IMG/VR virus record: IMGVR_UViG_3300031687_000007
Location: 3,826 to 67,825 of that record
Strand: one strand, 5' to 3'
Length of the DNA stretch: 64,000 bases
Origin: a virus
Shown in pieces: positions 1-64,000 of the stretch; within the stretch, counting starts at the first letter, position 1; every line of letters starts with the position of its first letter. The position numbers and the translations under genes are program-made. The notes under the pieces were generated by a model, which saw only the letters and a program-made list of their open reading frames with translations, was not told the origin of the DNA and ran no database searches.

Positions 1-1442
1 GTATCATTAAGAACCAACCTACTCTTGAGGTATGTGACCTGGATGATGTTGTACTAGACCCGACCTGTAAGGGTGATCTTGATAAGGCACAGTTCTTAAT
101 CTATCGCTTTAGCACGGACTTGTCTGAGCTTAAGCAGGATGGTCGTTATACAAACCTTGATAAGATTAATATTACTGGTCACTCTGTACTAGCTGAACCA
201 GACTATAGTGGTAACTCTGATGACACAGACTTTTCCTTTAAGGATAAGCCTCGTCAGAAGTTCGTAGCATATGAGTACTGGGGCTACTGGGATATCAACA
301 ACACTGGTATCGTAGAACCTATTGTTGCCACCTATGTTGGTGAGACAATGATCCGTATGGAAGAGAACCCATACCCGGACAAGAAGATTCCTTTTGTTAT
401 GGCTCAGATGTTGCCTAAGCGTAACTCAAGCTATGGTGAGCCAGATGGTGCACTACTAGAAGATAACCAAAAAATAGTAGGTGCAGTAACTCGCGGTATG
501 ATTGATATCATGGGTCGTTCTGCTAATGGTCAGTTAGGTATCCGTAAAGATGCATTGGATGTTACCAACAGACGTAAGTACGAGAAGGGCTTGGACTATG
601 AGTTCAATGCCACTGTAGATCCACGACAAGCATTCCATATGGGCTCTTATCCAGAGATACCTAAGTCAGCTGAAGTAATGCTAGGCTTACAGAACCAGGA
701 AGCAGAATCTCTAACAGGTGTTAAAGCTTTCTCTTCAGGTCTATCTGGACAGGCACTTGGATCAACAGCTACAGGTATTCGAGGCACATTAGATGCCACA
801 AGTAAGCGAGAGTTAGGTATACTCCGACGCTTATCTACATGTATTAGTGAAGCTGGTCGTAAGATTCTAGCTATGAACGCTGTATTCCTTTCTGAGGAAG
901 AGACAGTACGTATCACTAACGAAGAGTTTGTACAGGTACGTAGAGATGACCTATCAGGTAACTTTGACCTTAAGTTAAGTATCTCCACTGCAGAGACAGA
1001 TAACGAGAAAGCTCAGGAACTAGCATTTATGCTACAGACCATGGGTAACTCAATGGATCCTTCAATGGGTCAGATGTTGTTAGAAGAGATTGCCATGCTT
1101 CGTAAGATGCCAACACTTGCTAAGAAGATCAAAGAGTATCAACCACAGCCTGATCCAATACAGCAGGAGAAAGCACAGTTGGAGCTTGAACTCCTTAAGG
1201 CTCAGATATTTAATGAGCAAGCTAAGGGTGCAGAGAACCAAGTTGATGTTCAGCTTAAACAGGCTAAGACTCGTAACTTAGAGAGTAAGTCTGATAGCGA
1301 AGACCTAACGTTCTTAGAGCGTGAGTCTGGTGCTGACATGGATAAGGAAATGCAGAAGAAAGATTTTGATAGACGATCTGCTCTTGATTTAAAGGCAGCA
1401 GACAGTATGTTAAAAAAAGACGAGACACCTAAGTCTCAATAA
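1..1442 (+). CDS. Portal protein (N4 gp59-like), 5'-truncated by the window edge
   Basis: Frame is open from position 3 ([12 protein letters not shown]...). Motifs [20 protein letters not shown] and [11 protein letters not shown] resemble N4-like portals. Lies upstream of the capsid genes. Confidence 0.9.
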
Positions 1443-1495
1443 CCTAAACCAAGATAACCTACAGGTAAAGCTGGGGGACACGAAGGTATATAGCA

Positions 1496-1828
1496 ATGAA
1501 TGAAATCGAGCAGATTGAAGTAAGTATTGAAGCAGCACGTAAGGATGTTGATAAGATGGAGTCGTTACTACGACTTGTATCTAATAAAGATTTTATAGAC
1601 GTCATAGATGAAGGTTACTTCATGGATGAGGCAAGCAGGTTAGTTATCCTGAAGGCAGATCCCTCTATGGCAGATGATGGTTCACAGAAGATCATTGACC
1701 ACGGCATTATTGCCATTGGCAATGTGCGTCAGTACCTGCAGAAGGTTATGCAAGTAGGTCGTATGGCTCAACAAGGTATTAAGGAAGACGAAGAAACTCG
1801 TCAAGAATTACTAGCAGAGGAGTTGTAA
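1496..1828 (+). CDS. Conserved N4-like hypothetical protein (gp58-like)
   Basis: 110-aa helical ORF between the portal and the gp57-like gene, as in N4 synteny. Confidence 0.7.
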   Translation: MNEIEQIEVSIEAARKDVDKMESLLRLVSNKDFIDVIDEGYFMDEASRLVILKADPSMADDGSQKIIDHGIIAIGNVRQYLQKVMQVGRMAQQGIKEDEETRQELLAEEL

Positions 1829-1829
1829 T

Positions 1830-3029
1830 ATGACTGCTATTAATCCACTAGACCTTCCTGATGATGAGATCAACGATGCCATCTCTACTGAACTGGCTCG
1901 ACTAGATGAAGAAGAGGCTAGCGCCTCTCCTGATGTAGAAGATGACGTAGTAGAGTCAGATGACGAAACCGTAGATGATGATGAAGCAGATGATGATGAA
2001 ACTACGGATGAAGACGCTGATGAAGATTCTGAAGATAAAGAATCTGATCAAGACTCTGATGACGACTCTGAGGACGCAGACGATGCGACTGAAGGTGATT
2101 CTGATGACAAGTCTGACGATGATGACGATAAGGATGAAGATCCTTCAGAGGACACTACAGAGGCTTCTAAGGAAGCTGACGTTGACTCTAAAGAAGAAAT
2201 AGACTATAAAGTCCAGTATGAAGCCTTACTTAGCTCTTTCAAGGCTAATGGTAAGGAAATGAAGGTTGATACTGTAGAAGATGCTCGTGATCTGATGAAG
2301 ATGGGTGCTAACTACAATAAGAAGATGGCTGCTATTAAGCCCAACCTTAAAGTCATGAAGATGTTGGATAACCATGGCTTGCTGGACGAAGAAAAACTTA
2401 GCTACTTGATTGATCTTAGTAAAAAAGATCCTGAGGCAATCAAGAAGCTTGTGAAGGATAGTGGAATGGATCCACTAGATATAGACACTGACAATATTGC
2501 TTATACACCAAAAGCTTACACTGTCTCCGATAGCGAAGTAGCTCTAGATGGAATACTCGATGACATTCGAGACACAGAATCTTTCAATGCTACTATCGAC
2601 ATCATTGGCAACAAGTGGGACGAAGCGTCCAAAGACACCATCGCTAAAGATCCTAGTATCATTAAGGTCATTAACGAGCATGTCGCATCAGGTATATATA
2701 AGCAGGTCAGCGAAGTTGTAGAACGGGAGCGAATTTTAGGAAGACTTAATGGTCTTTCTGATATTGAGGCTTATAAACAGATAGGCGATGCGATCAATGC
2801 TAAAGGAGGTTTCGGTGACCCCGTACAGGACACCAAGACTAATCCGACTAGTACATCCAAATCAAATAATGTTAATAAGACAAACAATCCTGTAGATCCA
2901 AAGCTTAAAGATAAACGGCGAGCAGCGGGTTCTGCAAAAAGTAAGCCTAGTAAGGCTAAACCTGAATTTGACGTTCTCAATATGAGTGACGAAGAGTTCG
3001 AGAAGATGTCTTCTAGTAAGTTTGTTTAA
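1830..3029 (+). CDS. N4 gp57-like protein (probable scaffold; often annotated tape measure)
   Basis: Very acidic D/E N-terminal half and FKANGKE...LMKMGANY motif. Directly precedes the major capsid gene. Confidence 0.75.
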   Translation: MTAINPLDLPDDEINDAISTELARLDEEEASASPDVEDDVVESDDETVDDDEADDDETTDEDADEDSEDKESDQDSDDDSEDADDATEGDSDDKSDDDDDKDEDPSEDTTEASKEADVDSKEEIDYKVQYEALLSSFKANGKEMKVDTVEDARDLMKMGANYNKKMAAIKPNLKVMKMLDNHGLLDEEKLSYLIDLSKKDPEAIKKLVKDSGMDPLDIDTDNIAYTPKAYTVSDSEVALDGILDDIRDTESFNATIDIIGNKWDEASKDTIAKDPSIIKVINEHVASGIYKQVSEVVERERILGRLNGLSDIEAYKQIGDAINAKGGFGDPVQDTKTNPTSTSKSNNVNKTNNPVDPKLKDKRRAAGSAKSKPSKAKPEFDVLNMSDEEFEKMSSSKFV

Positions 3030-3062
3030 ACTAATATTATTTAATTATTAAGGTGTATTATT

Positions 3063-4241
3063 ATGACTGCAAAGTATAACGACCCAGCTGGCGGCACAGC
3101 CTCTACTGTAGGTTCACAGTTACGTACTGATTACTTCCACAAGAAAGCTCTTGTAGAAGCGGCAAAAGAAAGTTTCTTCGGTCAGTTGGCTGATGTTACT
3201 GCTATGCCTAAGAACATGGGTAAAACCATTAAGCGTTTCCATTACCTACCTATCCTTGATGATCGTAACATCAACGATCAAGGTATCGACGCATCTGGTG
3301 CAACAATCTCTAACGGTAACCTATATGGTTCATCTAAAGACGTTGGTGTTATCGCTGCTAAGATTCCTGCTCTGTCTGAAGCTGGTGGTCGTGTTAACCG
3401 TGTTGGCATGAAGCGTATCGAACTTGAAGGTTCTATCGAGAAGTTTGGTTTCTTCGATGAGTACTCTCAAGAGTCTTTGGACTTCGATTCTGATTCTGAG
3501 TTACTTCAGCACATCACTACTGAGTCTGTGAAGGCTGCTAACGAGATGACTGAAGATCAACTTCAGGTAGACTTGTTGAACGGTGCTGGTGTTGTACGTC
3601 TAACTGGCGTAGCAACTACTGCTGCTGAGTTGTCTGGTGAAACCGGTGCAATCTCTGCTGTAACTTATGACGACTTGGTTAAGTTGAACATTGAGTTGAA
3701 CAACAACCGTACACCTAAGCAAACCAAAGTAATCTCTGGTTCGCGTATGGTAGATACCAAAGTGGTTAACGCTGCTCGTATCATGTACGTTGGTTCTGAA
3801 ATGATCCCTGCGATCATGAAGATGACTGACTACCACGGCAACAAGGCGTTTATCCCATTAGCTCAGTATGCACAAGCTGGTAGTGTGATTCGTGGTGAGA
3901 TTGGTTCTGTAGACAGCTTCCGCATCGTTGAAGTTCCTGAGATGATGAAGTGGGCTGGTGCTGGTGCTGCTGAATCAGCTAACGCTGGTTACTACGCTAC
4001 TGGCGGTAACTACGACGTATTCCCAATGATGGTTGTTGGTGACGGCGCATTTACTACTATCGGTTTCCAAACTGATGGCAAGACTGTTAAGTTTAAGATC
4101 AAGCACGTACGTCCTAGTGAGAACCATAGTTCTACTGACCCGTATGGCGAGACTGGCTTCTACAGCATCAAGTGGTACTACGGTACTATGTTGCTACGTA
4201 CAGAGCGTTTAGCTGTAATCAAGACTGTTGCTGAAATCTAA
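3063..4241 (+). CDS. Major capsid protein (N4 gp56-like)
   Basis: Motifs YNDP, MPKNMGKTIK..YLPILDDRNINDQGIDA and DPYGETGFYSIKWYYG. Codon usage looks highly expressed. A terminator follows. Confidence 0.95.
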   Translation: MTAKYNDPAGGTASTVGSQLRTDYFHKKALVEAAKESFFGQLADVTAMPKNMGKTIKRFHYLPILDDRNINDQGIDASGATISNGNLYGSSKDVGVIAAKIPALSEAGGRVNRVGMKRIELEGSIEKFGFFDEYSQESLDFDSDSELLQHITTESVKAANEMTEDQLQVDLLNGAGVVRLTGVATTAAELSGETGAISAVTYDDLVKLNIELNNNRTPKQTKVISGSRMVDTKVVNAARIMYVGSEMIPAIMKMTDYHGNKAFIPLAQYAQAGSVIRGEIGSVDSFRIVEVPEMMKWAGAGAAESANAGYYATGGNYDVFPMMVVGDGAFTTIGFQTDGKTVKFKIKHVRPSENHSSTDPYGETGFYSIKWYYGTMLLRTERLAVIKTVAEI

Positions 4242-4257
4242 GCAATAGTTTTATAAT
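4228..4257 (+). promoter_or_regulatory. Putative sigma70-type late promoter
   Basis: TTGCTG-N18-TATAAT immediately before the terminator hairpin. Confidence 0.45.
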
Positions 4258-4285
4258 AAGGCCTCTCCTTCGGGGGAGGCTTTTT
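4258..4285 (+). terminator. Intrinsic terminator after the major capsid gene
   Basis: GCCTCTCC-TTCG-GGGGAGGC followed by TTTTT; cUUCGg tetraloop. Confidence 0.9.
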
Positions 4286-4327
4286 CACATATAGAGGCGA
4301 TCACCCTCTTCAAAAGGTAGAAGTAAA

Positions 4328-4906
4328 ATGAACGATGAAATTACACAAGAAGTAGAAGTAGATGAAGTAGAAGAGAACGCAATTCCTAGTGAGTTGGACT
4401 CCCTACGAGCACGTGCAGACCAGATGGGTGTTACTTACCGTCATAATACTGGAGTAGATAAACTCCGTAAGTTAGTAAACAAAGCTCTAGAACCTGAGGA
4501 AGAAGATGAGGAAGTTGAAGTTAAGGCTGCCCCAACATCTCAAGGTGCTATTTTAGCTGCAAAACGTAAAGAAGCTTCAAAGCTTGTACGTATCCGAATT
4601 ACATGTATGAACCCTAACAAGAAGAACTGGGAAGGTGAAATCTTCTCCATTGGCTCTTCTAAGCTGGGTACATTTAAGAAGTTTGTACCATTTGATTCAA
4701 TTGATGGATGGCATGTACCACACATCATCTACAATATGATCAAAGATCGTAAATGTTCTGTGTTTTATAATGCTAAGACACCTAATGGACAAAAGATCCG
4801 TAAGAGTAAGTTGGTACCAGAGTTTAGTATTGAAGTTCTGGATCCATTAAACGAGGCAGAGTTACGTAATTTGTCTCGTCAGCAAGCACTAGTAAACGAT
4901 GAATAA
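4328..4906 (+). CDS. N4 gp55-like protein
   Basis: LRARADQMGVTY and KLVRIRITCMNPNKK motifs; synteny. Confidence 0.75.
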   Translation: MNDEITQEVEVDEVEENAIPSELDSLRARADQMGVTYRHNTGVDKLRKLVNKALEPEEEDEEVEVKAAPTSQGAILAAKRKEASKLVRIRITCMNPNKKNWEGEIFSIGSSKLGTFKKFVPFDSIDGWHVPHIIYNMIKDRKCSVFYNAKTPNGQKIRKSKLVPEFSIEVLDPLNEAELRNLSRQQALVNDE

Positions 4907-4915
4907 GGAATAGCT

Positions 4916-5218
4916 ATGTATACCGTTGGATCTACTGTTACATTTACAATTACCCGGCCTCAGTTAAAAGCTGGAGAAGTAGCTGCAGATGCTATCAGCG
5001 TTCGTGCAGTGGATCCTGACGGTATCTTTAGTAGCATCGCCCTAACAGGTGATGTTTCTCCTACTATCGCTGTAGCAGGCCAGATTACATTCTCTGACTT
5101 GCTCAACAAGAAAGGTGTATGGCGTTATGAAGTATTGACCTCATCTAATGTGGCTCATGTGATTAACGTCAACGCTGTCTCTACAGAGACTGCCTACACT
5201 TCTACTGTTAAATTTTAA
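4916..5218 (+). CDS. Small beta-rich (Ig-like) protein, possibly structural
   Basis: 100 aa with AAGGA RBS, alternating beta pattern and GVWRYEV strand. Confidence 0.55.
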   Translation: MYTVGSTVTFTITRPQLKAGEVAADAISVRAVDPDGIFSSIALTGDVSPTIAVAGQITFSDLLNKKGVWRYEVLTSSNVAHVINVNAVSTETAYTSTVKF

Positions 5219-5227
5219 GGTATTAAC

Positions 5228-6181
5228 ATGACAGACATTACCGTAGGTAGCGTAACAGACGGCACGATCAATGGTGACGGTGTATTCGACAAGTTAATGA
5301 AGTCGGTTACATCACATCTAGATGATCAGTACTCTAAGGGTCGTATCAAAGGTGCAGACTACGCTAATGTCTATTTAGGATCTATTCAATCTGCTATGCA
5401 ACACTCCGTTACATTTGTAATGGGTGAGCAAGAAGCAGAGAAGCGGGTTGAGCTATTAGCCGCTCAAATTGTAGAGCAAACAAGTGGCACTTCACGAGCT
5501 ATTGACCAGTTAAATGATGTTATTTTATCTGGTGAGAAGCAACGCGAAGAGATTAACTCTCGTATTGTGTTAGTCAATACTCAGGTTCAAGAACAGCTTG
5601 CTTCGACCAAGCGTACTGATGTCCAGTTAGATGATGCGTTGGATAATAGTCTTAAACAACGTCAACACGTAGATGAGCAAATCAGCTTGATCCATGTGCA
5701 AATGGCTGAGACTATTGATGGTACTGAGCGAGCTAAAGAACAACTACTAGATGGTCTTGTAACGACTTCTAAGCAACGTGACCAGATGACTAGTGCTATT
5801 GCATTGTCTGAGGTACAAACCCTTGAGGTGACTGCTGGAACCACACGTTCAGATACTACATCTACCCAAGATAACCTGGTTAAAGCCTCACAGATCCTTA
5901 AGTTTGGTAGTGAGAAGACTCTACTAGATAACAAGGGTGCAACTGAGCTTGAGCAGTCTATCTTAGTTACTAAGCAGCAGGCACTGTATGAAGCTCAGAA
6001 GAATGGCTTTGCACGTGACTCTGAACAGAAAGCAGCTAAGTTGGTTAGTGATATCTGGCAGATTGCTAAGGGTACTGATCCAAACGGGTATGTTATCCCA
6101 GTTACTGAGACTGAGATTGGTAATGTACTTCGTAACGCAGTAAAAGGTGCTGGACTAGAATACTCTACTCTAACACCATAA
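5228..6181 (+). CDS. N4 gp54-like virion structural protein
   Basis: GDGVFDKLM..HLDDQYSKGRIKGADYANVY N-terminus and F.RDSEQKAAK C-terminus. Confidence 0.8.
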   Translation: MTDITVGSVTDGTINGDGVFDKLMKSVTSHLDDQYSKGRIKGADYANVYLGSIQSAMQHSVTFVMGEQEAEKRVELLAAQIVEQTSGTSRAIDQLNDVILSGEKQREEINSRIVLVNTQVQEQLASTKRTDVQLDDALDNSLKQRQHVDEQISLIHVQMAETIDGTERAKEQLLDGLVTTSKQRDQMTSAIALSEVQTLEVTAGTTRSDTTSTQDNLVKASQILKFGSEKTLLDNKGATELEQSILVTKQQALYEAQKNGFARDSEQKAAKLVSDIWQIAKGTDPNGYVIPVTETEIGNVLRNAVKGAGLEYSTLTP

Positions 6182-6192
6182 TGGAGCAGTAG

Positions 6193-8235
6193 ATGGGTTG
6201 GCATCGGGCAGCAAGAGCACACACCTCCCCTGTATTTGGGGAGATGGAAGATACAATACCCACTGTACAAGCAGCAGTAATGACTGCTTCTAAGCGAGGA
6301 CTCTCTGCATCCGAAGCTATCAAGATCGCATTGATCAGTAATAGATATACTGCTGCCTCTAATTACTTAAACAATGCTAAGTCCTCTTACGTACACAAAC
6401 TACCTACTGTCACACAGACTAGTCCATTACGAGATGAGACCTATATAACAGGTCTGGCATTTCCAGATGGCGTACCTAATATCACAGGCACATCATTCTC
6501 CAGTCCTACAGCTATGGATCAGATTGACGAGGTCAACTCCCCTACAGTAACTTACGATGCATCTACCCACTCATATGCTTACTCATTATCAGGTGTATGG
6601 TTCACCAAGGTATTCAGTAGTGCTACCTACGTGGATGACACTACATATACATATACAGAGACTATCTTAGACGATCTGGACGCATTTGTTAGCTCATCTG
6701 TGTTGGTAGCCAATAGAACTGTAGGGCCCAATACACAGGTACTTAGGTATTCTTACCTCCACCTGGGACTAACTAAAATAAAGTTATACTCCCCGGCTAT
6801 GGAAGATACTCACCTATTCCATGACATATTTAGTACTTACCAGAACTCTGAGGACTTTGTAGCATTCCCTATCTACCCACTTATGTTGGATAGTGTTTAC
6901 ATTGACCATCCCTCTCGTAAGGAAGAATTTGATGACGCAAAACACTTACTTAAGAGTGTTAGCTTCCCTATTGAGAGTGTGTTTGCCCAGATGAAGGAAG
7001 GTGTACCTACTAACGTGGGTAATGAGGAAGACCGTATTACAGACATCTTCCTTATGAATGCTATAAACATTCACTCACCTACCCAAGCAGCTAAAGCTTA
7101 TTTATTTGAGTTCTTTGATGCTATCTACTTGAACCATGTAGATCCAAGTACAGGTAATGTGTCTTGGAACCAGAACAACTACACAGTCAATATTTCTGAG
7201 AGTGATTACAACTTCAAGCTACAGTTCAACTCTATTACTAGTAGCAATGTTGTTGGATCACGTACTGATTACGGTAGCCTCATAGTTGATGGAGAAGAGT
7301 TCGATGTATCACTTGGTGGATATGGTGCCCTTAACTTAGATATACCTAGCGGTTCGTTAACACTGTATGCACCTAGTGCTTCAGGGGTGAATACTTACCG
7401 TAGATTAGTCATAACCGGTTTGATAGCACACACAGTCATAGATTACCCCTCAGGAGTAACTACGTCCGTTGCTATCAATGTTAACTCTGATCCAGATTCG
7501 TTAGATCACTCTAACTTCTGTATTCCATTAATATTGGGTGTAGTGTCACAGCTTCCTACGTTAGCACTAAAAGAACAGGTGTTCCTTGAGAGCTATGTGG
7601 TAGTTAGCCACTCACAACATGAGTATTACTTAAAGTGGTATCAGGAAGTCTGGAGGGCTATTAAGAAGTTCGTGATCATTGCTATATCGGTACTGATCAT
7701 GATGTTTGTTCGTGGATCTGAGATAACCATGGCAGCGTTCTTATCAGCATTCCTGACTGCAGTTGCCTACAGCTTTGCATTAGAGCAGATACTTGCAGGT
7801 ATAGACGATCCATTCCTTAGGGCAGCAATATCACTTGCCCTTGCTTACGTAACAGGTGGCACTGATGGATTCTCCTTTGATACATTCACACTGTCTGACC
7901 CATCCACACTAATAGCTACTGTAGGGGCCGTTGGTGATGCTTACATGGGTCATCAAGCACAGATGATACAGCATGAGTCTCAGGACTTTATAACCAGTTC
8001 TGCAGAGCAGTGGAAGGATCTTGAAGAGAAGAGATCTATGTTAGAAGAGACTGATTTTAGTGAGCTTATGGTATCCACCATGATAACCTCGGTGAATACT
8101 TATGAGTCTCCTCTAACGTTCTATGCACGTACTTTAGATACTAATCCAGGTACAAGGGTGTATGACCAGTTAGAGTACTTCTACGACAACAAGATCGCAC
8201 TACCTAAGCTGGATCCGATGAGCGGAATTGGTTAA
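6193..8235 (+). CDS. N4 gp53-like virion protein with C-terminal hydrophobic segments
   Basis: 680 aa. KWYQ is followed by TM-like helices and ESP..FY.RTL near the end. Synteny. Confidence 0.65.
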   Translation: MGWHRAARAHTSPVFGEMEDTIPTVQAAVMTASKRGLSASEAIKIALISNRYTAASNYLNNAKSSYVHKLPTVTQTSPLRDETYITGLAFPDGVPNITGTSFSSPTAMDQIDEVNSPTVTYDASTHSYAYSLSGVWFTKVFSSATYVDDTTYTYTETILDDLDAFVSSSVLVANRTVGPNTQVLRYSYLHLGLTKIKLYSPAMEDTHLFHDIFSTYQNSEDFVAFPIYPLMLDSVYIDHPSRKEEFDDAKHLLKSVSFPIESVFAQMKEGVPTNVGNEEDRITDIFLMNAINIHSPTQAAKAYLFEFFDAIYLNHVDPSTGNVSWNQNNYTVNISESDYNFKLQFNSITSSNVVGSRTDYGSLIVDGEEFDVSLGGYGALNLDIPSGSLTLYAPSASGVNTYRRLVITGLIAHTVIDYPSGVTTSVAINVNSDPDSLDHSNFCIPLILGVVSQLPTLALKEQVFLESYVVVSHSQHEYYLKWYQEVWRAIKKFVIIAISVLIMMFVRGSEITMAAFLSAFLTAVAYSFALEQILAGIDDPFLRAAISLALAYVTGGTDGFSFDTFTLSDPSTLIATVGAVGDAYMGHQAQMIQHESQDFITSSAEQWKDLEEKRSMLEETDFSELMVSTMITSVNTYESPLTFYARTLDTNPGTRVYDQLEYFYDNKIALPKLDPMSGIG

Positions 8236-8238
8236 CTA

Positions 8239-8267
8239 TTCACTTAGTGGTTACAACAATGTAAACT
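8239..8267 (+). promoter_or_regulatory. Putative sigma70-type late promoter
   Basis: TTCACT-N17-TAAACT in the intergenic region upstream of the AGGAG RBS of 8298. Confidence 0.55.
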
Positions 8268-8297
8268 ACTATTAATTAAGATTTTAGGAGAAGTAAT

Positions 8298-8795
8298 ATG
8301 CCAGATCCATATGAAGTGGGGCAAGGTTTTCTACCAATGAACTCTGGCGTCTCAAAGACAGCTACAAACCCTATGACTAACTGGAAAATGCCTGATTATG
8401 GCAAGCAACCAGTATCATATGCGGAAATGACCAAGCAGAAGCTAGCTTCACAGACTCAAGCACCTTGGGCACCTGGAACTAATGCCAATACACCTAACAG
8501 TCTGGGTCAGACTACTAAGATGGGTTGGGGTGGTGCAGGTGGTTACTTTGATCTCGGTACACAAGCTGTAGGTGTCATTGGTAACCTAGCAATGGCTAAC
8601 AAGCAGAACCAGTTAGCTGCTAGTGATTTAGACTTTAGACGTAACTCGTTTGAGAAGCAGTACCAGTCTCAACGATCTCTAGTTAATGATGAGCTGTTTG
8701 ACCGTCAGCAGCGTCGTGAGCGTGAAGGTGGTATGAATGAAGAGCAAGCACGTGTTGCTGCTGATCAGTATGTTAAGAACCGTGGCGTTGCATAA
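8298..8795 (+). CDS. N4 gp52-like internal virion/ejection protein
   Basis: 165 aa, Gly/Gln-rich, no Cys; synteny. Confidence 0.65.
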   Translation: MPDPYEVGQGFLPMNSGVSKTATNPMTNWKMPDYGKQPVSYAEMTKQKLASQTQAPWAPGTNANTPNSLGQTTKMGWGGAGGYFDLGTQAVGVIGNLAMANKQNQLAASDLDFRRNSFEKQYQSQRSLVNDELFDRQQRREREGGMNEEQARVAADQYVKNRGVA

Positions 8796-8806
8796 GGAAT
8801 ATTAGA

Positions 8807-11011
8807 ATGGCTGCTCCTAGATGGACACAAATGCAGGCTCCAAGCTCTGCTACCTCAGTAAACGCTTTATCCTCTGCTGGAGACCTGTTTAATAAAGCTA
8901 TTGATCAGGCCCGTGGTGGTATTAAGTCGTACCAATCAGGAGTAGACGCTCGCCTTAAAGAAGACAGTGATGTAAACACTGCAGCTCTTCGTCGTCAGTT
9001 AGAAGGTGCTACCGACTTAGCGGGGCTTAATGCCATGCAAGGTGACATCTCTGCTACTGCCTTAGAGGGCTATGGTAAACGTATTGATGCAGATGCACTG
9101 CAAACCTCCTTTAATAAGGAACGTGGTGTGTTACGTGGTGCAAATGAGAACCAGTATAAGGAACAACTTGCCCTTGATCAGTTAGGTGTTACAGACACTG
9201 CAGGACAGGAATCCCTTATTGCAGGTCTTCGTGCACAACAAGCAGCCAATCCTTATATGGATCTAAGCTCTCAAATAAGCTCTGCCGGTGGACAACTTAA
9301 AAGTTACCAGGGTAAGGATCAACAGACTGCTGCTAATACAGAAATTGGTCTCATGCAGAGTACTAATGACATCGCAGCACTTGAGAGCCAGTTATCTGGA
9401 TTGGATAAGAGTAGTCCAGAGTACCTATCATTAGTAGATGCTATTAATAGTCGTAAAGGTGTTATATATAATGAGCAGCAGGGTAAGTTTGATCGTGATT
9501 TAGCAGAACAGATTACTGCAGCTGCTAATCAAGGACAGAGTGCTCTTAATGATCTCCGGGATAAAGTAACATCACCTGAGTATACTGCACAGTACGGCAC
9601 CCAAATTAATACTGGCAAGGTTGCAGGTATGTTTGAGGAAAGTACTAACCGTGCACTTGGTAAGACCCAAGATCGTTTGGTTGAAGAGTTCGAGAACAAT
9701 ACTCAAGCATTTAAGCAACAGAATATTACAGCTATGCAGACCGCTGTAGAGCGTGTTGAAGGTGCTAGTCAGTACGTTTCTATTGATAGTGCTGGTAACA
9801 TGACTATTGATCCTGCAACGCCTAATGACATGCGTAACAAGCTACAAGCAGCAGCTGAAGCACATGGCTTTGAGAAGGAACCAAGTACTCAAGATCGTGA
9901 GACTCGTTTTAAGAATCAGTTGAATGAACTTAATCTATCTACCACCACTAAGTCTGCATTGGTACAAGGTCGTGAAGCTCTTCGTACTGAATCCAATACA
10001 CTAAAAGGTGAGCATAAAGCCACGTATGATGGTCAAGTTAGTGCATCTGTTGCTACACGTACTATGGACACTGAGATTGCCCAGAATGCTTATGACAACA
10101 TTCTAGAGCACTCAGATTTTGCTAATGCGTATTCAGGTGCACTAGATAAGGCACAAACTGTAACTGATTTTGTTAAAGATACTCTTGATACCAACATGTT
10201 TCCTGACTTCCTGCAGTGGGATAATGGACAAGATGCGGTAGCTGATACTGTTAATAAGATTAGGTCAGGTGATTTACGCATCAAAGATGCTAGCGGCGCC
10301 TACATGGATGAGTCTCTAATATCTGACTTTATACTTAAGGCTAGTATTCAAGACTCTCTTCAAGGTAATTGGAAGGTAGACAATGAGGCTACTCTTATTG
10401 CCAATGTCGAGAAGAATATTTCAAAGAACTTGGCTGATACATCATTTCAACGTAAGTCTAATGCCTTTGTAAATCTGCAACAGACCAAGGCAACTGCTGA
10501 ACTTAATCACCAGTCTCGCATATCAGGTTATCTATCCACTGCTAGGAGAGACTCTGGTATTCGCAGTAACAAAGGTAACGCTCAACAACTAGCCTTCAGA
10601 AAGGCTATTGAAAAGGCTAAGGTTAAGACAGAAGGAAATACAGGTGGTGACGATTCTAAGGTAGTTGTACCTAAGGTTGCACCAGATACTGCTTCTATTG
10701 CGGAGTTGCGTAATAAGGTTAGCAGTCTACAAGATATTACAAAATCTGATCTTAAACCTATAGCAGCATTAGAAGCTTTTAAAGGGGCAGAAGTGGAGTT
10801 GAACAATGCAGTAGCTCTTGGTCATTTTAAGACAGAGGAAGCTCTTGTAAAGTTCTTCAATAAAGTTACTCGTAAAAACCAGTGGGGCAATATCCGAACT
10901 ATCGGTGGTGGGTTTGGTCGAGAGATTGATAATCTAAATATAAGTAGTGAAGATAAGGAGTCTATTGAGGACGCCTTCAAGCTGCGTATGAAGATTGCTA
11001 ATGACCGATGA
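8807..11011 (+). CDS. N4 gp51-like internal virion/ejection protein
   Basis: 734 aa, Ala/Gln-rich and helical, MAAPRW start. Immediately upstream of vRNAP. Confidence 0.65.
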   Translation: MAAPRWTQMQAPSSATSVNALSSAGDLFNKAIDQARGGIKSYQSGVDARLKEDSDVNTAALRRQLEGATDLAGLNAMQGDISATALEGYGKRIDADALQTSFNKERGVLRGANENQYKEQLALDQLGVTDTAGQESLIAGLRAQQAANPYMDLSSQISSAGGQLKSYQGKDQQTAANTEIGLMQSTNDIAALESQLSGLDKSSPEYLSLVDAINSRKGVIYNEQQGKFDRDLAEQITAAANQGQSALNDLRDKVTSPEYTAQYGTQINTGKVAGMFEESTNRALGKTQDRLVEEFENNTQAFKQQNITAMQTAVERVEGASQYVSIDSAGNMTIDPATPNDMRNKLQAAAEAHGFEKEPSTQDRETRFKNQLNELNLSTTTKSALVQGREALRTESNTLKGEHKATYDGQVSASVATRTMDTEIAQNAYDNILEHSDFANAYSGALDKAQTVTDFVKDTLDTNMFPDFLQWDNGQDAVADTVNKIRSGDLRIKDASGAYMDESLISDFILKASIQDSLQGNWKVDNEATLIANVEKNISKNLADTSFQRKSNAFVNLQQTKATAELNHQSRISGYLSTARRDSGIRSNKGNAQQLAFRKAIEKAKVKTEGNTGGDDSKVVVPKVAPDTASIAELRNKVSSLQDITKSDLKPIAALEAFKGAEVELNNAVALGHFKTEEALVKFFNKVTRKNQWGNIRTIGGGFGREIDNLNISSEDKESIEDAFKLRMKIANDR

Positions 11012-11012
11012 C

Positions 11013-11041
11013 TTGAGGTTGTAGTAATACTTGAGTAAACT
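11013..11041 (+). promoter_or_regulatory. Putative sigma70-type promoter for the vRNAP gene
   Basis: TTGAGG-N17-TAAACT. Confidence 0.5.
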
Positions 11042-11065
11042 AAGGGGCATAAATTGCCCCTTTTT
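11042..11065 (+). terminator. Intrinsic terminator
   Basis: AAGGGGCA-TAAAT-TGCCCCTT followed by TTT. Confidence 0.75.
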
Positions 11066-11086
11066 CTATTGTAGGTATAAATCGAC

Positions 11087-14000
11087 ATGTCTGAGCAAGA
11101 TCTTCTTAGCACCCCACTTAATTCGCCTAACCAAGAAACTCAGCTAGCAGACGTATCATTACAACCAGCGTCAGCTGTTGTGCCTTCGGCACCAGCTGCC
11201 ACTGTACCTATGGGCATTGATCAGAGTCTATATCAAGCAGCACCGGCTACCGGTATGCAAGACTTTGGTAGAACCAAATCAGAAAGTCTATCTATATCTT
11301 CAGACAACAAAGTTGAGCGCCTAGCTAATAGTACTAACCTAAAAAACCTTATATATAGAAAGGATGATGGTACGTCTTTTGATGTATCAAGCGTCTCCTC
11401 ATCTGAGCGAGATAGTGCTGCCGTCATGTCTGTGGATCAAGCACAGAAGATGTTAGGTGCTGGTGCACGTACTATTGGATCATTCATGGACAACCAATCA
11501 GTAGAAGATTGGGGCCAGTCAGTTGTAGATCAACAGATCATAGATCTAGAAGAAGGAGGCTATGAGCCTCTATCTGGTGGTATGAGTGTTCGTGAAATGT
11601 TTAAAGAACGTGGAGCGGGTAGTGCACTAGGTCGTGTATGGGAAATGATGCAAGAGAACCTTGCTACCTCTGGTGTCTCACTAGCAGGTGGAGCTGCTGC
11701 AGCCCTTACTGCACCATTTAGTGGTACCGCTGCTATTATGGTTCTAGGTGGAACTACATTAGCATCTGGTGCTATGGGTGTGGGTGAGTCCGCTCTGGAG
11801 ATGGAAGACAAGGGTGTTGAGATAAACGATGCTAAAGCTATAGGCACAGGTATATTGATTGGCCTACTAGACCGATTCGGTGCCGGCAAGGTTATACCTA
11901 AAAACCTTCTCACCCGGATGACAGGTGATGCCATTGTTAAGCGCCTGGTTGAGAAAGGCTTTGTTGATGCAGCTAAGGGAGTTGCTAAAACTATCCTAGG
12001 CAAGGCTGCATGGGAGTCGGGTACTGAGGTAGCTCAGGAAGCACTCATCATTAATACTGCTGCCTCACAGGGAGCTGAGTACACCAAAGACGAGATAATT
12101 GATCGCTTTATTGATGTGGCATTTGTTGCTGCAGGCATGGGTGGTACTACTGCTACTGTGTCTGGCACTGTTGAATATGGTAAAGCTGTTAGTACTAAGA
12201 TAGCTAGCACTGTCAGTGACACACTTGTGGATGTCCGAGAACGTGCTGAAGTAGCTGCTGTACAAATTGAAGAGATTGATAGGAGTAATTCTCCTACCCC
12301 TGTGGAAGGTGTGCCTCTTGATCCAACTACTGCAAAGACACCTGATTCTCCTACAGTAGCTCTTATAAGATTCTCTGCTGCTAATGATTATCTAAAAATA
12401 CCAGTAGGAGAGAGAACCACTGAAAACACTCAGGCCTACATGGATGAGTACAATAAGCATTTAGAAGCGGCTCAGACTTTCATAACTGAGCAGGAAGCAT
12501 TAGGTACGCCAGTACCAAAAGCACAAAGTGATTTCGTAGGTGACTCTTTCACAGGTACAGATCAAGTAGCTGAGGAATATACTCGCCTAGTAGAAGTGGA
12601 AGGTGCTACAGATAATGATGCTCTAAAGATCGCAGTAGACCTATTAGCCTCCAAAGCAGAGGGAATGACCACTGCGGAAGACAAGAAGACATTCATAGAA
12701 GACACCCTTGGATCCATGGATCTAAGTAACGTATCAAGAAAAGGGTCTCCTACGTCCGCTGAGTTGCAAGATGTTAAGAATAAGCTTGGCATCAAGGATG
12801 GTGAAAATACTAAACTAGATACATACATAGCTCTTCGTAAGTCCGTGGAGAGTGTGTCTGACCAAGTAATGTCAGGTGAAGAGTCTGACGGTAAGTTTAA
12901 AGGTCTTAAGTGGCATATAGCACAGGTTACTGAAGCAACTAAGCGTGGTAATTCTGATGAGGCAACCAGTAAGTTAGACTTCCTTAAGAAGTGGTCAGAT
13001 TACCAAGCATTTAAGACCACTAAGTTCCAAGAGATCCAGGCATACAATGCTGAGATCCAGGCAGGTAACTCACCAACTCTTCCAACTAAGCTAGGTGGTG
13101 TTACCTACTTAGGCAAGGCAATTGACAATTTCACAATAGATTTTGAAGCATTTGGAGTTGATAAGACAACAGAAGAAGGTAAGAAGGTATGGTTCTATAA
13201 TAAGACCAAAACACCTGCCCTAATTGCTACCATGGAGACTGACAGTGCTGCCATAGCAGACGTTCATGCTCAACTGGCCTCATTATATGCCCCAACTGTA
13301 GAAGTCCCTGTAGCGGCTCCTGTGAAGCCTAAAGAACAAGCACCTGTAACTGAAGTTCCTTCAATGGAAGATCAGGTAATAATTGACCAAACTGAGTCAC
13401 AGATCAGCAAGCTAGAGGCTAAGTTAGCCAAAAAGCACTCTAAAGAGGAAGGCAAGCTGTGGAACAAGACAAAGAAGCTCATGGAAGCACGTTTGGTTAA
13501 GATGGGAGTGGTTCCTGTAGTTGAAGAGGACTTCTTAACATTCTCTGCAGAAGAGTCCGCCCAAGTTCATGAGGATATTGCAGAAGATGCTGCACAAAGA
13601 AAGGTAGATAATCCAACCTTGGATCCAGAGCTAGCTTACAACACGCAGACCGGTTTATTTGAAGAAGCTACAGATGTACCTACCAACATGGTGGTTACTA
13701 ATGACAGCCCAGACTCTTCTATTAAACTTAGTGATTTCTTTGAGAATACAGGAAATGGTAGTACCACTGATGTACAGGGAGCTGTTACCCCTGACATAGC
13801 TGAGGACTCCCTAATAGGTAAGAGTTACTTGAAGACTGTTAGAAACTTCTTCAAGAATTATCCTAAGATTACCCACATTCTTAAATTAGATGACCGTCAG
13901 ACTAAAGTATTAGGAAGTGTTCGTGATCTATTACGAATCATGTATAAAAACATGCCTGATGCTATTGAGAGTTTGCGTGGCAATGACTACGCCTATTCTG

Positions 14001-17000
14001 TTAACGCTGTTGGTGCAGACAAGAAGCAGACATGGAAAGTACTACAGTTCCCAATGCTTCTATTAGCTAAAGGTGCCAAAGAGAGGGCTAACTCTGCTAA
14101 AGGACATAAGGGTACTATAAAAGCGTTGTTCGATACTAATGTACTGAACATAATCAATATTACTGGCCTTAACTGGGTCACTACTATGGGTCAGAGCACT
14201 TTATACAATACTTCTGAGGACATTCACAAGATTGCCTCTAGTGAAGGTACTGCTCGCAAGATGAGTGATGAGACCACACAAAAACTACACATAGCAGGTA
14301 CCTTATACGGTAACGTAGTAGAACAGTTGGGTAAGGCAGTGTTTAACCAGTTAGGAATCAAGGTTAAGCAAGATGCACTGGCAATACATGGAGATCGTAT
14401 GATTACGTCTCTAGGTATGGCAGCGGTAGAGTCGCTTATCGCCTCTGGTATGCTTGTTAAGACTCAAATACCAACTAAAGACATATACACACTTCAATCC
14501 GGTGACTCTCAGGTTACATTTATACGCATAGCTACTGAGAAGACAGACAGCAATCTTGTTTTGGGTCAACCAACTCCCCTAGTACAATCAGTTCTTGACC
14601 TTACTAGTGCTAAAAACGCTAGTGCATACACTACTCTGATTCAGAAGATATCAGGTACTGAGCCTAGAGCTAAGTTCCCTAGATTTGGCAATGATATTAA
14701 GAAGCTTAAGGCAGGTGCTACTTATAATAAGACATCACGTCCATTACCTAAGAAGGTAATTAGTGACGTAAATAGGATGAATAAGGTCGATTGGAGATTT
14801 AAACCAGACATGCTATACCTTCTTCAACCTGAGAATAGAGAAGAAGCTACTGAGTTCTTTAAGCAACTTCAGGGATTTGAGTATGCTATTGAAGATCGTC
14901 CTCTATACCTTCAGATGGGTGATGTAGGTCGCAATCTGGGTATTGTTAATGAAATTCAAGGTGTGTTCGACTTCTATGACATGTATGTTGCAGAAGGAAG
15001 TAATGGGCCCTTTCACTTTTCATACAACACAGGTGAGAATGGTCGTCACAACGTCAATGAGAGTGCCTTCAGTTACCAAGGCAGTAAGCTAGTTCGCCAT
15101 CTAATATTCGCTGATAAGTATGCTACAGGATCTAAAGATGGCTTTAGTGTAGAGGTTACAGCTGGACAAGGTGGTGACCACTTCCAGATGTTCCAATATG
15201 CAGTAGTTCAGGCATTAAGTAAGTCAGTAAAAATTGATCATGGTAAACATGACGAGATTGTTACTGAGTTCTATCGCATAGCTAATGATATGGACACACG
15301 AGAGAATGCAGCAGCTGTGTTTGCCGATGGCTATGGATCCTCTGTGACTGAGTATCTACAAGATAATGGCCTAGGCGCCCATGGTTTGGACGGCTTACAG
15401 GCATTAGGAAGCTACCTAAATACCAGTCCAATCCTGGATCAATCTAAAGATACTGCAGATAGTCGAGATAACTCTAAGACGTTCACTACCGACCTAGCTA
15501 TCGAGACTGACGCTATTACGAGTGGATTTATGCTTACCCTAATGAACTTCGGTGCGCTAGGTGATAAGAATATTAGTATGCTCTCTACTGGTGGTATTTT
15601 CTTAGCTGATAAAGAGACAGGTGAGTTCCACGAAAGTATTCCTAAATTCAGGGAGAAGACTGGTAACACTAAAGACGTGTACACCATGCTTATTGATCCA
15701 TGGAAATTAGCTGTAGATAAGTTGGTCGGTAAGCATAAAAGACTTTCTCCTATACTAGAATTAGTAGAAATGGATCGTAACACTGCTAAACCAATCATCA
15801 TGCAGGGTAGCTACATGGCTCAATATAAGAGTCTTGTTAATAACTTTATAAATGGCACTTCCGATGGGCAACTGGGTAAGCTATATGAGCGTATTCATGC
15901 TGCAGATAACGCAGGTAAAGTTAAAATATTCACTAACTTACTGGATTTGAAGACCCCTGGAATACAGAAAAGTAATCCTACATTATTTAAGACCCGTTTA
16001 GATTCATTAATGGGTCTGAAGCTTAATGAGAGCCTATTGCCATACCCCTTAGTTACTAAGTACGAGGAGGTCTTAAGCAAAGTATATGGTGAGACTCTTA
16101 CAGACACACTCGACAACATACTAACTATGCGTGACACGGCACAATCTGTTAACAAGATGGTCAACATGATGTCTTGGTACTACAGATGGCAAGTTAAGAA
16201 GGCAATAGATGCTGCTGGTGGCTACGCCAGTCTTACTCCTGCTAAGTTAACTAAGATCTATGAAGATCCTGCCTTAACAGCCCTACGCCCTTATCTGCCC
16301 ACACCTGACTCTGTGTTAAAGGAAGAGGGACTTGCAGCACTAGCCAATGAAACAGTACGTGATCATACGTCCACTGATAATGTTGTTAAAATTAGTGGTC
16401 TTACCAACAATGAGGATGGACGTAAGTCTGCATACACACGCTCAGTGGAGAAGCGCACAGCTAATGAAGCAGCCAGATCCATAGTAGTAACTGTTCAAAG
16501 TATTGATGATACTATAGTTCGTGCTGTCATGAGCAAGTACAACGCTATGTCTGCGTTTGACGCTGTGTACACGAGTATTGGTCAATCTGTTGGCGCCTCA
16601 CGTACGTACAACCAAAACGTTGCCTCAACTAGTGAAGGCTTCTCTATATTCGAGAACACATACAATAACTTCATGGAAGTTATGGCTCACACACAAGGTA
16701 GTGATAGATCTAACCTAGATGGCTTCATAAACTTCATGTCTGAAGATACTGAGGGCTTTAATTCTAAGAACTTCTCTGTAAGTACATTCTTACCTGAGAT
16801 GTCCGGTGTTAATATCAGAGAGTCTGATTCAATGGAGTTCTTGCGTGACAGTATAACTGACACAATAGCTGGCATGACGGAACAGAATGATGAAGTAGCT
16901 TCTAACCGTAAGGAGTTCTTTGAACGCTTACGTGTAGTGGATCACATGGGCATGCCTGGTACAGCCTTCAAAGTGAAACCCGGCGAAGATAGCCTTGGAT

Positions 17001-20000
17001 CAATTACCCCTGTTAATGATGATGAGTTCAGCTACACTAAAGCAGGTGATTTGATTGCCGGCAATGTAGAGAAGATATTTGATGGTATTAAAGATAATCG
17101 TACTAACTCTCCTGAGCATGTAGCAAAGCTTCGTGATGTACTTAATCGTATCGTATCTAAAGTAATTAAGACTACTGACAAGTACGAGCTACACATGCAG
17201 TCTAAAGGTGAGACCTCATATGGCCGTCAGAGAGACGGTAAGGTCTTCTTGAACATTGGTAAGGGATTAGCCTTAAACCTTGTTACACCGTCTGCACAAG
17301 AGTCCTATGTACATGAACTTGTACACGTCATTACTCGTGCTGCTTTAAGTGACCCAAAGGCTAACGCTATCGTACGTAAGCTTAGTGCCACTATGAGAGA
17401 TACTGTTACTCATCTAGAAGAGAAGTACAACGGTAAGCCTTGGAGAGTGTTTCTACAACGCGATGCTAAAGGTAACCCTGTGTATTCAGTCAATGTTAAG
17501 GAAGAGATCAAGGCTGCTAAAGCAGCTTATGACTATGTTTTTAACAATGCTCAGATGATAGAGACTCAATACATAGATACTGACTCAGGTAAGAAAGGTA
17601 CCACCAAGATTCGTGCAGGATTGCATGAGTTCCTAGCATACGCATTGACCAACGAGCACCTAAACAGCGCTCTAGTGGGCATGAAAGTATCTAAGTATCA
17701 AGAAGTTGGTTCTCAGGATACTATCTTCCAGAAACTATTAGCTATCTTAGAGAATGTTATGGCCTGGGCTAAAGGTCTTATAGAGAAAGCTCAGAAGGCA
17801 ACCCCAGCTGGTAACAATGCTGAACTTATTGAGCAGATGGTAGAAGAGCTTACTCATGTAAATGATAAGTTTAGATTCCGTACTCAGAAAGCAGTTGTTG
17901 CGATGACTGCAGCTAACAAAAAGGTAGTTGATGCTATAACTGAGAAGATGCTTAAGCCATTAGCAGAGAAGACTCTTTCTGCTAGAGATCATGCGATATT
18001 GGAGCGTAAGTTAGGTAAGGCATACGCATTACTATTTGTAGGATATATCAACCCAGTATCTCGTATAGAAAGTCGAACCAAGATGGACATAGTTCGTAAG
18101 TCTATGCAGGCATCCAAACGTAACTTTATAACTGAGCTGTATCGTGAGATCACAGGTAATGTGACACCTCATCAACGTATCCTTGAAAAGATGTTAATGG
18201 ATGCAAAGAAGAATTTAGAGTCACAACGCGATGATGCTATAAGTGCTATTGCCATTAACATATCACGTGGATATATTGAAGGAGCTGGTGCACTGTCTAC
18301 GTTTGAAGATGAGTCACACACAAGAGTGTTGATAGAGACTAATATTTCTTCTCTTATTAAAGATTGGACTAAAGTTAATATTCCTGCACTTGCTAGTATC
18401 ATCTCAGACGATGCTACCAGAGCTAAGGCTATTGTTGATGTACGTAAAAAGCTTAATGCATATGGCAGATTAGGTGATTACTACATCGGTATGGCTAACA
18501 GCCTTGGATCAATCATGGCAACACAAAAGGCCACAGTAGATGGTTCCTTGATGAACGCTGCTCTGATAGCCCGTGCTGACGACCTAAAAGGTGTTCCTGG
18601 TATTAGAATGCCTGAGGTAATGAAAGATGCTGAAGCCCTCATAAATGAATTAGCTACCCTTACAGCCCTTGAATATAACACCCAAGATGCTAGACAGGCT
18701 GTGGCTAATGTTATGCTACGAGAGCATGCGAATAATTCAGAAAGGAATGCTGCAATCAACACATTGACTCAGATTGATGAGTTCAATAAGCAGTCTTTGG
18801 CTCGTAACTTTGATGGTAATAATATTCAGCAGTCTGCAGGCTACTCTAAAGATATCTACAATCCGGATATTAGTATCAGAGTGGATACTGTAGAGATGGA
18901 GGCCGAATATAAGAAGCAAGGTTATGTTATGGATCCAGGTATTATACCTACTGATCCTGCCGATACAGACTCTCCTGCTACCATGAGAATGTACGTTAAT
19001 AAGTCAGGTGGGCATGGTATTAGACAAAAGTTCATCATGTCTGTTACTAACACCAACATGTCAGGACAGAGTATAACCAAGAGAGCTAGTGAGAGTGGGG
19101 ATAAGGCTGCCTTTGCAAAAGCTAAGAGATTGGTAAGAAATGTACGTGCACAGAATAAGCTTGAAGCATTGAAGCTACTAGGTAATCCTGATTATGTGAG
19201 CAGTAAGCCTAACATCATGATCCCTGTAACTGATCAGCTTGGTAAGGTAATGGACTTCCGCTATACAATGGAGAAGTCTAAGAGAGCCCGTGTATTTGAA
19301 CAGAAAGCTGGTATGACAGCTGTATTGAGCCATATGTATGGTGGTATCGTAGATAAAGAAGAGACTCCTCGTATTAATAACAAGGTAATTGAAGAGCTGC
19401 ACCTACAGTATCGTGAAAAAGGTATGAAAGGTAACAGAGACTTCGTAGAGGTGTCTTTAAACGCTAAGACTGAAGAGCTTAGAGAACTTTATATGATACT
19501 TCCAGACAGCACCAAGAGGTTCATAAAGTCACACACCGGTTCTGATAAAGTTATGATCCAGGCTGAGTTTATAGACATAGTATTTGGTCGCAAAAAGGTA
19601 CAGTTACCTGGAGGCGACAAGATGCAAGTAGCCACTAATGCATGGACACAGATGATTGCTGCAGCCAAGAAGAACATTGTAATAAAGTGGCCTGCAACTT
19701 TATCTATGAACGTATTGTCTAACACTATGTTAGGTATTCTTTCTGGAGTACCACCTGAGTATATGGTTAAGATGCAGGCAGAAGGTGCCATTAAGCTTAA
19801 TAACTATGTGGAAGATGGTAAGCAGCTTAGAGATCTTAACCTTCAGTTAATGACTGCTAAGAAGACTGGTAAAAGTACTAAGAAAATATTGGCTGATATA
19901 TCTACGGTTGAGAGTAGTATAAATACATCACCAATATTGCCTCTTATTAAAGCAGGTGTATTCCAAACTATCGTGGAAGACATTGATGTACTGAACAATC

Positions 20001-20560
20001 CTTATTCGTATGCTTCTAAGATAAGTGAGTTCTTTGATGGTATTCAAGGTAAGGGAGGTAAGGTAGGTGGGTCTGTCGCAGGTGCACGTCAAGCTTATCG
20101 TTATGCTTACATGAGTGATGACACTGCAGTATTTAAGGCCTTAATGAAGACCACGCAGTTTAGTGACTTTGCTGGTAGGTATGCAATCTACCAATACATG
20201 ACTGTGCATGAGAGTGTGGAAGAAAGTGCTGCATTGGAACATGTTATGGATGGTTTCGTTAACTACGAAACACCTACTAACAAGTACATCCAGTTTGCCA
20301 ACGACTATGGCTTACAGATGTTTACTAAGTACGGTTTCAGAATACTACGTGCTATCTCTGCTTTGCTCCATGGCAAACCGTTGAACGCTATAGGCTTCTT
20401 AGTACTTAATGATGTACTTGCTGCAGGTCTAGCATCACCATTTGATGCCACTCCTTTTGATAACTATGCTAGTCCAGTGACTAACATAATATCTGCAACT
20501 ACACAGAGTGGTACTAAGGCAGCAATGGACACTGCCTCACTACTGGGTGTGATTGACTAG
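11087..20560 (+). CDS. Virion-encapsidated RNA polymerase (N4 gp50-like vRNAP)
   Basis: 3157 aa with T7-family motifs: A (ETDAITSG), B (RNTAKPIIMQGSY) and C (AFDAV), plus NGR motif and HELVH zincin-like motif. No Cys seen. Last gene of the late block. Confidence 0.95.
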   Translation: MSEQDLLSTPLNSPNQETQLADVSLQPASAVVPSAPAATVPMGIDQSLYQAAPATGMQDFGRTKSESLSISSDNKVERLANSTNLKNLIYRKDDGTSFDVSSVSSSERDSAAVMSVDQAQKMLGAGARTIGSFMDNQSVEDWGQSVVDQQIIDLEEGGYEPLSGGMSVREMFKERGAGSALGRVWEMMQENLATSGVSLAGGAAAALTAPFSGTAAIMVLGGTTLASGAMGVGESALEMEDKGVEINDAKAIGTGILIGLLDRFGAGKVIPKNLLTRMTGDAIVKRLVEKGFVDAAKGVAKTILGKAAWESGTEVAQEALIINTAASQGAEYTKDEIIDRFIDVAFVAAGMGGTTATVSGTVEYGKAVSTKIASTVSDTLVDVRERAEVAAVQIEEIDRSNSPTPVEGVPLDPTTAKTPDSPTVALIRFSAANDYLKIPVGERTTENTQAYMDEYNKHLEAAQTFITEQEALGTPVPKAQSDFVGDSFTGTDQVAEEYTRLVEVEGATDNDALKIAVDLLASKAEGMTTAEDKKTFIEDTLGSMDLSNVSRKGSPTSAELQDVKNKLGIKDGENTKLDTYIALRKSVESVSDQVMSGEESDGKFKGLKWHIAQVTEATKRGNSDEATSKLDFLKKWSDYQAFKTTKFQEIQAYNAEIQAGNSPTLPTKLGGVTYLGKAIDNFTIDFEAFGVDKTTEEGKKVWFYNKTKTPALIATMETDSAAIADVHAQLASLYAPTVEVPVAAPVKPKEQAPVTEVPSMEDQVIIDQTESQISKLEAKLAKKHSKEEGKLWNKTKKLMEARLVKMGVVPVVEEDFLTFSAEESAQVHEDIAEDAAQRKVDNPTLDPELAYNTQTGLFEEATDVPTNMVVTNDSPDSSIKLSDFFENTGNGSTTDVQGAVTPDIAEDSLIGKSYLKTVRNFFKNYPKITHILKLDDRQTKVLGSVRDLLRIMYKNMPDAIESLRGNDYAYSVNAVGADKKQTWKVLQFPMLLLAKGAKERANSAKGHKGTIKALFDTNVLNIINITGLNWVTTMGQSTLYNTSEDIHKIASSEGTARKMSDETTQKLHIAGTLYGNVVEQLGKAVFNQLGIKVKQDALAIHGDRMITSLGMAAVESLIASGMLVKTQIPTKDIYTLQSGDSQVTFIRIATEKTDSNLVLGQPTPLVQSVLDLTSAKNASAYTTLIQKISGTEPRAKFPRFGNDIKKLKAGATYNKTSRPLPKKVISDVNRMNKVDWRFKPDMLYLLQPENREEATEFFKQLQGFEYAIEDRPLYLQMGDVGRNLGIVNEIQGVFDFYDMYVAEGSNGPFHFSYNTGENGRHNVNESAFSYQGSKLVRHLIFADKYATGSKDGFSVEVTAGQGGDHFQMFQYAVVQALSKSVKIDHGKHDEIVTEFYRIANDMDTRENAAAVFADGYGSSVTEYLQDNGLGAHGLDGLQALGSYLNTSPILDQSKDTADSRDNSKTFTTDLAIETDAITSGFMLTLMNFGALGDKNISMLSTGGIFLADKETGEFHESIPKFREKTGNTKDVYTMLIDPWKLAVDKLVGKHKRLSPILELVEMDRNTAKPIIMQGSYMAQYKSLVNNFINGTSDGQLGKLYERIHAADNAGKVKIFTNLLDLKTPGIQKSNPTLFKTRLDSLMGLKLNESLLPYPLVTKYEEVLSKVYGETLTDTLDNILTMRDTAQSVNKMVNMMSWYYRWQVKKAIDAAGGYASLTPAKLTKIYEDPALTALRPYLPTPDSVLKEEGLAALANETVRDHTSTDNVVKISGLTNNEDGRKSAYTRSVEKRTANEAARSIVVTVQSIDDTIVRAVMSKYNAMSAFDAVYTSIGQSVGASRTYNQNVASTSEGFSIFENTYNNFMEVMAHTQGSDRSNLDGFINFMSEDTEGFNSKNFSVSTFLPEMSGVNIRESDSMEFLRDSITDTIAGMTEQNDEVASNRKEFFERLRVVDHMGMPGTAFKVKPGEDSLGSITPVNDDEFSYTKAGDLIAGNVEKIFDGIKDNRTNSPEHVAKLRDVLNRIVSKVIKTTDKYELHMQSKGETSYGRQRDGKVFLNIGKGLALNLVTPSAQESYVHELVHVITRAALSDPKANAIVRKLSATMRDTVTHLEEKYNGKPWRVFLQRDAKGNPVYSVNVKEEIKAAKAAYDYVFNNAQMIETQYIDTDSGKKGTTKIRAGLHEFLAYALTNEHLNSALVGMKVSKYQEVGSQDTIFQKLLAILENVMAWAKGLIEKAQKATPAGNNAELIEQMVEELTHVNDKFRFRTQKAVVAMTAANKKVVDAITEKMLKPLAEKTLSARDHAILERKLGKAYALLFVGYINPVSRIESRTKMDIVRKSMQASKRNFITELYREITGNVTPHQRILEKMLMDAKKNLESQRDDAISAIAINISRGYIEGAGALSTFEDESHTRVLIETNISSLIKDWTKVNIPALASIISDDATRAKAIVDVRKKLNAYGRLGDYYIGMANSLGSIMATQKATVDGSLMNAALIARADDLKGVPGIRMPEVMKDAEALINELATLTALEYNTQDARQAVANVMLREHANNSERNAAINTLTQIDEFNKQSLARNFDGNNIQQSAGYSKDIYNPDISIRVDTVEMEAEYKKQGYVMDPGIIPTDPADTDSPATMRMYVNKSGGHGIRQKFIMSVTNTNMSGQSITKRASESGDKAAFAKAKRLVRNVRAQNKLEALKLLGNPDYVSSKPNIMIPVTDQLGKVMDFRYTMEKSKRARVFEQKAGMTAVLSHMYGGIVDKEETPRINNKVIEELHLQYREKGMKGNRDFVEVSLNAKTEELRELYMILPDSTKRFIKSHTGSDKVMIQAEFIDIVFGRKKVQLPGGDKMQVATNAWTQMIAAAKKNIVIKWPATLSMNVLSNTMLGILSGVPPEYMVKMQAEGAIKLNNYVEDGKQLRDLNLQLMTAKKTGKSTKKILADISTVESSINTSPILPLIKAGVFQTIVEDIDVLNNPYSYASKISEFFDGIQGKGGKVGGSVAGARQAYRYAYMSDDTAVFKALMKTTQFSDFAGRYAIYQYMTVHESVEESAALEHVMDGFVNYETPTNKYIQFANDYGLQMFTKYGFRILRAISALLHGKPLNAIGFLVLNDVLAAGLASPFDATPFDNYASPVTNIISATTQSGTKAAMDTASLLGVID

Positions 20561-20718
20561 TCATCAGACTCTTCATTAACTGCTGTAGATATGATCCATG
20601 AGATCATACCTACAACTGCTACCAGCCCTAGTCCTAAGACTATGGGCAGGAACAGTATTGCAATAAATAACAAGAGAGCTAACCCAAATATCTTGAGCCT
20701 TCTCATGAACCACTTCAA
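20557..20718 (-). CDS. Small membrane protein (not in the ORF track)
   Basis: TTG start overlaps the upstream TGA (alternative ATG at 20706). Sequence MKWFMRRLKIFGLALLLFIAILFLPIVLGLGLVAVVGMISWIISTAVNEESDD. Its stop overlaps the vRNAP stop (CTAG). Confidence 0.65.
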   Translation of the reverse strand: MKWFMRRLKIFGLALLLFIAILFLPIVLGLGLVAVVGMISWIISTAVNEESDD

Positions 20719-21191
20719 GAGAATAGGCTCTTGAACTTCTGACCAGCACTTTGAGGTTTTGGATCAGTAGAACTAGATGGCACACCAAACTTCTGGTTCA
20801 GTCCTTCTACTACTGCCTCTACTTCAAAGTTCATCTCAATCTGTTCTTCAGTATGAAGTTCAGTTGTTTCGATAACACCACCCCATGGAGTAGTAGCCGG
20901 CTCAACAACAGCCTCACCACCCATAATCCCATCCAACTCTTTAACAAGGGAGTTTACTTCCTCGTTTGCAGCATTGAATGTTGATGGTTTAATGATATCT
21001 TCTTCAATAGGGGCTATGAAGGCATCAGTGATGGTTAGTTCAACGGTACCATTATTTGGTATATCGTTGCCTTTGACCTTTCTGCCACCTTTCACGTGGA
21101 TATCTAAGAGACGCTCTCTGATATACCCCCGTCTAATATAATACTCCCGAATCGCTTCTTGAACGTCTTCGGTCTTCATCTTAATGTCCAT
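20715..21191 (-). CDS. Hypothetical protein
   Basis: 158-aa ORF coupled to the RusA stop; acidic C-terminal half ending in KSLFS. Confidence 0.7.
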   Translation of the reverse strand: MDIKMKTEDVQEAIREYYIRRGYIRERLLDIHVKGGRKVKGNDIPNNGTVELTITDAFIAPIEEDIIKPSTFNAANEEVNSLVKELDGIMGGEAVVEPATTPWGGVIETTELHTEEQIEMNFEVEAVVEGLNQKFGVPSSSTDPKPQSAGQKFKSLFS

Positions 21192-21577
21192 TAGACCTCC
21201 GTAACGGTAATAATAACCCTTGGATCATCCTTGTCCTTATGTCCAAATACAAATGTAGTACGGACTATATGTGTGTAGTCGTCATCAGGTATGCAATTAA
21301 GCTCTACAAGAGCATCCTCGAAATACTTCTGATGTACTGACCCTACATTACCTAAGTCCGTCCTACGGGCTGTTTTGGGCATTAGACAATACTCAATCTC
21401 TATCGGACACTTAAACTTAACACCAGTAAGTTGGGTAAGCATCTCATCTTTATAGATGATCTTTGCTTTGTTAAGCGTCTGATAGTGAGTGTTACGGTAA
21501 TTGTTCAGGTTAAGAATAAACTTCCTACCCTTCTTATTTACAATAACACTCAGTGGTGAGTCGAATGCCTTATGCAT
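21191..21577 (-). CDS. RusA-like Holliday junction resolvase
   Basis: LNLNNYRN, RRTDLGN...KYFEDALV..CIPDD motifs. Confidence 0.8.
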   Translation of the reverse strand: MHKAFDSPLSVIVNKKGRKFILNLNNYRNTHYQTLNKAKIIYKDEMLTQLTGVKFKCPIEIEYCLMPKTARRTDLGNVGSVHQKYFEDALVELNCIPDDDYTHIVRTTFVFGHKDKDDPRVIITVTEV

Positions 21578-21579
21578 TA

Positions 21580-22338
21580 TTACTTACCGAACAAGCTCTT
21601 CTTTGGCTCAGATGAAGCTTCAGCAGTTGCCATTGGTGAGGCACCTTGTGTGTCAGCAACTTCACCAGCTTTAGCAGCAGACTTATCACGAGTATTGCCA
21701 GTGTTCTTGTCAGACCACTTAGCATAGAACGCAGCATCTGTAGCTCCATCATTGATCTCGCTAACCGTTAACTGGTCAGAGGTACGGAATACCTTGTCGA
21801 TTTCGTTGGAAGTACGAGTAGCACCGTTAGACTTAGGTACGTAGCTGCCTTGAGCATTCTGCTCATTCTTGTTTTCGATGATCTTAAGAACACCAACAGT
21901 GATGTCTTGACCCAATAGGCTCATGATCACGTCTTTCTGCTGAGGAGTCTCTTTACGAGCTGTGAAGTCATACAACTTCAAAGTCTTAGTATCAATTTCC
22001 TGCTCAGACATCTCTTCGCCATTAGATAGCAAGCAGATAGCGTTAGCAGTGTTGAAACCTGGCAGGTACTTAGTAGAACCATCGCGCTTATCAATGTAAG
22101 TGTTCTTACAGCCTTTGGCAGTGCCAGAAGTCATGTAGATGGTTTGACGTAAGTTCTCACCACCAGCGCCTTTAAGCACTAGGTTCAAGCTGATAGCTCC
22201 ACCCTTTGACGTATCAAAGTATGCAGTATCAATAGTCATGTCGTATACGCCAGACTCAAGTAAGTAGCTTCCGCCACCGATAACGTCTTTCTCTACCTTA
22301 ATTGCTGCAGATGATTGTAAATTCTTTAAAAAACTCAT
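21580..22338 (-). CDS. Single-stranded DNA-binding protein (N4 gp45-like; late transcription activator in N4)
   Basis: Start MSFLKNL at 22338. LESGVY, YLPGF and NEIDKVF motifs and KKSLFGK tail. Confidence 0.85.
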   Translation of the reverse strand: MSFLKNLQSSAAIKVEKDVIGGGSYLLESGVYDMTIDTAYFDTSKGGAISLNLVLKGAGGENLRQTIYMTSGTAKGCKNTYIDKRDGSTKYLPGFNTANAICLLSNGEEMSEQEIDTKTLKLYDFTARKETPQQKDVIMSLLGQDITVGVLKIIENKNEQNAQGSYVPKSNGATRTSNEIDKVFRTSDQLTVSEINDGATDAAFYAKWSDKNTGNTRDKSAAKAGEVADTQGASPMATAEASSEPKKSLFGK

Positions 22339-22354
22339 AGTAGTAATACCTTTA

Positions 22355-23077
22355 TTAAATATAATATTCGTGTAGTCGGTTAATAACCAACTGTACATCG
22401 TTGTCTGTGAATGATTCGTTCTTAGTCCACATACTTAGTGGAGCTCGCATACGCTCATTAACAGTATCTTTAGTGATACGTGTTTGGAACACATACTTAA
22501 AACCTAGCTCTTCTTCATCTTCAGTGATGTCCAAGAGTTCGCTTTCGTATGGCTTAAGGTGCTTCAAGTTAACCTTCTTCGTACTAACAACAGTAGAGAA
22601 GTAGGACTCAATGCCTTGGTTCATAAGTGAACCCTTTACCTTAACTAAGGTCTCTAGAGCCATCTCTGCATCATTCATGATGTCAGTGGTATGGGCAATA
22701 AAGATAACGTTCTTAGTTGATTCGGCTACATACTTGCTCATTAACTTCTTGAAGAATTGAGCATAATCGCCCCATGCCTTCATAGTGTTAGATGAGGTAA
22801 GCACATAGTACGATTCGTACATATCCATCATGTAGGTCAAACTATCTACAATGATTGTATGTACATCATCCATAGCTTCAGCTTCAACGAATGCTTCATA
22901 GACCTGTAATGGGTCAGTGATGCCAAATTCTTTAAACTTACTACGGAATGGGAGTTTCTTGTTGTTCTCACAATTAAGATAGATAACTCCTTCAGGATCT
23001 TTAATGCTCATCAGACTAGCTGATTTACCTGTAGCACTCTTTCCTGAGATGAGTACAAGGTTGTCGTTCATTTGCAT
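22355..23077 (-). CDS. AAA/Sak4-like ATPase (N4 gp44-like)
   Basis: Walker A GKSATGKS, IIVDSLT Walker B, and GIESYFSTVV. Confidence 0.85.
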   Translation of the reverse strand: MQMNDNLVLISGKSATGKSASLMSIKDPEGVIYLNCENNKKLPFRSKFKEFGITDPLQVYEAFVEAEAMDDVHTIIVDSLTYMMDMYESYYVLTSSNTMKAWGDYAQFFKKLMSKYVAESTKNVIFIAHTTDIMNDAEMALETLVKVKGSLMNQGIESYFSTVVSTKKVNLKHLKPYESELLDITEDEEELGFKYVFQTRITKDTVNERMRAPLSMWTKNESFTDNDVQLVINRLHEYYI

Positions 23078-23089
23078 AGATTCCACCTA

Positions 23090-23410
23090 TTAATGGGTTA
23101 CTTCGGATCGGGAACTACCATATGTGACGTAACCTTTCACACCAAATTTGGCAAGGTTACCTTCCATCTGTAATGCATGGTCTACATATGATGAGCGTAC
23201 GAATGCATAACCATCCTTACCAATCTCATCTAGTGCTCCCTGTATGCTGATTAGAGAGTGATCCTTAGTTACATCCCACTCTACATCGTCAAATACAAAG
23301 AACGTGTGACCGTCCTGTACATCAACTCTATGGGATAGTTCAAAGATTGCTTCAGCGATAATGTCCTTATTGACACTATCTACTGCAATTAATACATCGC
23401 CTCTAGGCAT
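23090..23410 (-). CDS. Hypothetical protein
   Basis: 106-aa ORF tiling the operon. Confidence 0.65.
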   Translation of the reverse strand: MPRGDVLIAVDSVNKDIIAEAIFELSHRVDVQDGHTFFVFDDVEWDVTKDHSLISIQGALDEIGKDGYAFVRSSYVDHALQMEGNLAKFGVKGYVTYGSSRSEVTH

Positions 23411-23412
23411 AG

Positions 23413-25563
23413 CTACTCCGAATCTCGTTTAGTGACAGCAGAAATTGCTGTGGTTAGTACAGTCCTCTCAAGTTCTTCTTGAGGTAATGGATTCTTAAGC
23501 TTGGTGTTAAACGCAGTTACTGCATTGCGAATAGCCTCAATCTTATAACCCCCATCAACTAGAATGTACGTGTACTTGATCAATGTATTGGATCGACTGC
23601 CTACGCCTGCACTCAAGAGCAACCAACGCTCTAAGTTAGACATAGAAGAATGATCCATGATCTTTTGGTGTTGCTCTGCTTGCTTATTTGTATCAGGGAT
23701 AAACATCAAGGCATCTAGTGTCATACCTTCTTGATAAGAATAGTCTCCAGGAAAAGACTCCCACTTACGTGCGATATCTTTTGTGGATCTATCTGTCTCG
23801 AACGGTAACCACTCAAATAGGTTTGTCATAAACTTAGCGTATAAAGCAGTATCCAGTCTCACAGTATGCGATAAAGGCATAATGATTCTAAACCGGTTAT
23901 CTGCTTCTGTATGACGCTTAGTAGTGGCAAAGAACGCTTGGTAATCCTTCAACAACATCTTCGCTTGCTTCAGAGAAGTGCCTTCATCTACGTCTAGAAT
24001 AACTAGGTTAAAGCCTTGTATGGCTTTATCTGATGAGCGGTACTTATCATTGAAGTGATGAGCTGTGTAATGGAAACCGGGCATACTTACCAAGTTATGG
24101 AGTTGATCCCATGGAGCGAAGTCTGGCTCAAAATCAGTAACAATATTATCTGAGTAAGATATCCGCAGGTTATTCATGTCCGTTACGTCCATGGTTTCAC
24201 CCTTAAAGAACTCAATACTGTCTGAATGGGAAGTACGAATAATAATATTATTCCTATATCCCCAAGCAATAGCTTGAGTCATCATATCCTTCCGGTGGGC
24301 TGCTCCTCCTCTAAAGAACGGCAGATCCTCCATTAAGTCTACATGGGTCACTTCCTTTCGTGCATCAGCCAAGTACAATGCAATACGCTCGTGTGTGCGA
24401 GGTCTGTTAAGCATACGCTTAAAAGCGTCACCAGAGTCCTCCACCAACTTAAACGCACTGTACAAGTGAGCTGAAGTAATCACAGCACTACTATCAATGA
24501 ATGCATAGGCGCCTGCGATCTTAAGAGCCTTAAAGTAACGATGGCTCATTTCCGCCTTCAACATGTCCTCAAATTCACGCATATCACGTGCTCTGGCTTC
24601 ACATAGCTGACGGTACTGCAGTAGTAGGATAGATTCTGCCTTGAGCAAGGGGATTTCTTTCTCAAAGTTAATGGAGTCTGCCAACTTATGAAGACCAATA
24701 GCTAAATCGTCTAACGTTTGATCAGATGAGTGATCAGTTAGGCGATCGAACAGCTCTTCGGGTGTTACAGACGTGTCTGTTATGACCGCTGTGGAGTATC
24801 CAAAGATACACCTACGACCAAACCCAGTCTCTAACATCGACAGGTACTCTTCCTCTGTCTTACCACCGTTTAGTAACTTACTAGGTGTACCGTATAGCAT
24901 CATGTTAGTGGGAGTTTTACCATCAATCTCCTCACTACGTAGATTCTCTGCAGTGTTCTTAATAAGCTTCGGCTTGATCTTACCCACATCGTACAGCTCC
25001 AAGAACGTAGTCAATACGTCAGTGTTCTGTACAAGGTTGGATCCAATCTCATCAATCTCTAAGTTAATAGAGCCTGCGCCTGACATAAGTAACTTATGCC
25101 TCATTTGCTTGATAGCAGGTGATGTACCTGAATCAAAGCTAAATAATAGTGGGCCCAACATCTCGAACTCTTTATGAAGCTTCTCTTCCATCTCATCTAA
25201 AGGAACATTATTCCTAGTAGATCTCTTGATAGCTTCATTGTGAATACTCTCAGCTGCAATAGCTGGGTAAGTATCCGACAAGAACCGTTCCTTGAATAGA
25301 TGGATCACCTTCTCTTCAATTATGTTGGTACTTAGGCCTTTACCTGATCCAGATACACTGAGATTAACAGCGTATGTGTTCACAGGAATGGTACCCTGGT
25401 GTAAGGTTTTGATATTCACTCGCATCATCGACGCTACTTTTGAGAAGTAGTACGCTGTCAGAATACGAAAGAATAACGGGTTACTGTTTTGGGTCTTCTG
25501 CACCAGAGTCTTAACTAGCTTCTCTTGGGGTACAAAATACTCCATATCTTCAAATGCTTTCAT
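23413..25563 (-). CDS. Primase with P-loop helicase-like domain (N4 gp43-like)
   Basis: SVSGSGKG P-loop and IDEIG; C-terminal AEP motifs LDVD, TTKRH, RFRII; PriCT-like GSRSN tail. Confidence 0.85.
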   Translation of the reverse strand: MKAFEDMEYFVPQEKLVKTLVQKTQNSNPLFFRILTAYYFSKVASMMRVNIKTLHQGTIPVNTYAVNLSVSGSGKGLSTNIIEEKVIHLFKERFLSDTYPAIAAESIHNEAIKRSTRNNVPLDEMEEKLHKEFEMLGPLLFSFDSGTSPAIKQMRHKLLMSGAGSINLEIDEIGSNLVQNTDVLTTFLELYDVGKIKPKLIKNTAENLRSEEIDGKTPTNMMLYGTPSKLLNGGKTEEEYLSMLETGFGRRCIFGYSTAVITDTSVTPEELFDRLTDHSSDQTLDDLAIGLHKLADSINFEKEIPLLKAESILLLQYRQLCEARARDMREFEDMLKAEMSHRYFKALKIAGAYAFIDSSAVITSAHLYSAFKLVEDSGDAFKRMLNRPRTHERIALYLADARKEVTHVDLMEDLPFFRGGAAHRKDMMTQAIAWGYRNNIIIRTSHSDSIEFFKGETMDVTDMNNLRISYSDNIVTDFEPDFAPWDQLHNLVSMPGFHYTAHHFNDKYRSSDKAIQGFNLVILDVDEGTSLKQAKMLLKDYQAFFATTKRHTEADNRFRIIMPLSHTVRLDTALYAKFMTNLFEWLPFETDRSTKDIARKWESFPGDYSYQEGMTLDALMFIPDTNKQAEQHQKIMDHSSMSNLERWLLLSAGVGSRSNTLIKYTYILVDGGYKIEAIRNAVTAFNTKLKNPLPQEELERTVLTTAISAVTKRDSE

Positions 25564-25575
25564 AGAGTTCCTTTA

Positions 25576-25737
25576 CTAAATTATATTTGCCATAGCCATA
25601 GCCCGCTCCACTAATATATAAATAGACCATGGTGGCATTACAATGGCTAATAGTGTCCACCAAAACCCTTTGGATAACACTATACCTGCTAGCCACAATA
25701 TTAATAGGACTAGTCCAGTCGTATTGTTTATACTCAT
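25576..25737 (-). CDS. Small membrane protein (53 aa, not in the ORF track)
   Basis: ATGA overlap with the exonuclease stop. Sequence MSINNTTGLVLLILWLAGIVLSKGFWWTLLAIVMPPWSIYILVERAMAMANII. Confidence 0.7.
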   Translation of the reverse strand: MSINNTTGLVLLILWLAGIVLSKGFWWTLLAIVMPPWSIYILVERAMAMANII

Positions 25738-26708
25738 ACTGATAGCCTCCCTGAGGCAACATACCCTTGGGCCTGTTCACAGATGCCAACAGCAGGGCAG
25801 TACGCACAGAATTTGACTTCTCCACTTACTTCAACAACGATACCAACTGAACCATCTTGACTTAACTTAATGTAAGCATCAGATGAGTTATCGAAGTTCT
25901 TTGTAGACCTTGCTCTCTTAGCAGGATCTTTATAGTACTTGTACACAGTAGGACGTTCCCATAGCTCTTCAGGAGTACATGCAGGCATACCTGATTGCTC
26001 AGAGTGCTCATACTTGTCCAATAGAGAGATACGATTAGAAACAAATGCTTCTGTGTCCTGCTCTGACTTTAGAATGTACTTCTGAGGCAATATACGGCTA
26101 CTGGGGTAGCTCTTGTCCATACGTGCCTTAGCACTACTCCAATCCGTAAAGATGTAGTCAATGATCATATAAGGCTCTGTAATGATCTCTGGGAAGAGCC
26201 ACTTATAAATACTTCCTTGCTGGATGTACTTATCCTTATTAGATTGATTGATATACCCATACGTACCGGTAGTCTTGAAGTCTTCTAAAACACCTTCAGA
26301 TACAAAGTCGAACTTACCTGAAACGGTGTACTTACCTACCTTCTTGGATCCACGTATCTCCATATAAACAGGGATACATCCATCGAATAGCTCATCCTTA
26401 GTTGGATTAATGCGAACATTATCAATCATTCGAGGGGTGAATCGTAGGGATGCTAGTGCTGCAGGTAGCTTCTTACTGAGCCATGCGTTTTCAATAGCTG
26501 TATGAACAGCAGTACCCATCCTACTAGGGATAAGGTCAGCAATGTCAGTGGAAGAAGCGCTCTGTATTCTACTACCTAATACAAGGCTCTTAATGGGCTT
26601 TAATAAACTGGTAGCACTTACAGTGTATGGATCAGAATTGTGATCGTAATCATCATTACTTAACCATACCGCTATAGACAACGGTAAGTTGGTATTGTTT
26701 GTGAACAT
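25734..26708 (-). CDS. PD-(D/E)XK / Cas4-like exonuclease (N4 gp42-like)
   Basis: Start MFTNNTNLP. Motifs SATSLLKP, GTAVH, SGKFD, EDFKTT and C-terminal CAYC...C. Confidence 0.85.
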   Translation of the reverse strand: MFTNNTNLPLSIAVWLSNDDYDHNSDPYTVSATSLLKPIKSLVLGSRIQSASSTDIADLIPSRMGTAVHTAIENAWLSKKLPAALASLRFTPRMIDNVRINPTKDELFDGCIPVYMEIRGSKKVGKYTVSGKFDFVSEGVLEDFKTTGTYGYINQSNKDKYIQQGSIYKWLFPEIITEPYMIIDYIFTDWSSAKARMDKSYPSSRILPQKYILKSEQDTEAFVSNRISLLDKYEHSEQSGMPACTPEELWERPTVYKYYKDPAKRARSTKNFDNSSDAYIKLSQDGSVGIVVEVSGEVKFCAYCPAVGICEQAQGYVASGRLSV

Positions 26709-26719
26709 AGTTTTCTCTT

Positions 26720-26742
26720 CATAGAAATGTGCGGAGCACATT
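26720..26742 (-). promoter_or_regulatory. vRNAP-type hairpin promoter candidate (template = + strand)
   Basis: AATGTGC-GGA-GCACATT; same C-GGA-G triloop as the N4 P2 promoter. The +1 base fits less well than at the other three sites. Confidence 0.65.
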
Positions 26743-26764
26743 GATCGTTATTTAATAGATTAGT

Positions 26765-26907
26765 TAAGGTACCCCCTCTGTCACCAGCTGCGGGGGCCAC
26801 AGCTCTATGGGGAAAAACACTAACCCTGGCTTATTGATTTTTTAACCCTAAGCGCTAGGCCCAGTAGGTACGCTCATCAACGAGAGCGCAACTACTGTAT
26901 CACCTTT
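26765..26907 (-). ncRNA. Candidate structured RNA or 3' UTR element downstream of the DNA polymerase
   Basis: GC-rich intergenic stretch with several hairpins containing G-U pairs on the - strand. Confidence 0.35.
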
Positions 26908-28021
26908 ATAGTGCTGCATCTATGATTTCCTGAGCTGTAGCATTATTAGGTATTGTAATTTTACTACCCATACTTGGATAATAGATTTCTAAGTTTGCAC
27001 CTAGCTTAACAATGTCATGCTTAAGTTCCGGTAACTCCTGCCAAGACATGCTATCTACTAGGTTTGTGTTTAACCAAGCTATTAGATCTGGATCAGTTTT
27101 TACCATGTAATACTGTGCATCATGTATATGTGCAATAGGTAAAATACTATATCTATAAGCAGAGGTATGAACCTTGCCCATAAATTCATTAGCTGCACGG
27201 TTATTAAGTAGTCCGTATGACTGACCTAATGCGTTGCCGGCAGTACGTCCTTCAGCCTGTGCTTCAAAGGGCGTATGACGTGTGTTTAAGATCGTTTGAG
27301 CTAGAACAGGTGTTCTTAGGCGTAGACCGAATGCACCTGTTACATAGCCATTCTTAGTAGCCTCTATGAGCTTAACTTGTACCCATTCATCGGATACCTT
27401 GTACAGCTCGTGATAGTTATCAACAATCTCACGTGCTTCCTCTTTAGAGAAACCTAGTGTGTTGACTAAGGTATGCTCAGTTCCCTGATAGGTAAGAGCA
27501 AACGTAGGGCCTTTGGATCGTTGCCTAAGTGCCTCATACATCGTTTCAATACTATTGATCGAGGCAACTGTGTCCACGATATCAGGCATCTGCTTACCAA
27601 AGTATGCGAATGCTCTTAAACAGTGACCGTCATAGCCATCTGCATATACTTTAATCTTGTTTGGATCTTTAGTTGTAAGAGCTGAAATCTTGTCTTCAAG
27701 ACTAGAGAAGTCAGCACCCACTATGACCCACCCAGGAGGAGCCTGAAAGCATCCTTTAATTGCCTTAGCAAACTTACTCCCAGTAGATGGAAGCTGTTGT
27801 AGGTTGATCTTAGAGGAGCTCAGGCGTCCTGATTTGGTACCACCCAAATGAAAGTTACCATGAAGGAACCATTTACCCATCTTGGGTATGGTCTTGAATA
27901 AGAAAGCAGGGACGAATGCAGTTAGTAACTTACTAACCTCATTTATCTCCATCAGATACTTAAGGACTCTTGCTACCTTGATAGCATCATCCCTATTCTT
28001 AATCTTAGATATTCCACTCAT
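26906..28021 (-). CDS. DNA polymerase family A, C-terminal polymerase part
   Basis: GTKSGRLSSSKINLQQLP; motif A ADFSSLE; motif B RQRSKGPTFALTY; motif C IHDA. Confidence 0.92.
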   Translation of the reverse strand: MSGISKIKNRDDAIKVARVLKYLMEINEVSKLLTAFVPAFLFKTIPKMGKWFLHGNFHLGGTKSGRLSSSKINLQQLPSTGSKFAKAIKGCFQAPPGWVIVGADFSSLEDKISALTTKDPNKIKVYADGYDGHCLRAFAYFGKQMPDIVDTVASINSIETMYEALRQRSKGPTFALTYQGTEHTLVNTLGFSKEEAREIVDNYHELYKVSDEWVQVKLIEATKNGYVTGAFGLRLRTPVLAQTILNTRHTPFEAQAEGRTAGNALGQSYGLLNNRAANEFMGKVHTSAYRYSILPIAHIHDAQYYMVKTDPDLIAWLNTNLVDSMSWQELPELKHDIVKLGANLEIYYPSMGSKITIPNNATAQEIIDAAL

Positions 28022-28379
28022 AGTTCAAAGTTTCCTGTGCATCTTTGATGTAGTTAGATAGAGCTATCTCTGGGAAGTCTTCTAATGAAATGCTAGTACG
28101 TAGTACAATGTTAGATGTGAGATGGTCTACTAAATGACCTGGGGTATACGTCATACCCTTCATCTCTACTTTAAGCTGATCCAGAAGTAGCACTGTATGC
28201 ATCCTGTTAAATGGAGCAGACTCTGACTCATCAAGTACTAAATTAATATCACCAGTAATTGTGTTGCTCTTAAGATTATAGTTATCAAGTGACCAACTGA
28301 TACTCTGCGCCCCAGTAGAGAGCTTCGATAGACCTAACCTAAACTGCTCCCCTAGGTCGCTTAACTTGAATTTATCCAT
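28005..28379 (-). CDS. Hypothetical protein inserted in the split DNA polymerase locus
   Basis: 124 aa, AAAGGAG RBS, overlaps both neighbours. Confidence 0.65.
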   Translation of the reverse strand: MDKFKLSDLGEQFRLGLSKLSTGAQSISWSLDNYNLKSNTITGDINLVLDESESAPFNRMHTVLLLDQLKVEMKGMTYTPGHLVDHLTSNIVLRTSISLEDFPEIALSNYIKDAQETLNYEWNI

Positions 28380-28774
28380 AATATACTCCTTTTAGGGAAC
28401 TTTGGGTTACGCCATGAATGTATTAACACTGGTGGTTTCCCAGTGAGTAGTTGCCTTAGTTGAATATCAGGGTAGTTTTTTATCTCTACCTTTAATGGTA
28501 GATCTACGGTGTACTTAGTACTGTGTGCTCGGCGCCATCTATCAATACTGATGATATCCATCTTACTTAATACAATGCCCATAGCCTTCTCAAACTTGGG
28601 CCTATCGTGCCCATCAGTTAACTTGATCCTAAGTTCACCATACATAATGGTTGGTATCCTAGAATACCTAACACATAGATTTATATGGATCACCTTAATA
28701 TGGTCACGGAGTATCGGAGTACGTTTAACCACATCAACGATTCGGTCGAATAGTAATTCTTTAGCAGTGCTCAC
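28361..28774 (-). CDS. Hypothetical protein inserted in the split DNA polymerase locus
   Basis: 137 aa, GTGA-coupled to the DNAP N-part stop, GAGGAG RBS. Confidence 0.65.
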   Translation of the reverse strand: MSTAKELLFDRIVDVVKRTPILRDHIKVIHINLCVRYSRIPTIMYGELRIKLTDGHDRPKFEKAMGIVLSKMDIISIDRWRRAHSTKYTVDLPLKVEIKNYPDIQLRQLLTGKPPVLIHSWRNPKFPKRSILWINSS

Positions 28775-30267
28775 AACTCCTCCTCATCAATGTCATATTG
28801 ATTAAGTAACAACTTATACAGCTTCTTAATGGTTTTCTTCCCAGTAGCTGGTTGCCCTGTGTCTGTAGTATCTAACACTGGAAGCCCTAGGAAGCCATAT
28901 AAGAGACTGCTAAGCTGAAGAGGACTATTGGTATTCAATGACTGAACAAACTCGTCCAGAGGCTTAAACTTCTTCTTTAGAAGGGTATTCTTAAGAATGA
29001 ATGCCTTCTTCTGCTCAAGCCACAGGTAGTCTTTAACTAACTCTGTTCTGTGAAGGTTCCTAGTACTAGTAGACATAATCTTTTTGAGATCTTCCTCCAC
29101 TACTTCAATGGAAGGCATATCCATAGGCATACCTGTAAGTTCCATCTGAGTGATGTTCTTAAGGGATGGTATGAATATGTTACGGTAGATCTCTAACTGA
29201 TCGTCCTCACACATCTTGTCGTAATACTTATTGAATACATACCAAGTACTAAGGCAATCAACCAAGTTGTAGTTCATAAGATCTACATTTTGGATCAAGT
29301 TAATATCATGGATATCTTCCTGAGCATAGTTGCCTGCATACTCAAACGCATTATGTTTAAGTGATAGTTTATTCTCAGCTGTGTTATTAGTAGCTAGGTA
29401 TGTGATGATCTTAGTGTCATCTATGTCCCTGAACATAACGTCCAGTGCATCTACCATAGCAACGAAGTCAGTACTCACCTCCCTCATAAACACGTCGTAT
29501 ATAATACAACGAATATCAAATGAGGCATTGTGGTACTTAAGGTTACCTTTGTACTGGGTGAAGAAAGCGTAAAGTAGATCAACTAGTTTCCACTTATCCT
29601 CATCTGTACGTGTAATCATATGAGATACGTTTATAGTAACGCCTTCATGCTGATTCCATGCAAATGCAATAGTACCAATACGAGACTCACCAATAGATAG
29701 GCCAAAGGTCTCTACGTCACAAGTGAGTGAGGGATACTGGTGTAAAGATTCCAGCTGGAATTTAATATCAGCTAGATCATCCACATAAGTAGATGAGTGA
29801 ATTATACCTTGACCAATTATCTGGTAGTTACCACCTAGGTCAGCTGATATAGCTTCAAGACTTATATCTATCTTCTCTTGTAGAGCTGGGTTATAGAATA
29901 GCCCTTGATAGTTAGCAGTAAGGAATACATTCATGTGCTCAAATCCTTTAACCATACAGGGCATTTTATAGCTGTAGTGTGGCTCAGACTTAGATTGTTT
30001 AGTTGCTGCTTTGAAGTATGTAGAGTCGGCTATTATTACAGTAATAATGCCCTCTGCATCCAGATCAGCTAAAAGTGCAGGTAGTACTTCCTTAATCATC
30101 TTAGCAGGCGCCTTACCAGCAGAGTTGAACTCTAATGGCATTACTTTTAAACATGCTTGTAGGGGCTCTGCATAGTGCTTCATTACACCATCGTATTTAT
30201 AGGCAGATTCTTTGATCAACAGGGCAGCATCCGGGAACTTGTCCGGATCAGTGTAAAAGTGTTTCAT
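28771..30267 (-). CDS. DNA polymerase family A, N-terminal part (3'-5' exonuclease and start of thumb)
   Basis: ExoI CDVETFG, ExoII HNASFD, ExoIII YNLVD, QMELTGMP and TDTGQPATG. Confidence 0.9.
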   Translation of the reverse strand: MKHFYTDPDKFPDAALLIKESAYKYDGVMKHYAEPLQACLKVMPLEFNSAGKAPAKMIKEVLPALLADLDAEGIITVIIADSTYFKAATKQSKSEPHYSYKMPCMVKGFEHMNVFLTANYQGLFYNPALQEKIDISLEAISADLGGNYQIIGQGIIHSSTYVDDLADIKFQLESLHQYPSLTCDVETFGLSIGESRIGTIAFAWNQHEGVTINVSHMITRTDEDKWKLVDLLYAFFTQYKGNLKYHNASFDIRCIIYDVFMREVSTDFVAMVDALDVMFRDIDDTKIITYLATNNTAENKLSLKHNAFEYAGNYAQEDIHDINLIQNVDLMNYNLVDCLSTWYVFNKYYDKMCEDDQLEIYRNIFIPSLKNITQMELTGMPMDMPSIEVVEEDLKKIMSTSTRNLHRTELVKDYLWLEQKKAFILKNTLLKKKFKPLDEFVQSLNTNSPLQLSSLLYGFLGLPVLDTTDTGQPATGKKTIKKLYKLLLNQYDIDEEEL

Positions 30268-30357
30268 AGGTACCTCAGGAATTAGGTAGTCCGTTTTTAA
30301 CCACAGGAGGACTAGGCCTGGAGGAACACCCTATGGAGTAGGCTGGTTTGTGTATGA

Positions 30358-30528
30358 TTAGTGGTCTATTAGATCCTTTGGATCAATACCCATCTCTCTT
30401 GCCATGTTACGCAGCTCTACTTGTGTACGTGCGTGGTGGCGTTTATCTTCATTCTCTTGTTGAATTTCAACAGAGCGCTTACAAATTGCTTGGTACTCTT
30501 CTAGGCTTTGTAGCGGTGGGAGTGTCAT
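30358..30528 (-). CDS. Small hypothetical protein (56 aa, not in the ORF track)
   Basis: MTLPPLQSLEEYQAIC...MAREMGIDPKDLIDH, co-oriented with its neighbours. Confidence 0.5.
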   Translation of the reverse strand: MTLPPLQSLEEYQAICKRSVEIQQENEDKRHHARTQVELRNMAREMGIDPKDLIDH

Positions 30529-30870
30529 TGGAAACCATCTTGTAAAAGACTTTCACATTATCTTCACCAAGAATGTCTAAGACATCTTTTAGTGAGTAAT
30601 ACTTAGTCAGGTGAGACATCAGTTCCTGAATCTTCACTGCAGTATCGTGATCCAATCCAGTGCTTTCGTTATTATTGATAATACTACTCCTACTATAAAG
30701 GATACAACTGATTCTATAGCTAGATCGTCTTCATTTATGCTCATGATGTACCCCTTAAATTTAAGGCACATATTATATATCAGAATAGGGTGGTAGTGGT
30801 TAACTCTTCATAACCAAATGCCTAGCAGGGAAGCATCAAGACACTCATTTACTACCATAAAATTGTTAGG

Positions 30871-31287
30871 CTATTCCCATCTGTAAAAGATGTGATCACC
30901 TATAACACCAACACGTACCATACCTCGATCGTAGATCCAGTTAGGGCTAATCCCTATAGCATGGTAGTGGGTAGAGCCATCGGTAATATCAGGGTAAATA
31001 CCTGACACAATACCACTAGCTAATTTATTCGATTGGCTCCAGGCTGTCATGTCTCTAGGACTATCAGACCTACCATCGCACCACCAACTGAAGTGGCACC
31101 TATTACGAACTGGAACATTATTCCAGTATCTTCCTGCTTTTACAACACTGCAGGCATCATCTTTGTACCTAGAATCAGCAACTCTGTTCATAACTACATG
31201 ATTTACAGCCAATTCTCCTGCTGTAAGCTCTCCTCTAGCCTCATGGTAACCATTAAGGGCTAGGCAAATCATTAATTCCGCTATCAT
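30871..31287 (-). CDS. Cell wall hydrolase, SleB/Hydrolase_2 family
   Basis: CLALNGYHEARGE, AVNHVVMNRV, CHFSWWCDG, DITDGSTHYHA and IGDHIFY. Confidence 0.9.
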   Translation of the reverse strand: MIAELMICLALNGYHEARGELTAGELAVNHVVMNRVADSRYKDDACSVVKAGRYWNNVPVRNRCHFSWWCDGRSDSPRDMTAWSQSNKLASGIVSGIYPDITDGSTHYHAIGISPNWIYDRGMVRVGVIGDHIFYRWE

Positions 31288-31456
31288 CTAACATCTCCAT
31301 TTCATCTACCATAGTTTGGAAGTGAGTTAGTGCACGTTGTTTATCAGTGGTCTTAAAGATATGCACACCATTTACATTATTTGAATGTACTTGGTGCATA
31401 CCTTTGAGGTTCATCATCATGACAACCCCCTCATTGTTTTGAAATCGTTTACCCAT
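31253..31456 (-). CDS. Hypothetical protein
   Basis: 67 aa, AAGGAG RBS. Confidence 0.55.
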   Translation of the reverse strand: MGKRFQNNEGVVMMMNLKGMHQVHSNNVNGVHIFKTTDKQRALTHFQTMVDEMEMLDDSGINDLPSP

Positions 31457-31467
31457 AAATACTCCTT

Positions 31468-31501
31468 AAAATAAGGGATACCTGTTAGTAACAGATACCC
31501 C
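31468..31501 (-). terminator. Intrinsic terminator after the SPFH gene
   Basis: GGGGUAUCUGUU-ACU-AACAGGUAUCCC followed by UUAUUUU; G-U pairs indicate the - strand. Confidence 0.75.
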
Positions 31502-31509
31502 TTTAACCA

Positions 31510-32922
31510 TTACTTAGTAATAGCTGTATCAACCTGTAACGCTTTAGCTGATTGCATAGTCATGATCTGCATGAACTGGTCAACCGTGCCTAGAGCGTTA
31601 CCTGTATTGCCACCACCACCAAATACCTGCGTAGGTACATTGATTTGTGCAGCTGCATTAGCCCAGAACTTCTGAACCTTTACGTGAGCATCAAGCTTCT
31701 GTTGCAAAGCACCATCAGCCTCTAATACCACACGCTTTTCATAAGCAGTTGCATCAGCAGAGACTGTAACAGCCTGTGCGTCAATCTTAGCTCGCTCAAG
31801 CTTGATTAGAGCTGTCTGCCTAGCAATGTCTGCTTCTTCTAACATACGCTCTGCAGCGATTAGAGCAAGCTTCTTGGTAGTCTCAGCTTCGGTAGTCTGA
31901 GCAATCTGCTCAACCTGTGCGGAAGCCTGACGCTTGGCAATATTAGTCTGACCTGTTTGGATCGCTAACAACCGTTGCTCTTCCTGCTCTTTACGAGATT
32001 CTTGAGCTACGATACGACGAGAAGCTGCATCTTTACGAGACTGCATCTGCTGTTCAAATAGATCATCTGGATCAAGGTTCTCAAGGATAGCTGACGCTAC
32101 AGTGATACCATATTGAACATAACCATGAGCTTCACGAACTACTAGACCATCGACAGTAACCTTCTGCATCTCTGTACGTAGGGAGGCTAAGTTACCCAGA
32201 TCACTAGTGTCTTTAGCAACATCTGAATCAGATGAACTCATCTTAGACGCTGTAGCACCACGTACATTAGACACAACTACCTGCTTAACTTTAGGACGAC
32301 CCTTAGTTACAGCATCACGGTATTCAGTCTTATACTCATCACGCTTACCGCCAGCATAGTAATCTTCCATAGAGAATAGGTTAGAAACCGAATCCAATGA
32401 TGAAGATACTGCAGGCTTAAGTGTAGTTGTGATTAAACGCTCAGGTGATCGGAATGTACGGTGCATAACCATAAACGACTGAGTATCCTGTGGGATAGCA
32501 AATCGAGTAGATTGCGTTACATCACCATTCCAGTTATCAGACAAGCGTACCGGGTAAGGTGCACGTACTGATGAACCACTCATTGATTCGTCATTGGTGT
32601 TAGCAATGGTCACATAGTGAGGCCATGCAGTTGTACGTCCCCAACCGGTATAGAACCATCCTGTAGAACACGAAGCTTCTTCAGTACCGAATGCAGTCTG
32701 TGCATGAGTACAATAACCAGCATCGTTGTATGAGATGGATCCAAATATAGTTGACAGGGATGCGATGACAAGTACTAAAGTAGCTAAAGCATTCTTAGCT
32801 TTCGATGCCATCTTAGCACCCCGTACTTGTCGCTCATTCTCTGGGTCATGTGGTGCCATCTTATAGATCAAAACCACAATAGCGATAAGTGCAAATATCA
32901 CTCCTACGATTAATGAAAACAT
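31510..32922 (-). CDS. SPFH/Band-7 family membrane protein
   Basis: Two N-terminal TM helices, an SPFH-like core (YGITVASAIL) and a long A/E/Q coiled coil. Confidence 0.8.
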   Translation of the reverse strand: MFSLIVGVIFALIAIVVLIYKMAPHDPENERQVRGAKMASKAKNALATLVLVIASLSTIFGSISYNDAGYCTHAQTAFGTEEASCSTGWFYTGWGRTTAWPHYVTIANTNDESMSGSSVRAPYPVRLSDNWNGDVTQSTRFAIPQDTQSFMVMHRTFRSPERLITTTLKPAVSSSLDSVSNLFSMEDYYAGGKRDEYKTEYRDAVTKGRPKVKQVVVSNVRGATASKMSSSDSDVAKDTSDLGNLASLRTEMQKVTVDGLVVREAHGYVQYGITVASAILENLDPDDLFEQQMQSRKDAASRRIVAQESRKEQEEQRLLAIQTGQTNIAKRQASAQVEQIAQTTEAETTKKLALIAAERMLEEADIARQTALIKLERAKIDAQAVTVSADATAYEKRVVLEADGALQQKLDAHVKVQKFWANAAAQINVPTQVFGGGGNTGNALGTVDQFMQIMTMQSAKALQVDTAITK

Positions 32923-32955
32923 GTTAATTCCTTAGTTAGATTTGATTAATAATCA

Positions 32956-32977
32956 CAAAAGAGAGCGGAGCTCTCTT
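32956..32977 (-). promoter_or_regulatory. vRNAP-type hairpin promoter (template = + strand)
   Basis: CAAAA-GAGAGC-GGA-GCTCTC, near-identical to N4 P2 as I recall it (CCAAAA-GAAGC-GGA-GCTTC). Confidence 0.85.
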
Positions 32978-33476
32978 ATGAGAGTAGTAAAAGTCTTATT
33001 TGTAATTCATTTAGTAATGCATACATACCAACATCTCTCAGATCATCTTTAGAGAATGTTTCTGGAGTTCTTCGCTGAATCAGCTCATTGATATGAGGAG
33101 GTAGTGCATATGCGATATCCTGGTTACAGGATGCTTTGTTATTCAACAGAGTAATGTAGTTACGTATCTTAGATATAGTTTCTTCCAACTGCCTTATCAT
33201 GTTGATGTACTTGAACACACCTGTTTGGTGCTCTGCACTCAGATCACATATATACACATACTCACTGTTGTAATTGTTTGTAACAATTACAGGATTACAT
33301 ACGTATATTCGCTTACAGTCAGGAGTAACTATTGTGTACCAGTCCTGTCCCTTAATATAGGTGGGTAAAGTACACATATAGTTAAAGAACTTATCCTCAA
33401 TTCCCTTCTTCAAGGGAGCAGTGTACTTGTCCTTTATAGCGTGAAATATCTTCGTAGAGGTAGAACTACTATACAT
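32976..33476 (-). CDS. Hypothetical protein
   Basis: 166-aa ORF tiling the operon. Confidence 0.6.
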   Translation of the reverse strand: MYSSSTSTKIFHAIKDKYTAPLKKGIEDKFFNYMCTLPTYIKGQDWYTIVTPDCKRIYVCNPVIVTNNYNSEYVYICDLSAEHQTGVFKYINMIRQLEETISKIRNYITLLNNKASCNQDIAYALPPHINELIQRRTPETFSKDDLRDVGMYALLNELQIRLLLLS

Positions 33477-33477
33477 A

Positions 33478-33726
33478 TCAAGTCACCAAATGGGCTTTAG
33501 ACATAGCCTTATTAATTTCCAATTGATGTACCAGCTCTATCTTCATCTTACTATCTTCCAACTTGAAAGATGAGAAAGTAGGCGCCTTACCATAGTCCTC
33601 ATTAACAACAACAGCATTCTTGAAGGACTTCATCAATGTCATTGCGTCATCTAGTGGCATTACTAATTTAAAGTCATAGCCAAAGGTTACTTTAGCTAGT
33701 ACCTCACCATGCGTGATCTGACTCAT
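33478..33726 (-). CDS. Hypothetical protein (82 aa)
   Basis: Likely start MSQITHG at 33726 with GGAG RBS. Confidence 0.6.
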   Translation of the reverse strand: MSQITHGEVLAKVTFGYDFKLVMPLDDAMTLMKSFKNAVVVNEDYGKAPTFSSFKLEDSKMKIELVHQLEINKAMSKAHLVT

Positions 33727-34867
33727 AGTATATTGTCTCCCCATAAGGTTGCGGATCGTGTTTGGAGTAACAGATCCACATTGTTTCAAACTCATATCCG
33801 TCCTCCGGTCTGATAGTCTCAGCATATAAGTCGGTAAAGTAGAGCAGTACGTTAGTATCATGCTCTTTGCAGTACTCTAGTGGTGGTATAAAGGACGTAC
33901 CTCCATTACCAGAGAACTTAAGCTTCATGATCTCAGTACTATCATCCACTTCATGTATGTTATGGATCTTGTAGTCACAGTCTAGGATTGTCATCTTATC
34001 TGGTTGGTAGGTATCATAGATACTCTTCACCTCAGTAAGAATCTCTGCAAGCATAGCCTCACTAACAGAACCTGATGTGTCTACTGCCACTGTGATGTGA
34101 TCAATACTCTCTGAGTACATCGTAGGCATGTAGTGATTGGGCATATATCGTCTGTTAGGACGTGCCCATGTGTAGTCATCTTTAGCAGTAGAATCCATGA
34201 ATCTAGCTAACAACTGAGTCCAATCTAAGACCGGGTTGATGAGTTCGTCAATCATACGATCAACTTCACCAGGAATCTTTCCAGCTTCCTCACCACCTTC
34301 CATCTTAGCTTGAGCTCTAGCCTTGATAACAGTATCTTGGACACTACTAGCAATGTCATTCTGAGTGTCTTCGTCCTGATCACCAGAGAAGTCCACATCA
34401 CCACCTAAAGTATTAGGCTGATCCTGTGCATCCTGGTCTTTGATCAAGTCATCATAGACCTCTTCAGTACTCCAACCATGATACTTAGCATCATATAGGT
34501 GTGGCTCAGGCAGTACGTATCCACTATTGCGTAGTATATCGTTGATGACAAAGTCACCAGCTTGGTTATACACACTATGGTCACGAGTACCTAGACGAAT
34601 CATATGCATTAGGGCTACGTGCATAATCTCGTGTGCCAATACACCAATACGTTCCTGCTTACTTAGTGAGCTAAAGAACGATGGGTTAAACATAATACGT
34701 TTGCCATCAGTGGCTGCAGTATCAATAGCATTGGTAAACACATGCTTCATCATAAGACCGACAGATATCAGGAAGGTACCCCCTTGCATCATTAAACCAA
34801 TCTTGGACTTATCCAGCTCCTTTTGGAGTGCTGGTGTAATATCAACTTGTGGGTATTTCTCTTCCAT
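33704..34867 (-). CDS. Metallopeptidase-like plus VWA domain protein (N4 gp25-like)
   Basis: TAATDG, HEIMH (HExxH), VDTSGS MIDAS, GNGGTSF and YFTDL. Confidence 0.88.
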   Translation of the reverse strand: MEEKYPQVDITPALQKELDKSKIGLMMQGGTFLISVGLMMKHVFTNAIDTAATDGKRIMFNPSFFSSLSKQERIGVLAHEIMHVALMHMIRLGTRDHSVYNQAGDFVINDILRNSGYVLPEPHLYDAKYHGWSTEEVYDDLIKDQDAQDQPNTLGGDVDFSGDQDEDTQNDIASSVQDTVIKARAQAKMEGGEEAGKIPGEVDRMIDELINPVLDWTQLLARFMDSTAKDDYTWARPNRRYMPNHYMPTMYSESIDHITVAVDTSGSVSEAMLAEILTEVKSIYDTYQPDKMTILDCDYKIHNIHEVDDSTEIMKLKFSGNGGTSFIPPLEYCKEHDTNVLLYFTDLYAETIRPEDGYEFETMWICYSKHDPQPYGETIYYESDHAW

Positions 34868-34879
34868 AATAATCTCCGT

Positions 34880-35767
34880 TTATGTTCTGTAATTGAATTT
34901 ACATGTAAAGTGATCCACTCCAACTTCATTACGGAAGTCTGAGTAATATTTCAGCATGTTTTTAACGCAATGTCGTGTTAGATAGGATAATCTGTAATTA
35001 TCTGGGGATTCAATTACCTGCTTCATACACATCTGAGCATCATAACTACTCTCAACGAACTCCAAGATAGCAGCATACTTAATGGCAGCATTATCACCTC
35101 TATCGGACATCCGATACAGATCTCCGAACTCGTCTGGGTCTGTTAAGACTAACTTACCGTCACTCTTAATGTAGCTCATAAGTGTTACCTTCTTGATGAG
35201 ATCATCAATTTTAGTCTTATGAGCCTTACGCACCTCTTTATTAGGAGGCATGTAGACGTTATCAGTCACCAAATTCTGAGGCGAATAGGTACCATCTTCA
35301 TTAGGTATGAACTTAATGCTGTCAGGATTTCGCTTCCTTATTAAACCAAACCCTTTGTATTCTGCTTCTGGATCAGACATATCCATGATCATCATGAAGT
35401 CTTTATCAAGATTGTTCTTAGGCACCTTAACGTAAGGCTTTCCTTCCCGATGTCCTTTTATTTCAGTCATTAAATCAATGCAGTAACGTATAGGTGATAC
35501 CACAATACCTAGAGGCTCAAGGTATCTAATATTACGCGGCACATGGAATAAAAGATCAAAAGAGCCATCCTCATATACCTTGGATCCTATACCACCATGT
35601 GATTGCTGAACGAAGTACCTATCCAAGGTTTCTGGATCGAATCTAGGAGTGTACTGTCCTGACAGGTTGGCTAGGCCTTTATTAACTCCTACATCTTTCC
35701 TACAACTAATAAGCTCACTGAATACATCGGTGGTCTTGGCATGGTCTAAAGCTGTTAAACATCTCAT
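34880..35767 (-). CDS. Hypothetical protein
   Basis: 295 aa, ATGA-coupled to the AAA ATPase. Confidence 0.65.
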   Translation of the reverse strand: MRCLTALDHAKTTDVFSELISCRKDVGVNKGLANLSGQYTPRFDPETLDRYFVQQSHGGIGSKVYEDGSFDLLFHVPRNIRYLEPLGIVVSPIRYCIDLMTEIKGHREGKPYVKVPKNNLDKDFMMIMDMSDPEAEYKGFGLIRKRNPDSIKFIPNEDGTYSPQNLVTDNVYMPPNKEVRKAHKTKIDDLIKKVTLMSYIKSDGKLVLTDPDEFGDLYRMSDRGDNAAIKYAAILEFVESSYDAQMCMKQVIESPDNYRLSYLTRHCVKNMLKYYSDFRNEVGVDHFTCKFNYRT

Positions 35768-36780
35768 AGCATCTCCTGAGCGTTCTTAGTGATCCACTGA
35801 TCAATGTAAGGTGCGTTAATGATTTCAGGATTACGTCGTACAGATGATTTCCATGTAACTACTTGGAAGTCTGCTGGTAAACGCTCCACAAATGTTGCCA
35901 ATGAGTCAATGTTCTCTGGGGTAACCTCATACGAGATCAAACCAGCTAGAGCATAGTGAACACTTGGCTCATTAGGAATACGCACTGTCTTAGGCTTATT
36001 AATAATATCTTTAATTTTAGGAAGGCTATCAAAGATCTCACTGAAACCTTTAAACTCCAATGCTGGGCCTTCACCTACAGTACCTGCAGCACATACCATA
36101 TCAATATGGTTCAACTTAGCCTTACCATCAATCTGCTTAGATAAGAACTCCCATGTACGAGGGCAAGGAAACGTATCTCCTGCATGTGATGGATCAAACT
36201 TATGTAAGAGTTCCTTACGATATTCAATGAAGCTGGTGATGCGATGATCAATACCAGCTGTAGTAGCCCACTTAAGCCACGCATTAGGGTCTACTGCCAT
36301 AGTTAAATGAATAAGACGTGATTGCATAGCCGTACTCATACGAGTCGTGATGGCCTTGTCTGTAGTCAGGTTACCTGCAGCCACAATAGCAACATGGCTA
36401 TGTAGTTTATGCTGGCCTACCTGCTTATCAAGGCATAGCTTGTATGAGGCAGCTTGTACAGATACTGGCGCACTGTTCATCTCATCTAAGAAGAGTAACC
36501 ATCCACTAAATCCATCTGGAATAGGGTCACCTTCAATAGGAAACATCTCACCTGGGTGAAATGTAGAGCGACCTTCTGCTGTAACACCAGGGAACCCCTG
36601 TAGATCAGTTGGATCAGCTTGGCTTAGACGAAAGTCTATAACCTTTAAATTAAGTTCTTCAGCAACCTGACGTACAATGTCAGACTTACCAATGCCTGGG
36701 CTACCCTTAATAAATGGTACCAGACCTGCGAATAGAGTTCCGACAACCGCTTGAGGGATGTCTTTTGTAGATAATTCCAT
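35764..36780 (-). CDS. MoxR-like AAA+ ATPase (N4 gp24-like)
   Basis: GSPGIGKS, LFLDEMN, AAGN and CPRTW. Confidence 0.9.
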   Translation of the reverse strand: MELSTKDIPQAVVGTLFAGLVPFIKGSPGIGKSDIVRQVAEELNLKVIDFRLSQADPTDLQGFPGVTAEGRSTFHPGEMFPIEGDPIPDGFSGWLLFLDEMNSAPVSVQAASYKLCLDKQVGQHKLHSHVAIVAAGNLTTDKAITTRMSTAMQSRLIHLTMAVDPNAWLKWATTAGIDHRITSFIEYRKELLHKFDPSHAGDTFPCPRTWEFLSKQIDGKAKLNHIDMVCAAGTVGEGPALEFKGFSEIFDSLPKIKDIINKPKTVRIPNEPSVHYALAGLISYEVTPENIDSLATFVERLPADFQVVTWKSSVRRNPEIINAPYIDQWITKNAQEML

Positions 36781-36808
36781 AATTGTTCCTAATAATTAGT
36801 TAATTCAA

Positions 36809-36827
36809 CAAAACGTGCGGAGCGCGT
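36809..36827 (-). promoter_or_regulatory. vRNAP-type hairpin promoter (template = + strand)
   Basis: C-AAAA-CGTGC-GGA-GCGCG with one T-G pair. +1 C lies 11 nt from the loop centre, as in N4. Confidence 0.8.
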
Positions 36828-36829
36828 AT

Positions 36830-36857
36830 AAAAAAAGACACCCTTAGGTGTCTCTTG
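36830..36857 (-). terminator. Intrinsic terminator
   Basis: AGACACC-TAAG-GGTGTCT followed by TTTTTT on the - strand, directly upstream of the hairpin promoter. Confidence 0.85.
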
Positions 36858-36873
36858 TGATTGGCTCAATGGC

Positions 36874-37032
36874 CTAGAGTGATAGCAGTTTAGCGTTAAG
36901 CTCTGCTAGTTTTTTGAGGTTGAACTGGTTAGCCCAATCCTTCCCGTGTTTAACTGCCATTTCATAGTTAGCTATCTCACCTTTCACGTAATCTAACTTC
37001 TTTTGGCGAAGTATCTTAGCCTTTAAATCCAT
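36874..37032 (-). CDS. Small basic hypothetical protein (52 aa, not in the ORF track)
   Basis: MDLKAKILRQKKLDYVKGEI...; GAGG RBS. Confidence 0.55.
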   Translation of the reverse strand: MDLKAKILRQKKLDYVKGEIANYEMAVKHGKDWANQFNLKKLAELNAKLLSL

Positions 37033-37044
37033 ACTACTATTCCT

Positions 37045-37578
37045 CTAATTAACTACAGATTCTACTATGTGTTCAATCTGGCCACGTAGTTTAGCCATAC
37101 TTCCAGAATTGTCTATGACAATATCTAATTTATTTACTAGCACACCACTTTCACTAGCATGATTGCCAGGAATACCACCTCTACCATGTACATGAATCAG
37201 TACACCATGTTCGCGTACCCAAGCTGCTTCATTCTCGAAGCGTACATCACTAACTACCTGAAAATCATTGCCATTAGCCAGTATATGCATCTCTATGGCC
37301 TTCAACCATACATCCTCACCGATGTACTTACGTCCCCAGTCAGTGCCTAGGGTCTGCATCATATGACGTACTGACACATCGTACTTAGGATGCACTCCTG
37401 ACCTATCACCTTTGTATAACTCATCGTAGGTAATACCAAGGCCAATCTCAAGCATTAGCTTTATTGGATCAGCAAATGCAATGATATCTGCCTCATAGTA
37501 TTCAGCTAGGATCTCTGCAACGGTGTCTTTACCTGATTGCGCTAGTCCTGCTATACCGAATAACTTAACACCTTCCAT
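37045..37578 (-). CDS. Deoxynucleoside monophosphate kinase
   Basis: GLAQSGKDT, FADPIK, RHMMQTLGTDWGR, SDVRFENE and HASE. Confidence 0.92.
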   Translation of the reverse strand: MEGVKLFGIAGLAQSGKDTVAEILAEYYEADIIAFADPIKLMLEIGLGITYDELYKGDRSGVHPKYDVSVRHMMQTLGTDWGRKYIGEDVWLKAIEMHILANGNDFQVVSDVRFENEAAWVREHGVLIHVHGRGGIPGNHASESGVLVNKLDIVIDNSGSMAKLRGQIEHIVESVVN

Positions 37579-37586
37579 AATAACTC

Positions 37587-37883
37587 CTAAAATAAAGGCT
37601 TCTGACCTTCTTCTAAATACCAAGGTATATCAATACGGCATGTGGAACATGTCTTCATATTCATACTGGTAAATGTGAGTAGATTAGTGGCGCCACACTG
37701 TGGGCACTCTTTAGTTGATATCTTTGCAGATGTAGGTGTAGCTACTAATGGCTTCTTAGCTTTGAGCTTCTGCTCTAAGTTATTAACCTTCATCTTTAAC
37801 ATGGAGATAGTCTCCTTGTCTCTGAACATAGCTTTCTCACCTAGATCTACAAGGTGCTTCCATTCCTCAATAGTCTGAGGCAT
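37587..37883 (-). CDS. Coiled-coil protein with C-terminal Zn-ribbon
   Basis: Start MPQTIEEW; CPQC...CSTC. Confidence 0.65.
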   Translation of the reverse strand: MPQTIEEWKHLVDLGEKAMFRDKETISMLKMKVNNLEQKLKAKKPLVATPTSAKISTKECPQCGATNLLTFTSMNMKTCSTCRIDIPWYLEEGQKPLF

Positions 37884-37887
37884 TGGC

Positions 37888-38058
37888 TCACCCCTCGGTG
37901 TCATACCGTATGATCTCAGAGGTAATTGATCCTGCTGGACGTTGCTTTGCATGTTTATGCTCCCGGTCACCCTTACAAGCAGGGCAATCCCCATGACTAC
38001 GACAAGATGCATCCACTGCTTTGGATCCTGTGTATGGTTTACTTTTTGTTCTACTCAT
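37888..38058 (-). CDS. Small basic Cys/His protein
   Basis: MSRTKSKPYTGSKAVDASCRSHGDCPAC; this type recurs in phages. Confidence 0.6.
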   Translation of the reverse strand: MSRTKSKPYTGSKAVDASCRSHGDCPACKGDREHKHAKQRPAGSITSEIIRYDTEG

Positions 38059-38081
38059 GGGAACCGCCTTATCTGTTTGGA

Positions 38082-38636
38082 TTACTCTACAATATACCAA
38101 TCTTCTGCAAGTGTGTCTTCTGCGCTAGGAGACCAAGTAGTAATACTTCTAACTGTATCCATAGATACCCAGTAAGGTTGTACGTATATAACCGAATTAT
38201 GTGGAATCTCATGAAGGTTGCATGTAACTTCGTTAGCCTCAATACCATTAGGGTACCCAGGCATGATAGCTACATGCTTACGACCTGCCCACTCTGCTCG
38301 TGCAATAGGCATCCCATCACGTGCATAAAACATAATGCATTCAAGTGTGGTGTAGTCTGGTACACCATCCATGTCTAACTCGTACAGACCTTCTTCTTCT
38401 AGGTTATCCTCATCTGCCTCTTCAGCGGCAATATCGTATTCAAGTTCGTCCATACGTGCTTGTAGGACATTTAGGTAATCATTCATGGCAACGAGTTGCT
38501 TACGCATCAGACGTTCTTGTTCATGTGAGATGGCCTCAGGTAGATCCTTCAAGATTACCTGTAGTTTCATTGCTTCTAAGTACAGCAATTCAAACTCTTT
38601 GGTTATAAGATCTAGTACTGCTTTATTTATAGACAT
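38082..38636 (-). CDS. Fusion of a helical crAss001_48-like domain and a DUF2829 (Tad2-like) domain
   Basis: N-terminal ..LMRKQLVAMNDYLNVLQARM; C-terminal IARAEWAG ... WSPSAEDTLAEDWYIV. Confidence 0.75.
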   Translation of the reverse strand: MSINKAVLDLITKEFELLYLEAMKLQVILKDLPEAISHEQERLMRKQLVAMNDYLNVLQARMDELEYDIAAEEADEDNLEEEGLYELDMDGVPDYTTLECIMFYARDGMPIARAEWAGRKHVAIMPGYPNGIEANEVTCNLHEIPHNSVIYVQPYWVSMDTVRSITTWSPSAEDTLAEDWYIVE

Positions 38637-38637
38637 T

Positions 38638-39126
38638 TTACTCTTCCTTCAAGTTAAGTTGTTTTTCCCATTCAGCTGGGTCTTTCCAAGCACCTGCTTG
38701 GTCGAATATACTGTTAGCCTGTTCTTCGTCGAACTCATATAAGTGAGGGACAGCAATCCAGCCCAGATTCACTAGGTGTGTTTTGTTACAGGATTTCAGT
38801 AATTCTTGATGTACTTTATCAGCTTCTTCAGAGATTTGATGCTGTTTTCTCGTCTCATTAAAATAGTGGACGTAGTAAGACGCATAAGACGAGTGTGACT
38901 GGTCTTTTAATATTACAGCACACAAAATACACCACTTAGTGGTTAGATTCTCTATGATTCTGGTAGTTTCAAGCGTAGGTTGGTACTGTCTGCCATTACA
39001 TAGGTTCACCATACGGGCTCCTCTACCATTAGTCACAAACAACACAGCTTTGTCTCTCAATGCTGCTTTATAAAACTGATTAGTAGTCTTATTAGCATTG
39101 TATTTCTTATTCCTTACTTTCTTCAT
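38638..39126 (-). CDS. Hypothetical protein
   Basis: 162 aa, K..RNKKYN basic start, GGAG RBS. Confidence 0.65.
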   Translation of the reverse strand: MKKVRNKKYNANKTTNQFYKAALRDKAVLFVTNGRGARMVNLCNGRQYQPTLETTRIIENLTTKWCILCAVILKDQSHSSYASYYVHYFNETRKQHQISEEADKVHQELLKSCNKTHLVNLGWIAVPHLYEFDEEQANSIFDQAGAWKDPAEWEKQLNLKEE

Positions 39127-39206
39127 AACACTCCATGGAACACTTTAATGTACATATAAGTGTACAACTGCGACACTTTAGCGCGTCATGTATGATAATT
39201 TATACA

Positions 39207-39560
39207 TTATTTACCATATCTAAGTACCTCTGCCACGAGCTCAGCCCGTATACCCTGATAGATCTCCTTTAAGTCATTCCTACCGAATGCTAATGCACAT
39301 GCATCATGGGATCTATGGATATGACGAGCGATACTCCTGTATGACAGTCCTATGGCTCTAAGGTTAACCATTATGGTTAGTTCCTTAACAGACCATGAGT
39401 TGTATTCGCGTAAAGCTGCTTCAGATAATGGCTTAACAGTTATCACTGCTGGCTCAATAACTACCTTGTCTTCCAAGACACGTTCAACATACTGTTCATG
39501 TCTATTAGGCTTCAAGGCATCAAAGCTATATGCAATCTTAGGTACGAATACAATGCTCAT
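39207..39560 (-). CDS. Myb/homeodomain-like HTH protein
   Basis: WSVKELTIMVNLRAIGLSYRSIARHIHRS. Confidence 0.65.
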   Translation of the reverse strand: MSIVFVPKIAYSFDALKPNRHEQYVERVLEDKVVIEPAVITVKPLSEAALREYNSWSVKELTIMVNLRAIGLSYRSIARHIHRSHDACALAFGRNDLKEIYQGIRAELVAEVLRYGK

Positions 39561-39856
39561 TACTCCTCCTCCATTTCCATAACTTCTTTAACTAATTCAT
39601 TGCGTCTAATAGCAATACGTAGTGCAATGTCTTCTTTACCTGCCATCTTATTACAGAATGAGTGAGAGTTACCTAGCAACTCACCACACCTAATATGTGA
39701 TATGCCTTTGGCTCTCAACTCAATAAACTGTATAAGCTGTAGCTTAGTGAAAGGAATAGAAGGCCTTCCTATCTTCTTACCTTCACCTTTAGGTACAAAC
39801 TTGGATTTAGCCGGCTTAAGTGCTGGAGGTATGACTGGTTTAAATACAATACTCAT
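39560..39856 (-). CDS. HTH-like protein, paralog of 39207-39560
   Basis: Same MSIVF start; FTKLQLIQFIELRAKGISHIRCGELLGNS. Confidence 0.6.
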   Translation of the reverse strand: MSIVFKPVIPPALKPAKSKFVPKGEGKKIGRPSIPFTKLQLIQFIELRAKGISHIRCGELLGNSHSFCNKMAGKEDIALRIAIRRNELVKEVMEMEEE

Positions 39857-39867
39857 GGCATTACTCC

Positions 39868-40188
39868 TTAAATAATAGCGTTAAGTAGGAACTTTGCTAA
39901 AAGTACGCCTATAACAGCTCCAGTTAATGACACAAAGAACATACCTGTAAGAGTAGGTGGCTTATCTGTCTCAACAACAATTGGCTTAGTTACCTTACTA
40001 GGTGTACCTGCAGCCGTAGTAGGCCTATCATGACCATACCGAGTCTTTAATTTACTAATACGAACACCTACAGCAATAGGTGTACGCCCAATAGACTCTG
40101 CAATTGCTTCATTAGAGCAACCTGCTAAGTAGCTATCCCATACAAAGTCATTGTCTTTTACTGACCACTGCTTTCTTTCATTACTCAT
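39868..40188 (-). CDS. Myb-like HTH protein with C-terminal TM helix
   Basis: Start MSNERKQW (ATGA overlap); WSVKDNDF...IAESIGRTPIAVGVRISKL; hydrophobic tail. Confidence 0.65.
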   Translation of the reverse strand: MSNERKQWSVKDNDFVWDSYLAGCSNEAIAESIGRTPIAVGVRISKLKTRYGHDRPTTAAGTPSKVTKPIVVETDKPPTLTGMFFVSLTGAVIGVLLAKFLLNAII

Positions 40189-40382
40189 TCGTCTGCTCCT
40201 TGTCCGCTCAGGTATCGCATTGCCCAATCGGATTTAATATTAGAATTGTTAATTGACCTACGTACCTTACCTAACTGTTCTTCTAGATCAGCTTTCTGCC
40301 TCTCCAACTTACAGCGGTAACCGTACTGTTCTTGGATCACTGTTACTAACTCAGCATCCGACCTATACTTTAGATCAGACAT
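40185..40382 (-). CDS. Small coiled-coil hypothetical protein
   Basis: Start MSDLKYRS at 40382 with GGAGG RBS. Confidence 0.55.
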   Translation of the reverse strand: MSDLKYRSDAELVTVIQEQYGYRCKLERQKADLEEQLGKVRRSINNSNIKSDWAMRYLSGQGADE

Positions 40383-40761
40383 CGTCATCATCCTCCATGT
40401 TAATAACACCTTCAGTGGTGATAGACATAATCTTACTACCACATACACCATAGGCAGCAACCCACAATGGAGTATTACCTGTCATGTAGAAGTCACCACC
40501 CTTGTACCCATGGAACACTTTACCCATAGCATCTTTACATTGGGTCAGTAACTCGAAAACTGTCTTAGATGAGTCATATGGCTCAAATGCTAGATCAGAG
40601 TAGTAACCACGATAACTATCTAGGTCACCCAACCCCTCAATCAACATATCTCCCGGCAACTCTTTTAGTGCCTCAATCATGTCACCTAAGGTCATCTGGC
40701 TCTCCGAACGCTTCAATGCCTCTTCTGCCATTATTCCATCAATTAAATGTTGTAAGTTCAT
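40375..40761 (-). CDS. Conserved phage hypothetical protein
   Basis: MTLGDMIEAL, DSYRGYYSDLAFEP and GYKGGDFYM. Confidence 0.7.
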   Translation of the reverse strand: MNLQHLIDGIMAEEALKRSESQMTLGDMIEALKELPGDMLIEGLGDLDSYRGYYSDLAFEPYDSSKTVFELLTQCKDAMGKVFHGYKGGDFYMTGNTPLWVAAYGVCGSKIMSITTEGVINMEDDDDV

Positions 40762-40961
40762 TATTTCATACTCCTTGTATCCCAGTTCTCAATGATAGTA
40801 CTACCACTTATACCCTGCTTGACCCTATCTTTAGGACGAGTGTCTTCCCCAACAGGCTCATACAGATGTTTAGTACATGCAATACCAAATACTTGACCAT
40901 CTTGATGGATACCTTTAACAACAGGTAACCCCTTCTGACAACCATCACAGCTATTAGTCAT
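40761..40961 (-). CDS. Small Cys-containing hypothetical protein
   Basis: CDGCQKGLP...H...ACT; coupled to its neighbours. Confidence 0.55.
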   Translation of the reverse strand: MTNSCDGCQKGLPVVKGIHQDGQVFGIACTKHLYEPVGEDTRPKDRVKQGISGSTIIENWDTRSMK

Positions 40962-41281
40962 TTGGACTCCCTTGCTTCATCCATCTCAGCACGTACCTTA
41001 AGTAATAACTCCTCCAACTCCTCAGGAGAGTTTACAACTTCAAATCGTGCATTCTCTTGAGAAGCACTCTCACTCTTTATATAGTGCATAAACAGCATGT
41101 GTGCTCGGTTAACACTACTCAATGTGACAACCACTAACAGATTGACTACACCGAAGAATACACACGTAAGTATAAATAATAGGTTTGGATCAATAGACCC
41201 TCCCCCTGATATATGTACTGACACTGATGCCATTACAATAACTGGCAGCACTATTAATGCCTTGGTTACATTAGTTAACAT
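40958..41281 (-). CDS. Membrane protein with two TM helices
   Basis: Two hydrophobic segments; GAGGTG RBS. Confidence 0.65.
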   Translation of the reverse strand: MLTNVTKALIVLPVIVMASVSVHISGGGSIDPNLLFILTCVFFGVVNLLVVVTLSSVNRAHMLFMHYIKSESASQENARFEVVNSPEELEELLLKVRAEMDEARESK

Positions 41282-41304
41282 ATACGTTCACCTCATAGTT
41301 TTAT

Positions 41305-41329
41305 AAAAAAAGACTCCAATTAAGGAGTC
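41305..41329 (-). terminator. Intrinsic terminator
   Basis: GACTCC-TTAATT-GGAGTC followed by TTTTTTT on the - strand. Confidence 0.85.
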
Positions 41330-41395
41330 GTAGGGTTTGAAATGGACAATTACTAGTAAAATTACTAGTCTTTGAAATGGATGATTTAGTTCACC
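41305..41395 (-). ncRNA. Candidate ~90-nt small RNA transcribed by vRNAP
   Basis: Bounded by a hairpin promoter (+1 at 41395) and a terminator. No ORF. Two UCCAUUUCAAA copies flank a hairpin. Confidence 0.55.
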
Positions 41396-41414
41396 AAAGG
41401 GCACGGAGTGCCCT
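41394..41414 (-). promoter_or_regulatory. vRNAP-type hairpin promoter (template = + strand)
   Basis: CC-AA-AGGGCAC-GGA-GTGCCCT. +1 C lies 11 nt from the loop centre, giving a GG RNA start. Confidence 0.8.
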
Positions 41415-41421
41415 CCCTAAT

Positions 41422-42405
41422 CTATGATAGTGCGTACTCTGATTTACGGATCAATGATGCTAGATCATCAGAATCCTTTGTTATGGATATATTTTGACCA
41501 GTTACATCCTTTACAAATATCTCCATAGCATTCATCTCAGACAAGGTAGCAAGTATCTCTCGATAATTCCTACGTACCGTATTCATATGGTTCGGTGATG
41601 CCCAGAATGAGTCATGAATGTGAGCTATTTGGATCCCCTGCTTATTGCCCATACGAATCATCATACGTGCTACCCACCCATCTAAACTATGAATGAAGTT
41701 AGGACATAATGGAGTGTACTTACCACTAGGCTGGTTATTAGTATGACGGTACGTAAAGGTAGTATGATCAAGCTCATCTACCTCAATACGAGTATCAATA
41801 GCCTCAGTAACTCGTACCTTAGCTATGTGACCATCTGGAGTACTCCACTTATGGAACAGTGCACCTGCATCCCAACAATCGTTGATTAATTCCTTCACAT
41901 CTTCTGCACCACTAAAGGATGAGAACAGTACCTTATCGAAAGCATCCTTCTGAGCTTGTGTAAGCGTCTCCTGGACACTCTTGTTGTAATAGTGCGTCAT
42001 TATAGGCTTCTTAACATCACCTCTCACAACAGCATCTGTTGGATCTAACAGCATGTTCATGCCATCAGCTACCTTAGTGTATACGTCTTCCCTGTTACCC
42101 GTATCAATAAGGTTAACCGCAGCTGCAGTCTTCTTACATCCTGACAGGCATGCCATCACCTGTAGACCAGACGCAGTAGCATCTAATGACATTACATATC
42201 CTGTGGGAATACCCTTCAATGCATCTTTATGTGCATTAAGAGCCTTCACAAACAAGAACTTGTTATCTGCTTCAGGCGCCATGTCGTACAAGTCCTTCTC
42301 ATTACAATCAAACCAGAATATCCTCTGCTGCCAAGTAAGCTTGTCCATACCAAACTCATTAGCTGCTGCTATCTTGATGTACTCTAAACCTGTAAACGTT
42401 TCCAT
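41422..42405 (-). CDS. RNA polymerase II subunit 2 (N4 gp16-like)
   Basis: LDATASGLQ, RGDVKKPIMTHYY, NFIHSLDG and IHDSF. Confidence 0.92.
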   Translation of the reverse strand: METFTGLEYIKIAAANEFGMDKLTWQQRIFWFDCNEKDLYDMAPEADNKFLFVKALNAHKDALKGIPTGYVMSLDATASGLQVMACLSGCKKTAAAVNLIDTGNREDVYTKVADGMNMLLDPTDAVVRGDVKKPIMTHYYNKSVQETLTQAQKDAFDKVLFSSFSGAEDVKELINDCWDAGALFHKWSTPDGHIAKVRVTEAIDTRIEVDELDHTTFTYRHTNNQPSGKYTPLCPNFIHSLDGWVARMMIRMGNKQGIQIAHIHDSFWASPNHMNTVRRNYREILATLSEMNAMEIFVKDVTGQNISITKDSDDLASLIRKSEYALS

Positions 42406-42414
42406 AGTGTTCCC

Positions 42415-42597
42415 CTAGTTAATGTTTAGTTCATCTAACTTATTTGCCAGCTCTCTAAGTAGCCAACTATGTAGCTCATAAATACCTGACTCAAACACAT
42501 AGTAGTCACCATGGTTATCTATAGTGCCTATGTGCCCTGAGCCCATATACACTTCAATCTCATTAGGATTTACCACACGATACGTCAATTCATTCAT
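42415..42597 (-). CDS. Hypothetical protein between the RNAP II subunits
   Basis: 60 aa; LRELANKLDELN; ATGA coupling. Confidence 0.6.
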   Translation of the reverse strand: MNELTYRVVNPNEIEVYMGSGHIGTIDNHGDYYVFESGIYELHSWLLRELANKLDELNIN

Positions 42598-43460
42598 AGT
42601 GTTATAACCTCTTGTTTTGTAAAGGATAATAGGGCTTTCTTATAGTCAGATGACTGAAAGTTTATGTGGTAACCTGATGAGTAAGACCTACCTCGCTTAT
42701 CAAACTTCCACATGAAGTAGAATGGTATGTTCGTATACTCATGATACACACGCTTACTGGTTATACTCATGATCTTAAACTGAAGAGCTTTCTTAGGGGT
42801 ATCCAGCTCCTTATTAGGTTGCTCTTTCATAGCCATAATCATGGGATCTAGCGTCCACTCAATAGACTGCAGTATGTTCAAACAGTCCAAAGACTGACTA
42901 TGGTTGTGATGGTTCTCCTTACCAAGAATACAGCTCTCTTCCTGAGTATGAAGACCGCCACCTTTGTTCATAGTCCACATCTTAGGCTTCAATACCAATG
43001 GTGGTACATACATGAACTCCTCGATCTTACTCAACACCTCAGTACTAGGTATTAGGTATGGCTCAATCGCTAGCGTCCCTGTAGGGTTCTCTGAGTAGTC
43101 ATGAGCTAACAACTCATACAACTTACCCTCACATACTGCGATGATCTCAGCAGCTGTTTTGACCCCATCTAAGAGCTTTTCAGCCAGTAGAGGAGCAAGT
43201 GAACCGCACAATCCTTGAATAGGAGTGATTTCACCATTACACCGCATGATAGATGCAGCTAAATGGTAAGCAATGTCTAAAGATTCTACCCGTATCTCCT
43301 TAATACGTAGGTTCTTAGACTCATAGCTATACTGTTGATTCTTATACGTTTCTATTGCAAATACTAACCCTACAATACTCTCTAAATCTGTGTCATCTTT
43401 TAACGATGACATTAGACCTCTACGTGAGTATGTAGTCTCCAACAATTCTTGCTTGTTCAT
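42594..43460 (-). CDS. RNA polymerase II subunit 1 (N4 gp15-like)
   Basis: YVPPLVLKP and FDKRGRSYSSGYHINFQS. Confidence 0.92.
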   Translation of the reverse strand: MNKQELLETTYSRRGLMSSLKDDTDLESIVGLVFAIETYKNQQYSYESKNLRIKEIRVESLDIAYHLAASIMRCNGEITPIQGLCGSLAPLLAEKLLDGVKTAAEIIAVCEGKLYELLAHDYSENPTGTLAIEPYLIPSTEVLSKIEEFMYVPPLVLKPKMWTMNKGGGLHTQEESCILGKENHHNHSQSLDCLNILQSIEWTLDPMIMAMKEQPNKELDTPKKALQFKIMSITSKRVYHEYTNIPFYFMWKFDKRGRSYSSGYHINFQSSDYKKALLSFTKQEVITL

Positions 43461-43473
43461 AAGTATTCCTTGG

Positions 43474-43722
43474 TTAGAATGGCATATAAGGTATAACTTT
43501 CTGGACTATCTGAGTGGCTACTTCCCTATGGATCACATATGTATCAGACCTAGTGCCCCATACAACCTTCAAATGTTCCATCTTGTAGTAGTCAGCAGCA
43601 TGTTGCTCACATATGTTGTCACAACTCTGCATAAACCCGCTTATCTCCTCAATATAGTGAGGCTTAAACAGGTTAATCTTAGTCACCAGCTTCTTACATT
43701 CACAAGTGTGTTCACATACCAT
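43474..43722 (-). CDS. Hypothetical Cys-containing protein
   Basis: 82 aa, AAGGAG RBS. Confidence 0.55.
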   Translation of the reverse strand: MVCEHTCECKKLVTKINLFKPHYIEEISGFMQSCDNICEQHAADYYKMEHLKVVWGTRSDTYVIHREVATQIVQKVIPYMPF

Positions 43723-43731
43723 GACAACTCC

Positions 43732-43938
43732 TTACATATAGTCAGTTAGGTCAACATCCCTTGAATGTAGGTAAGTCTTGATCAACTCATCTGCAAACTC
43801 CTGGTCAATACTTCCAGAGTCTAGGTCAGCTATCAATTTGATTGCTAATGCAGTGTAAAACCCGTATTCGGTTATTGCCCATGGCTCTATATCAAATATA
43901 TAGTCACTAAAACGGTTCAGGAACTCTATTGTGCTCAT
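43732..43938 (-). CDS. Hypothetical protein
   Basis: 68 aa, GGAG RBS. Confidence 0.6.
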   Translation of the reverse strand: MSTIEFLNRFSDYIFDIEPWAITEYGFYTALAIKLIADLDSGSIDQEFADELIKTYLHSRDVDLTDYM

Positions 43939-44206
43939 TGTAATTCTCCACTCTTATTTTAATTTCTCTAGCTACAAACATACACACCCTGTAACTACAC
44001 ATAGTCTTCCCGAAAGTCAGCAATAGCGTGACTCTCTTAGCTGTAATACATCTATCACAACTACATTGGTGATATTTGCTAGGTACAAGTCTTGATATAA
44101 ATACCTTGTTAGGCATTGCCATAAACATCTTAAATTCTATCTCCTTGCATACATCCATGAGACCTCCTGTAACTATCTCTAAGACAATATAAGACTTACC
44201 ATACAC
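43907..44206 (-). CDS. Hypothetical protein (start uncertain)
   Basis: Cys-rich ORF; an internal start after GGAGG at about 44158 is plausible. Confidence 0.4.
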   Translation of the reverse strand: MYGKSYIVLEIVTGGLMDVCKEIEFKMFMAMPNKVFISRLVPSKYHQCSCDRCITAKRVTLLLTFGKTMCSYRVCMFVAREIKIRVENYNEHNRVPEPF

Positions 44207-44231
44207 AATGTGCAGAGTAAGCCTTTAAACA

Positions 44232-44381
44232 TCATACAGAGCCTTCTAGCGCCTCTGACTTGCTTCTAATCAACTTGTAAGGAGATACAAACGTAAATAT
44301 ACGGTTATACTCCTCATTGTCACACTCAGATGGATGAAAATGCTCTTCAGCCAACGTGGATACATCAATAAATTCAAACAT
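44232..44381 (-). CDS. Small hypothetical protein (49 aa, not in the ORF track)
   Basis: MFEFIDVSTLAEEHFHPSECDNEEYNRIF...; starts 2 nt after the upstream stop. Confidence 0.45.
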   Translation of the reverse strand: MFEFIDVSTLAEEHFHPSECDNEEYNRIFTFVSPYKLIRSKSEALEGSV

Positions 44382-44383
44382 AA

Positions 44384-44653
44384 CTATTCCCCAATGTTAT
44401 ATGAACAACCATTCTCTTGACGGGTGATATCCTTACGTGGAATACCATTGCCAACTAGGTCAGCAATACACTCATTCTGAATGTCATACTGGTCTTGATA
44501 CTGAACAAATGAGTTAACTCCCTTGTCCATCAATATTGATAAACTAAATAAAACTACAGTCGAAACAATCACTGCACATGTTATTAATAACACCATGTTT
44601 ATAGTATTATTATTATTACCAATACTCGCACTACGCTCTAATTTTCTACGCAT
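44384..44653 (-). CDS. Small single-TM protein
   Basis: Hydrophobic helix followed by ECIADLVGNGIPRKDI...GC. Confidence 0.65.
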   Translation of the reverse strand: MRRKLERSASIGNNNNTINMVLLITCAVIVSTVVLFSLSILMDKGVNSFVQYQDQYDIQNECIADLVGNGIPRKDITRQENGCSYNIGE

Positions 44654-44671
44654 TTCCTACTCCACTTATAT

Positions 44672-44706
44672 TAATTTAAAGGGAGACCACATAACGTGAT
44701 CCCCCC
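44672..44706 (-). terminator. Intrinsic terminator
   Basis: GGGGGAUCAC-GUUAU-GUGGUCUCCC-UUU with G-U pairs on the - strand; short U tract. Confidence 0.65.
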
Positions 44707-44715
44707 TTGGTATTA

Positions 44716-45075
44716 CTAGTCACCGAATACATCATCTTCAGTGAACGGAGAGTTATAGAACAACTCTTCAGTACTAAACTTAGCAATGAATGCAGCTTTA
44801 CCAGCTGGGTTACCATTCACCCAAGCAAGGTTAATCTTCTTGCCTTTAGCGTTAACTCGAAAGACCACTGTACCCTTAGGTAAAGTTTCCATCTGAAGCA
44901 CTGCCTCACGCTCTTTAAAGTACTGACCATCAACATTATCCCAATGTGCTTGGATCGAACTATGTAAGTTCAAGATTCCACACTGGTTACCTTCGGAATC
45001 ATATACGAATACACCAGGTGCATTGTTGTATACGATAGGAGTTACTGTTGCTTTTACTGAGGTATTTGCTTTCAT
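44716..45075 (-). CDS. Early hypothetical protein
   Basis: 119 aa, beta-rich with acidic/aromatic tail; has its own terminator. Confidence 0.7.
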   Translation of the reverse strand: MKANTSVKATVTPIVYNNAPGVFVYDSEGNQCGILNLHSSIQAHWDNVDGQYFKEREAVLQMETLPKGTVVFRVNAKGKKINLAWVNGNPAGKAAFIAKFSTEELFYNSPFTEDDVFGD

Positions 45076-45421
45076 AATATGTTCCGTATTAATAAAGAAT
45101 TAAGACACGAAGTTGTGTCATTTATATAAGAAGAAAGGTTCGCTTGACCTAACTGTTAGTTAAGTACTCTTGCCCTATCTTCATACATAGAGTAAGAAGG
45201 GTTAGTATGTGTGAGGGTTTGATTTGAGTGAGGATGGTGGTTGTGGTTAGTATTAGAGTGGGTGTGAAATGTAGGAGGAGAGAGGTAGAGTAAGATATAT
45301 GGAAGTTTATAAGAGGTAAACCTAATTAAACCAGTGGTATAGCCCGTAGCCAGTAGCTTTCCTTGCCCTATCTTGTTGGTTGTTTGGTGTGATTTGTTGG
45401 TGTGATTTCTTAGCTTGTGGT

Positions 45422-45450
45422 AAAAATATACCCCACCCGTTAGGGTGAGG
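45422..45450 (-). terminator. Intrinsic terminator
   Basis: CCUCACCC-UAAC-GGGUGGGG-UAUAUUUUU. Confidence 0.65.
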
Positions 45451-45457
45451 ATTAGGC

Positions 45458-45685
45458 TTAGGCCTTGGCTTCGTCTGATGCTAGGCGTAGTGCTTTGCGA
45501 TGAGCGAATAGGTCTGCTAGTGTCATGTCAGCGTCTGCTAGAGCTTCGTTGACCATGTTGGTTGATGCTACTTCCATAGCGATGGCACCGTTAGCTAGTG
45601 AGATCATAGCTGAGTCGGTGAAGAGTGCTGCGTGATTCACTTGTGATGCGATGAATGCTGTTGTACGTGCTACTTGCTTGAACAT
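45458..45685 (-). CDS. First early gene, small Ala-rich protein
   Basis: 75 aa, AAGGA RBS, followed by a terminator. Confidence 0.65.
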   Translation of the reverse strand: MFKQVARTTAFIASQVNHAALFTDSAMISLANGAIAMEVASTNMVNEALADADMTLADLFAHRKALRLASDEAKA

Positions 45686-45689
45686 ATGT

Positions 45690-46000
45690 AATTCCTTAAG
45701 GTTAATTTAATTGTGGTTGGTACCGTTCATTGAATAAGAAAGCTTTTGCTGTTGGTGTGAAAGGCTTAACGTCCCTTGGTAGTCTTATAGGGGGGGGGTC
45801 TTTGTTTGTTCTAGTCTCTGCTTCTTAAGTACTGTGTCAGCCTCAACATATAATATTTCTGAAAATACCTATATTAGTTTTTCTGTATATACGGGGTACT
45901 TGTAAAGAGAGACGTACTTATGTACTATCCTCTTATACTACTCCTGTTAAGGATATATAGGTGAGTAAGGCGAAGCGAAGCGAGAGCCTTACGAACCGTG
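45690..46000. other. Divergent noncoding region, probable genome terminus
   Basis: Early genes run left and terminase runs right; N4-like genome ends map to this junction. Contains a G9 run and hairpins. Confidence 0.55.
45900..45928 (+). promoter_or_regulatory. Putative sigma70-type late promoter
   Basis: TTGTAA-N17-TACTAT. Confidence 0.55.
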
Positions 46001-46066
46001 TATTGTATTAATGATCTGTTATATGTAGACTATGACTCTATTATAAATATTATAGCGGTTATTGTT

Positions 46067-46774
46067 ATGGATCAAGCACTAGAGGTTAGAGAGGAGTTCC
46101 TAAGTAAGGAAGAGTTTGTTATGGCTCTACCTAAGGGATTCAAGAATAAAGTAAGTGACGAGCTAATGTCCTCTATCAATGGGGTGTTACAAGATCAAGG
46201 TACTAGAGACCAGCTTAGAGAGAACCTGATAGGTTATGGTAGTGTGTTGGCTCAGGGTCGTTATAAGATGGACGACTATGTGGCTGCAGTTAAGTATGTG
46301 AGCCATAAGGTACTAGGGTCTAGTAATCTGGAGGCATATGTAAAGACCTTCCCAGAGCGTTATAAGAGGCTTCTAGATGATGGTGTAGATAACCATCGTA
46401 TTAGTGCGTATTCTTCTGCATATAATAAGAACCAGTTGGTTAATAAGATCCTTGAGCAGTCCCTTGTGCCTTCATATTTGTTGAATGCTGATGTGTTCCA
46501 GAGGGCGTTGAATGTTCAGGCTGATTTGATGACAGATCCAGGTGTTAGTCATAAGGTGCGGAGTGATGCTGCTAATAGTCTTTTGACCCATCTTAAGAGG
46601 CCTGAGAGCATGAAGATAGAGTTAGAAGTGGGGGTAAAAGAGGATCAGTCTATAAATGAGTTGAGGGCTGCTACAATGGCCTTGGCTGCTAATCAGAGGG
46701 ACATGATTAAGTCTGGTATGATGAATGCGAAAGATGTTGCCCATAGTAAAATAATCGAAGGTGAGGTGGTATAG
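46067..46774 (+). CDS. N4 gp69-like protein (putative terminase small subunit)
   Basis: Start MDQALEV; YVAAVKYVS, KTFPERY and KVRSDAANSLLTHLKRPE. Confidence 0.8.
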   Translation: MDQALEVREEFLSKEEFVMALPKGFKNKVSDELMSSINGVLQDQGTRDQLRENLIGYGSVLAQGRYKMDDYVAAVKYVSHKVLGSSNLEAYVKTFPERYKRLLDDGVDNHRISAYSSAYNKNQLVNKILEQSLVPSYLLNADVFQRALNVQADLMTDPGVSHKVRSDAANSLLTHLKRPESMKIELEVGVKEDQSINELRAATMALAANQRDMIKSGMMNAKDVAHSKIIEGEVV

Positions 46775-46776
46775 AG

Positions 46777-47442
46777 ATGGAAGGTGTATCTGGGTTACAA
46801 GGTGTTTTGACTGATCTGTTTGGTCAGTATATGTCTGGTGATATGAAGTATGAAGAGTATGCTGCTAATGTGCAGATGATTCAGCAAGGTGATCCAGATA
46901 TATTCCAGCAGGTTCAAGATGTAAATACTGCTCAAAAGGGTAAGATGCTGGATAGCTTACAGTTTGATACTGATGGTTATGGTATGGACAATTGGAGTGA
47001 TGCTGGTCTTAGAAATATCAAATCTGGTAACTTAGACGTACCCTTTGGAATTGAGGGAAATGATAGCTTTTTGCCTATAGGTGAAGAGGTGTTGGGTGCG
47101 GCTGGAAGCGATGGTAGGGTGTTTATGTCGGGTAGGGCTGTGGCTGGTAATGATAGGCCTCTTCCTGAAGTGCTGAGGCATGAAGGTAGTCATAGTGTTT
47201 TTAATTTTCCTGACATAGGAAGGAGCGCTGAGGAGGGTCTGGTTAGGCAGCGTGATAATCAATATTCACAAATAAATAATACGGCGCAATCTTCTATACC
47301 TCAAATGACAGAGGTGCAAGCCAATCAACTTGATTACATAAATTCCAATGTTAATAATCGCCAAATTAACGAGCCATTAAAAATAAAAACCCCGGTGGAA
47401 GATGATGGCTCTATGTGGAACCAATTTACCAGCATGTTTTAA
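46777..47442 (+). CDS. Hypothetical protein with HExxH metallopeptidase motif
   Basis: EVLRHEGSH with downstream AEEGLV. Confidence 0.65.
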   Translation: MEGVSGLQGVLTDLFGQYMSGDMKYEEYAANVQMIQQGDPDIFQQVQDVNTAQKGKMLDSLQFDTDGYGMDNWSDAGLRNIKSGNLDVPFGIEGNDSFLPIGEEVLGAAGSDGRVFMSGRAVAGNDRPLPEVLRHEGSHSVFNFPDIGRSAEEGLVRQRDNQYSQINNTAQSSIPQMTEVQANQLDYINSNVNNRQINEPLKIKTPVEDDGSMWNQFTSMF

Positions 47443-47649
47443 TAAGATTGACGGGGAAACCTTTAATCATAGTAATATAATGTTCAATTTTAACACTATT
47501 GACGATTTTATAATAAATATAAAAAATTTTGTAATAATAATTAAATATATCTCATCTTATGTGATTATTAATTGTAATAATAATGATGAGTTTAATAATC
47601 TATTAAATAAGATGGAAACAGCTTACTCTGTTTTTATTTATAAGCAGGA

Positions 47650-49257
47650 ATGTCTATGTCAGAATTAATTAAACCAAAATCGGTGGAAGATTATTTAAAT
47701 GAAATATCTTACATCGTGGATCCAAACTATGTTCCAAGTGACTTCGCTCTAGAATTTATAAACTTTATTAAATTAGTAGAGGGTGGTGATCCAGAGAATA
47801 AATCACCAGTAGTTCACTTCCATATGGTAGATAATTTTGTCTCAGATGACGACGATTTAGATGTTATTAACATGTGTCACCGTGGTATTGCCAAATCAAC
47901 TCTCAAAGAGTATCTGATATTATATTTAGGTGTGTTTAATGAGTTACCTTCCTTCGGTGCAGTACCGTATGCCCTATACGTGTCTGACAGTGTAGAGAAC
48001 GGTGTTAAGAAGATGCGTAAGAGTTTGGAATACAGGTGGCAGAACTCTGATTTCCTACAAACATACATACCTGAGATTAGATTCACTGATGTTCGATGGG
48101 AATTTAAGAATAAGCAGGGTAATTCCTTCGTAGTAAGTGGATACGGTGCTAAAACAGGTGTACGTGGTACTCGTGAGAATGGTAGCCGTCCTGTTTTGGC
48201 CCTATTAGATGATTTGATTAGCGACTCTGATGCTCGATCTACTACAGTTATCGCTGACGTAGAGGATACGGTATATAAGGCCATTGATTACGCATTACAT
48301 CCAACTAAGCGTAAGATCATATGGTCAGGTACTCCGTTTAACTCAAGAGATCCATTATACAAAGCTGTTGAGTCTGGTGCCTGGAAAGTCAACGTATACC
48401 CGGTGTGTGAGACATTCCCATGTACTAAAGAAGAGTTCCGTGGATCATGGGAAGACAGATTTAACTTCGATTACGTTACCAAGCAGTACAATAAGGCAGT
48501 TAAAACAGGTATGATATCCGCCTTCAACCAGGAGCTAATGTTACGCATCATGTCAGATGAAGATAGATTGGTTCAAGATGGAGATATCGTTTGGTATGAA
48601 CGTAATGTGCTTCTTAAAAATAAAGGAGCTTATAACTTTTATATCACCACTGACTTCGCTACAAGTGAGAAGACAAGTGCTGACTACAGTGTTATATCTG
48701 TCTGGGCACACAACAGCAACGGTGATTGGTTGTGGGTAGATGGTATATGCAAGCGTCAGCTTATGGATCAAAACATTGATGACCTGTTCCGATTGGCTCA
48801 GATGTATAAATCGAACTTACAGCAGGTAGGTATTGAAGTATCCGGACAACAGGGCGGATTCATCCAATGGATCCAACGTGAGATGGGTATTCGTAACAAC
48901 TACTTCACTCTTGCATCTGAGAGTAATAACAACAAGGCAGGTATACGACCTACGACCAACAAGATGCAACGATTCAATATTGTGTTACCTTGGTTCAAGT
49001 CTAAGAAGATATGGTTTCCTGAAGAGATGAAGCATGATCCGATCATATTGGAAGCTATCGAGGAGCTCTCATTAGCCGCAGCAGCAGGCTTTAAGAGTAA
49101 GCACGATGACTTCATTGATACTATTTCAATGCTTGGCTCGCTCAATCCTTGGAGGCCTAGTGAGGACGTGTCAACTACCATTAATGACAGGAACTCTGTA
49201 TTATGGGACGATGACGATGAAGACGATTCCTCACACTACGATTCATACATTGTATAG
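47650..49257 (+). CDS. terL: Terminase large subunit (N4 gp68-like)
   Basis: CHRGIAKST Walker A, LLDDL Walker B, SGTPF, TTDFA nuclease motif and KHDDFID. Confidence 0.95.
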   Translation: MSMSELIKPKSVEDYLNEISYIVDPNYVPSDFALEFINFIKLVEGGDPENKSPVVHFHMVDNFVSDDDDLDVINMCHRGIAKSTLKEYLILYLGVFNELPSFGAVPYALYVSDSVENGVKKMRKSLEYRWQNSDFLQTYIPEIRFTDVRWEFKNKQGNSFVVSGYGAKTGVRGTRENGSRPVLALLDDLISDSDARSTTVIADVEDTVYKAIDYALHPTKRKIIWSGTPFNSRDPLYKAVESGAWKVNVYPVCETFPCTKEEFRGSWEDRFNFDYVTKQYNKAVKTGMISAFNQELMLRIMSDEDRLVQDGDIVWYERNVLLKNKGAYNFYITTDFATSEKTSADYSVISVWAHNSNGDWLWVDGICKRQLMDQNIDDLFRLAQMYKSNLQQVGIEVSGQQGGFIQWIQREMGIRNNYFTLASESNNNKAGIRPTTNKMQRFNIVLPWFKSKKIWFPEEMKHDPIILEAIEELSLAAAAGFKSKHDDFIDTISMLGSLNPWRPSEDVSTTINDRNSVLWDDDDEDDSSHYDSYIV

Positions 49258-49266
49258 AGATACAGA

Positions 49267-52200
49267 ATGACTACAGCAGCAGAGTATGCAGAATTAGCAG
49301 CAATTGAAGCGAACAGTGCACAAACTGCAGCTGTGGATGTACAGAATCAGGTAGCTGTAGCTGAGTCATCAGCTAATGCTGCTGCATATGATGCGTATCG
49401 TGTCGCCATGGACGTTAATGATGCTGAAGACGCTAAGAACAGCTCTCAGGTTCACTCTATAACTTCAAAGAACCATAAGGAGCAGGCTGACTTGTGGGCA
49501 AATGCTGATCCCAATGTTTTACTGGCTCCTGGTAAGTATTCCGCAAGGCACTATGCTGCCCTAACTGGTAGTGGTTTAGGTGCTTTATCAACCGACCTGG
49601 GAACACTTCAGGATAATACTGCAGCGCAGCAAGTTATTGTTGATAATGCTTTAGCAATTATCGCAGGCAGGTTAAATACCGGTGATGTAAACTTTGATTT
49701 AAGTAATATTAATGCAGACATCTTATTACTACAGCAAGGATACAACACAGTACTGTCTACTACACTACTACTGGCCCAGTACAATACTGATACTCTTGGG
49801 TTAGCTGATTTTGCTAAATCCAGTCAAATATCTATAGATAATAAGATATCTGCTTATTTGGATGAAGCAGGACAAACCACGCTGCAGTCTATGCTATCAG
49901 GTGCGACTAACGCCACTAAGCTAAGTTATGCAGGCATAGTAGTTGATCCAGACACAGGTACTATAACTAACGCTGCAGGATCTGCTATATCTACCGAGTA
50001 TGGTGCACGTCTTGCTGCTGTCGAGTCTATTATGGACGGCCAAGGCAAGTACACTGTAACAGTTCAACAGCAGCTTAACGACAGTATCGCTACCGTACAG
50101 CAGGCTATGGAATCTAGTGTTGATGTTGTAGCAAAAAGCGTCACTGACTTAACCGGTCACCTTACTGATGGTACATTTGCCATAAACCTAAGCCTCGCAA
50201 CTGTCGATGGCTCAGACTCAATTCAGACATATGTCACTGCACAGACCGACTCACTAGTTGTGGTCTACTCAGGTGAAGATCACACCACTCAGACTGGTAT
50301 GTCTAATGGAGACATATACATAGAGAAGACCACTGCCTCCACTGCAGCAGGCGGCTCTGTAGATGTAATCAACACTTATAAGTACGACACCGATTGGACA
50401 GTCATAGGAAACAATGCTAACACAGTTGCACTTGCTGACTTAGTAGATGGTAAGCGAGCCATATATAACAATGCTGCTGATGATGAACCATCAGGTGATC
50501 TTAACGACTTATGGATTCCTACTGATCCTATAACATTACCTTACGAAGGTTCTATTATACCCAAAGAGGTGTACTCATCAAATGGCACAGATTGGGAGGT
50601 AGCTACTAAGTTTACTTCTGATATTGGAGCAGTTGACGAAAGGGTTACATCAGTAAGCACTAAGTACTCTGTTAAAGTAGACGCAGCAGGACACGTAGCA
50701 GGCTTTGGACTAATATCCACATCTAACGACGACAACGTTGTTGCAAATGGCTTCAGTGAATTTACAATTGCTGCTGACTCTTTTAAGGTCGGGGGTGTTG
50801 ACCCAGATGGTGTAGCACATACTAGTGTTCCTTTTAGAGTGATCACAGGGTCAGGCATTTGTGTTCTGTCTACAGGTATTGAAGAAGGCAATAAGACTAA
50901 AGAGGAGTGTACAACATTAGACCCAGCCGGTGTCTGGCTGGCTCCAGGTACTTGGATGAAAGACGCCTATATGGAGGCGGCAAGTATCTCTGGTCTGTTA
51001 ACTCTTGAAGGTACTATTAATAATTCATTAATTGTTCTCTCCCCTAGTGATGTAGGTGCGGTTTCTACTATTGAGTACAACGCCAACAATCAAACATCAG
51101 GGTCTGTATCTCTCAATGTAGCAGGAACCGGACTTACAAAATTAGGTAATAATCTAATTAAAGCTGCTGGCGGGACACAATGGACTATGGGGGCTTACTC
51201 CTCTCAGTCATATACGGGTGGTGCAGTAACTGGGTGCATTATTGCCTCTGGTGGTACAGGAGCAATACGCTTCATGTTTGGACTAAACTCTGATCCTGCT
51301 ACAAACTCCAGCTACAGTTCAATAGACTATGCGATATACGCAAATAATGGTTCATACTCTTGTTATGAGAGTGGTATTAGCAAAGGGGTACTGTTAAGTG
51401 CTGCTCCTGCGGTGGGCGATATGCTAGCCGTGGAGTATGACGGTCTGTCTGTGCGCTACTACATAAATGGTACAGAGTATAAGACCACTCCTGCTACCAC
51501 CGGACTAAAATTACACATGGACTCGTCTTTCACGTCTACGGTGGTTAACTTAAAGAATATCGCATTCCAGTCTATGTCTGATCTCAATGTTCCTCTTGTA
51601 GATGCATATAACAGAGCTGAGGAGATTAAAGATAGTATATATTTTGTAGACGGTGTTACAGGACTTCGTACTGTCACAATTGATGGTGGTAACATATCTG
51701 CAGGTACTGTAGATGCTGATCAAATACATGCAAATGCGATCACTTCGGCTAAGATTGATGCAGGAGCAATAACCACAGCTAAGATTGATGCAGGAGCCAT
51801 AACAGCTGTTAAAATCGCAGCCGGAGCTATAACAGCCACTAGTCTTACAATAACGGGCCCAACCTCTGTAGCTTCAGTACTGACACCGTCGCTTTTAGGG
51901 GCTCCAACTATAGCTCAGAATAATACAGCTGCAACAACAGCTAATTGGTCAACAGTTACAGACAATGATGGCAATATGCCAGCTTCTAACGCAACAGCTA
52001 ACCAGACAGATGCGGCAGCGTTAACTGCAGTACGTAATGACGGACTGGTTCGTAGCAATCTACTTAAGGTAGAGGAGTGGACAGAAGGTAGATCTTCTTG
52101 GTCTGATGAGTTTTCTGTATATGGTGGTGCTAGTACTAACGTAATATCATCTGTAACAGGGCCTGAAGGTATTCCAGTGTTGGCATGGAAAGCCACAACC

Positions 52201-53991
52201 ACAACTAACCAAGCACCCTCAGGTGACTGGTCAGGTGGTTTTATACATAACCTTGCTGAGTCAGCTAACAGATTCAATCACTCAAATGCACACAGGTTCG
52301 TTTGTTGGGTCAAGCTGTCATCAATCTCATATAATTTCTATATGGGATATGGAAGTAATGATGTATCAGCACTAAATAGTACTACAGTTAATACCAACCC
52401 TTATTCGTTCTCTAATAACAAGCCACCTACAGCAAACAAGTGGTACCTCATGGTAGCTGTCACCCATGGATCAGGGTCAACTGCCACTAGTGCGTCCGGT
52501 GTATCTGGTTGGTACGATCCTGTTACAGGCACTAAGGTGAAATCAGCGTCTTCAGAGTATAAGTTTCTAGCTACCTCTACAAACAATACTATACGAATGG
52601 CTATGTACCGAAACCCTGTAGGTATTACGGCTGAGTATTACGCACCTAGATGGGATGTATTAGATGGAAGTCAGCCTTCTGTAGTATCTATTCTAAACAG
52701 TGCCACTGTTGGAGCAACTTGGGGTACAAACCTAGGAGGACAACCCACAGATACTGAACTACTTAACACTAATACAACTGCATCAGATATAGGATACACA
52801 GGTGATTTAGACGCCAATAATATAACTAACACTAATGACCTCACTGACGGCGCTAATCTAGGAGGAACAGCTGTTTGGGCTAATGTAACAGGTACGTCCG
52901 GTATAGAGACAAAATTAGGCTCTGCCCAGAAAGTATCTGATTTCTCAGACACTGTATTTGCATCTAACAATACAGCCCCATTTCGTGTAGTTACAGGAGG
53001 AGGAGTTTGTGTTGTTGGAGGGGTGGATAACACTTCACTATCACAGAGTCAGTGTAACAACACATCAGGTGGTGTTTGGTTAGGTAATGGAACTTGGATA
53101 AATTCAGCTTTCATTGCTGATGCTACAATTGATGCAGCTAAGATTCGTAATCTTCAGGTAGATGAATTAGCTGTAAACAGTCTGATTGCTTCCGCCATAG
53201 ATGTTGCAGAACTTACAGCCGATAATATAAAAGTCGGTACTCTGACTGGTGTGGCTATAGCCGCTACAACTATAACAGGCGGTACCATCACAGGTGGTAG
53301 CATAATAGGTGGTGTAATACAGGGAGCTATAATAGCCACATCAGCCTACGCCGCATCAACCGACTATGGATCAAACTACTATGCCTACTCTGTTGGAGTG
53401 TCAGGTACTGCCAGTTCCACTACCTCTGGTGGCTCTGTAGCAGGTGTAAACCAGCTAATTAAGCCTTACAATTACTACGTTAATTCTCTAGACAGTATAG
53501 TAAGTAGTAATTCTAACCAGTGGAGGTATCGTAGGTTAAACGTGACACCTACTATAACTGGTACTGTAAAAGTAACCTCCCAGTCAAACAGCTACTATGA
53601 TGGTAACCGAAATGTCATATGTGGTTATGTCCGTCTTAGCGTGTATTCTGCCAGCAGTGGTGGAACACTTATTGCACAGAAAGCTTTTCAAATTAAGGTA
53701 GTAGCTAAAAATCCTTCAGGTACACGTACCCAAACATACTCTGCTGGAGGCTGTTCATTCTCATTATCATATGGCCTCACATACTGGTCAACATCAGACG
53801 GATGGTCATCATGGTTCCACAACAGAATAAACACAAACGACATCACCTACTCTATTACCTGTGACTTACCATTTAACGATAATAATAGTACAGGAATATA
53901 TACCACTGTAGATTACTACAGTGTAGGTAATGGGCTGGCCTTAGGTAATAAGCACATCACTACTACGGATACCGCTGACAATGATTATTAG
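49267..53991 (+). CDS. Large tail fibre / host-specificity protein
   Basis: Helical N-terminus with KYSARHYA; DUF1983-like segment (KYSVKVDAAGHVAGFGL...ADSFKV) whose C-terminal part recurs later; AITxAKIxAG repeats; lectin-like domains. Confidence 0.75.
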   Translation: MTTAAEYAELAAIEANSAQTAAVDVQNQVAVAESSANAAAYDAYRVAMDVNDAEDAKNSSQVHSITSKNHKEQADLWANADPNVLLAPGKYSARHYAALTGSGLGALSTDLGTLQDNTAAQQVIVDNALAIIAGRLNTGDVNFDLSNINADILLLQQGYNTVLSTTLLLAQYNTDTLGLADFAKSSQISIDNKISAYLDEAGQTTLQSMLSGATNATKLSYAGIVVDPDTGTITNAAGSAISTEYGARLAAVESIMDGQGKYTVTVQQQLNDSIATVQQAMESSVDVVAKSVTDLTGHLTDGTFAINLSLATVDGSDSIQTYVTAQTDSLVVVYSGEDHTTQTGMSNGDIYIEKTTASTAAGGSVDVINTYKYDTDWTVIGNNANTVALADLVDGKRAIYNNAADDEPSGDLNDLWIPTDPITLPYEGSIIPKEVYSSNGTDWEVATKFTSDIGAVDERVTSVSTKYSVKVDAAGHVAGFGLISTSNDDNVVANGFSEFTIAADSFKVGGVDPDGVAHTSVPFRVITGSGICVLSTGIEEGNKTKEECTTLDPAGVWLAPGTWMKDAYMEAASISGLLTLEGTINNSLIVLSPSDVGAVSTIEYNANNQTSGSVSLNVAGTGLTKLGNNLIKAAGGTQWTMGAYSSQSYTGGAVTGCIIASGGTGAIRFMFGLNSDPATNSSYSSIDYAIYANNGSYSCYESGISKGVLLSAAPAVGDMLAVEYDGLSVRYYINGTEYKTTPATTGLKLHMDSSFTSTVVNLKNIAFQSMSDLNVPLVDAYNRAEEIKDSIYFVDGVTGLRTVTIDGGNISAGTVDADQIHANAITSAKIDAGAITTAKIDAGAITAVKIAAGAITATSLTITGPTSVASVLTPSLLGAPTIAQNNTAATTANWSTVTDNDGNMPASNATANQTDAAALTAVRNDGLVRSNLLKVEEWTEGRSSWSDEFSVYGGASTNVISSVTGPEGIPVLAWKATTTTNQAPSGDWSGGFIHNLAESANRFNHSNAHRFVCWVKLSSISYNFYMGYGSNDVSALNSTTVNTNPYSFSNNKPPTANKWYLMVAVTHGSGSTATSASGVSGWYDPVTGTKVKSASSEYKFLATSTNNTIRMAMYRNPVGITAEYYAPRWDVLDGSQPSVVSILNSATVGATWGTNLGGQPTDTELLNTNTTASDIGYTGDLDANNITNTNDLTDGANLGGTAVWANVTGTSGIETKLGSAQKVSDFSDTVFASNNTAPFRVVTGGGVCVVGGVDNTSLSQSQCNNTSGGVWLGNGTWINSAFIADATIDAAKIRNLQVDELAVNSLIASAIDVAELTADNIKVGTLTGVAIAATTITGGTITGGSIIGGVIQGAIIATSAYAASTDYGSNYYAYSVGVSGTASSTTSGGSVAGVNQLIKPYNYYVNSLDSIVSSNSNQWRYRRLNVTPTITGTVKVTSQSNSYYDGNRNVICGYVRLSVYSASSGGTLIAQKAFQIKVVAKNPSGTRTQTYSAGGCSFSLSYGLTYWSTSDGWSSWFHNRINTNDITYSITCDLPFNDNNSTGIYTTVDYYSVGNGLALGNKHITTTDTADNDY

Positions 53992-54517
53992 ACAATATAA
54001 GAATGCGACACTGACAAAAACACTAGTGTTTGAGTCAGATATACCATTGGAGTGGGTTAGTGACATAAACAACTCATTTTCAGATGTACTGTCAGGTAAG
54101 TACTGCTCACAAGCTGCTAAGATAAAAACAGGTGTGTATGAAATACACCTTATTGGGTCATGTGCCTACTCATCCCCAATATCAAATACAAAATTCATTC
54201 CTATATACAAGGTCGGGTATGACACACATACCTTAGATACATGGACAGAGGTCTATTACTCAGGATACGCTTTTGAAGTACCTGATATTATTAAGTCTGA
54301 TACTTTAAAAGTAATGACATCTCTCAAGTATGACAATGAGGGTACTCTTACTGAGAGTTCCTTTTACGTTACACGATTGGACGGGTATGACGAAGAGTTT
54401 GAGAGAATAGCCACACAAATGGGTATTACTCAGGATGTGAGTTCGGCTCATTATATAAAGGTTAACTTAGATGGTAGTATCATATCAGATCCTACCTACT
54501 ACATTAGGGAGGCGTAA
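53981..54517 (+). CDS. Hypothetical protein (tail module)
   Basis: 178 aa, overlaps the fibre stop. Confidence 0.6.
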   Translation: MIIRQYKNATLTKTLVFESDIPLEWVSDINNSFSDVLSGKYCSQAAKIKTGVYEIHLIGSCAYSSPISNTKFIPIYKVGYDTHTLDTWTEVYYSGYAFEVPDIIKSDTLKVMTSLKYDNEGTLTESSFYVTRLDGYDEEFERIATQMGITQDVSSAHYIKVNLDGSIISDPTYYIREA

Positions 54518-55134
54518 TGATTCCAATACACCCGTCAAGGAACTATGAAGCACATGATCTTCCTGATGCATCAATCATAGTAGTGCGCGGATATAGAGAA
54601 GGCTGTGGTAAGACTTCGCTAGCATGTGGAATAGCTCAACAGCTATCAAAAGATAATAGTGTACAAGTAGTGACCTCTGACTCAATTGGAGTTAATGGTG
54701 TAGACTTCCAAAAATATATGGTTGATCAGCTTGGTCTAAACACAGCTCCGTTCATTATTGTCAATGAAGCACAAGAGAATTACGATGTAACTATATACGA
54801 CACCTCGTGTGACATTGATGCAGATATGACAATGTATATAGCTCCGCCTCTCTGTGAAGATGTTTCATTAGGTGTTATTGACACAGTTGGTAGAAACTTC
54901 CGTGATAGTGTGTCTCGTGCTCTGGCTGATATGTATGGTGATGTGGATATTACTTTTGTTGATGAAGGGGCCATAAGTACCAATGGTAATAGTAGATGGT
55001 TAAATGCTACTGATTGGTTAGTACTAAAAGAACTTGAATGTATGTTTCTACAGGACACTGATATTGGAAATGTAAGGAAGTATATTAGAGAGGCGTCTCT
55101 TGACTCTGGTTGGTCTGCAGGTGTTAAGCTGTAA
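54517..55134 (+). CDS. P-loop (ParA/MinD-like) protein with C-terminal tail-assembly-chaperone-like motif
   Basis: GYREGCGKTSLACGIA, VTIYDT, and RWLNATDWLVLKELE...RKYIRE. Confidence 0.6.
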   Translation: MIPIHPSRNYEAHDLPDASIIVVRGYREGCGKTSLACGIAQQLSKDNSVQVVTSDSIGVNGVDFQKYMVDQLGLNTAPFIIVNEAQENYDVTIYDTSCDIDADMTMYIAPPLCEDVSLGVIDTVGRNFRDSVSRALADMYGDVDITFVDEGAISTNGNSRWLNATDWLVLKELECMFLQDTDIGNVRKYIREASLDSGWSAGVKL

Positions 55135-55164
55135 ATAATTTAATGAATATAGGAAGTAAATATC

Positions 55165-55758
55165 ATGGCTTGGTATAGCGTAGGTACGGTGACTGTAACA
55201 AACAACTCACCTACAGTGGTAGGTGTTGGTACTAATTTCATATCAGTAGTCAAACCAGGACATATATTCTATGGATCTGATAAAGCTCTATATGAGATTC
55301 TAAATGTGGTATCCGATACGCAGTTAACCCTGAGCATTGTATATGACGGAAATACTACAACAGGATCCACATACGCAGTTATACCTACCCAAGGTATGGT
55401 TCCATCTTTAGTGACTCAAGTACAATCACTTATAGGTGATTACGCTAGTGTGCGAGATACTGTAGGTACAGGTAAGTTTCCTGCAGGCGCGTCTAATACT
55501 CCTGGTATCTCATTTATTGATGACCAAGATAGTGGGGCTTTCCTAGTAGCACCTGGGTCATGGGCATTGGTGTGTGGTGGTCTTACAGGTGTTTCTCTAA
55601 CACCATCAGTAACTACCTTAAACTATAGTGGTGTTCCTAAGGTGTCTACCAGTGCATCTGGAGCCACAGTATCAGGTACTGTTGTTGCTACAGAGGTACA
55701 AGTAGGTGTTAATACTATGTCTAGCCTAGCTGCTCGTATAGCTGTGTTAGAGCCGTAA
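55165..55758 (+). CDS. Short tail fibre/spike anchor protein
   Basis: MAWYSVGTVTVTNNSPTVVGVGTNF...YEI..VVSDTQLTL, typical of a tail-spike N-terminus. Confidence 0.7.
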   Translation: MAWYSVGTVTVTNNSPTVVGVGTNFISVVKPGHIFYGSDKALYEILNVVSDTQLTLSIVYDGNTTTGSTYAVIPTQGMVPSLVTQVQSLIGDYASVRDTVGTGKFPAGASNTPGISFIDDQDSGAFLVAPGSWALVCGGLTGVSLTPSVTTLNYSGVPKVSTSASGATVSGTVVATEVQVGVNTMSSLAARIAVLEP

Positions 55759-55762
55759 TGAA

Positions 55763-55790
55763 TTGCAATAAGCAGGTAGTTATGTATAAT
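55763..55790 (+). promoter_or_regulatory. Sigma70-type late promoter
   Basis: TTGCAA-N16-TATAAT, intergenic. Confidence 0.7.
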
Positions 55791-55822
55791 TTGAATCTAT
55801 TCAATATCTACAAGGTACACTA

Positions 55823-56440
55823 ATGAAGGTTTCTCGATTATTAGACTACCTACGCTTTGGTGAGTTATCTGATTTAGCTGTCAGTGATATATCTGAGCCG
55901 GTAAATCTAAGTAAACTATACTCATATATTAATCGAGGACTTAAGAAGGTCAACTCTGAGCTAAGTATCTTAGAAGAAGAGGCCTCCTTCACAGTCACGA
56001 CTGGTGTATACTCATACCCGATTCCTGATCCATTGATCCTACGTGTCAGTGCTGTTTACGACCAAGATGGTAAAGAGCTTCCTCTTAACATCGAAGGCGA
56101 TGACCGCAGTGTATTCACGTCTAGCTTCAACACGGTTGAGTTCATTGGACACAGAGACAATGCTAACAACCTGATTACCACACTGTCTGTTATTTACCTA
56201 AAAGACTTTGATGAGATTACTGACAGCGATGAAGAGATCGCTATTAGTGATGGACTAATTGAAGTACTAACTAACTATGTCGCTTATTTGGCTCATGGAT
56301 CAGTTAACATGGCAGAGGGTGGTTCAGCCTCTAAGTATCAAACTCAGTACGAGATTGAGCTGGGTAAGGCGCGTAAGTTTGGTTACAAAGCTCAGATGTT
56401 TAACAATGTAGATAAATTACGTGAAAGAGGCTTTGCATAA
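55823..56440 (+). CDS. Head-tail adaptor (N4 gp67-like)
   Basis: LRFGELSDL start, YINRGL, LTNYVAY and KLRERGF end. Confidence 0.75.
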   Translation: MKVSRLLDYLRFGELSDLAVSDISEPVNLSKLYSYINRGLKKVNSELSILEEEASFTVTTGVYSYPIPDPLILRVSAVYDQDGKELPLNIEGDDRSVFTSSFNTVEFIGHRDNANNLITTLSVIYLKDFDEITDSDEEIAISDGLIEVLTNYVAYLAHGSVNMAEGGSASKYQTQYEIELGKARKFGYKAQMFNNVDKLRERGFA

Positions 56441-56817
56441 TGGCTAAGATTTCCACAGGTGCTTCCACAGCTGCCGTAAAGCATAACTATAGTCATACTA
56501 TTAAACTTGTACGTAATGACACCTCTCCTGAGCTGAATCTGACACTCACCGATGGTACTGATAACACTGCAGTGGACTTGACCAATGTGGCTTCCATATT
56601 GCTTAAAGTTCGTCCACTAAATGGTACCGTAGTAAAGATAAACATACCTGTGTATCGTATTGCTCCATTTACCACTGGTAAGGTATTTATGCAGTGGCCT
56701 ACAGACGCATTGGATACTGCTGGTGTATTTACCGGTGAACTTGAGATGACTTACTCAGACGGTAAAGTGCAGACTGTATTTGATGAGCTTAAGTTTGAGG
56801 TACGCGGAGACTACTAA
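56440..56817 (+). CDS. BppU-like tail adaptor domain protein
   Basis: RNDTSPELNLTLTD...VDLT...W...DTAGVFTGELEMTYSDGKVQTV. Confidence 0.7.
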   Translation: MAKISTGASTAAVKHNYSHTIKLVRNDTSPELNLTLTDGTDNTAVDLTNVASILLKVRPLNGTVVKINIPVYRIAPFTTGKVFMQWPTDALDTAGVFTGELEMTYSDGKVQTVFDELKFEVRGDY

Positions 56818-58757
56818 TGGCTATTAAGATAGGTTCACTAAAGCGGATCAATCTTGAGGTAGCTTCTTTAATATACCAAAAGCTTGAAGTAGCAAACCTT
56901 GCCTATGCTAAACCTGAGGTAGGAACACTCACGTATTTAGATCCAGAGTTCTCTGATGTTTACCTAGATCCTGACACCAAGAATAAGGTAACTCATGAAA
57001 TATCAGTTATTATGGATTCATACTTCGTAAGTGTGTCTTTAGCAAAAACTGATAATACCAGTGCGGTAGACACATACGCTATAGCCCTCAGAAAGGCTGT
57101 AGAAGAGATTGTTAACCTAGGTGATACATCTTTACTAAACATAACTAAGAACGTCTTAGACGAGTCTGTAGTAACTGACATAGTACGTTTGTCTATAAAC
57201 AAAGCGTTTGATGATAATGCTTCAATGTCAGAACACTTCAACGTACAGACTATTAAAACATTCAACGACTCTATGGTCTCATCAGACCTATTCAACATGG
57301 TTGTTGATTACGTCAGAAAGTTTGAGGACTACATTGCAATAGACGACTTTGCAGGAATTGATAAGTACTACAACGGTGCTAAGCACAACGTAGTTGGTGC
57401 AATAGATCACGCTGTATTCGCCTTGAACATGTTGAAGGGTGACGTAACTGGTGCTAATGACCTTCTGATCAATATACAGACTAGTAAATACGTACATGAG
57501 ACCGTTGGTTTTGTAGATGCACTCAGAAAGGTGTCAATACACGCCCTGGTGGACGCTCCACTAGTATCTGATGTAGTTGCACTAGTTATGCGAAACAAGC
57601 TTAACGACTCTACTGATGGCCTTACAGATACCCTGGCACTTGCCAGTGAATTGTCTAAGGGCGATATGCTTGGTGTACTAAGTACGCTACGTAAGCGTAT
57701 ATCCACTGTGTACTCAGATACTCAGTCAATCACTGATGCACATGTGATCGGTACAACAAAGTATGTGCACGATACCGTACAAATGGATGACGCATTTGGC
57801 TACTTAGCGCAGGTTGTAGCAAGTAATGATAATTCAACTAGTATGTTGGATTTACTTAAGGTAGTTACCTCTAAGGGTATATCCGATACTCCCATTATCA
57901 CAGAAAGCTTACAGAAGATCATATCCCAAGCATTGACTGACCAGGCTACAGTGGCTGATGTTGCTGCAATCGTATACCGTAAAAGTGTATCAGACATTAC
58001 AGATGGGCTATTGGATAACCTGTCAATTTCCACCTCTCTTAAGTACGCTGACGCAGTAGGGACACTATCTACACTACGAAAGAGTGTAATTACTAAACTT
58101 GTAGATACTACTGGTACCACTGACCTAACTAAAATGGTTATGTCTAAGTATCTGCACGATGCGGTAGGTATAGACGACTCGTTTGACTTCCTTGGTAAGG
58201 TTAACTTCACTAAGGGAAATGTAACTATAGTCAGTGACTTGCTGAGTATAAGGCTATTTAAGGAACTAGAGGATACGATATCAATATCTGAGCTGTTCAA
58301 AAAAGACATTACACGTAACGTCAGTGACTCTTCTATAGCTACTGATGTACTTGCAATGATAATACAGAGCAGAATGGTTACCTCAACAACATCTCCCCTA
58401 GATCATATTGTGATACGTAGCAGTATGACTAAGAATGATGATGTTGGTATGCTTAGCGCACTTAAAAAGGTTATTATTAACCGAATACAGGATATTGTAG
58501 GTACTACAGACAGTTTGTCACGGAGTATCAATAAGGTATTCCATGATGGGGTTGCAGTAGACGACTCGATCTCTGTTCGAGAAAAGACACTACTAACTAA
58601 GCTGAACGTAGCTAGTGCATTTGATCTACTAAAAATTCAGACCTCGAAAGGGGCAACTGATGTTGCGAGTATGTCTGATACAATTACTGTATTATACATT
58701 CCTGGCAGCTTAATGCTGTTTAACAGCGTTTCATTTAACGAAAGCACCTTCGGGTAA
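56817..58757 (+). CDS. Repetitive fibrous tail protein
   Basis: Roughly 18-aa K...D.....D units nested in three 129-aa super-repeats. Confidence 0.65.
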   Translation: MAIKIGSLKRINLEVASLIYQKLEVANLAYAKPEVGTLTYLDPEFSDVYLDPDTKNKVTHEISVIMDSYFVSVSLAKTDNTSAVDTYAIALRKAVEEIVNLGDTSLLNITKNVLDESVVTDIVRLSINKAFDDNASMSEHFNVQTIKTFNDSMVSSDLFNMVVDYVRKFEDYIAIDDFAGIDKYYNGAKHNVVGAIDHAVFALNMLKGDVTGANDLLINIQTSKYVHETVGFVDALRKVSIHALVDAPLVSDVVALVMRNKLNDSTDGLTDTLALASELSKGDMLGVLSTLRKRISTVYSDTQSITDAHVIGTTKYVHDTVQMDDAFGYLAQVVASNDNSTSMLDLLKVVTSKGISDTPIITESLQKIISQALTDQATVADVAAIVYRKSVSDITDGLLDNLSISTSLKYADAVGTLSTLRKSVITKLVDTTGTTDLTKMVMSKYLHDAVGIDDSFDFLGKVNFTKGNVTIVSDLLSIRLFKELEDTISISELFKKDITRNVSDSSIATDVLAMIIQSRMVTSTTSPLDHIVIRSSMTKNDDVGMLSALKKVIINRIQDIVGTTDSLSRSINKVFHDGVAVDDSISVREKTLLTKLNVASAFDLLKIQTSKGATDVASMSDTITVLYIPGSLMLFNSVSFNESTFG

Positions 58758-58769
58758 AGGAGAAGTAAA

Positions 58770-59201
58770 ATGCTTAACGATAAGCTATCTCTAACTGGTG
58801 CGCTGACTGTCTCCGTAAATGGCGAAGTTGTGCGTGACATTAGAAACCTGGTAGTAACCTCTGGTAAAGAATTGGTTGCTGCTAACTTACAAGGCGGTAC
58901 TGTTACACCAATCACTCACATGGGTGTTGGTAGTGGTACTTCTGCAGCTGCTGCTGGTGACGTTGCTCTAGGAGCACAGATAGATCGTAATGCTCTGTCT
59001 ACTTCTGGTGGATCTGTTACTGCTGCTGTAGTTACATATGAGTGTACTTGGTTACCGGGTGACGGTACTGGTGCTCTTACAGAAGCAGGCTTATTCTCTG
59101 CTTCAACCGGTGGTGAGATGTTGGCACGTACTGTATTCCCTGTAGTAAACAAGGGTGCAGACGACAACGTTACTATCGTGTGGGATGTAACAATTTCTTA
59201 A
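58770..59201 (+). CDS. Small tail protein
   Basis: NLVVTSG, THMGVGSG, ALTEAGLF...MLARTVF.VVNK. Confidence 0.75.
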   Translation: MLNDKLSLTGALTVSVNGEVVRDIRNLVVTSGKELVAANLQGGTVTPITHMGVGSGTSAAAAGDVALGAQIDRNALSTSGGSVTAAVVTYECTWLPGDGTGALTEAGLFSASTGGEMLARTVFPVVNKGADDNVTIVWDVTIS

Positions 59202-59210
59202 GGGAGTAAT

Positions 59211-62200
59211 TTGATGGCGATTAAGTACAGCAACAACGCTAAAGCAACTTTAGCTAGTGCTATAAATAGTACAGTTACTACAATCACTGTAGTAGATGGT
59301 ACCTCATTACCTACGTTAGGTGCTGGGGATGTGATGTACTTAACGCTATCAGATCTCAGTAACACTGTTAATGAAATTGTTAAGTGTACAGCCATATCAG
59401 GCACTACATGTACAATAGTGCGCGGGCAGGAAAGTACTGCCCCTTTATCTTGGATAGTTGGATCAAATGTCCAGCTACGTTTAACAGCAGGAGTCCTAGA
59501 GACCCTGTTGGATGGAAAAATAGATGACAGCCAGGTACTAAAGAATGTACCTGCTAACGCATTGTTCACTGATACGAACACAACTTACTCAGTAGGGGAT
59601 GGCGGTCTAACGACCCATAACTTTACTACGACTGACCACAATAAATTAAATGGTATCCAGTCAGGCGCTACAGCAGATCAAGACTTGTCTGCACTAGCGC
59701 CAAAGGCTAGCCCAACATTTACTGGCACAGTCAATAGTCCGGGGTACTTTACCACTTCCTCAGCTGCACATACTTTCACCACTGCGTACGGTAATATCAC
59801 CCTTGGCCCTGGAAATAGTAGCTGGGGGCATATACAAACTGACCGTGGCCTATTCTACATGAACAAAAGCGTTCATGTTAATGGTGGGATATATAAGTAC
59901 GTCGGTGGTGCTGAATACTGGCATCCCAACAACGACGGTAGCGGTTCCGGGCTAGATGCAGATACTTTAGATGGACAGCAGGGTTCTTATTACGCAACAG
60001 GGACTCACTTGCACGATTCCCGTTACATGCGGAAAGATTCTGCTAACACTATAAGCAACTACAGCTATTTAAACAGGTTCTACTCCAACACCAACGGTGC
60101 ATCCACAGCAGGAGGGCAATCCTCCTTAGAGGTGTATACATCTGGTGCAGGTAATGACGCATTTATGGCCTTCCATGTCGGCGGCGATTATGCAACTTAT
60201 TTCGGTTTGGATGGTGACACTAACGACCTGTTCGTAGGTGGTTGGATTAAGGGTGCATCACGTAATAAGATTTGGCACCAAGGTAACGATGGCTCAGGCT
60301 CAGGTCTAGATGCTGACTTATTGGATGGTGTTCAAGGTTCAGGGTACGCTAAGGTACTAGGTCGTGTAGTCACAAACTGTAATGATGCTGCGTACCGTAT
60401 TCCTGGAATGTATGGTTTTAGTGACGTACCGACTAATGGAACGGGTAAAAACTACTCGTCGATGGTAGTTGCTGCGAACATAGATACAGGGCTTCAAATA
60501 GCTGGCGGATATTCCAACAACGAGCTTTATTTTAGAGGGTGGTCTAGTTACGGTTCAACATACTACGCATGGCATAAATTATTCCATACTGGTAATGATG
60601 GCAGCGGTTCTGGTTTAGACGCTGACTTGTTGGATGGTCAACAAGGATCATATTACTCTCCTGCGCACTCGCACCCGTACCTACCAATCACTGGGGGTAC
60701 GCTTACAGGTAACCTAGCTATAAGCGGAGGTAATGAAAGACTTACTGTCGGTGGTACTACCACAGTAGATACCATAGACGGTAACCGCCCTAACATTACG
60801 TTAATGGGCGGTGTGTATCCGCACATGACCATAGATTCCCGTAATGCGGGTAACACTGGTACGAACGGTAATCATGGCCCCGTATTCTCATTCGTGCAAC
60901 GATTAAGCACATCTGGGTATAGGCGTTTTGCTATAGGTACTGCAGGGTATAATGGCGATAGATTATCATTCGGGTATGCTGATAATAACCCTAACCCGCA
61001 CCACGGTATGGGAATAGATTCTACTGGCGGTATGATGTACCTAACAACAGGTGCACAGCTTATTGTTAACGGTAGTGTCAGTACACCTATACTCTATGAC
61101 AAGGATAATACAGCGTACTACACTAATCCGGCGTCTAACTCCCATCTAAATATGTTATCAACTGCTGGCACAATTACTACTCCTAAAATTATAATGACGG
61201 GGGATCAGTCAAGGGGCAAATTGAGTGTATGGGCAGGTAATACATACGGCATTGGAATGGGCTCAGGTTATAACTTCGGTGGTCTAGTGAATGAATACGC
61301 AATGACCTTCCAGATGAGCAACACCGCTAATCGAGGTTTTTGGTGGGGGGACTCATCACATACAAACTCTCAAGGAGCAATGTCGTTAACTACTACAGGT
61401 AAATTAACAGTAGCCTCTGGTATTCGTGTTGGCTACGGTGAAACTGACACGACTGCACCAGTCGGTGGATTGCAGGTATCTGGAATAGGCGTATCTAATA
61501 CAAGCTTTAGAGCACCTATCTTCTATGATACTGACAATACAGCTTACTACACTAATCCAGCGTCTAACTCCCACCTGAACACATTATCAACCGCTGGTAC
61601 TATTACTGCGCCACAATTCCATAGCACCGCAAATGGTACTGGTATGAACTATAAGGTTGGTGATGATGCTTGGATAGGTGACACCAACGTAGCCAATACT
61701 ATACGCATCCAAGGGAACCAGAGCGCAGCTAACGGTTATATTTCTTTCGGAAGTAGTAGTAACACTACTCTCGGTCGTGCAGGGGCAGGCGCATTAACGT
61801 GGGGTGGTAATACAGTATGGCACTCAGGTAACGACGGCTCTGGTTCTGGCTTAGATGCAGATTTATTGGATGGATACCAAGGTTCCGAGTATGTTAAGAA
61901 CAGTGACACACAGCGAACAGGTGACGCATACTGGGATATAAATTCTACCAAGCTCACTTCAGCCGAGATTAGAAGACAATTAAACACTACTAATACTAAT
62001 ATTGTCGCGGTTGATGACGGCACTGCACCAGAAGGCGGTTGTTTTCAGGCGACAGGGTATGTCAGTTTGATGGCTTCCGATTACTGGAAGATCGATGAGG
62101 ATGCAACATATCAGTTTGAGGTTTGGGTTAAGTTCATATCAGGAACAGGCACGAGTCAATTATTGTACGCAGGCTGGGGCGCATACGATGTAAACAAATC

Positions 62201-63431
62201 ATACTTCGGCAACACTAATAGGTATTGGGGCGCGTCAAGTGAGGCATTTGACGCTGACTCCCGTAACGATGGGGTTTGGCATAAAGTGGTTGGACGCATA
62301 GGCCCGGGGCAATTCACTGCCGGGACTGAGTATGCTAAACCGTTATTACTTCTAAACTACAGTACTGGCTCTAACGTGACACGCTATTGCGGTCTAAAAA
62401 TGTATCGCGCAGACGAAAAACTAACGTCTTCGATTAGGCAGATGTCGGTATCAGCTAAGAACGGTACTGTTGATGGGCATATCAGTACCTTCCTAGACTC
62501 AGCGGGTAATGTTAATACTGCTGGTGCAATGACGGCTACAGGTATCGTCACATCGAGCGCGTCACATAGAGCACCTATCTTCTACGATACTGATAACACT
62601 GCGTACTATACCAATCCAGCATCTAACTCCCACCTGAATACACTAACGCTAGCTGGAACTATAACTCAGTCCAGTGTAGGTAACTCTAAATGGCCTTATC
62701 TGTTTACAACGAGCGCAGTAGGCAATGATAACGCATCAGGTTTCTGGACAAGTAGTTCAGGTTATCCAGATATGCGCCTACGTAAAGATGGTAGTGCCGT
62801 TAAGGCTCTTATATCTTCATGGGAAAGAAGTCATGTTTCCTACGGTTTCGATGTCACTGGTACGTTAACTACCACAGATACTATCACCACTCCACGTATT
62901 AATGTGAGACCTGCAGCTAACGCTGGCCCTTGCTTAATAAGCTTCTCAGACAATATTCCGTCGGCAGGACAGAACGGTACCATTGAGTACACTCACTCGG
63001 ATGCAAACAGCCTCGGTGCTGGGGAGTCATTCCATGTATATGGTACTGAAACATCGCTGAATTTCCATGTCGCTGGAACTGGATTATTCACTGGTAACGT
63101 CACTGCGTACTACTCAGATGAACGCCTAAAGGACTTTGAGGGAACTATACCTAACGCGCTAGATAAGGTTAAGCAACTTAACGGTTACTACTACAAAGGA
63201 AACGATGTAGCAGCTACGTTCGGTTACGACACTGAAGAGCGTCAGGTAGGTGTATCAGCCCAAGAAGTTGAAGCGGTGTTACCAGAGATCGTAGTGGATG
63301 CAGCTATCGGTGAAGGGTATAAGACTGTCCAATATGACAAGCTCGTGCCGTTACTAATTGAAGCAGTAAAAGAGTTGACTGCCAAGGTCGAATCCCTAGA
63401 AACACAACTATCTCAGAAGGAGATATTATAA
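59211..63431 (+). CDS. Long tail fibre with C-terminal intramolecular chaperone (peptidase S74-like)
   Basis: NNA..TL...EIVKCTA...RGQE anchor; repeated NDGSGSGLDADLLDG; YSDERLK...GVSAQEV...VQYDKLVPLLIEAVKEL. Confidence 0.88.
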   Translation: MMAIKYSNNAKATLASAINSTVTTITVVDGTSLPTLGAGDVMYLTLSDLSNTVNEIVKCTAISGTTCTIVRGQESTAPLSWIVGSNVQLRLTAGVLETLLDGKIDDSQVLKNVPANALFTDTNTTYSVGDGGLTTHNFTTTDHNKLNGIQSGATADQDLSALAPKASPTFTGTVNSPGYFTTSSAAHTFTTAYGNITLGPGNSSWGHIQTDRGLFYMNKSVHVNGGIYKYVGGAEYWHPNNDGSGSGLDADTLDGQQGSYYATGTHLHDSRYMRKDSANTISNYSYLNRFYSNTNGASTAGGQSSLEVYTSGAGNDAFMAFHVGGDYATYFGLDGDTNDLFVGGWIKGASRNKIWHQGNDGSGSGLDADLLDGVQGSGYAKVLGRVVTNCNDAAYRIPGMYGFSDVPTNGTGKNYSSMVVAANIDTGLQIAGGYSNNELYFRGWSSYGSTYYAWHKLFHTGNDGSGSGLDADLLDGQQGSYYSPAHSHPYLPITGGTLTGNLAISGGNERLTVGGTTTVDTIDGNRPNITLMGGVYPHMTIDSRNAGNTGTNGNHGPVFSFVQRLSTSGYRRFAIGTAGYNGDRLSFGYADNNPNPHHGMGIDSTGGMMYLTTGAQLIVNGSVSTPILYDKDNTAYYTNPASNSHLNMLSTAGTITTPKIIMTGDQSRGKLSVWAGNTYGIGMGSGYNFGGLVNEYAMTFQMSNTANRGFWWGDSSHTNSQGAMSLTTTGKLTVASGIRVGYGETDTTAPVGGLQVSGIGVSNTSFRAPIFYDTDNTAYYTNPASNSHLNTLSTAGTITAPQFHSTANGTGMNYKVGDDAWIGDTNVANTIRIQGNQSAANGYISFGSSSNTTLGRAGAGALTWGGNTVWHSGNDGSGSGLDADLLDGYQGSEYVKNSDTQRTGDAYWDINSTKLTSAEIRRQLNTTNTNIVAVDDGTAPEGGCFQATGYVSLMASDYWKIDEDATYQFEVWVKFISGTGTSQLLYAGWGAYDVNKSYFGNTNRYWGASSEAFDADSRNDGVWHKVVGRIGPGQFTAGTEYAKPLLLLNYSTGSNVTRYCGLKMYRADEKLTSSIRQMSVSAKNGTVDGHISTFLDSAGNVNTAGAMTATGIVTSSASHRAPIFYDTDNTAYYTNPASNSHLNTLTLAGTITQSSVGNSKWPYLFTTSAVGNDNASGFWTSSSGYPDMRLRKDGSAVKALISSWERSHVSYGFDVTGTLTTTDTITTPRINVRPAANAGPCLISFSDNIPSAGQNGTIEYTHSDANSLGAGESFHVYGTETSLNFHVAGTGLFTGNVTAYYSDERLKDFEGTIPNALDKVKQLNGYYYKGNDVAATFGYDTEERQVGVSAQEVEAVLPEIVVDAAIGEGYKTVQYDKLVPLLIEAVKELTAKVESLETQLSQKEIL

Positions 63432-63811
63432 TGAGCATCACTTATACATGGGAAGTCACTTCCCTTAAAACTAAGAACGAAATCAACGGTGACGGTATTG
63501 TATTACCTAACGCCATCTGCCAGAGCTACTGGAAGAAGATTGGTACAGACACTGAAGGGAACGTAGGTACGTTCTCTGGCGCTACACCATTCTCTGCAGC
63601 TAACTTGAGTGCAGAAGCATTCCAACAGCTAGACACCCTGACTGAAGCCACTGTACTTAGTTGGATCAAAGCAGTGTGCGTTGGTGGGTATGCTGAGCAC
63701 ATTGATCAACAGATACAGAAGCAGATTGACGAAGGTGTTTCACCTATCAGTGATACAGATATGCCTTGGGCACCTGTGGTTGTTGAAGAAACTACACCTG
63801 AACCAGTGTAA
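63431..63811 (+). CDS. Tail-fibre-associated hypothetical protein
   Basis: ITYTWEV...LTEATVLSW...MPW; this type often follows phage fibres. Confidence 0.7.
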   Translation: MSITYTWEVTSLKTKNEINGDGIVLPNAICQSYWKKIGTDTEGNVGTFSGATPFSAANLSAEAFQQLDTLTEATVLSWIKAVCVGGYAEHIDQQIQKQIDEGVSPISDTDMPWAPVVVEETTPEPV

Positions 63812-63822
63812 GGAGAAGGATA

Positions 63823-64000
63823 ATGGCGGTAACATTAACAAACACAGGTATCCAATTCTCCGATGGTACTGCGCAAAACTCTGCAGCATCTGGGGGTAAT
63901 GGAGCATTTGCTAAATATACCACTGGATCAGCTACGTTTCTGATTCCAGGAAGTGCTGGTGGTATGATGCTAACACTCACAGGTGGAGGTGGGGGTGCAG
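63823..64000 (+). CDS. Glycine-rich tail-associated protein, 3'-truncated
   Basis: AAGGA RBS; MAVTLTNTGIQFSDGTAQ...TLTGGGGGA is open to the window end. Confidence 0.6.
   Translation, partial: MAVTLTNTGIQFSDGTAQNSAASGGNGAFAKYTTGSATFLIPGSAGGMMLTLTGGGGGA

Follow-up and report, generated by a model that had tools for sequence, protein, structure and literature searches.

The window, that is, the whole 64,000-nt stretch of DNA that was analysed, carries on its minus strand, 8 nt past the stop codon of the RNA-polymerase gene RNAP2, a short cassette in which a hairpin of promoter type precedes two copies of a repeat and a terminator. All the features described in an earlier note on this DNA lie where it had placed them; in the direction of transcription, the elements of the region are:

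41422–42405, minus strand: RNAP2, gene for the large subunit of the heterodimeric T7-like RNAPII (PHROG phrog_2051 'RNA polymerase', E = 9.6e-99; tblastn matches to Schitoviridae 'RNA polymerase 2')
41398–41414, minus strand: putative N4-type DNA-hairpin promoter, the inverted repeat AGGGCAC-tcc-GTGCCCT (7-bp stem, 3-nt loop TCC)
41392–41395, minus strand: predicted transcription start, G 41395 (N4 geometry) or G 41392 (LUZ7 geometry)
41366–41381, minus strand: repeat R1, TCCATTTCAAAGACTA (clade consensus core TTTYAAAsnCTA; position-weight matrix (PWM) score 15.2)
41352–41369, minus strand: internal hairpin ACTAGTA-ATTT-TACTAGT, −6.7 kcal/mol as RNA, weakly conserved
41331–41346, minus strand: repeat R2, TCCATTTCAAACCCTA, 35 nt after R1 and adjoining the terminator stem
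41305–41329, minus strand: intrinsic terminator, GACTCC-TTAATT-GGAGTC (41312–41329) plus T7 (41305–41311), −10.5 kcal/mol
41279–41294, minus strand: beginning of the next gene, with the RBS GAGGTGA (41294–41288) and the ATG (41281–41279) of a 107-aa membrane-like protein that has no PHROG match

The repeats contain an exact 11-mer, TCCATTTCAAA, at 41381–41371 and again 35 nt further on, at 41346–41336; the two identical motifs flanking a 7-bp hairpin that the earlier note reported are thus present on the minus strand. The terminator, which it had placed downstream of the promoter hairpin, indeed follows about 66 nt after it, and the stretch in between is non-coding and conserved, repeats included. 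Intrinsic terminators were defined by a GC-containing stem, a short loop, at least five U directly after the stem and compensating stem changes; the one found here has six pairs (four of them G:C) and a 6-nt loop, with the T7 run immediately after, and is an intrinsic terminator by this definition. The accompanying assertion that the element contains no ORF needs qualifying, as the window does have a 38-codon open frame across it, from a GTG at 41404 to 41288. This frame is not a gene, since it is not kept in relatives (40 stop-free codons at the element in the window vs 13–29 in 13 relatives), and the element is indeed non-coding.

The predicted 91-nt RNA folds at −21.6 kcal/mol (z = −4.39), and none of 200 shuffled sequences folds as well. 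The cassette spacer is poor in G+C (31.8% vs 41.8% for the 64-kb window). The 11-mer pair is unremarkable on its own, at least two matches being present in 36 of 100 shuffles; the 64-kb window contains seven families of local direct repeats, and 11 terminator-like sites lie between 36 and 50 kb, vs 7.2 expected. Such window statistics only partly show that the cassette is more than a chance arrangement: this conclusion follows from its conservation in 13 distinct relatives.

These relatives are metagenomic; their loci were found by alignment-based searches (a single-protein locus search for relatives found none), and they keep the whole unit, among 20 loci examined, with RNAP2 69–74% identical. 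The repeat-hairpin-repeat-terminator module is 75–77 nt long and aligns over 77 columns with no internal indel, the 35-nt spacing of the repeats being the same in 14 of 14 versions. The earlier note had made its proposal depend on the repeats being kept in relatives, and they are, together with their spacing. Sequence comparison indicates that the module is better conserved than the neighbouring third codon positions and is under purifying selection: 48–63 of 73–75 columns are identical to the window, vs 46–59% at the third codon positions of RNAP2. The two repeats are alike at 11.36 of 14 positions within a genome vs 10.79 across genomes (permutation p ~0.01, not corrected for relatedness); concerted evolution of the repeats was considered and dropped, the signal being weak and confounded by relatedness. 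A dimeric operator at a perfect 8-2-8 palindrome was likewise discarded, as the palindrome is not kept in relatives.

Pairing is conserved at both ends of the cassette. In the 14 versions, the promoter hairpin is 100% paired, with two pairs changed on both sides; the terminator is paired in 84.5% of cells and covaries at four of its six pairs, each changed on both sides in some relative, its stem being degenerate in three relatives (L115, L118 and L030). For both hairpins, the observed level of pairing was reached by none of 500 shuffles. The internal hairpin is paired in 79.6% of cells; one of its pairs appears as G:C, U:A and A:U, and 6 of the 14 versions have no pair there. The only structures that RNAalifold predicts are the promoter hairpin and the terminator; the internal hairpin is not among them, and no conserved alternative (antiterminator) fold was found. 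The first 22 nt of the leader are absent in 5 of the 14 versions. The RBS of the next gene is conserved in the relatives, though it may precede either of two genes that are unrelated to each other. In the relatives, a run of T4–T6 comes after the promoter hairpin and gives it the look of an ordinary terminator too; in the window copy, the stem is followed by no more than T3. Finally, the promoter-then-terminator order is kept in all 14 versions, whereas at 36.8 kb the same phage has the usual terminator-then-promoter order, which argues that the reversal is deliberate.

Beyond this clade, searches for the module returned little. Its pattern matches only six IMG/VR viral contigs, all of them known relatives, and a covariance-model search of 64 sources (469 kb) recovered the window's own copy only; N4 and the Alteromonas phage described below gave no significant match. 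Rfam 15 holds no corresponding family (two sub-threshold, chance-level matches, at 20.6 bits vs 91 required and 19 vs 50), a near-identity search of cultured phages gave no match and a distant blastn search of the element gave two irrelevant short matches only. A scan of viral contigs for the exact double 11-mer returned 26 loci, all unrelated acidic-repeat coding DNA, and was set aside.

The promoter hairpin closely resembles two promoters of N4. On the template (plus) strand, its GGA loop is closed by a C:G pair (−7.1 kcal/mol as DNA), and the strand reads CCAAA-stem-GGA-stem, like N4 P2 and P3. Passages of PMC4496689 and PMC3715699 define the N4-type vRNAP promoter as an inverted repeat with a 5–7-bp stem and a 3-nt loop; here, the stem has 7 bp and the loop is TCC. 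Transcription of this class by the virion polymerase requires gyrase and SSB and is resistant to rifampicin and chloramphenicol. G 41395 stands 11 nt from the loop centre (41406), with GG at 41395–41394, and in the N4 genome GG is found at +11/+12 from the loop centre in P1, P2 and P3. As read from that genome, the register is shared with P2 (at 557, ahead of gp2) and P3 (at 4546, ahead of gp15/RNAP1): loop TCC, 7-bp stem and ttGG at +9 to +12. The heptamer GCTCCGC occurs three times in the 70-kb N4 genome, two of the occurrences being P2 and P3; its counterpart here is ACTCCGT, whose central template-strand purine, G at 41406, provides the −11G. The description of the hairpin as a promoter with N4 geometry is thus borne out against P2 and P3. 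Two details depart from N4. The template-strand G at −8, an essential contact in N4 according to the part of PMC3715699 that deals with it, is replaced by A (41403, plus strand), although G is present in 13 of 13 relatives and in the other three hairpins of the window; since the −8 rule is N4's own and the vRNAP of this phage, a 3157-aa protein encoded at 11087–20560, is distant, we call the hairpin N4-type, not a strict member of the class. Moreover, the GG 11 nt from the loop centre seen here gives way in the relatives to a purine at +13/+14, and the LUZ7 spacing of 13–14 nt, as given in a passage of PMC9163698, would place the start at G 41392. With the left end placed from gene layout only, the cassette lies 4.6 kb (6.8%) from it, though beyond the early genes, and the sister hairpins lie at 13.5%, 19.2% and 28.4%.

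Those three further hairpins of the class occupy intergenic spacers directly ahead of operons, and relatives have kept this series. P2/P3-type hairpins head four operons of replication genes of the N4 'middle' type in the present phage and its close relatives, where none was found in the 3–12 kb upstream of the RNAP genes. Candidate early promoters of the clade lie at 45967–45990, and the early ORFs extend from 45685 to 43474. More widely, the class is present in 40 of 68 distinct regions downstream of RNAP2. Stems differ between lineages, but C-TCC-G, the loop with its closing pair, is invariant. Its setting varies: the hairpin (i) comes after a true terminator, without a T run and ahead of a gene, in L038, L044 and L050; (ii) caps a longer stem, with a T run after it, in L054, L064, L124 and L125; (iii) leads directly into a terminator in L056 and L059; (iv) is found in L057 just upstream of a fused RNAP gene and, in identical form, again at the stop codon of this gene.

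The earlier note regarded the promoter as dedicated to the vRNAP and its RNA as immediate-early. Both attributes are unproven, RNAPII being as likely a reader of the hairpin as the injected vRNAP. We give nearly even odds to reading by phage-made RNAPII, with the hairpin belonging to the middle class, a possibility that cuts across the interpretations discussed below and under which the RNA would not be immediate-early. It is consistent with the position of the class, whose first member comes directly after the RNAPII genes, none lying in the 3–12 kb upstream, and with the gene content of the operons that the hairpins head, whose products (ATPase, DNA polymerase, exonuclease, primase and SSB) are encoded by middle genes in N4. 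The replication-type block yielded no promoters of another class and, as passages of PMC9163698 describe them, the LUZ7 middle promoters are hairpins rich in GC, whose stems have at least 6 bp and whose loops have 3–4 nt. Two observations point instead to the vRNAP: the sequence and register match P2 and P3, presented in part of PMC4496689 as established vRNAP promoters, and the identical hairpin of L057 precedes an RNAP gene that RNAPII could not be the first to transcribe. That the promoter is dedicated to a small RNA is doubtful as well. Read-through probably serves the next operon (41281 to ~36874), because this operon has no other promoter of the class; none was found between 41305 and 36830.

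Taking the observed anatomy, match to N4 promoter geometry, conservation and covariation as a basis, we infer how initiation at the hairpin, the choice of polymerase, the efficiency of termination and protein binding could fit together. Our preferred reading, to which we assign a probability of roughly 0.4, is that the cassette is a promoter-proximal terminated leader, whose short product would be a small RNA and whose read-through would feed the next operon. The cassette would be a self-contained unit at the junction of the early (RNA-polymerase) and replication-type genes of a marine N4-like phage. Extrusion of the template strand as a DNA hairpin, with a GGA triloop and a 7-bp stem, would provide a promoter of the N4 P2/P3 type for a single-subunit polymerase, and transcription from G 41395 (or 41392) would yield an untranslated AU-rich leader ending at the intrinsic terminator with its U7 tail. 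Within this leader there would be two copies of a 12–16-nt motif, with a hairpin after each. The terminator would end most transcripts, which would be ~88–91 nt long, or ~70 nt in the relatives that lack the first 22 nt, and a read-through fraction would continue into the operon running from 41281 to ~36874; the same terminator would also close the RNAP1-RNAP2 message. The two motif-plus-hairpin modules are likely protein sites, at which a phage factor or a host RNA chaperone might set the level of read-through or make use of the RNA. With a terminated small RNA and read-through into an operon, the unit would work like a promoter-proximal attenuator. In LUZ7, terminators are described as leaky and stage-dependent, more than 60% of the sites having a termination efficiency below 50% (in the part of PMC9163698 devoted to termination). 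The layout expected under antitermination control, namely a promoter, a terminator and an operon without its own hairpin promoter, is present here, though AT-rich promoters may also exist and no antiterminator is known. The minimal promoter of N4 RNAPII is indeed AT-rich, spanning −7 to +2 in a passage of PMC4496689, and unrecognised promoters of this kind could serve the next operon instead, which counts against the terminated leader. So do the A at −8, the T4–T6 that make the hairpin of the relatives resemble a terminator, the degenerate terminator stem of L115, L118 and L030, and the RNAalifold result, which includes no conserved alternative fold.

The same anatomy could be that of an abundant, stand-alone trans-acting sRNA of ~70–90 nt, the view taken in the earlier note, which suggested a protein sponge or decoy (anti-defence, antitoxin mimic, nuclease decoy) or a base-pairing regulator. 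Its two single-stranded AU-rich repeats would sequester a protein, be it an Hfq-like chaperone, a nuclease or some defence factor, or else base-pair with target RNAs, and read-through would be incidental. The unit is bracketed in a manner that suits such a function: in the relatives, the promoter hairpin with its T4–T6 can stop upstream transcripts, leaving the second terminator as the RNA's own. The repeats are conserved in both sequence and 35-nt spacing and are slightly more alike within a genome than across genomes, and the promoter-terminator pair recurs in another lineage, as shown by the hairpins of the class that lead directly into a terminator in L056 and L059. Hfq-binding sRNAs typically have an AU-rich stretch before a hairpin and a long U tail, and the AU-rich stretch ahead of each hairpin together with the U7–U10 tail resembles this anatomy. 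Against an sRNA stand the dispensable first 22 nt, missing from 5 of 14 versions, the poorly kept internal hairpin and the confinement of the module to one clade (no covariance-model match in 63 other sources, nor a significant one in N4 or the Alteromonas phage); no target or partner is known, and an RBS and a gene in need of a promoter always follow within ~25 nt of the cassette. On balance, we consider a stand-alone sRNA somewhat unlikely. A bolder version, which we regard as improbable, would have the injected virion polymerase make an abundant ~70–90-nt RNA within seconds of DNA entry, before any phage protein, with the two AU-rich sites capturing a host protein (an RNA chaperone, an RNase or a defence nuclease) and the terminator-like promoter hairpin and the true terminator insulating the unit; if true, this RNA would be the first non-coding effector dedicated to a virion-borne RNA polymerase.

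If no initiation took place, the GC hairpin would act on the RNAP1-RNAP2 message only, as the upstream member of a tandem pair of terminators or of 3'-end stabilisers, and the conserved stretch would be the 3' untranslated region of this message. The hairpin of the relatives, with its 6–8-bp GC stem and T4–T6, is a textbook terminator, that of L054, L064, L124 and L125 tips a longer stem with a T run after it, and N4 has only a plain terminator after gp16. However, C-TCC-G, which N4 promoters need and terminators do not, is invariant across lineages; in L038, L044 and L050 the hairpin comes after a true terminator, before a gene and with no T run; the window copy has T3 only; and the class heads three further operons in the genome. 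We consider this explanation unlikely. We think it very unlikely that the cassette is a replication origin or primer site, where transcription from the hairpin promoter would open the AT-rich repeat stretch or make a primer RNA. The single copy per genome, the location directly after a T7-like RNAP gene, the spacer of 31.8% G+C in a window of 41.8%, the direct repeats at fixed spacing and the presumed involvement of the N4 transcription machineries in DNA replication, mentioned in a passage of PMC4496689, would all suit an origin; but an intrinsic terminator with a U7 tail releases the RNA, an rU:dA end is ill suited to priming, the G:U pairs present in both hairpins suggest an RNA structure on the sense strand and not a double-stranded DNA site, and the cassette is missing from N4. 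GC skew was discarded as an origin marker, since it follows gene direction only, turning at ~20.5 kb and ~45 kb and not at 41.3 kb. Hardly credible, finally, is that the two repeats act in tandem as AT-rich promoters like those of N4 RNAPII (minimal region −7 to +2), even though the N4 promoter is itself short and AT-rich in the relevant part of PMC4496689, the first repeat overlies the start region of the hairpin promoter in the short versions and a loosely similar motif, AACTATCTA, occurs in N4 spacers (two of three copies intergenic). R1 and R2 are the only minus-strand copies in the window, with no further repeat on the coding strand of the early/middle block; the extra PWM matches of the relatives all lie inside a long ORF; 45 distant loci show no enrichment after RNAP2 (2 of 16 sense matches vs 28 antisense); and a start at R2 would run directly into the terminator. 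The repeat was therefore rejected as a general promoter motif, there being neither other coding-strand copies nor enrichment after RNAP2, and AACTATCTA was dropped as its homologue, its copies being too few to judge.

N4-like phages serve as the model of hairpin promoters and of transcription that relies on an injected polymerase, and the cassette sits exactly at the junction of early and middle expression in a widespread marine clade. Were the terminated leader correct, it would bring attenuation control to single-subunit polymerases in a phage; were the RNA to act in trans, it would be a new kind of early phage effector. The presence of P2/P3-type hairpins at all four replication operons, and before none of the RNAP genes, bears on which polymerase reads hairpin promoters in schitoviruses other than N4.

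Compared with N4 P2 and P3, the cassette hairpin has the same 7-bp stem, TCC loop (GGA on the template, with the central purine), closing C:G pair, ttGG at +9 to +12 and template order CCAAA(A)-stem-GGA-stem, but the −8 template base is A instead of G; P2 and P3 lie upstream of gp2 and RNAP1 and lead straight into genes, whereas the cassette hairpin lies after RNAP2 and leads into a terminator. After its own RNAP2, N4 has a terminator only and no cassette. The N4-like phage LUZ7 resembles the cassette in its middle-gene hairpins, with stems of at least 6 bp, 3–4-nt loops and starts at G 13–15 nt from the hairpin; its short non-coding transcripts, as far as passages of PMC9163698 report them, include sRNA candidates that are late and located between orf69 and orf70, not after RNAPII. 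These late-region candidates were all that a full-text literature search gave, which fits the earlier note's view that no equivalent has been described in N4-like phages. The closest cultured relative, Alteromonas phage vB_AemP_PT15-A5 (OP481051; 38.6% RNAP2 identity), which grows on A. mediterranea PT15, has the same layout: the stop codon of RNAP2 is followed by a GC hairpin (GCCACC-TTCG-GGTGGC), then by ~100 nt of non-coding AT-rich DNA with TTTTAAAGATA, a terminator (loop TTAAT plus a T run) and the next gene. It differs by its 4-nt loop, TTCG, and with a best covariance-model E of 2–5, which is not significant, the likeness is architectural only. In T7, the primary origin consists of promoters 1.1A and 1.1B and an AT-rich region just after RNA-polymerase gene 1, without an intrinsic terminator; the cassette likewise combines an AT-rich stretch with a promoter after a phage RNA-polymerase gene, but differs by its intrinsic terminator and by repeats confined to one clade. 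In lambda pR'-tR' (the source of '6S RNA') and in StxS of Shiga phages, a promoter, a close terminator and an operon produce a constitutive short transcript, with read-through feeding the downstream genes; both depend on the host multisubunit RNAP and the Q antiterminator, and the terminated leader StxS also acts as an sRNA. The cassette, with its predicted hairpin promoter for a T7-like polymerase and no known antiterminator, differs from these leaders in its machinery but shares their layout.

The cassette lies on the minus strand and begins 8 nt past the stop codon of RNAP2; re-reading this strand upheld all the coordinates of the earlier note:

41414–41398, minus: predicted promoter hairpin AGGGCAC-tcc-GTGCCCT, with ttGGtgaac directly after
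41381–41371, minus: repeat R1, TCCATTTCAAA, an exact 11-mer
41369–41352, minus: internal hairpin ACTAGTA-ATTT-TACTAGT
41346–41336, minus: repeat R2, TCCATTTCAAA, the second exact 11-mer
41329–41312, minus: terminator stem-loop GACTCC-TTAATT-GGAGTC
41311–41305, minus: T7 run of the terminator
downstream, minus: RBS GAGGTGA, then the ATG of the next gene at 41281

The 91-nt RNA has a predicted fold of −21.6 kcal/mol (z = −4.39), and an Rfam search with the element gave no family match. The claim that it contains no ORF needs qualifying: a 38-codon open frame does run across the element, though relatives do not keep it. By the window alone, the repeat pair is not statistically remarkable (at least two matches in 36 of 100 shuffles); the window holds seven local direct-repeat families.

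The viral record is 67,825 bp long and an estimated 92% complete, the window being bases 3826–67825. The gene arrangement is the N4 layout, with late-type genes on the plus strand and a minus-strand block running from ~45.7 kb down to 20.7 kb, in which small ORFs come first, followed by the two genes matching N4-like RNA polymerase families:

42594–43460, minus: RNAP1
41422–42405, minus: RNAP2

A 3157-aa ORF (11087–20560, plus strand) is the candidate virion RNA polymerase (vRNAP) gene, judged by size and position against that of N4. RNAP2 is only 38.6% identical to that of the nearest cultured phage, Alteromonas phage vB_AemP_PT15-A5, which places the window phage in an uncultured branch of Schitoviridae. 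The DNA polymerase (26906–30267, minus) is carried by two ORFs (28771–30267 and 26906–28021) that match consecutive parts of one profile, with two small ORFs between them (28005–28774). A 382-nt non-coding spacer (45076–45457, minus), C/A-rich on the coding strand, contains GATAGGGCAAG twice and starts with a terminator-like hairpin (45431–45450). A nine-C run (~45790–45799, minus) resembles the run found 30–40 nt from the N4 left end; beside it lies AAGGGACGTTAA (45765–45776, minus), whose reverse complement occurs in two relatives.

As a reference, the left 12 kb of the coliphage N4 genome was scanned for hairpins, which yielded three:

upstream of gp1 (P1): GTTGC-ttc-GCAAC ttatGG
upstream of gp2 (P2): AAGAAGC-tcc-GCTTCTT ttGG
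upstream of gp15/RNAP1 (P3): AAGCTGC-tcc-GCAGCTT ttGG

They lie at the literature positions of P1–P3 and agree in geometry with the published descriptions, in which the heptamer is GC-rich and centred on −11, the stem has 5–7 bp, the 3-nt loop has a purine at its centre on the template strand, and −8 is G (PMC4496689, PMC3715699). The cassette hairpin shares with P2 and P3 the loop, the 7-bp stem and the register of ttGG, its template strand reading CCAAA-stem-GGA-stem as in both; it departs only at −8, with A in place of G. The motif GCTCCGC is specific, since the 70-kb N4 genome contains only three copies, two of which lie at P2 and P3. The same heptamer is present in three further P2/P3-type hairpins of the window, each in the spacer directly before an operon of the replication block:

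36813–36827, minus: before the ATPase and an HNH-like gene
32959–32977, minus: before phrog_11908 and DNA polymerase
26726–26742, minus: before exonuclease, primase and SSB

This series is kept in four relatives (loci L153, L154, L156 and L158). The N4 geometry proposed in the earlier note was thus right, and we conclude from these comparisons that the window hairpins constitute a real class of predicted promoters, with a sound type assignment. At 36.8 kb, pairing is full on the template strand only (a T:G pair), and a terminator (36836–36853) precedes the hairpin, the order there being the usual one, terminator before promoter. The purine nearest downstream of the hairpin falls at +13/+14 in relatives, which agrees with the start spacing reported for LUZ7 (PMC9163698), and the predicted transcription start may therefore be 41392 instead of 41395.

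Alignment-based searches recovered RNAP2 relatives at 74 viral and 38 metagenomic loci, among which a close clade of 20 (RNAP2 identity 69–74%) has distinct versions of the spacer in 13. The cassette is real and conserved: all 13 keep both repeats in the order hairpin, repeat, weak hairpin, repeat, terminator, T run, RBS, and the promoter and terminator stems covary. Pairing holds in 100% of cells for the promoter stem, where two pairs have changed on both sides, and in 84.5% for the terminator stem, where four of six have done so; the observed pairing was reached by none of 500 shuffles, and slid controls drop to 40–56%. The internal hairpin is weaker (79.6% paired, not predicted by RNAalifold), one pair showing three Watson–Crick types and being broken in 6 of 14 versions. 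The 77 columns that span the first repeat through the T run are free of internal indels, and 48–63 of 73–75 columns there are identical to the window; identity of the adjacent RNAP2 gene is 46–59% at third codon positions and 74–80% at first positions. The clade consensus of the repeat is TTTYAAAsnCTA, of which the two exact 11-mers are one instance. A 22-nt segment after the promoter is missing in five versions, and a single one, L105 (4010–4075), has a 45-nt insertion between promoter and first repeat; within this insertion, GGACACTTCT occurs twice as a further direct repeat. A strict module pattern matched exactly six contigs of the IMG/VR viral collection, all known relatives, and a covariance model found no copy besides the window's own in 64 sources (469 kb) and none in N4 or the Alteromonas phage. 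Together with the conservation, these results indicate that the module is single-copy, clade-specific and under selection. After the cassette and RBS comes one of two unrelated genes, coding for a membrane-like protein or one starting MASxYPGKKC, and this separates L028, L104, L106, L112 and L116 from the window, L107, L108, L115 and L118; the mosaic junction is right after the RBS.

Whether vRNAP or RNAPII would read the hairpin is a nearly even matter. The match to P2/P3 speaks for vRNAP, as does lineage L057: in L057/L058 (2275–3996), RNAP1 and RNAP2 form one 573-aa ORF, and the identical hairpin GTGGTC-tcc-GACCAC at 863, 2240 and 3995 stands before an earlier ORF, just upstream of the fused gene and at the stop codon. 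On the side of RNAPII, no hairpin of the class was found upstream of the RNAP genes in the window and close relatives (3–12 kb examined), and the series begins exactly at the RNAP2 end; the operons that it heads encode ATPase, DNA polymerase, exonuclease, primase and SSB, all products of middle genes in N4. The middle promoters of LUZ7 are also GC-rich hairpins (PMC9163698). Where the early block starts, a conserved hairpin (45967–45990, minus) has a 14-nt loop with two overlapping copies of GCTTCGC, the heptamer of N4 P1, and an outer stem that covaries (AAGGC/GCCTT in the window and relative G001, GACAGC/GCTGTC in G002); this makes it one candidate for the clade's early promoter, or else for a terminal element.

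More widely, a C-TCC-G-type hairpin lies within 260 nt past RNAP2 in 40 of 68 distinct regions. In L038, L044 and L050 it stands between a true terminator and a gene; in L052, L053 and L057 it overlaps the stop codon, with a gene next; in L056 and L059 a terminator comes directly after it. Elsewhere it is carried at the tip of a longer stem that leads into a T run (L054, L064, L124, L125), and may then be a combined terminator and promoter, with transcripts starting inside the 3' arm escaping termination.

The simplest reading is that the cassette would be a promoter-proximal terminated leader. Most transcripts would stop at the U7 terminator, giving an RNA of 70–91 nt, and read-through would feed the operon from 41281 to ~36874, within which no other promoter of the hairpin class was found; the RNAP message would end at the same terminator. 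The promoter-then-terminator order, reversed relative to 36.8 kb, is kept in 14 versions with a conserved spacer of fixed length, and hence looks deliberate. Terminators that are leaky and stage-dependent have been documented in LUZ7 (PMC9163698). The conserved repeat-plus-hairpin modules would be putative protein sites, setting read-through or using the RNA; RNAalifold on the 14 versions gave no conserved alternative fold, so that any control would have to act via a protein, not via a riboswitch-like fold.

The anatomy would also fit a stand-alone trans-acting RNA, of which the sponge or decoy suggested in the earlier note would be a hypothetical form. Under another rival reading, the two hairpins would be no more than tandem terminators, separated by a 3' UTR. 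A full-text literature search turned up no description of a small RNA at the early/middle junction in N4-like phages, only small-RNA candidates from the late region of LUZ7 (PMC9163698). A T7-like origin or primer site is weakened by the U-tailed terminator and by G:U pairs, which indicate RNA structure on the sense strand; skew is uninformative. Tandem AT-rich promoters were rejected because the repeat is found nowhere else outside coding sequence. The predicted cassette is readily open to experimental test. Possible analogues are lambda pR'-tR'/StxS for the terminated leader, the T7 primary origin for the origin reading and, by their anatomy, Hfq-binding sRNAs for the trans-acting RNA. After gp16, N4 has nothing but a terminator, and Alteromonas phage vB_AemP_PT15-A5 has the architecture of the cassette in a different sequence. 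We rate the cassette, as predicted, as joining known kinds: a hairpin promoter and a promoter-proximal terminated RNA.
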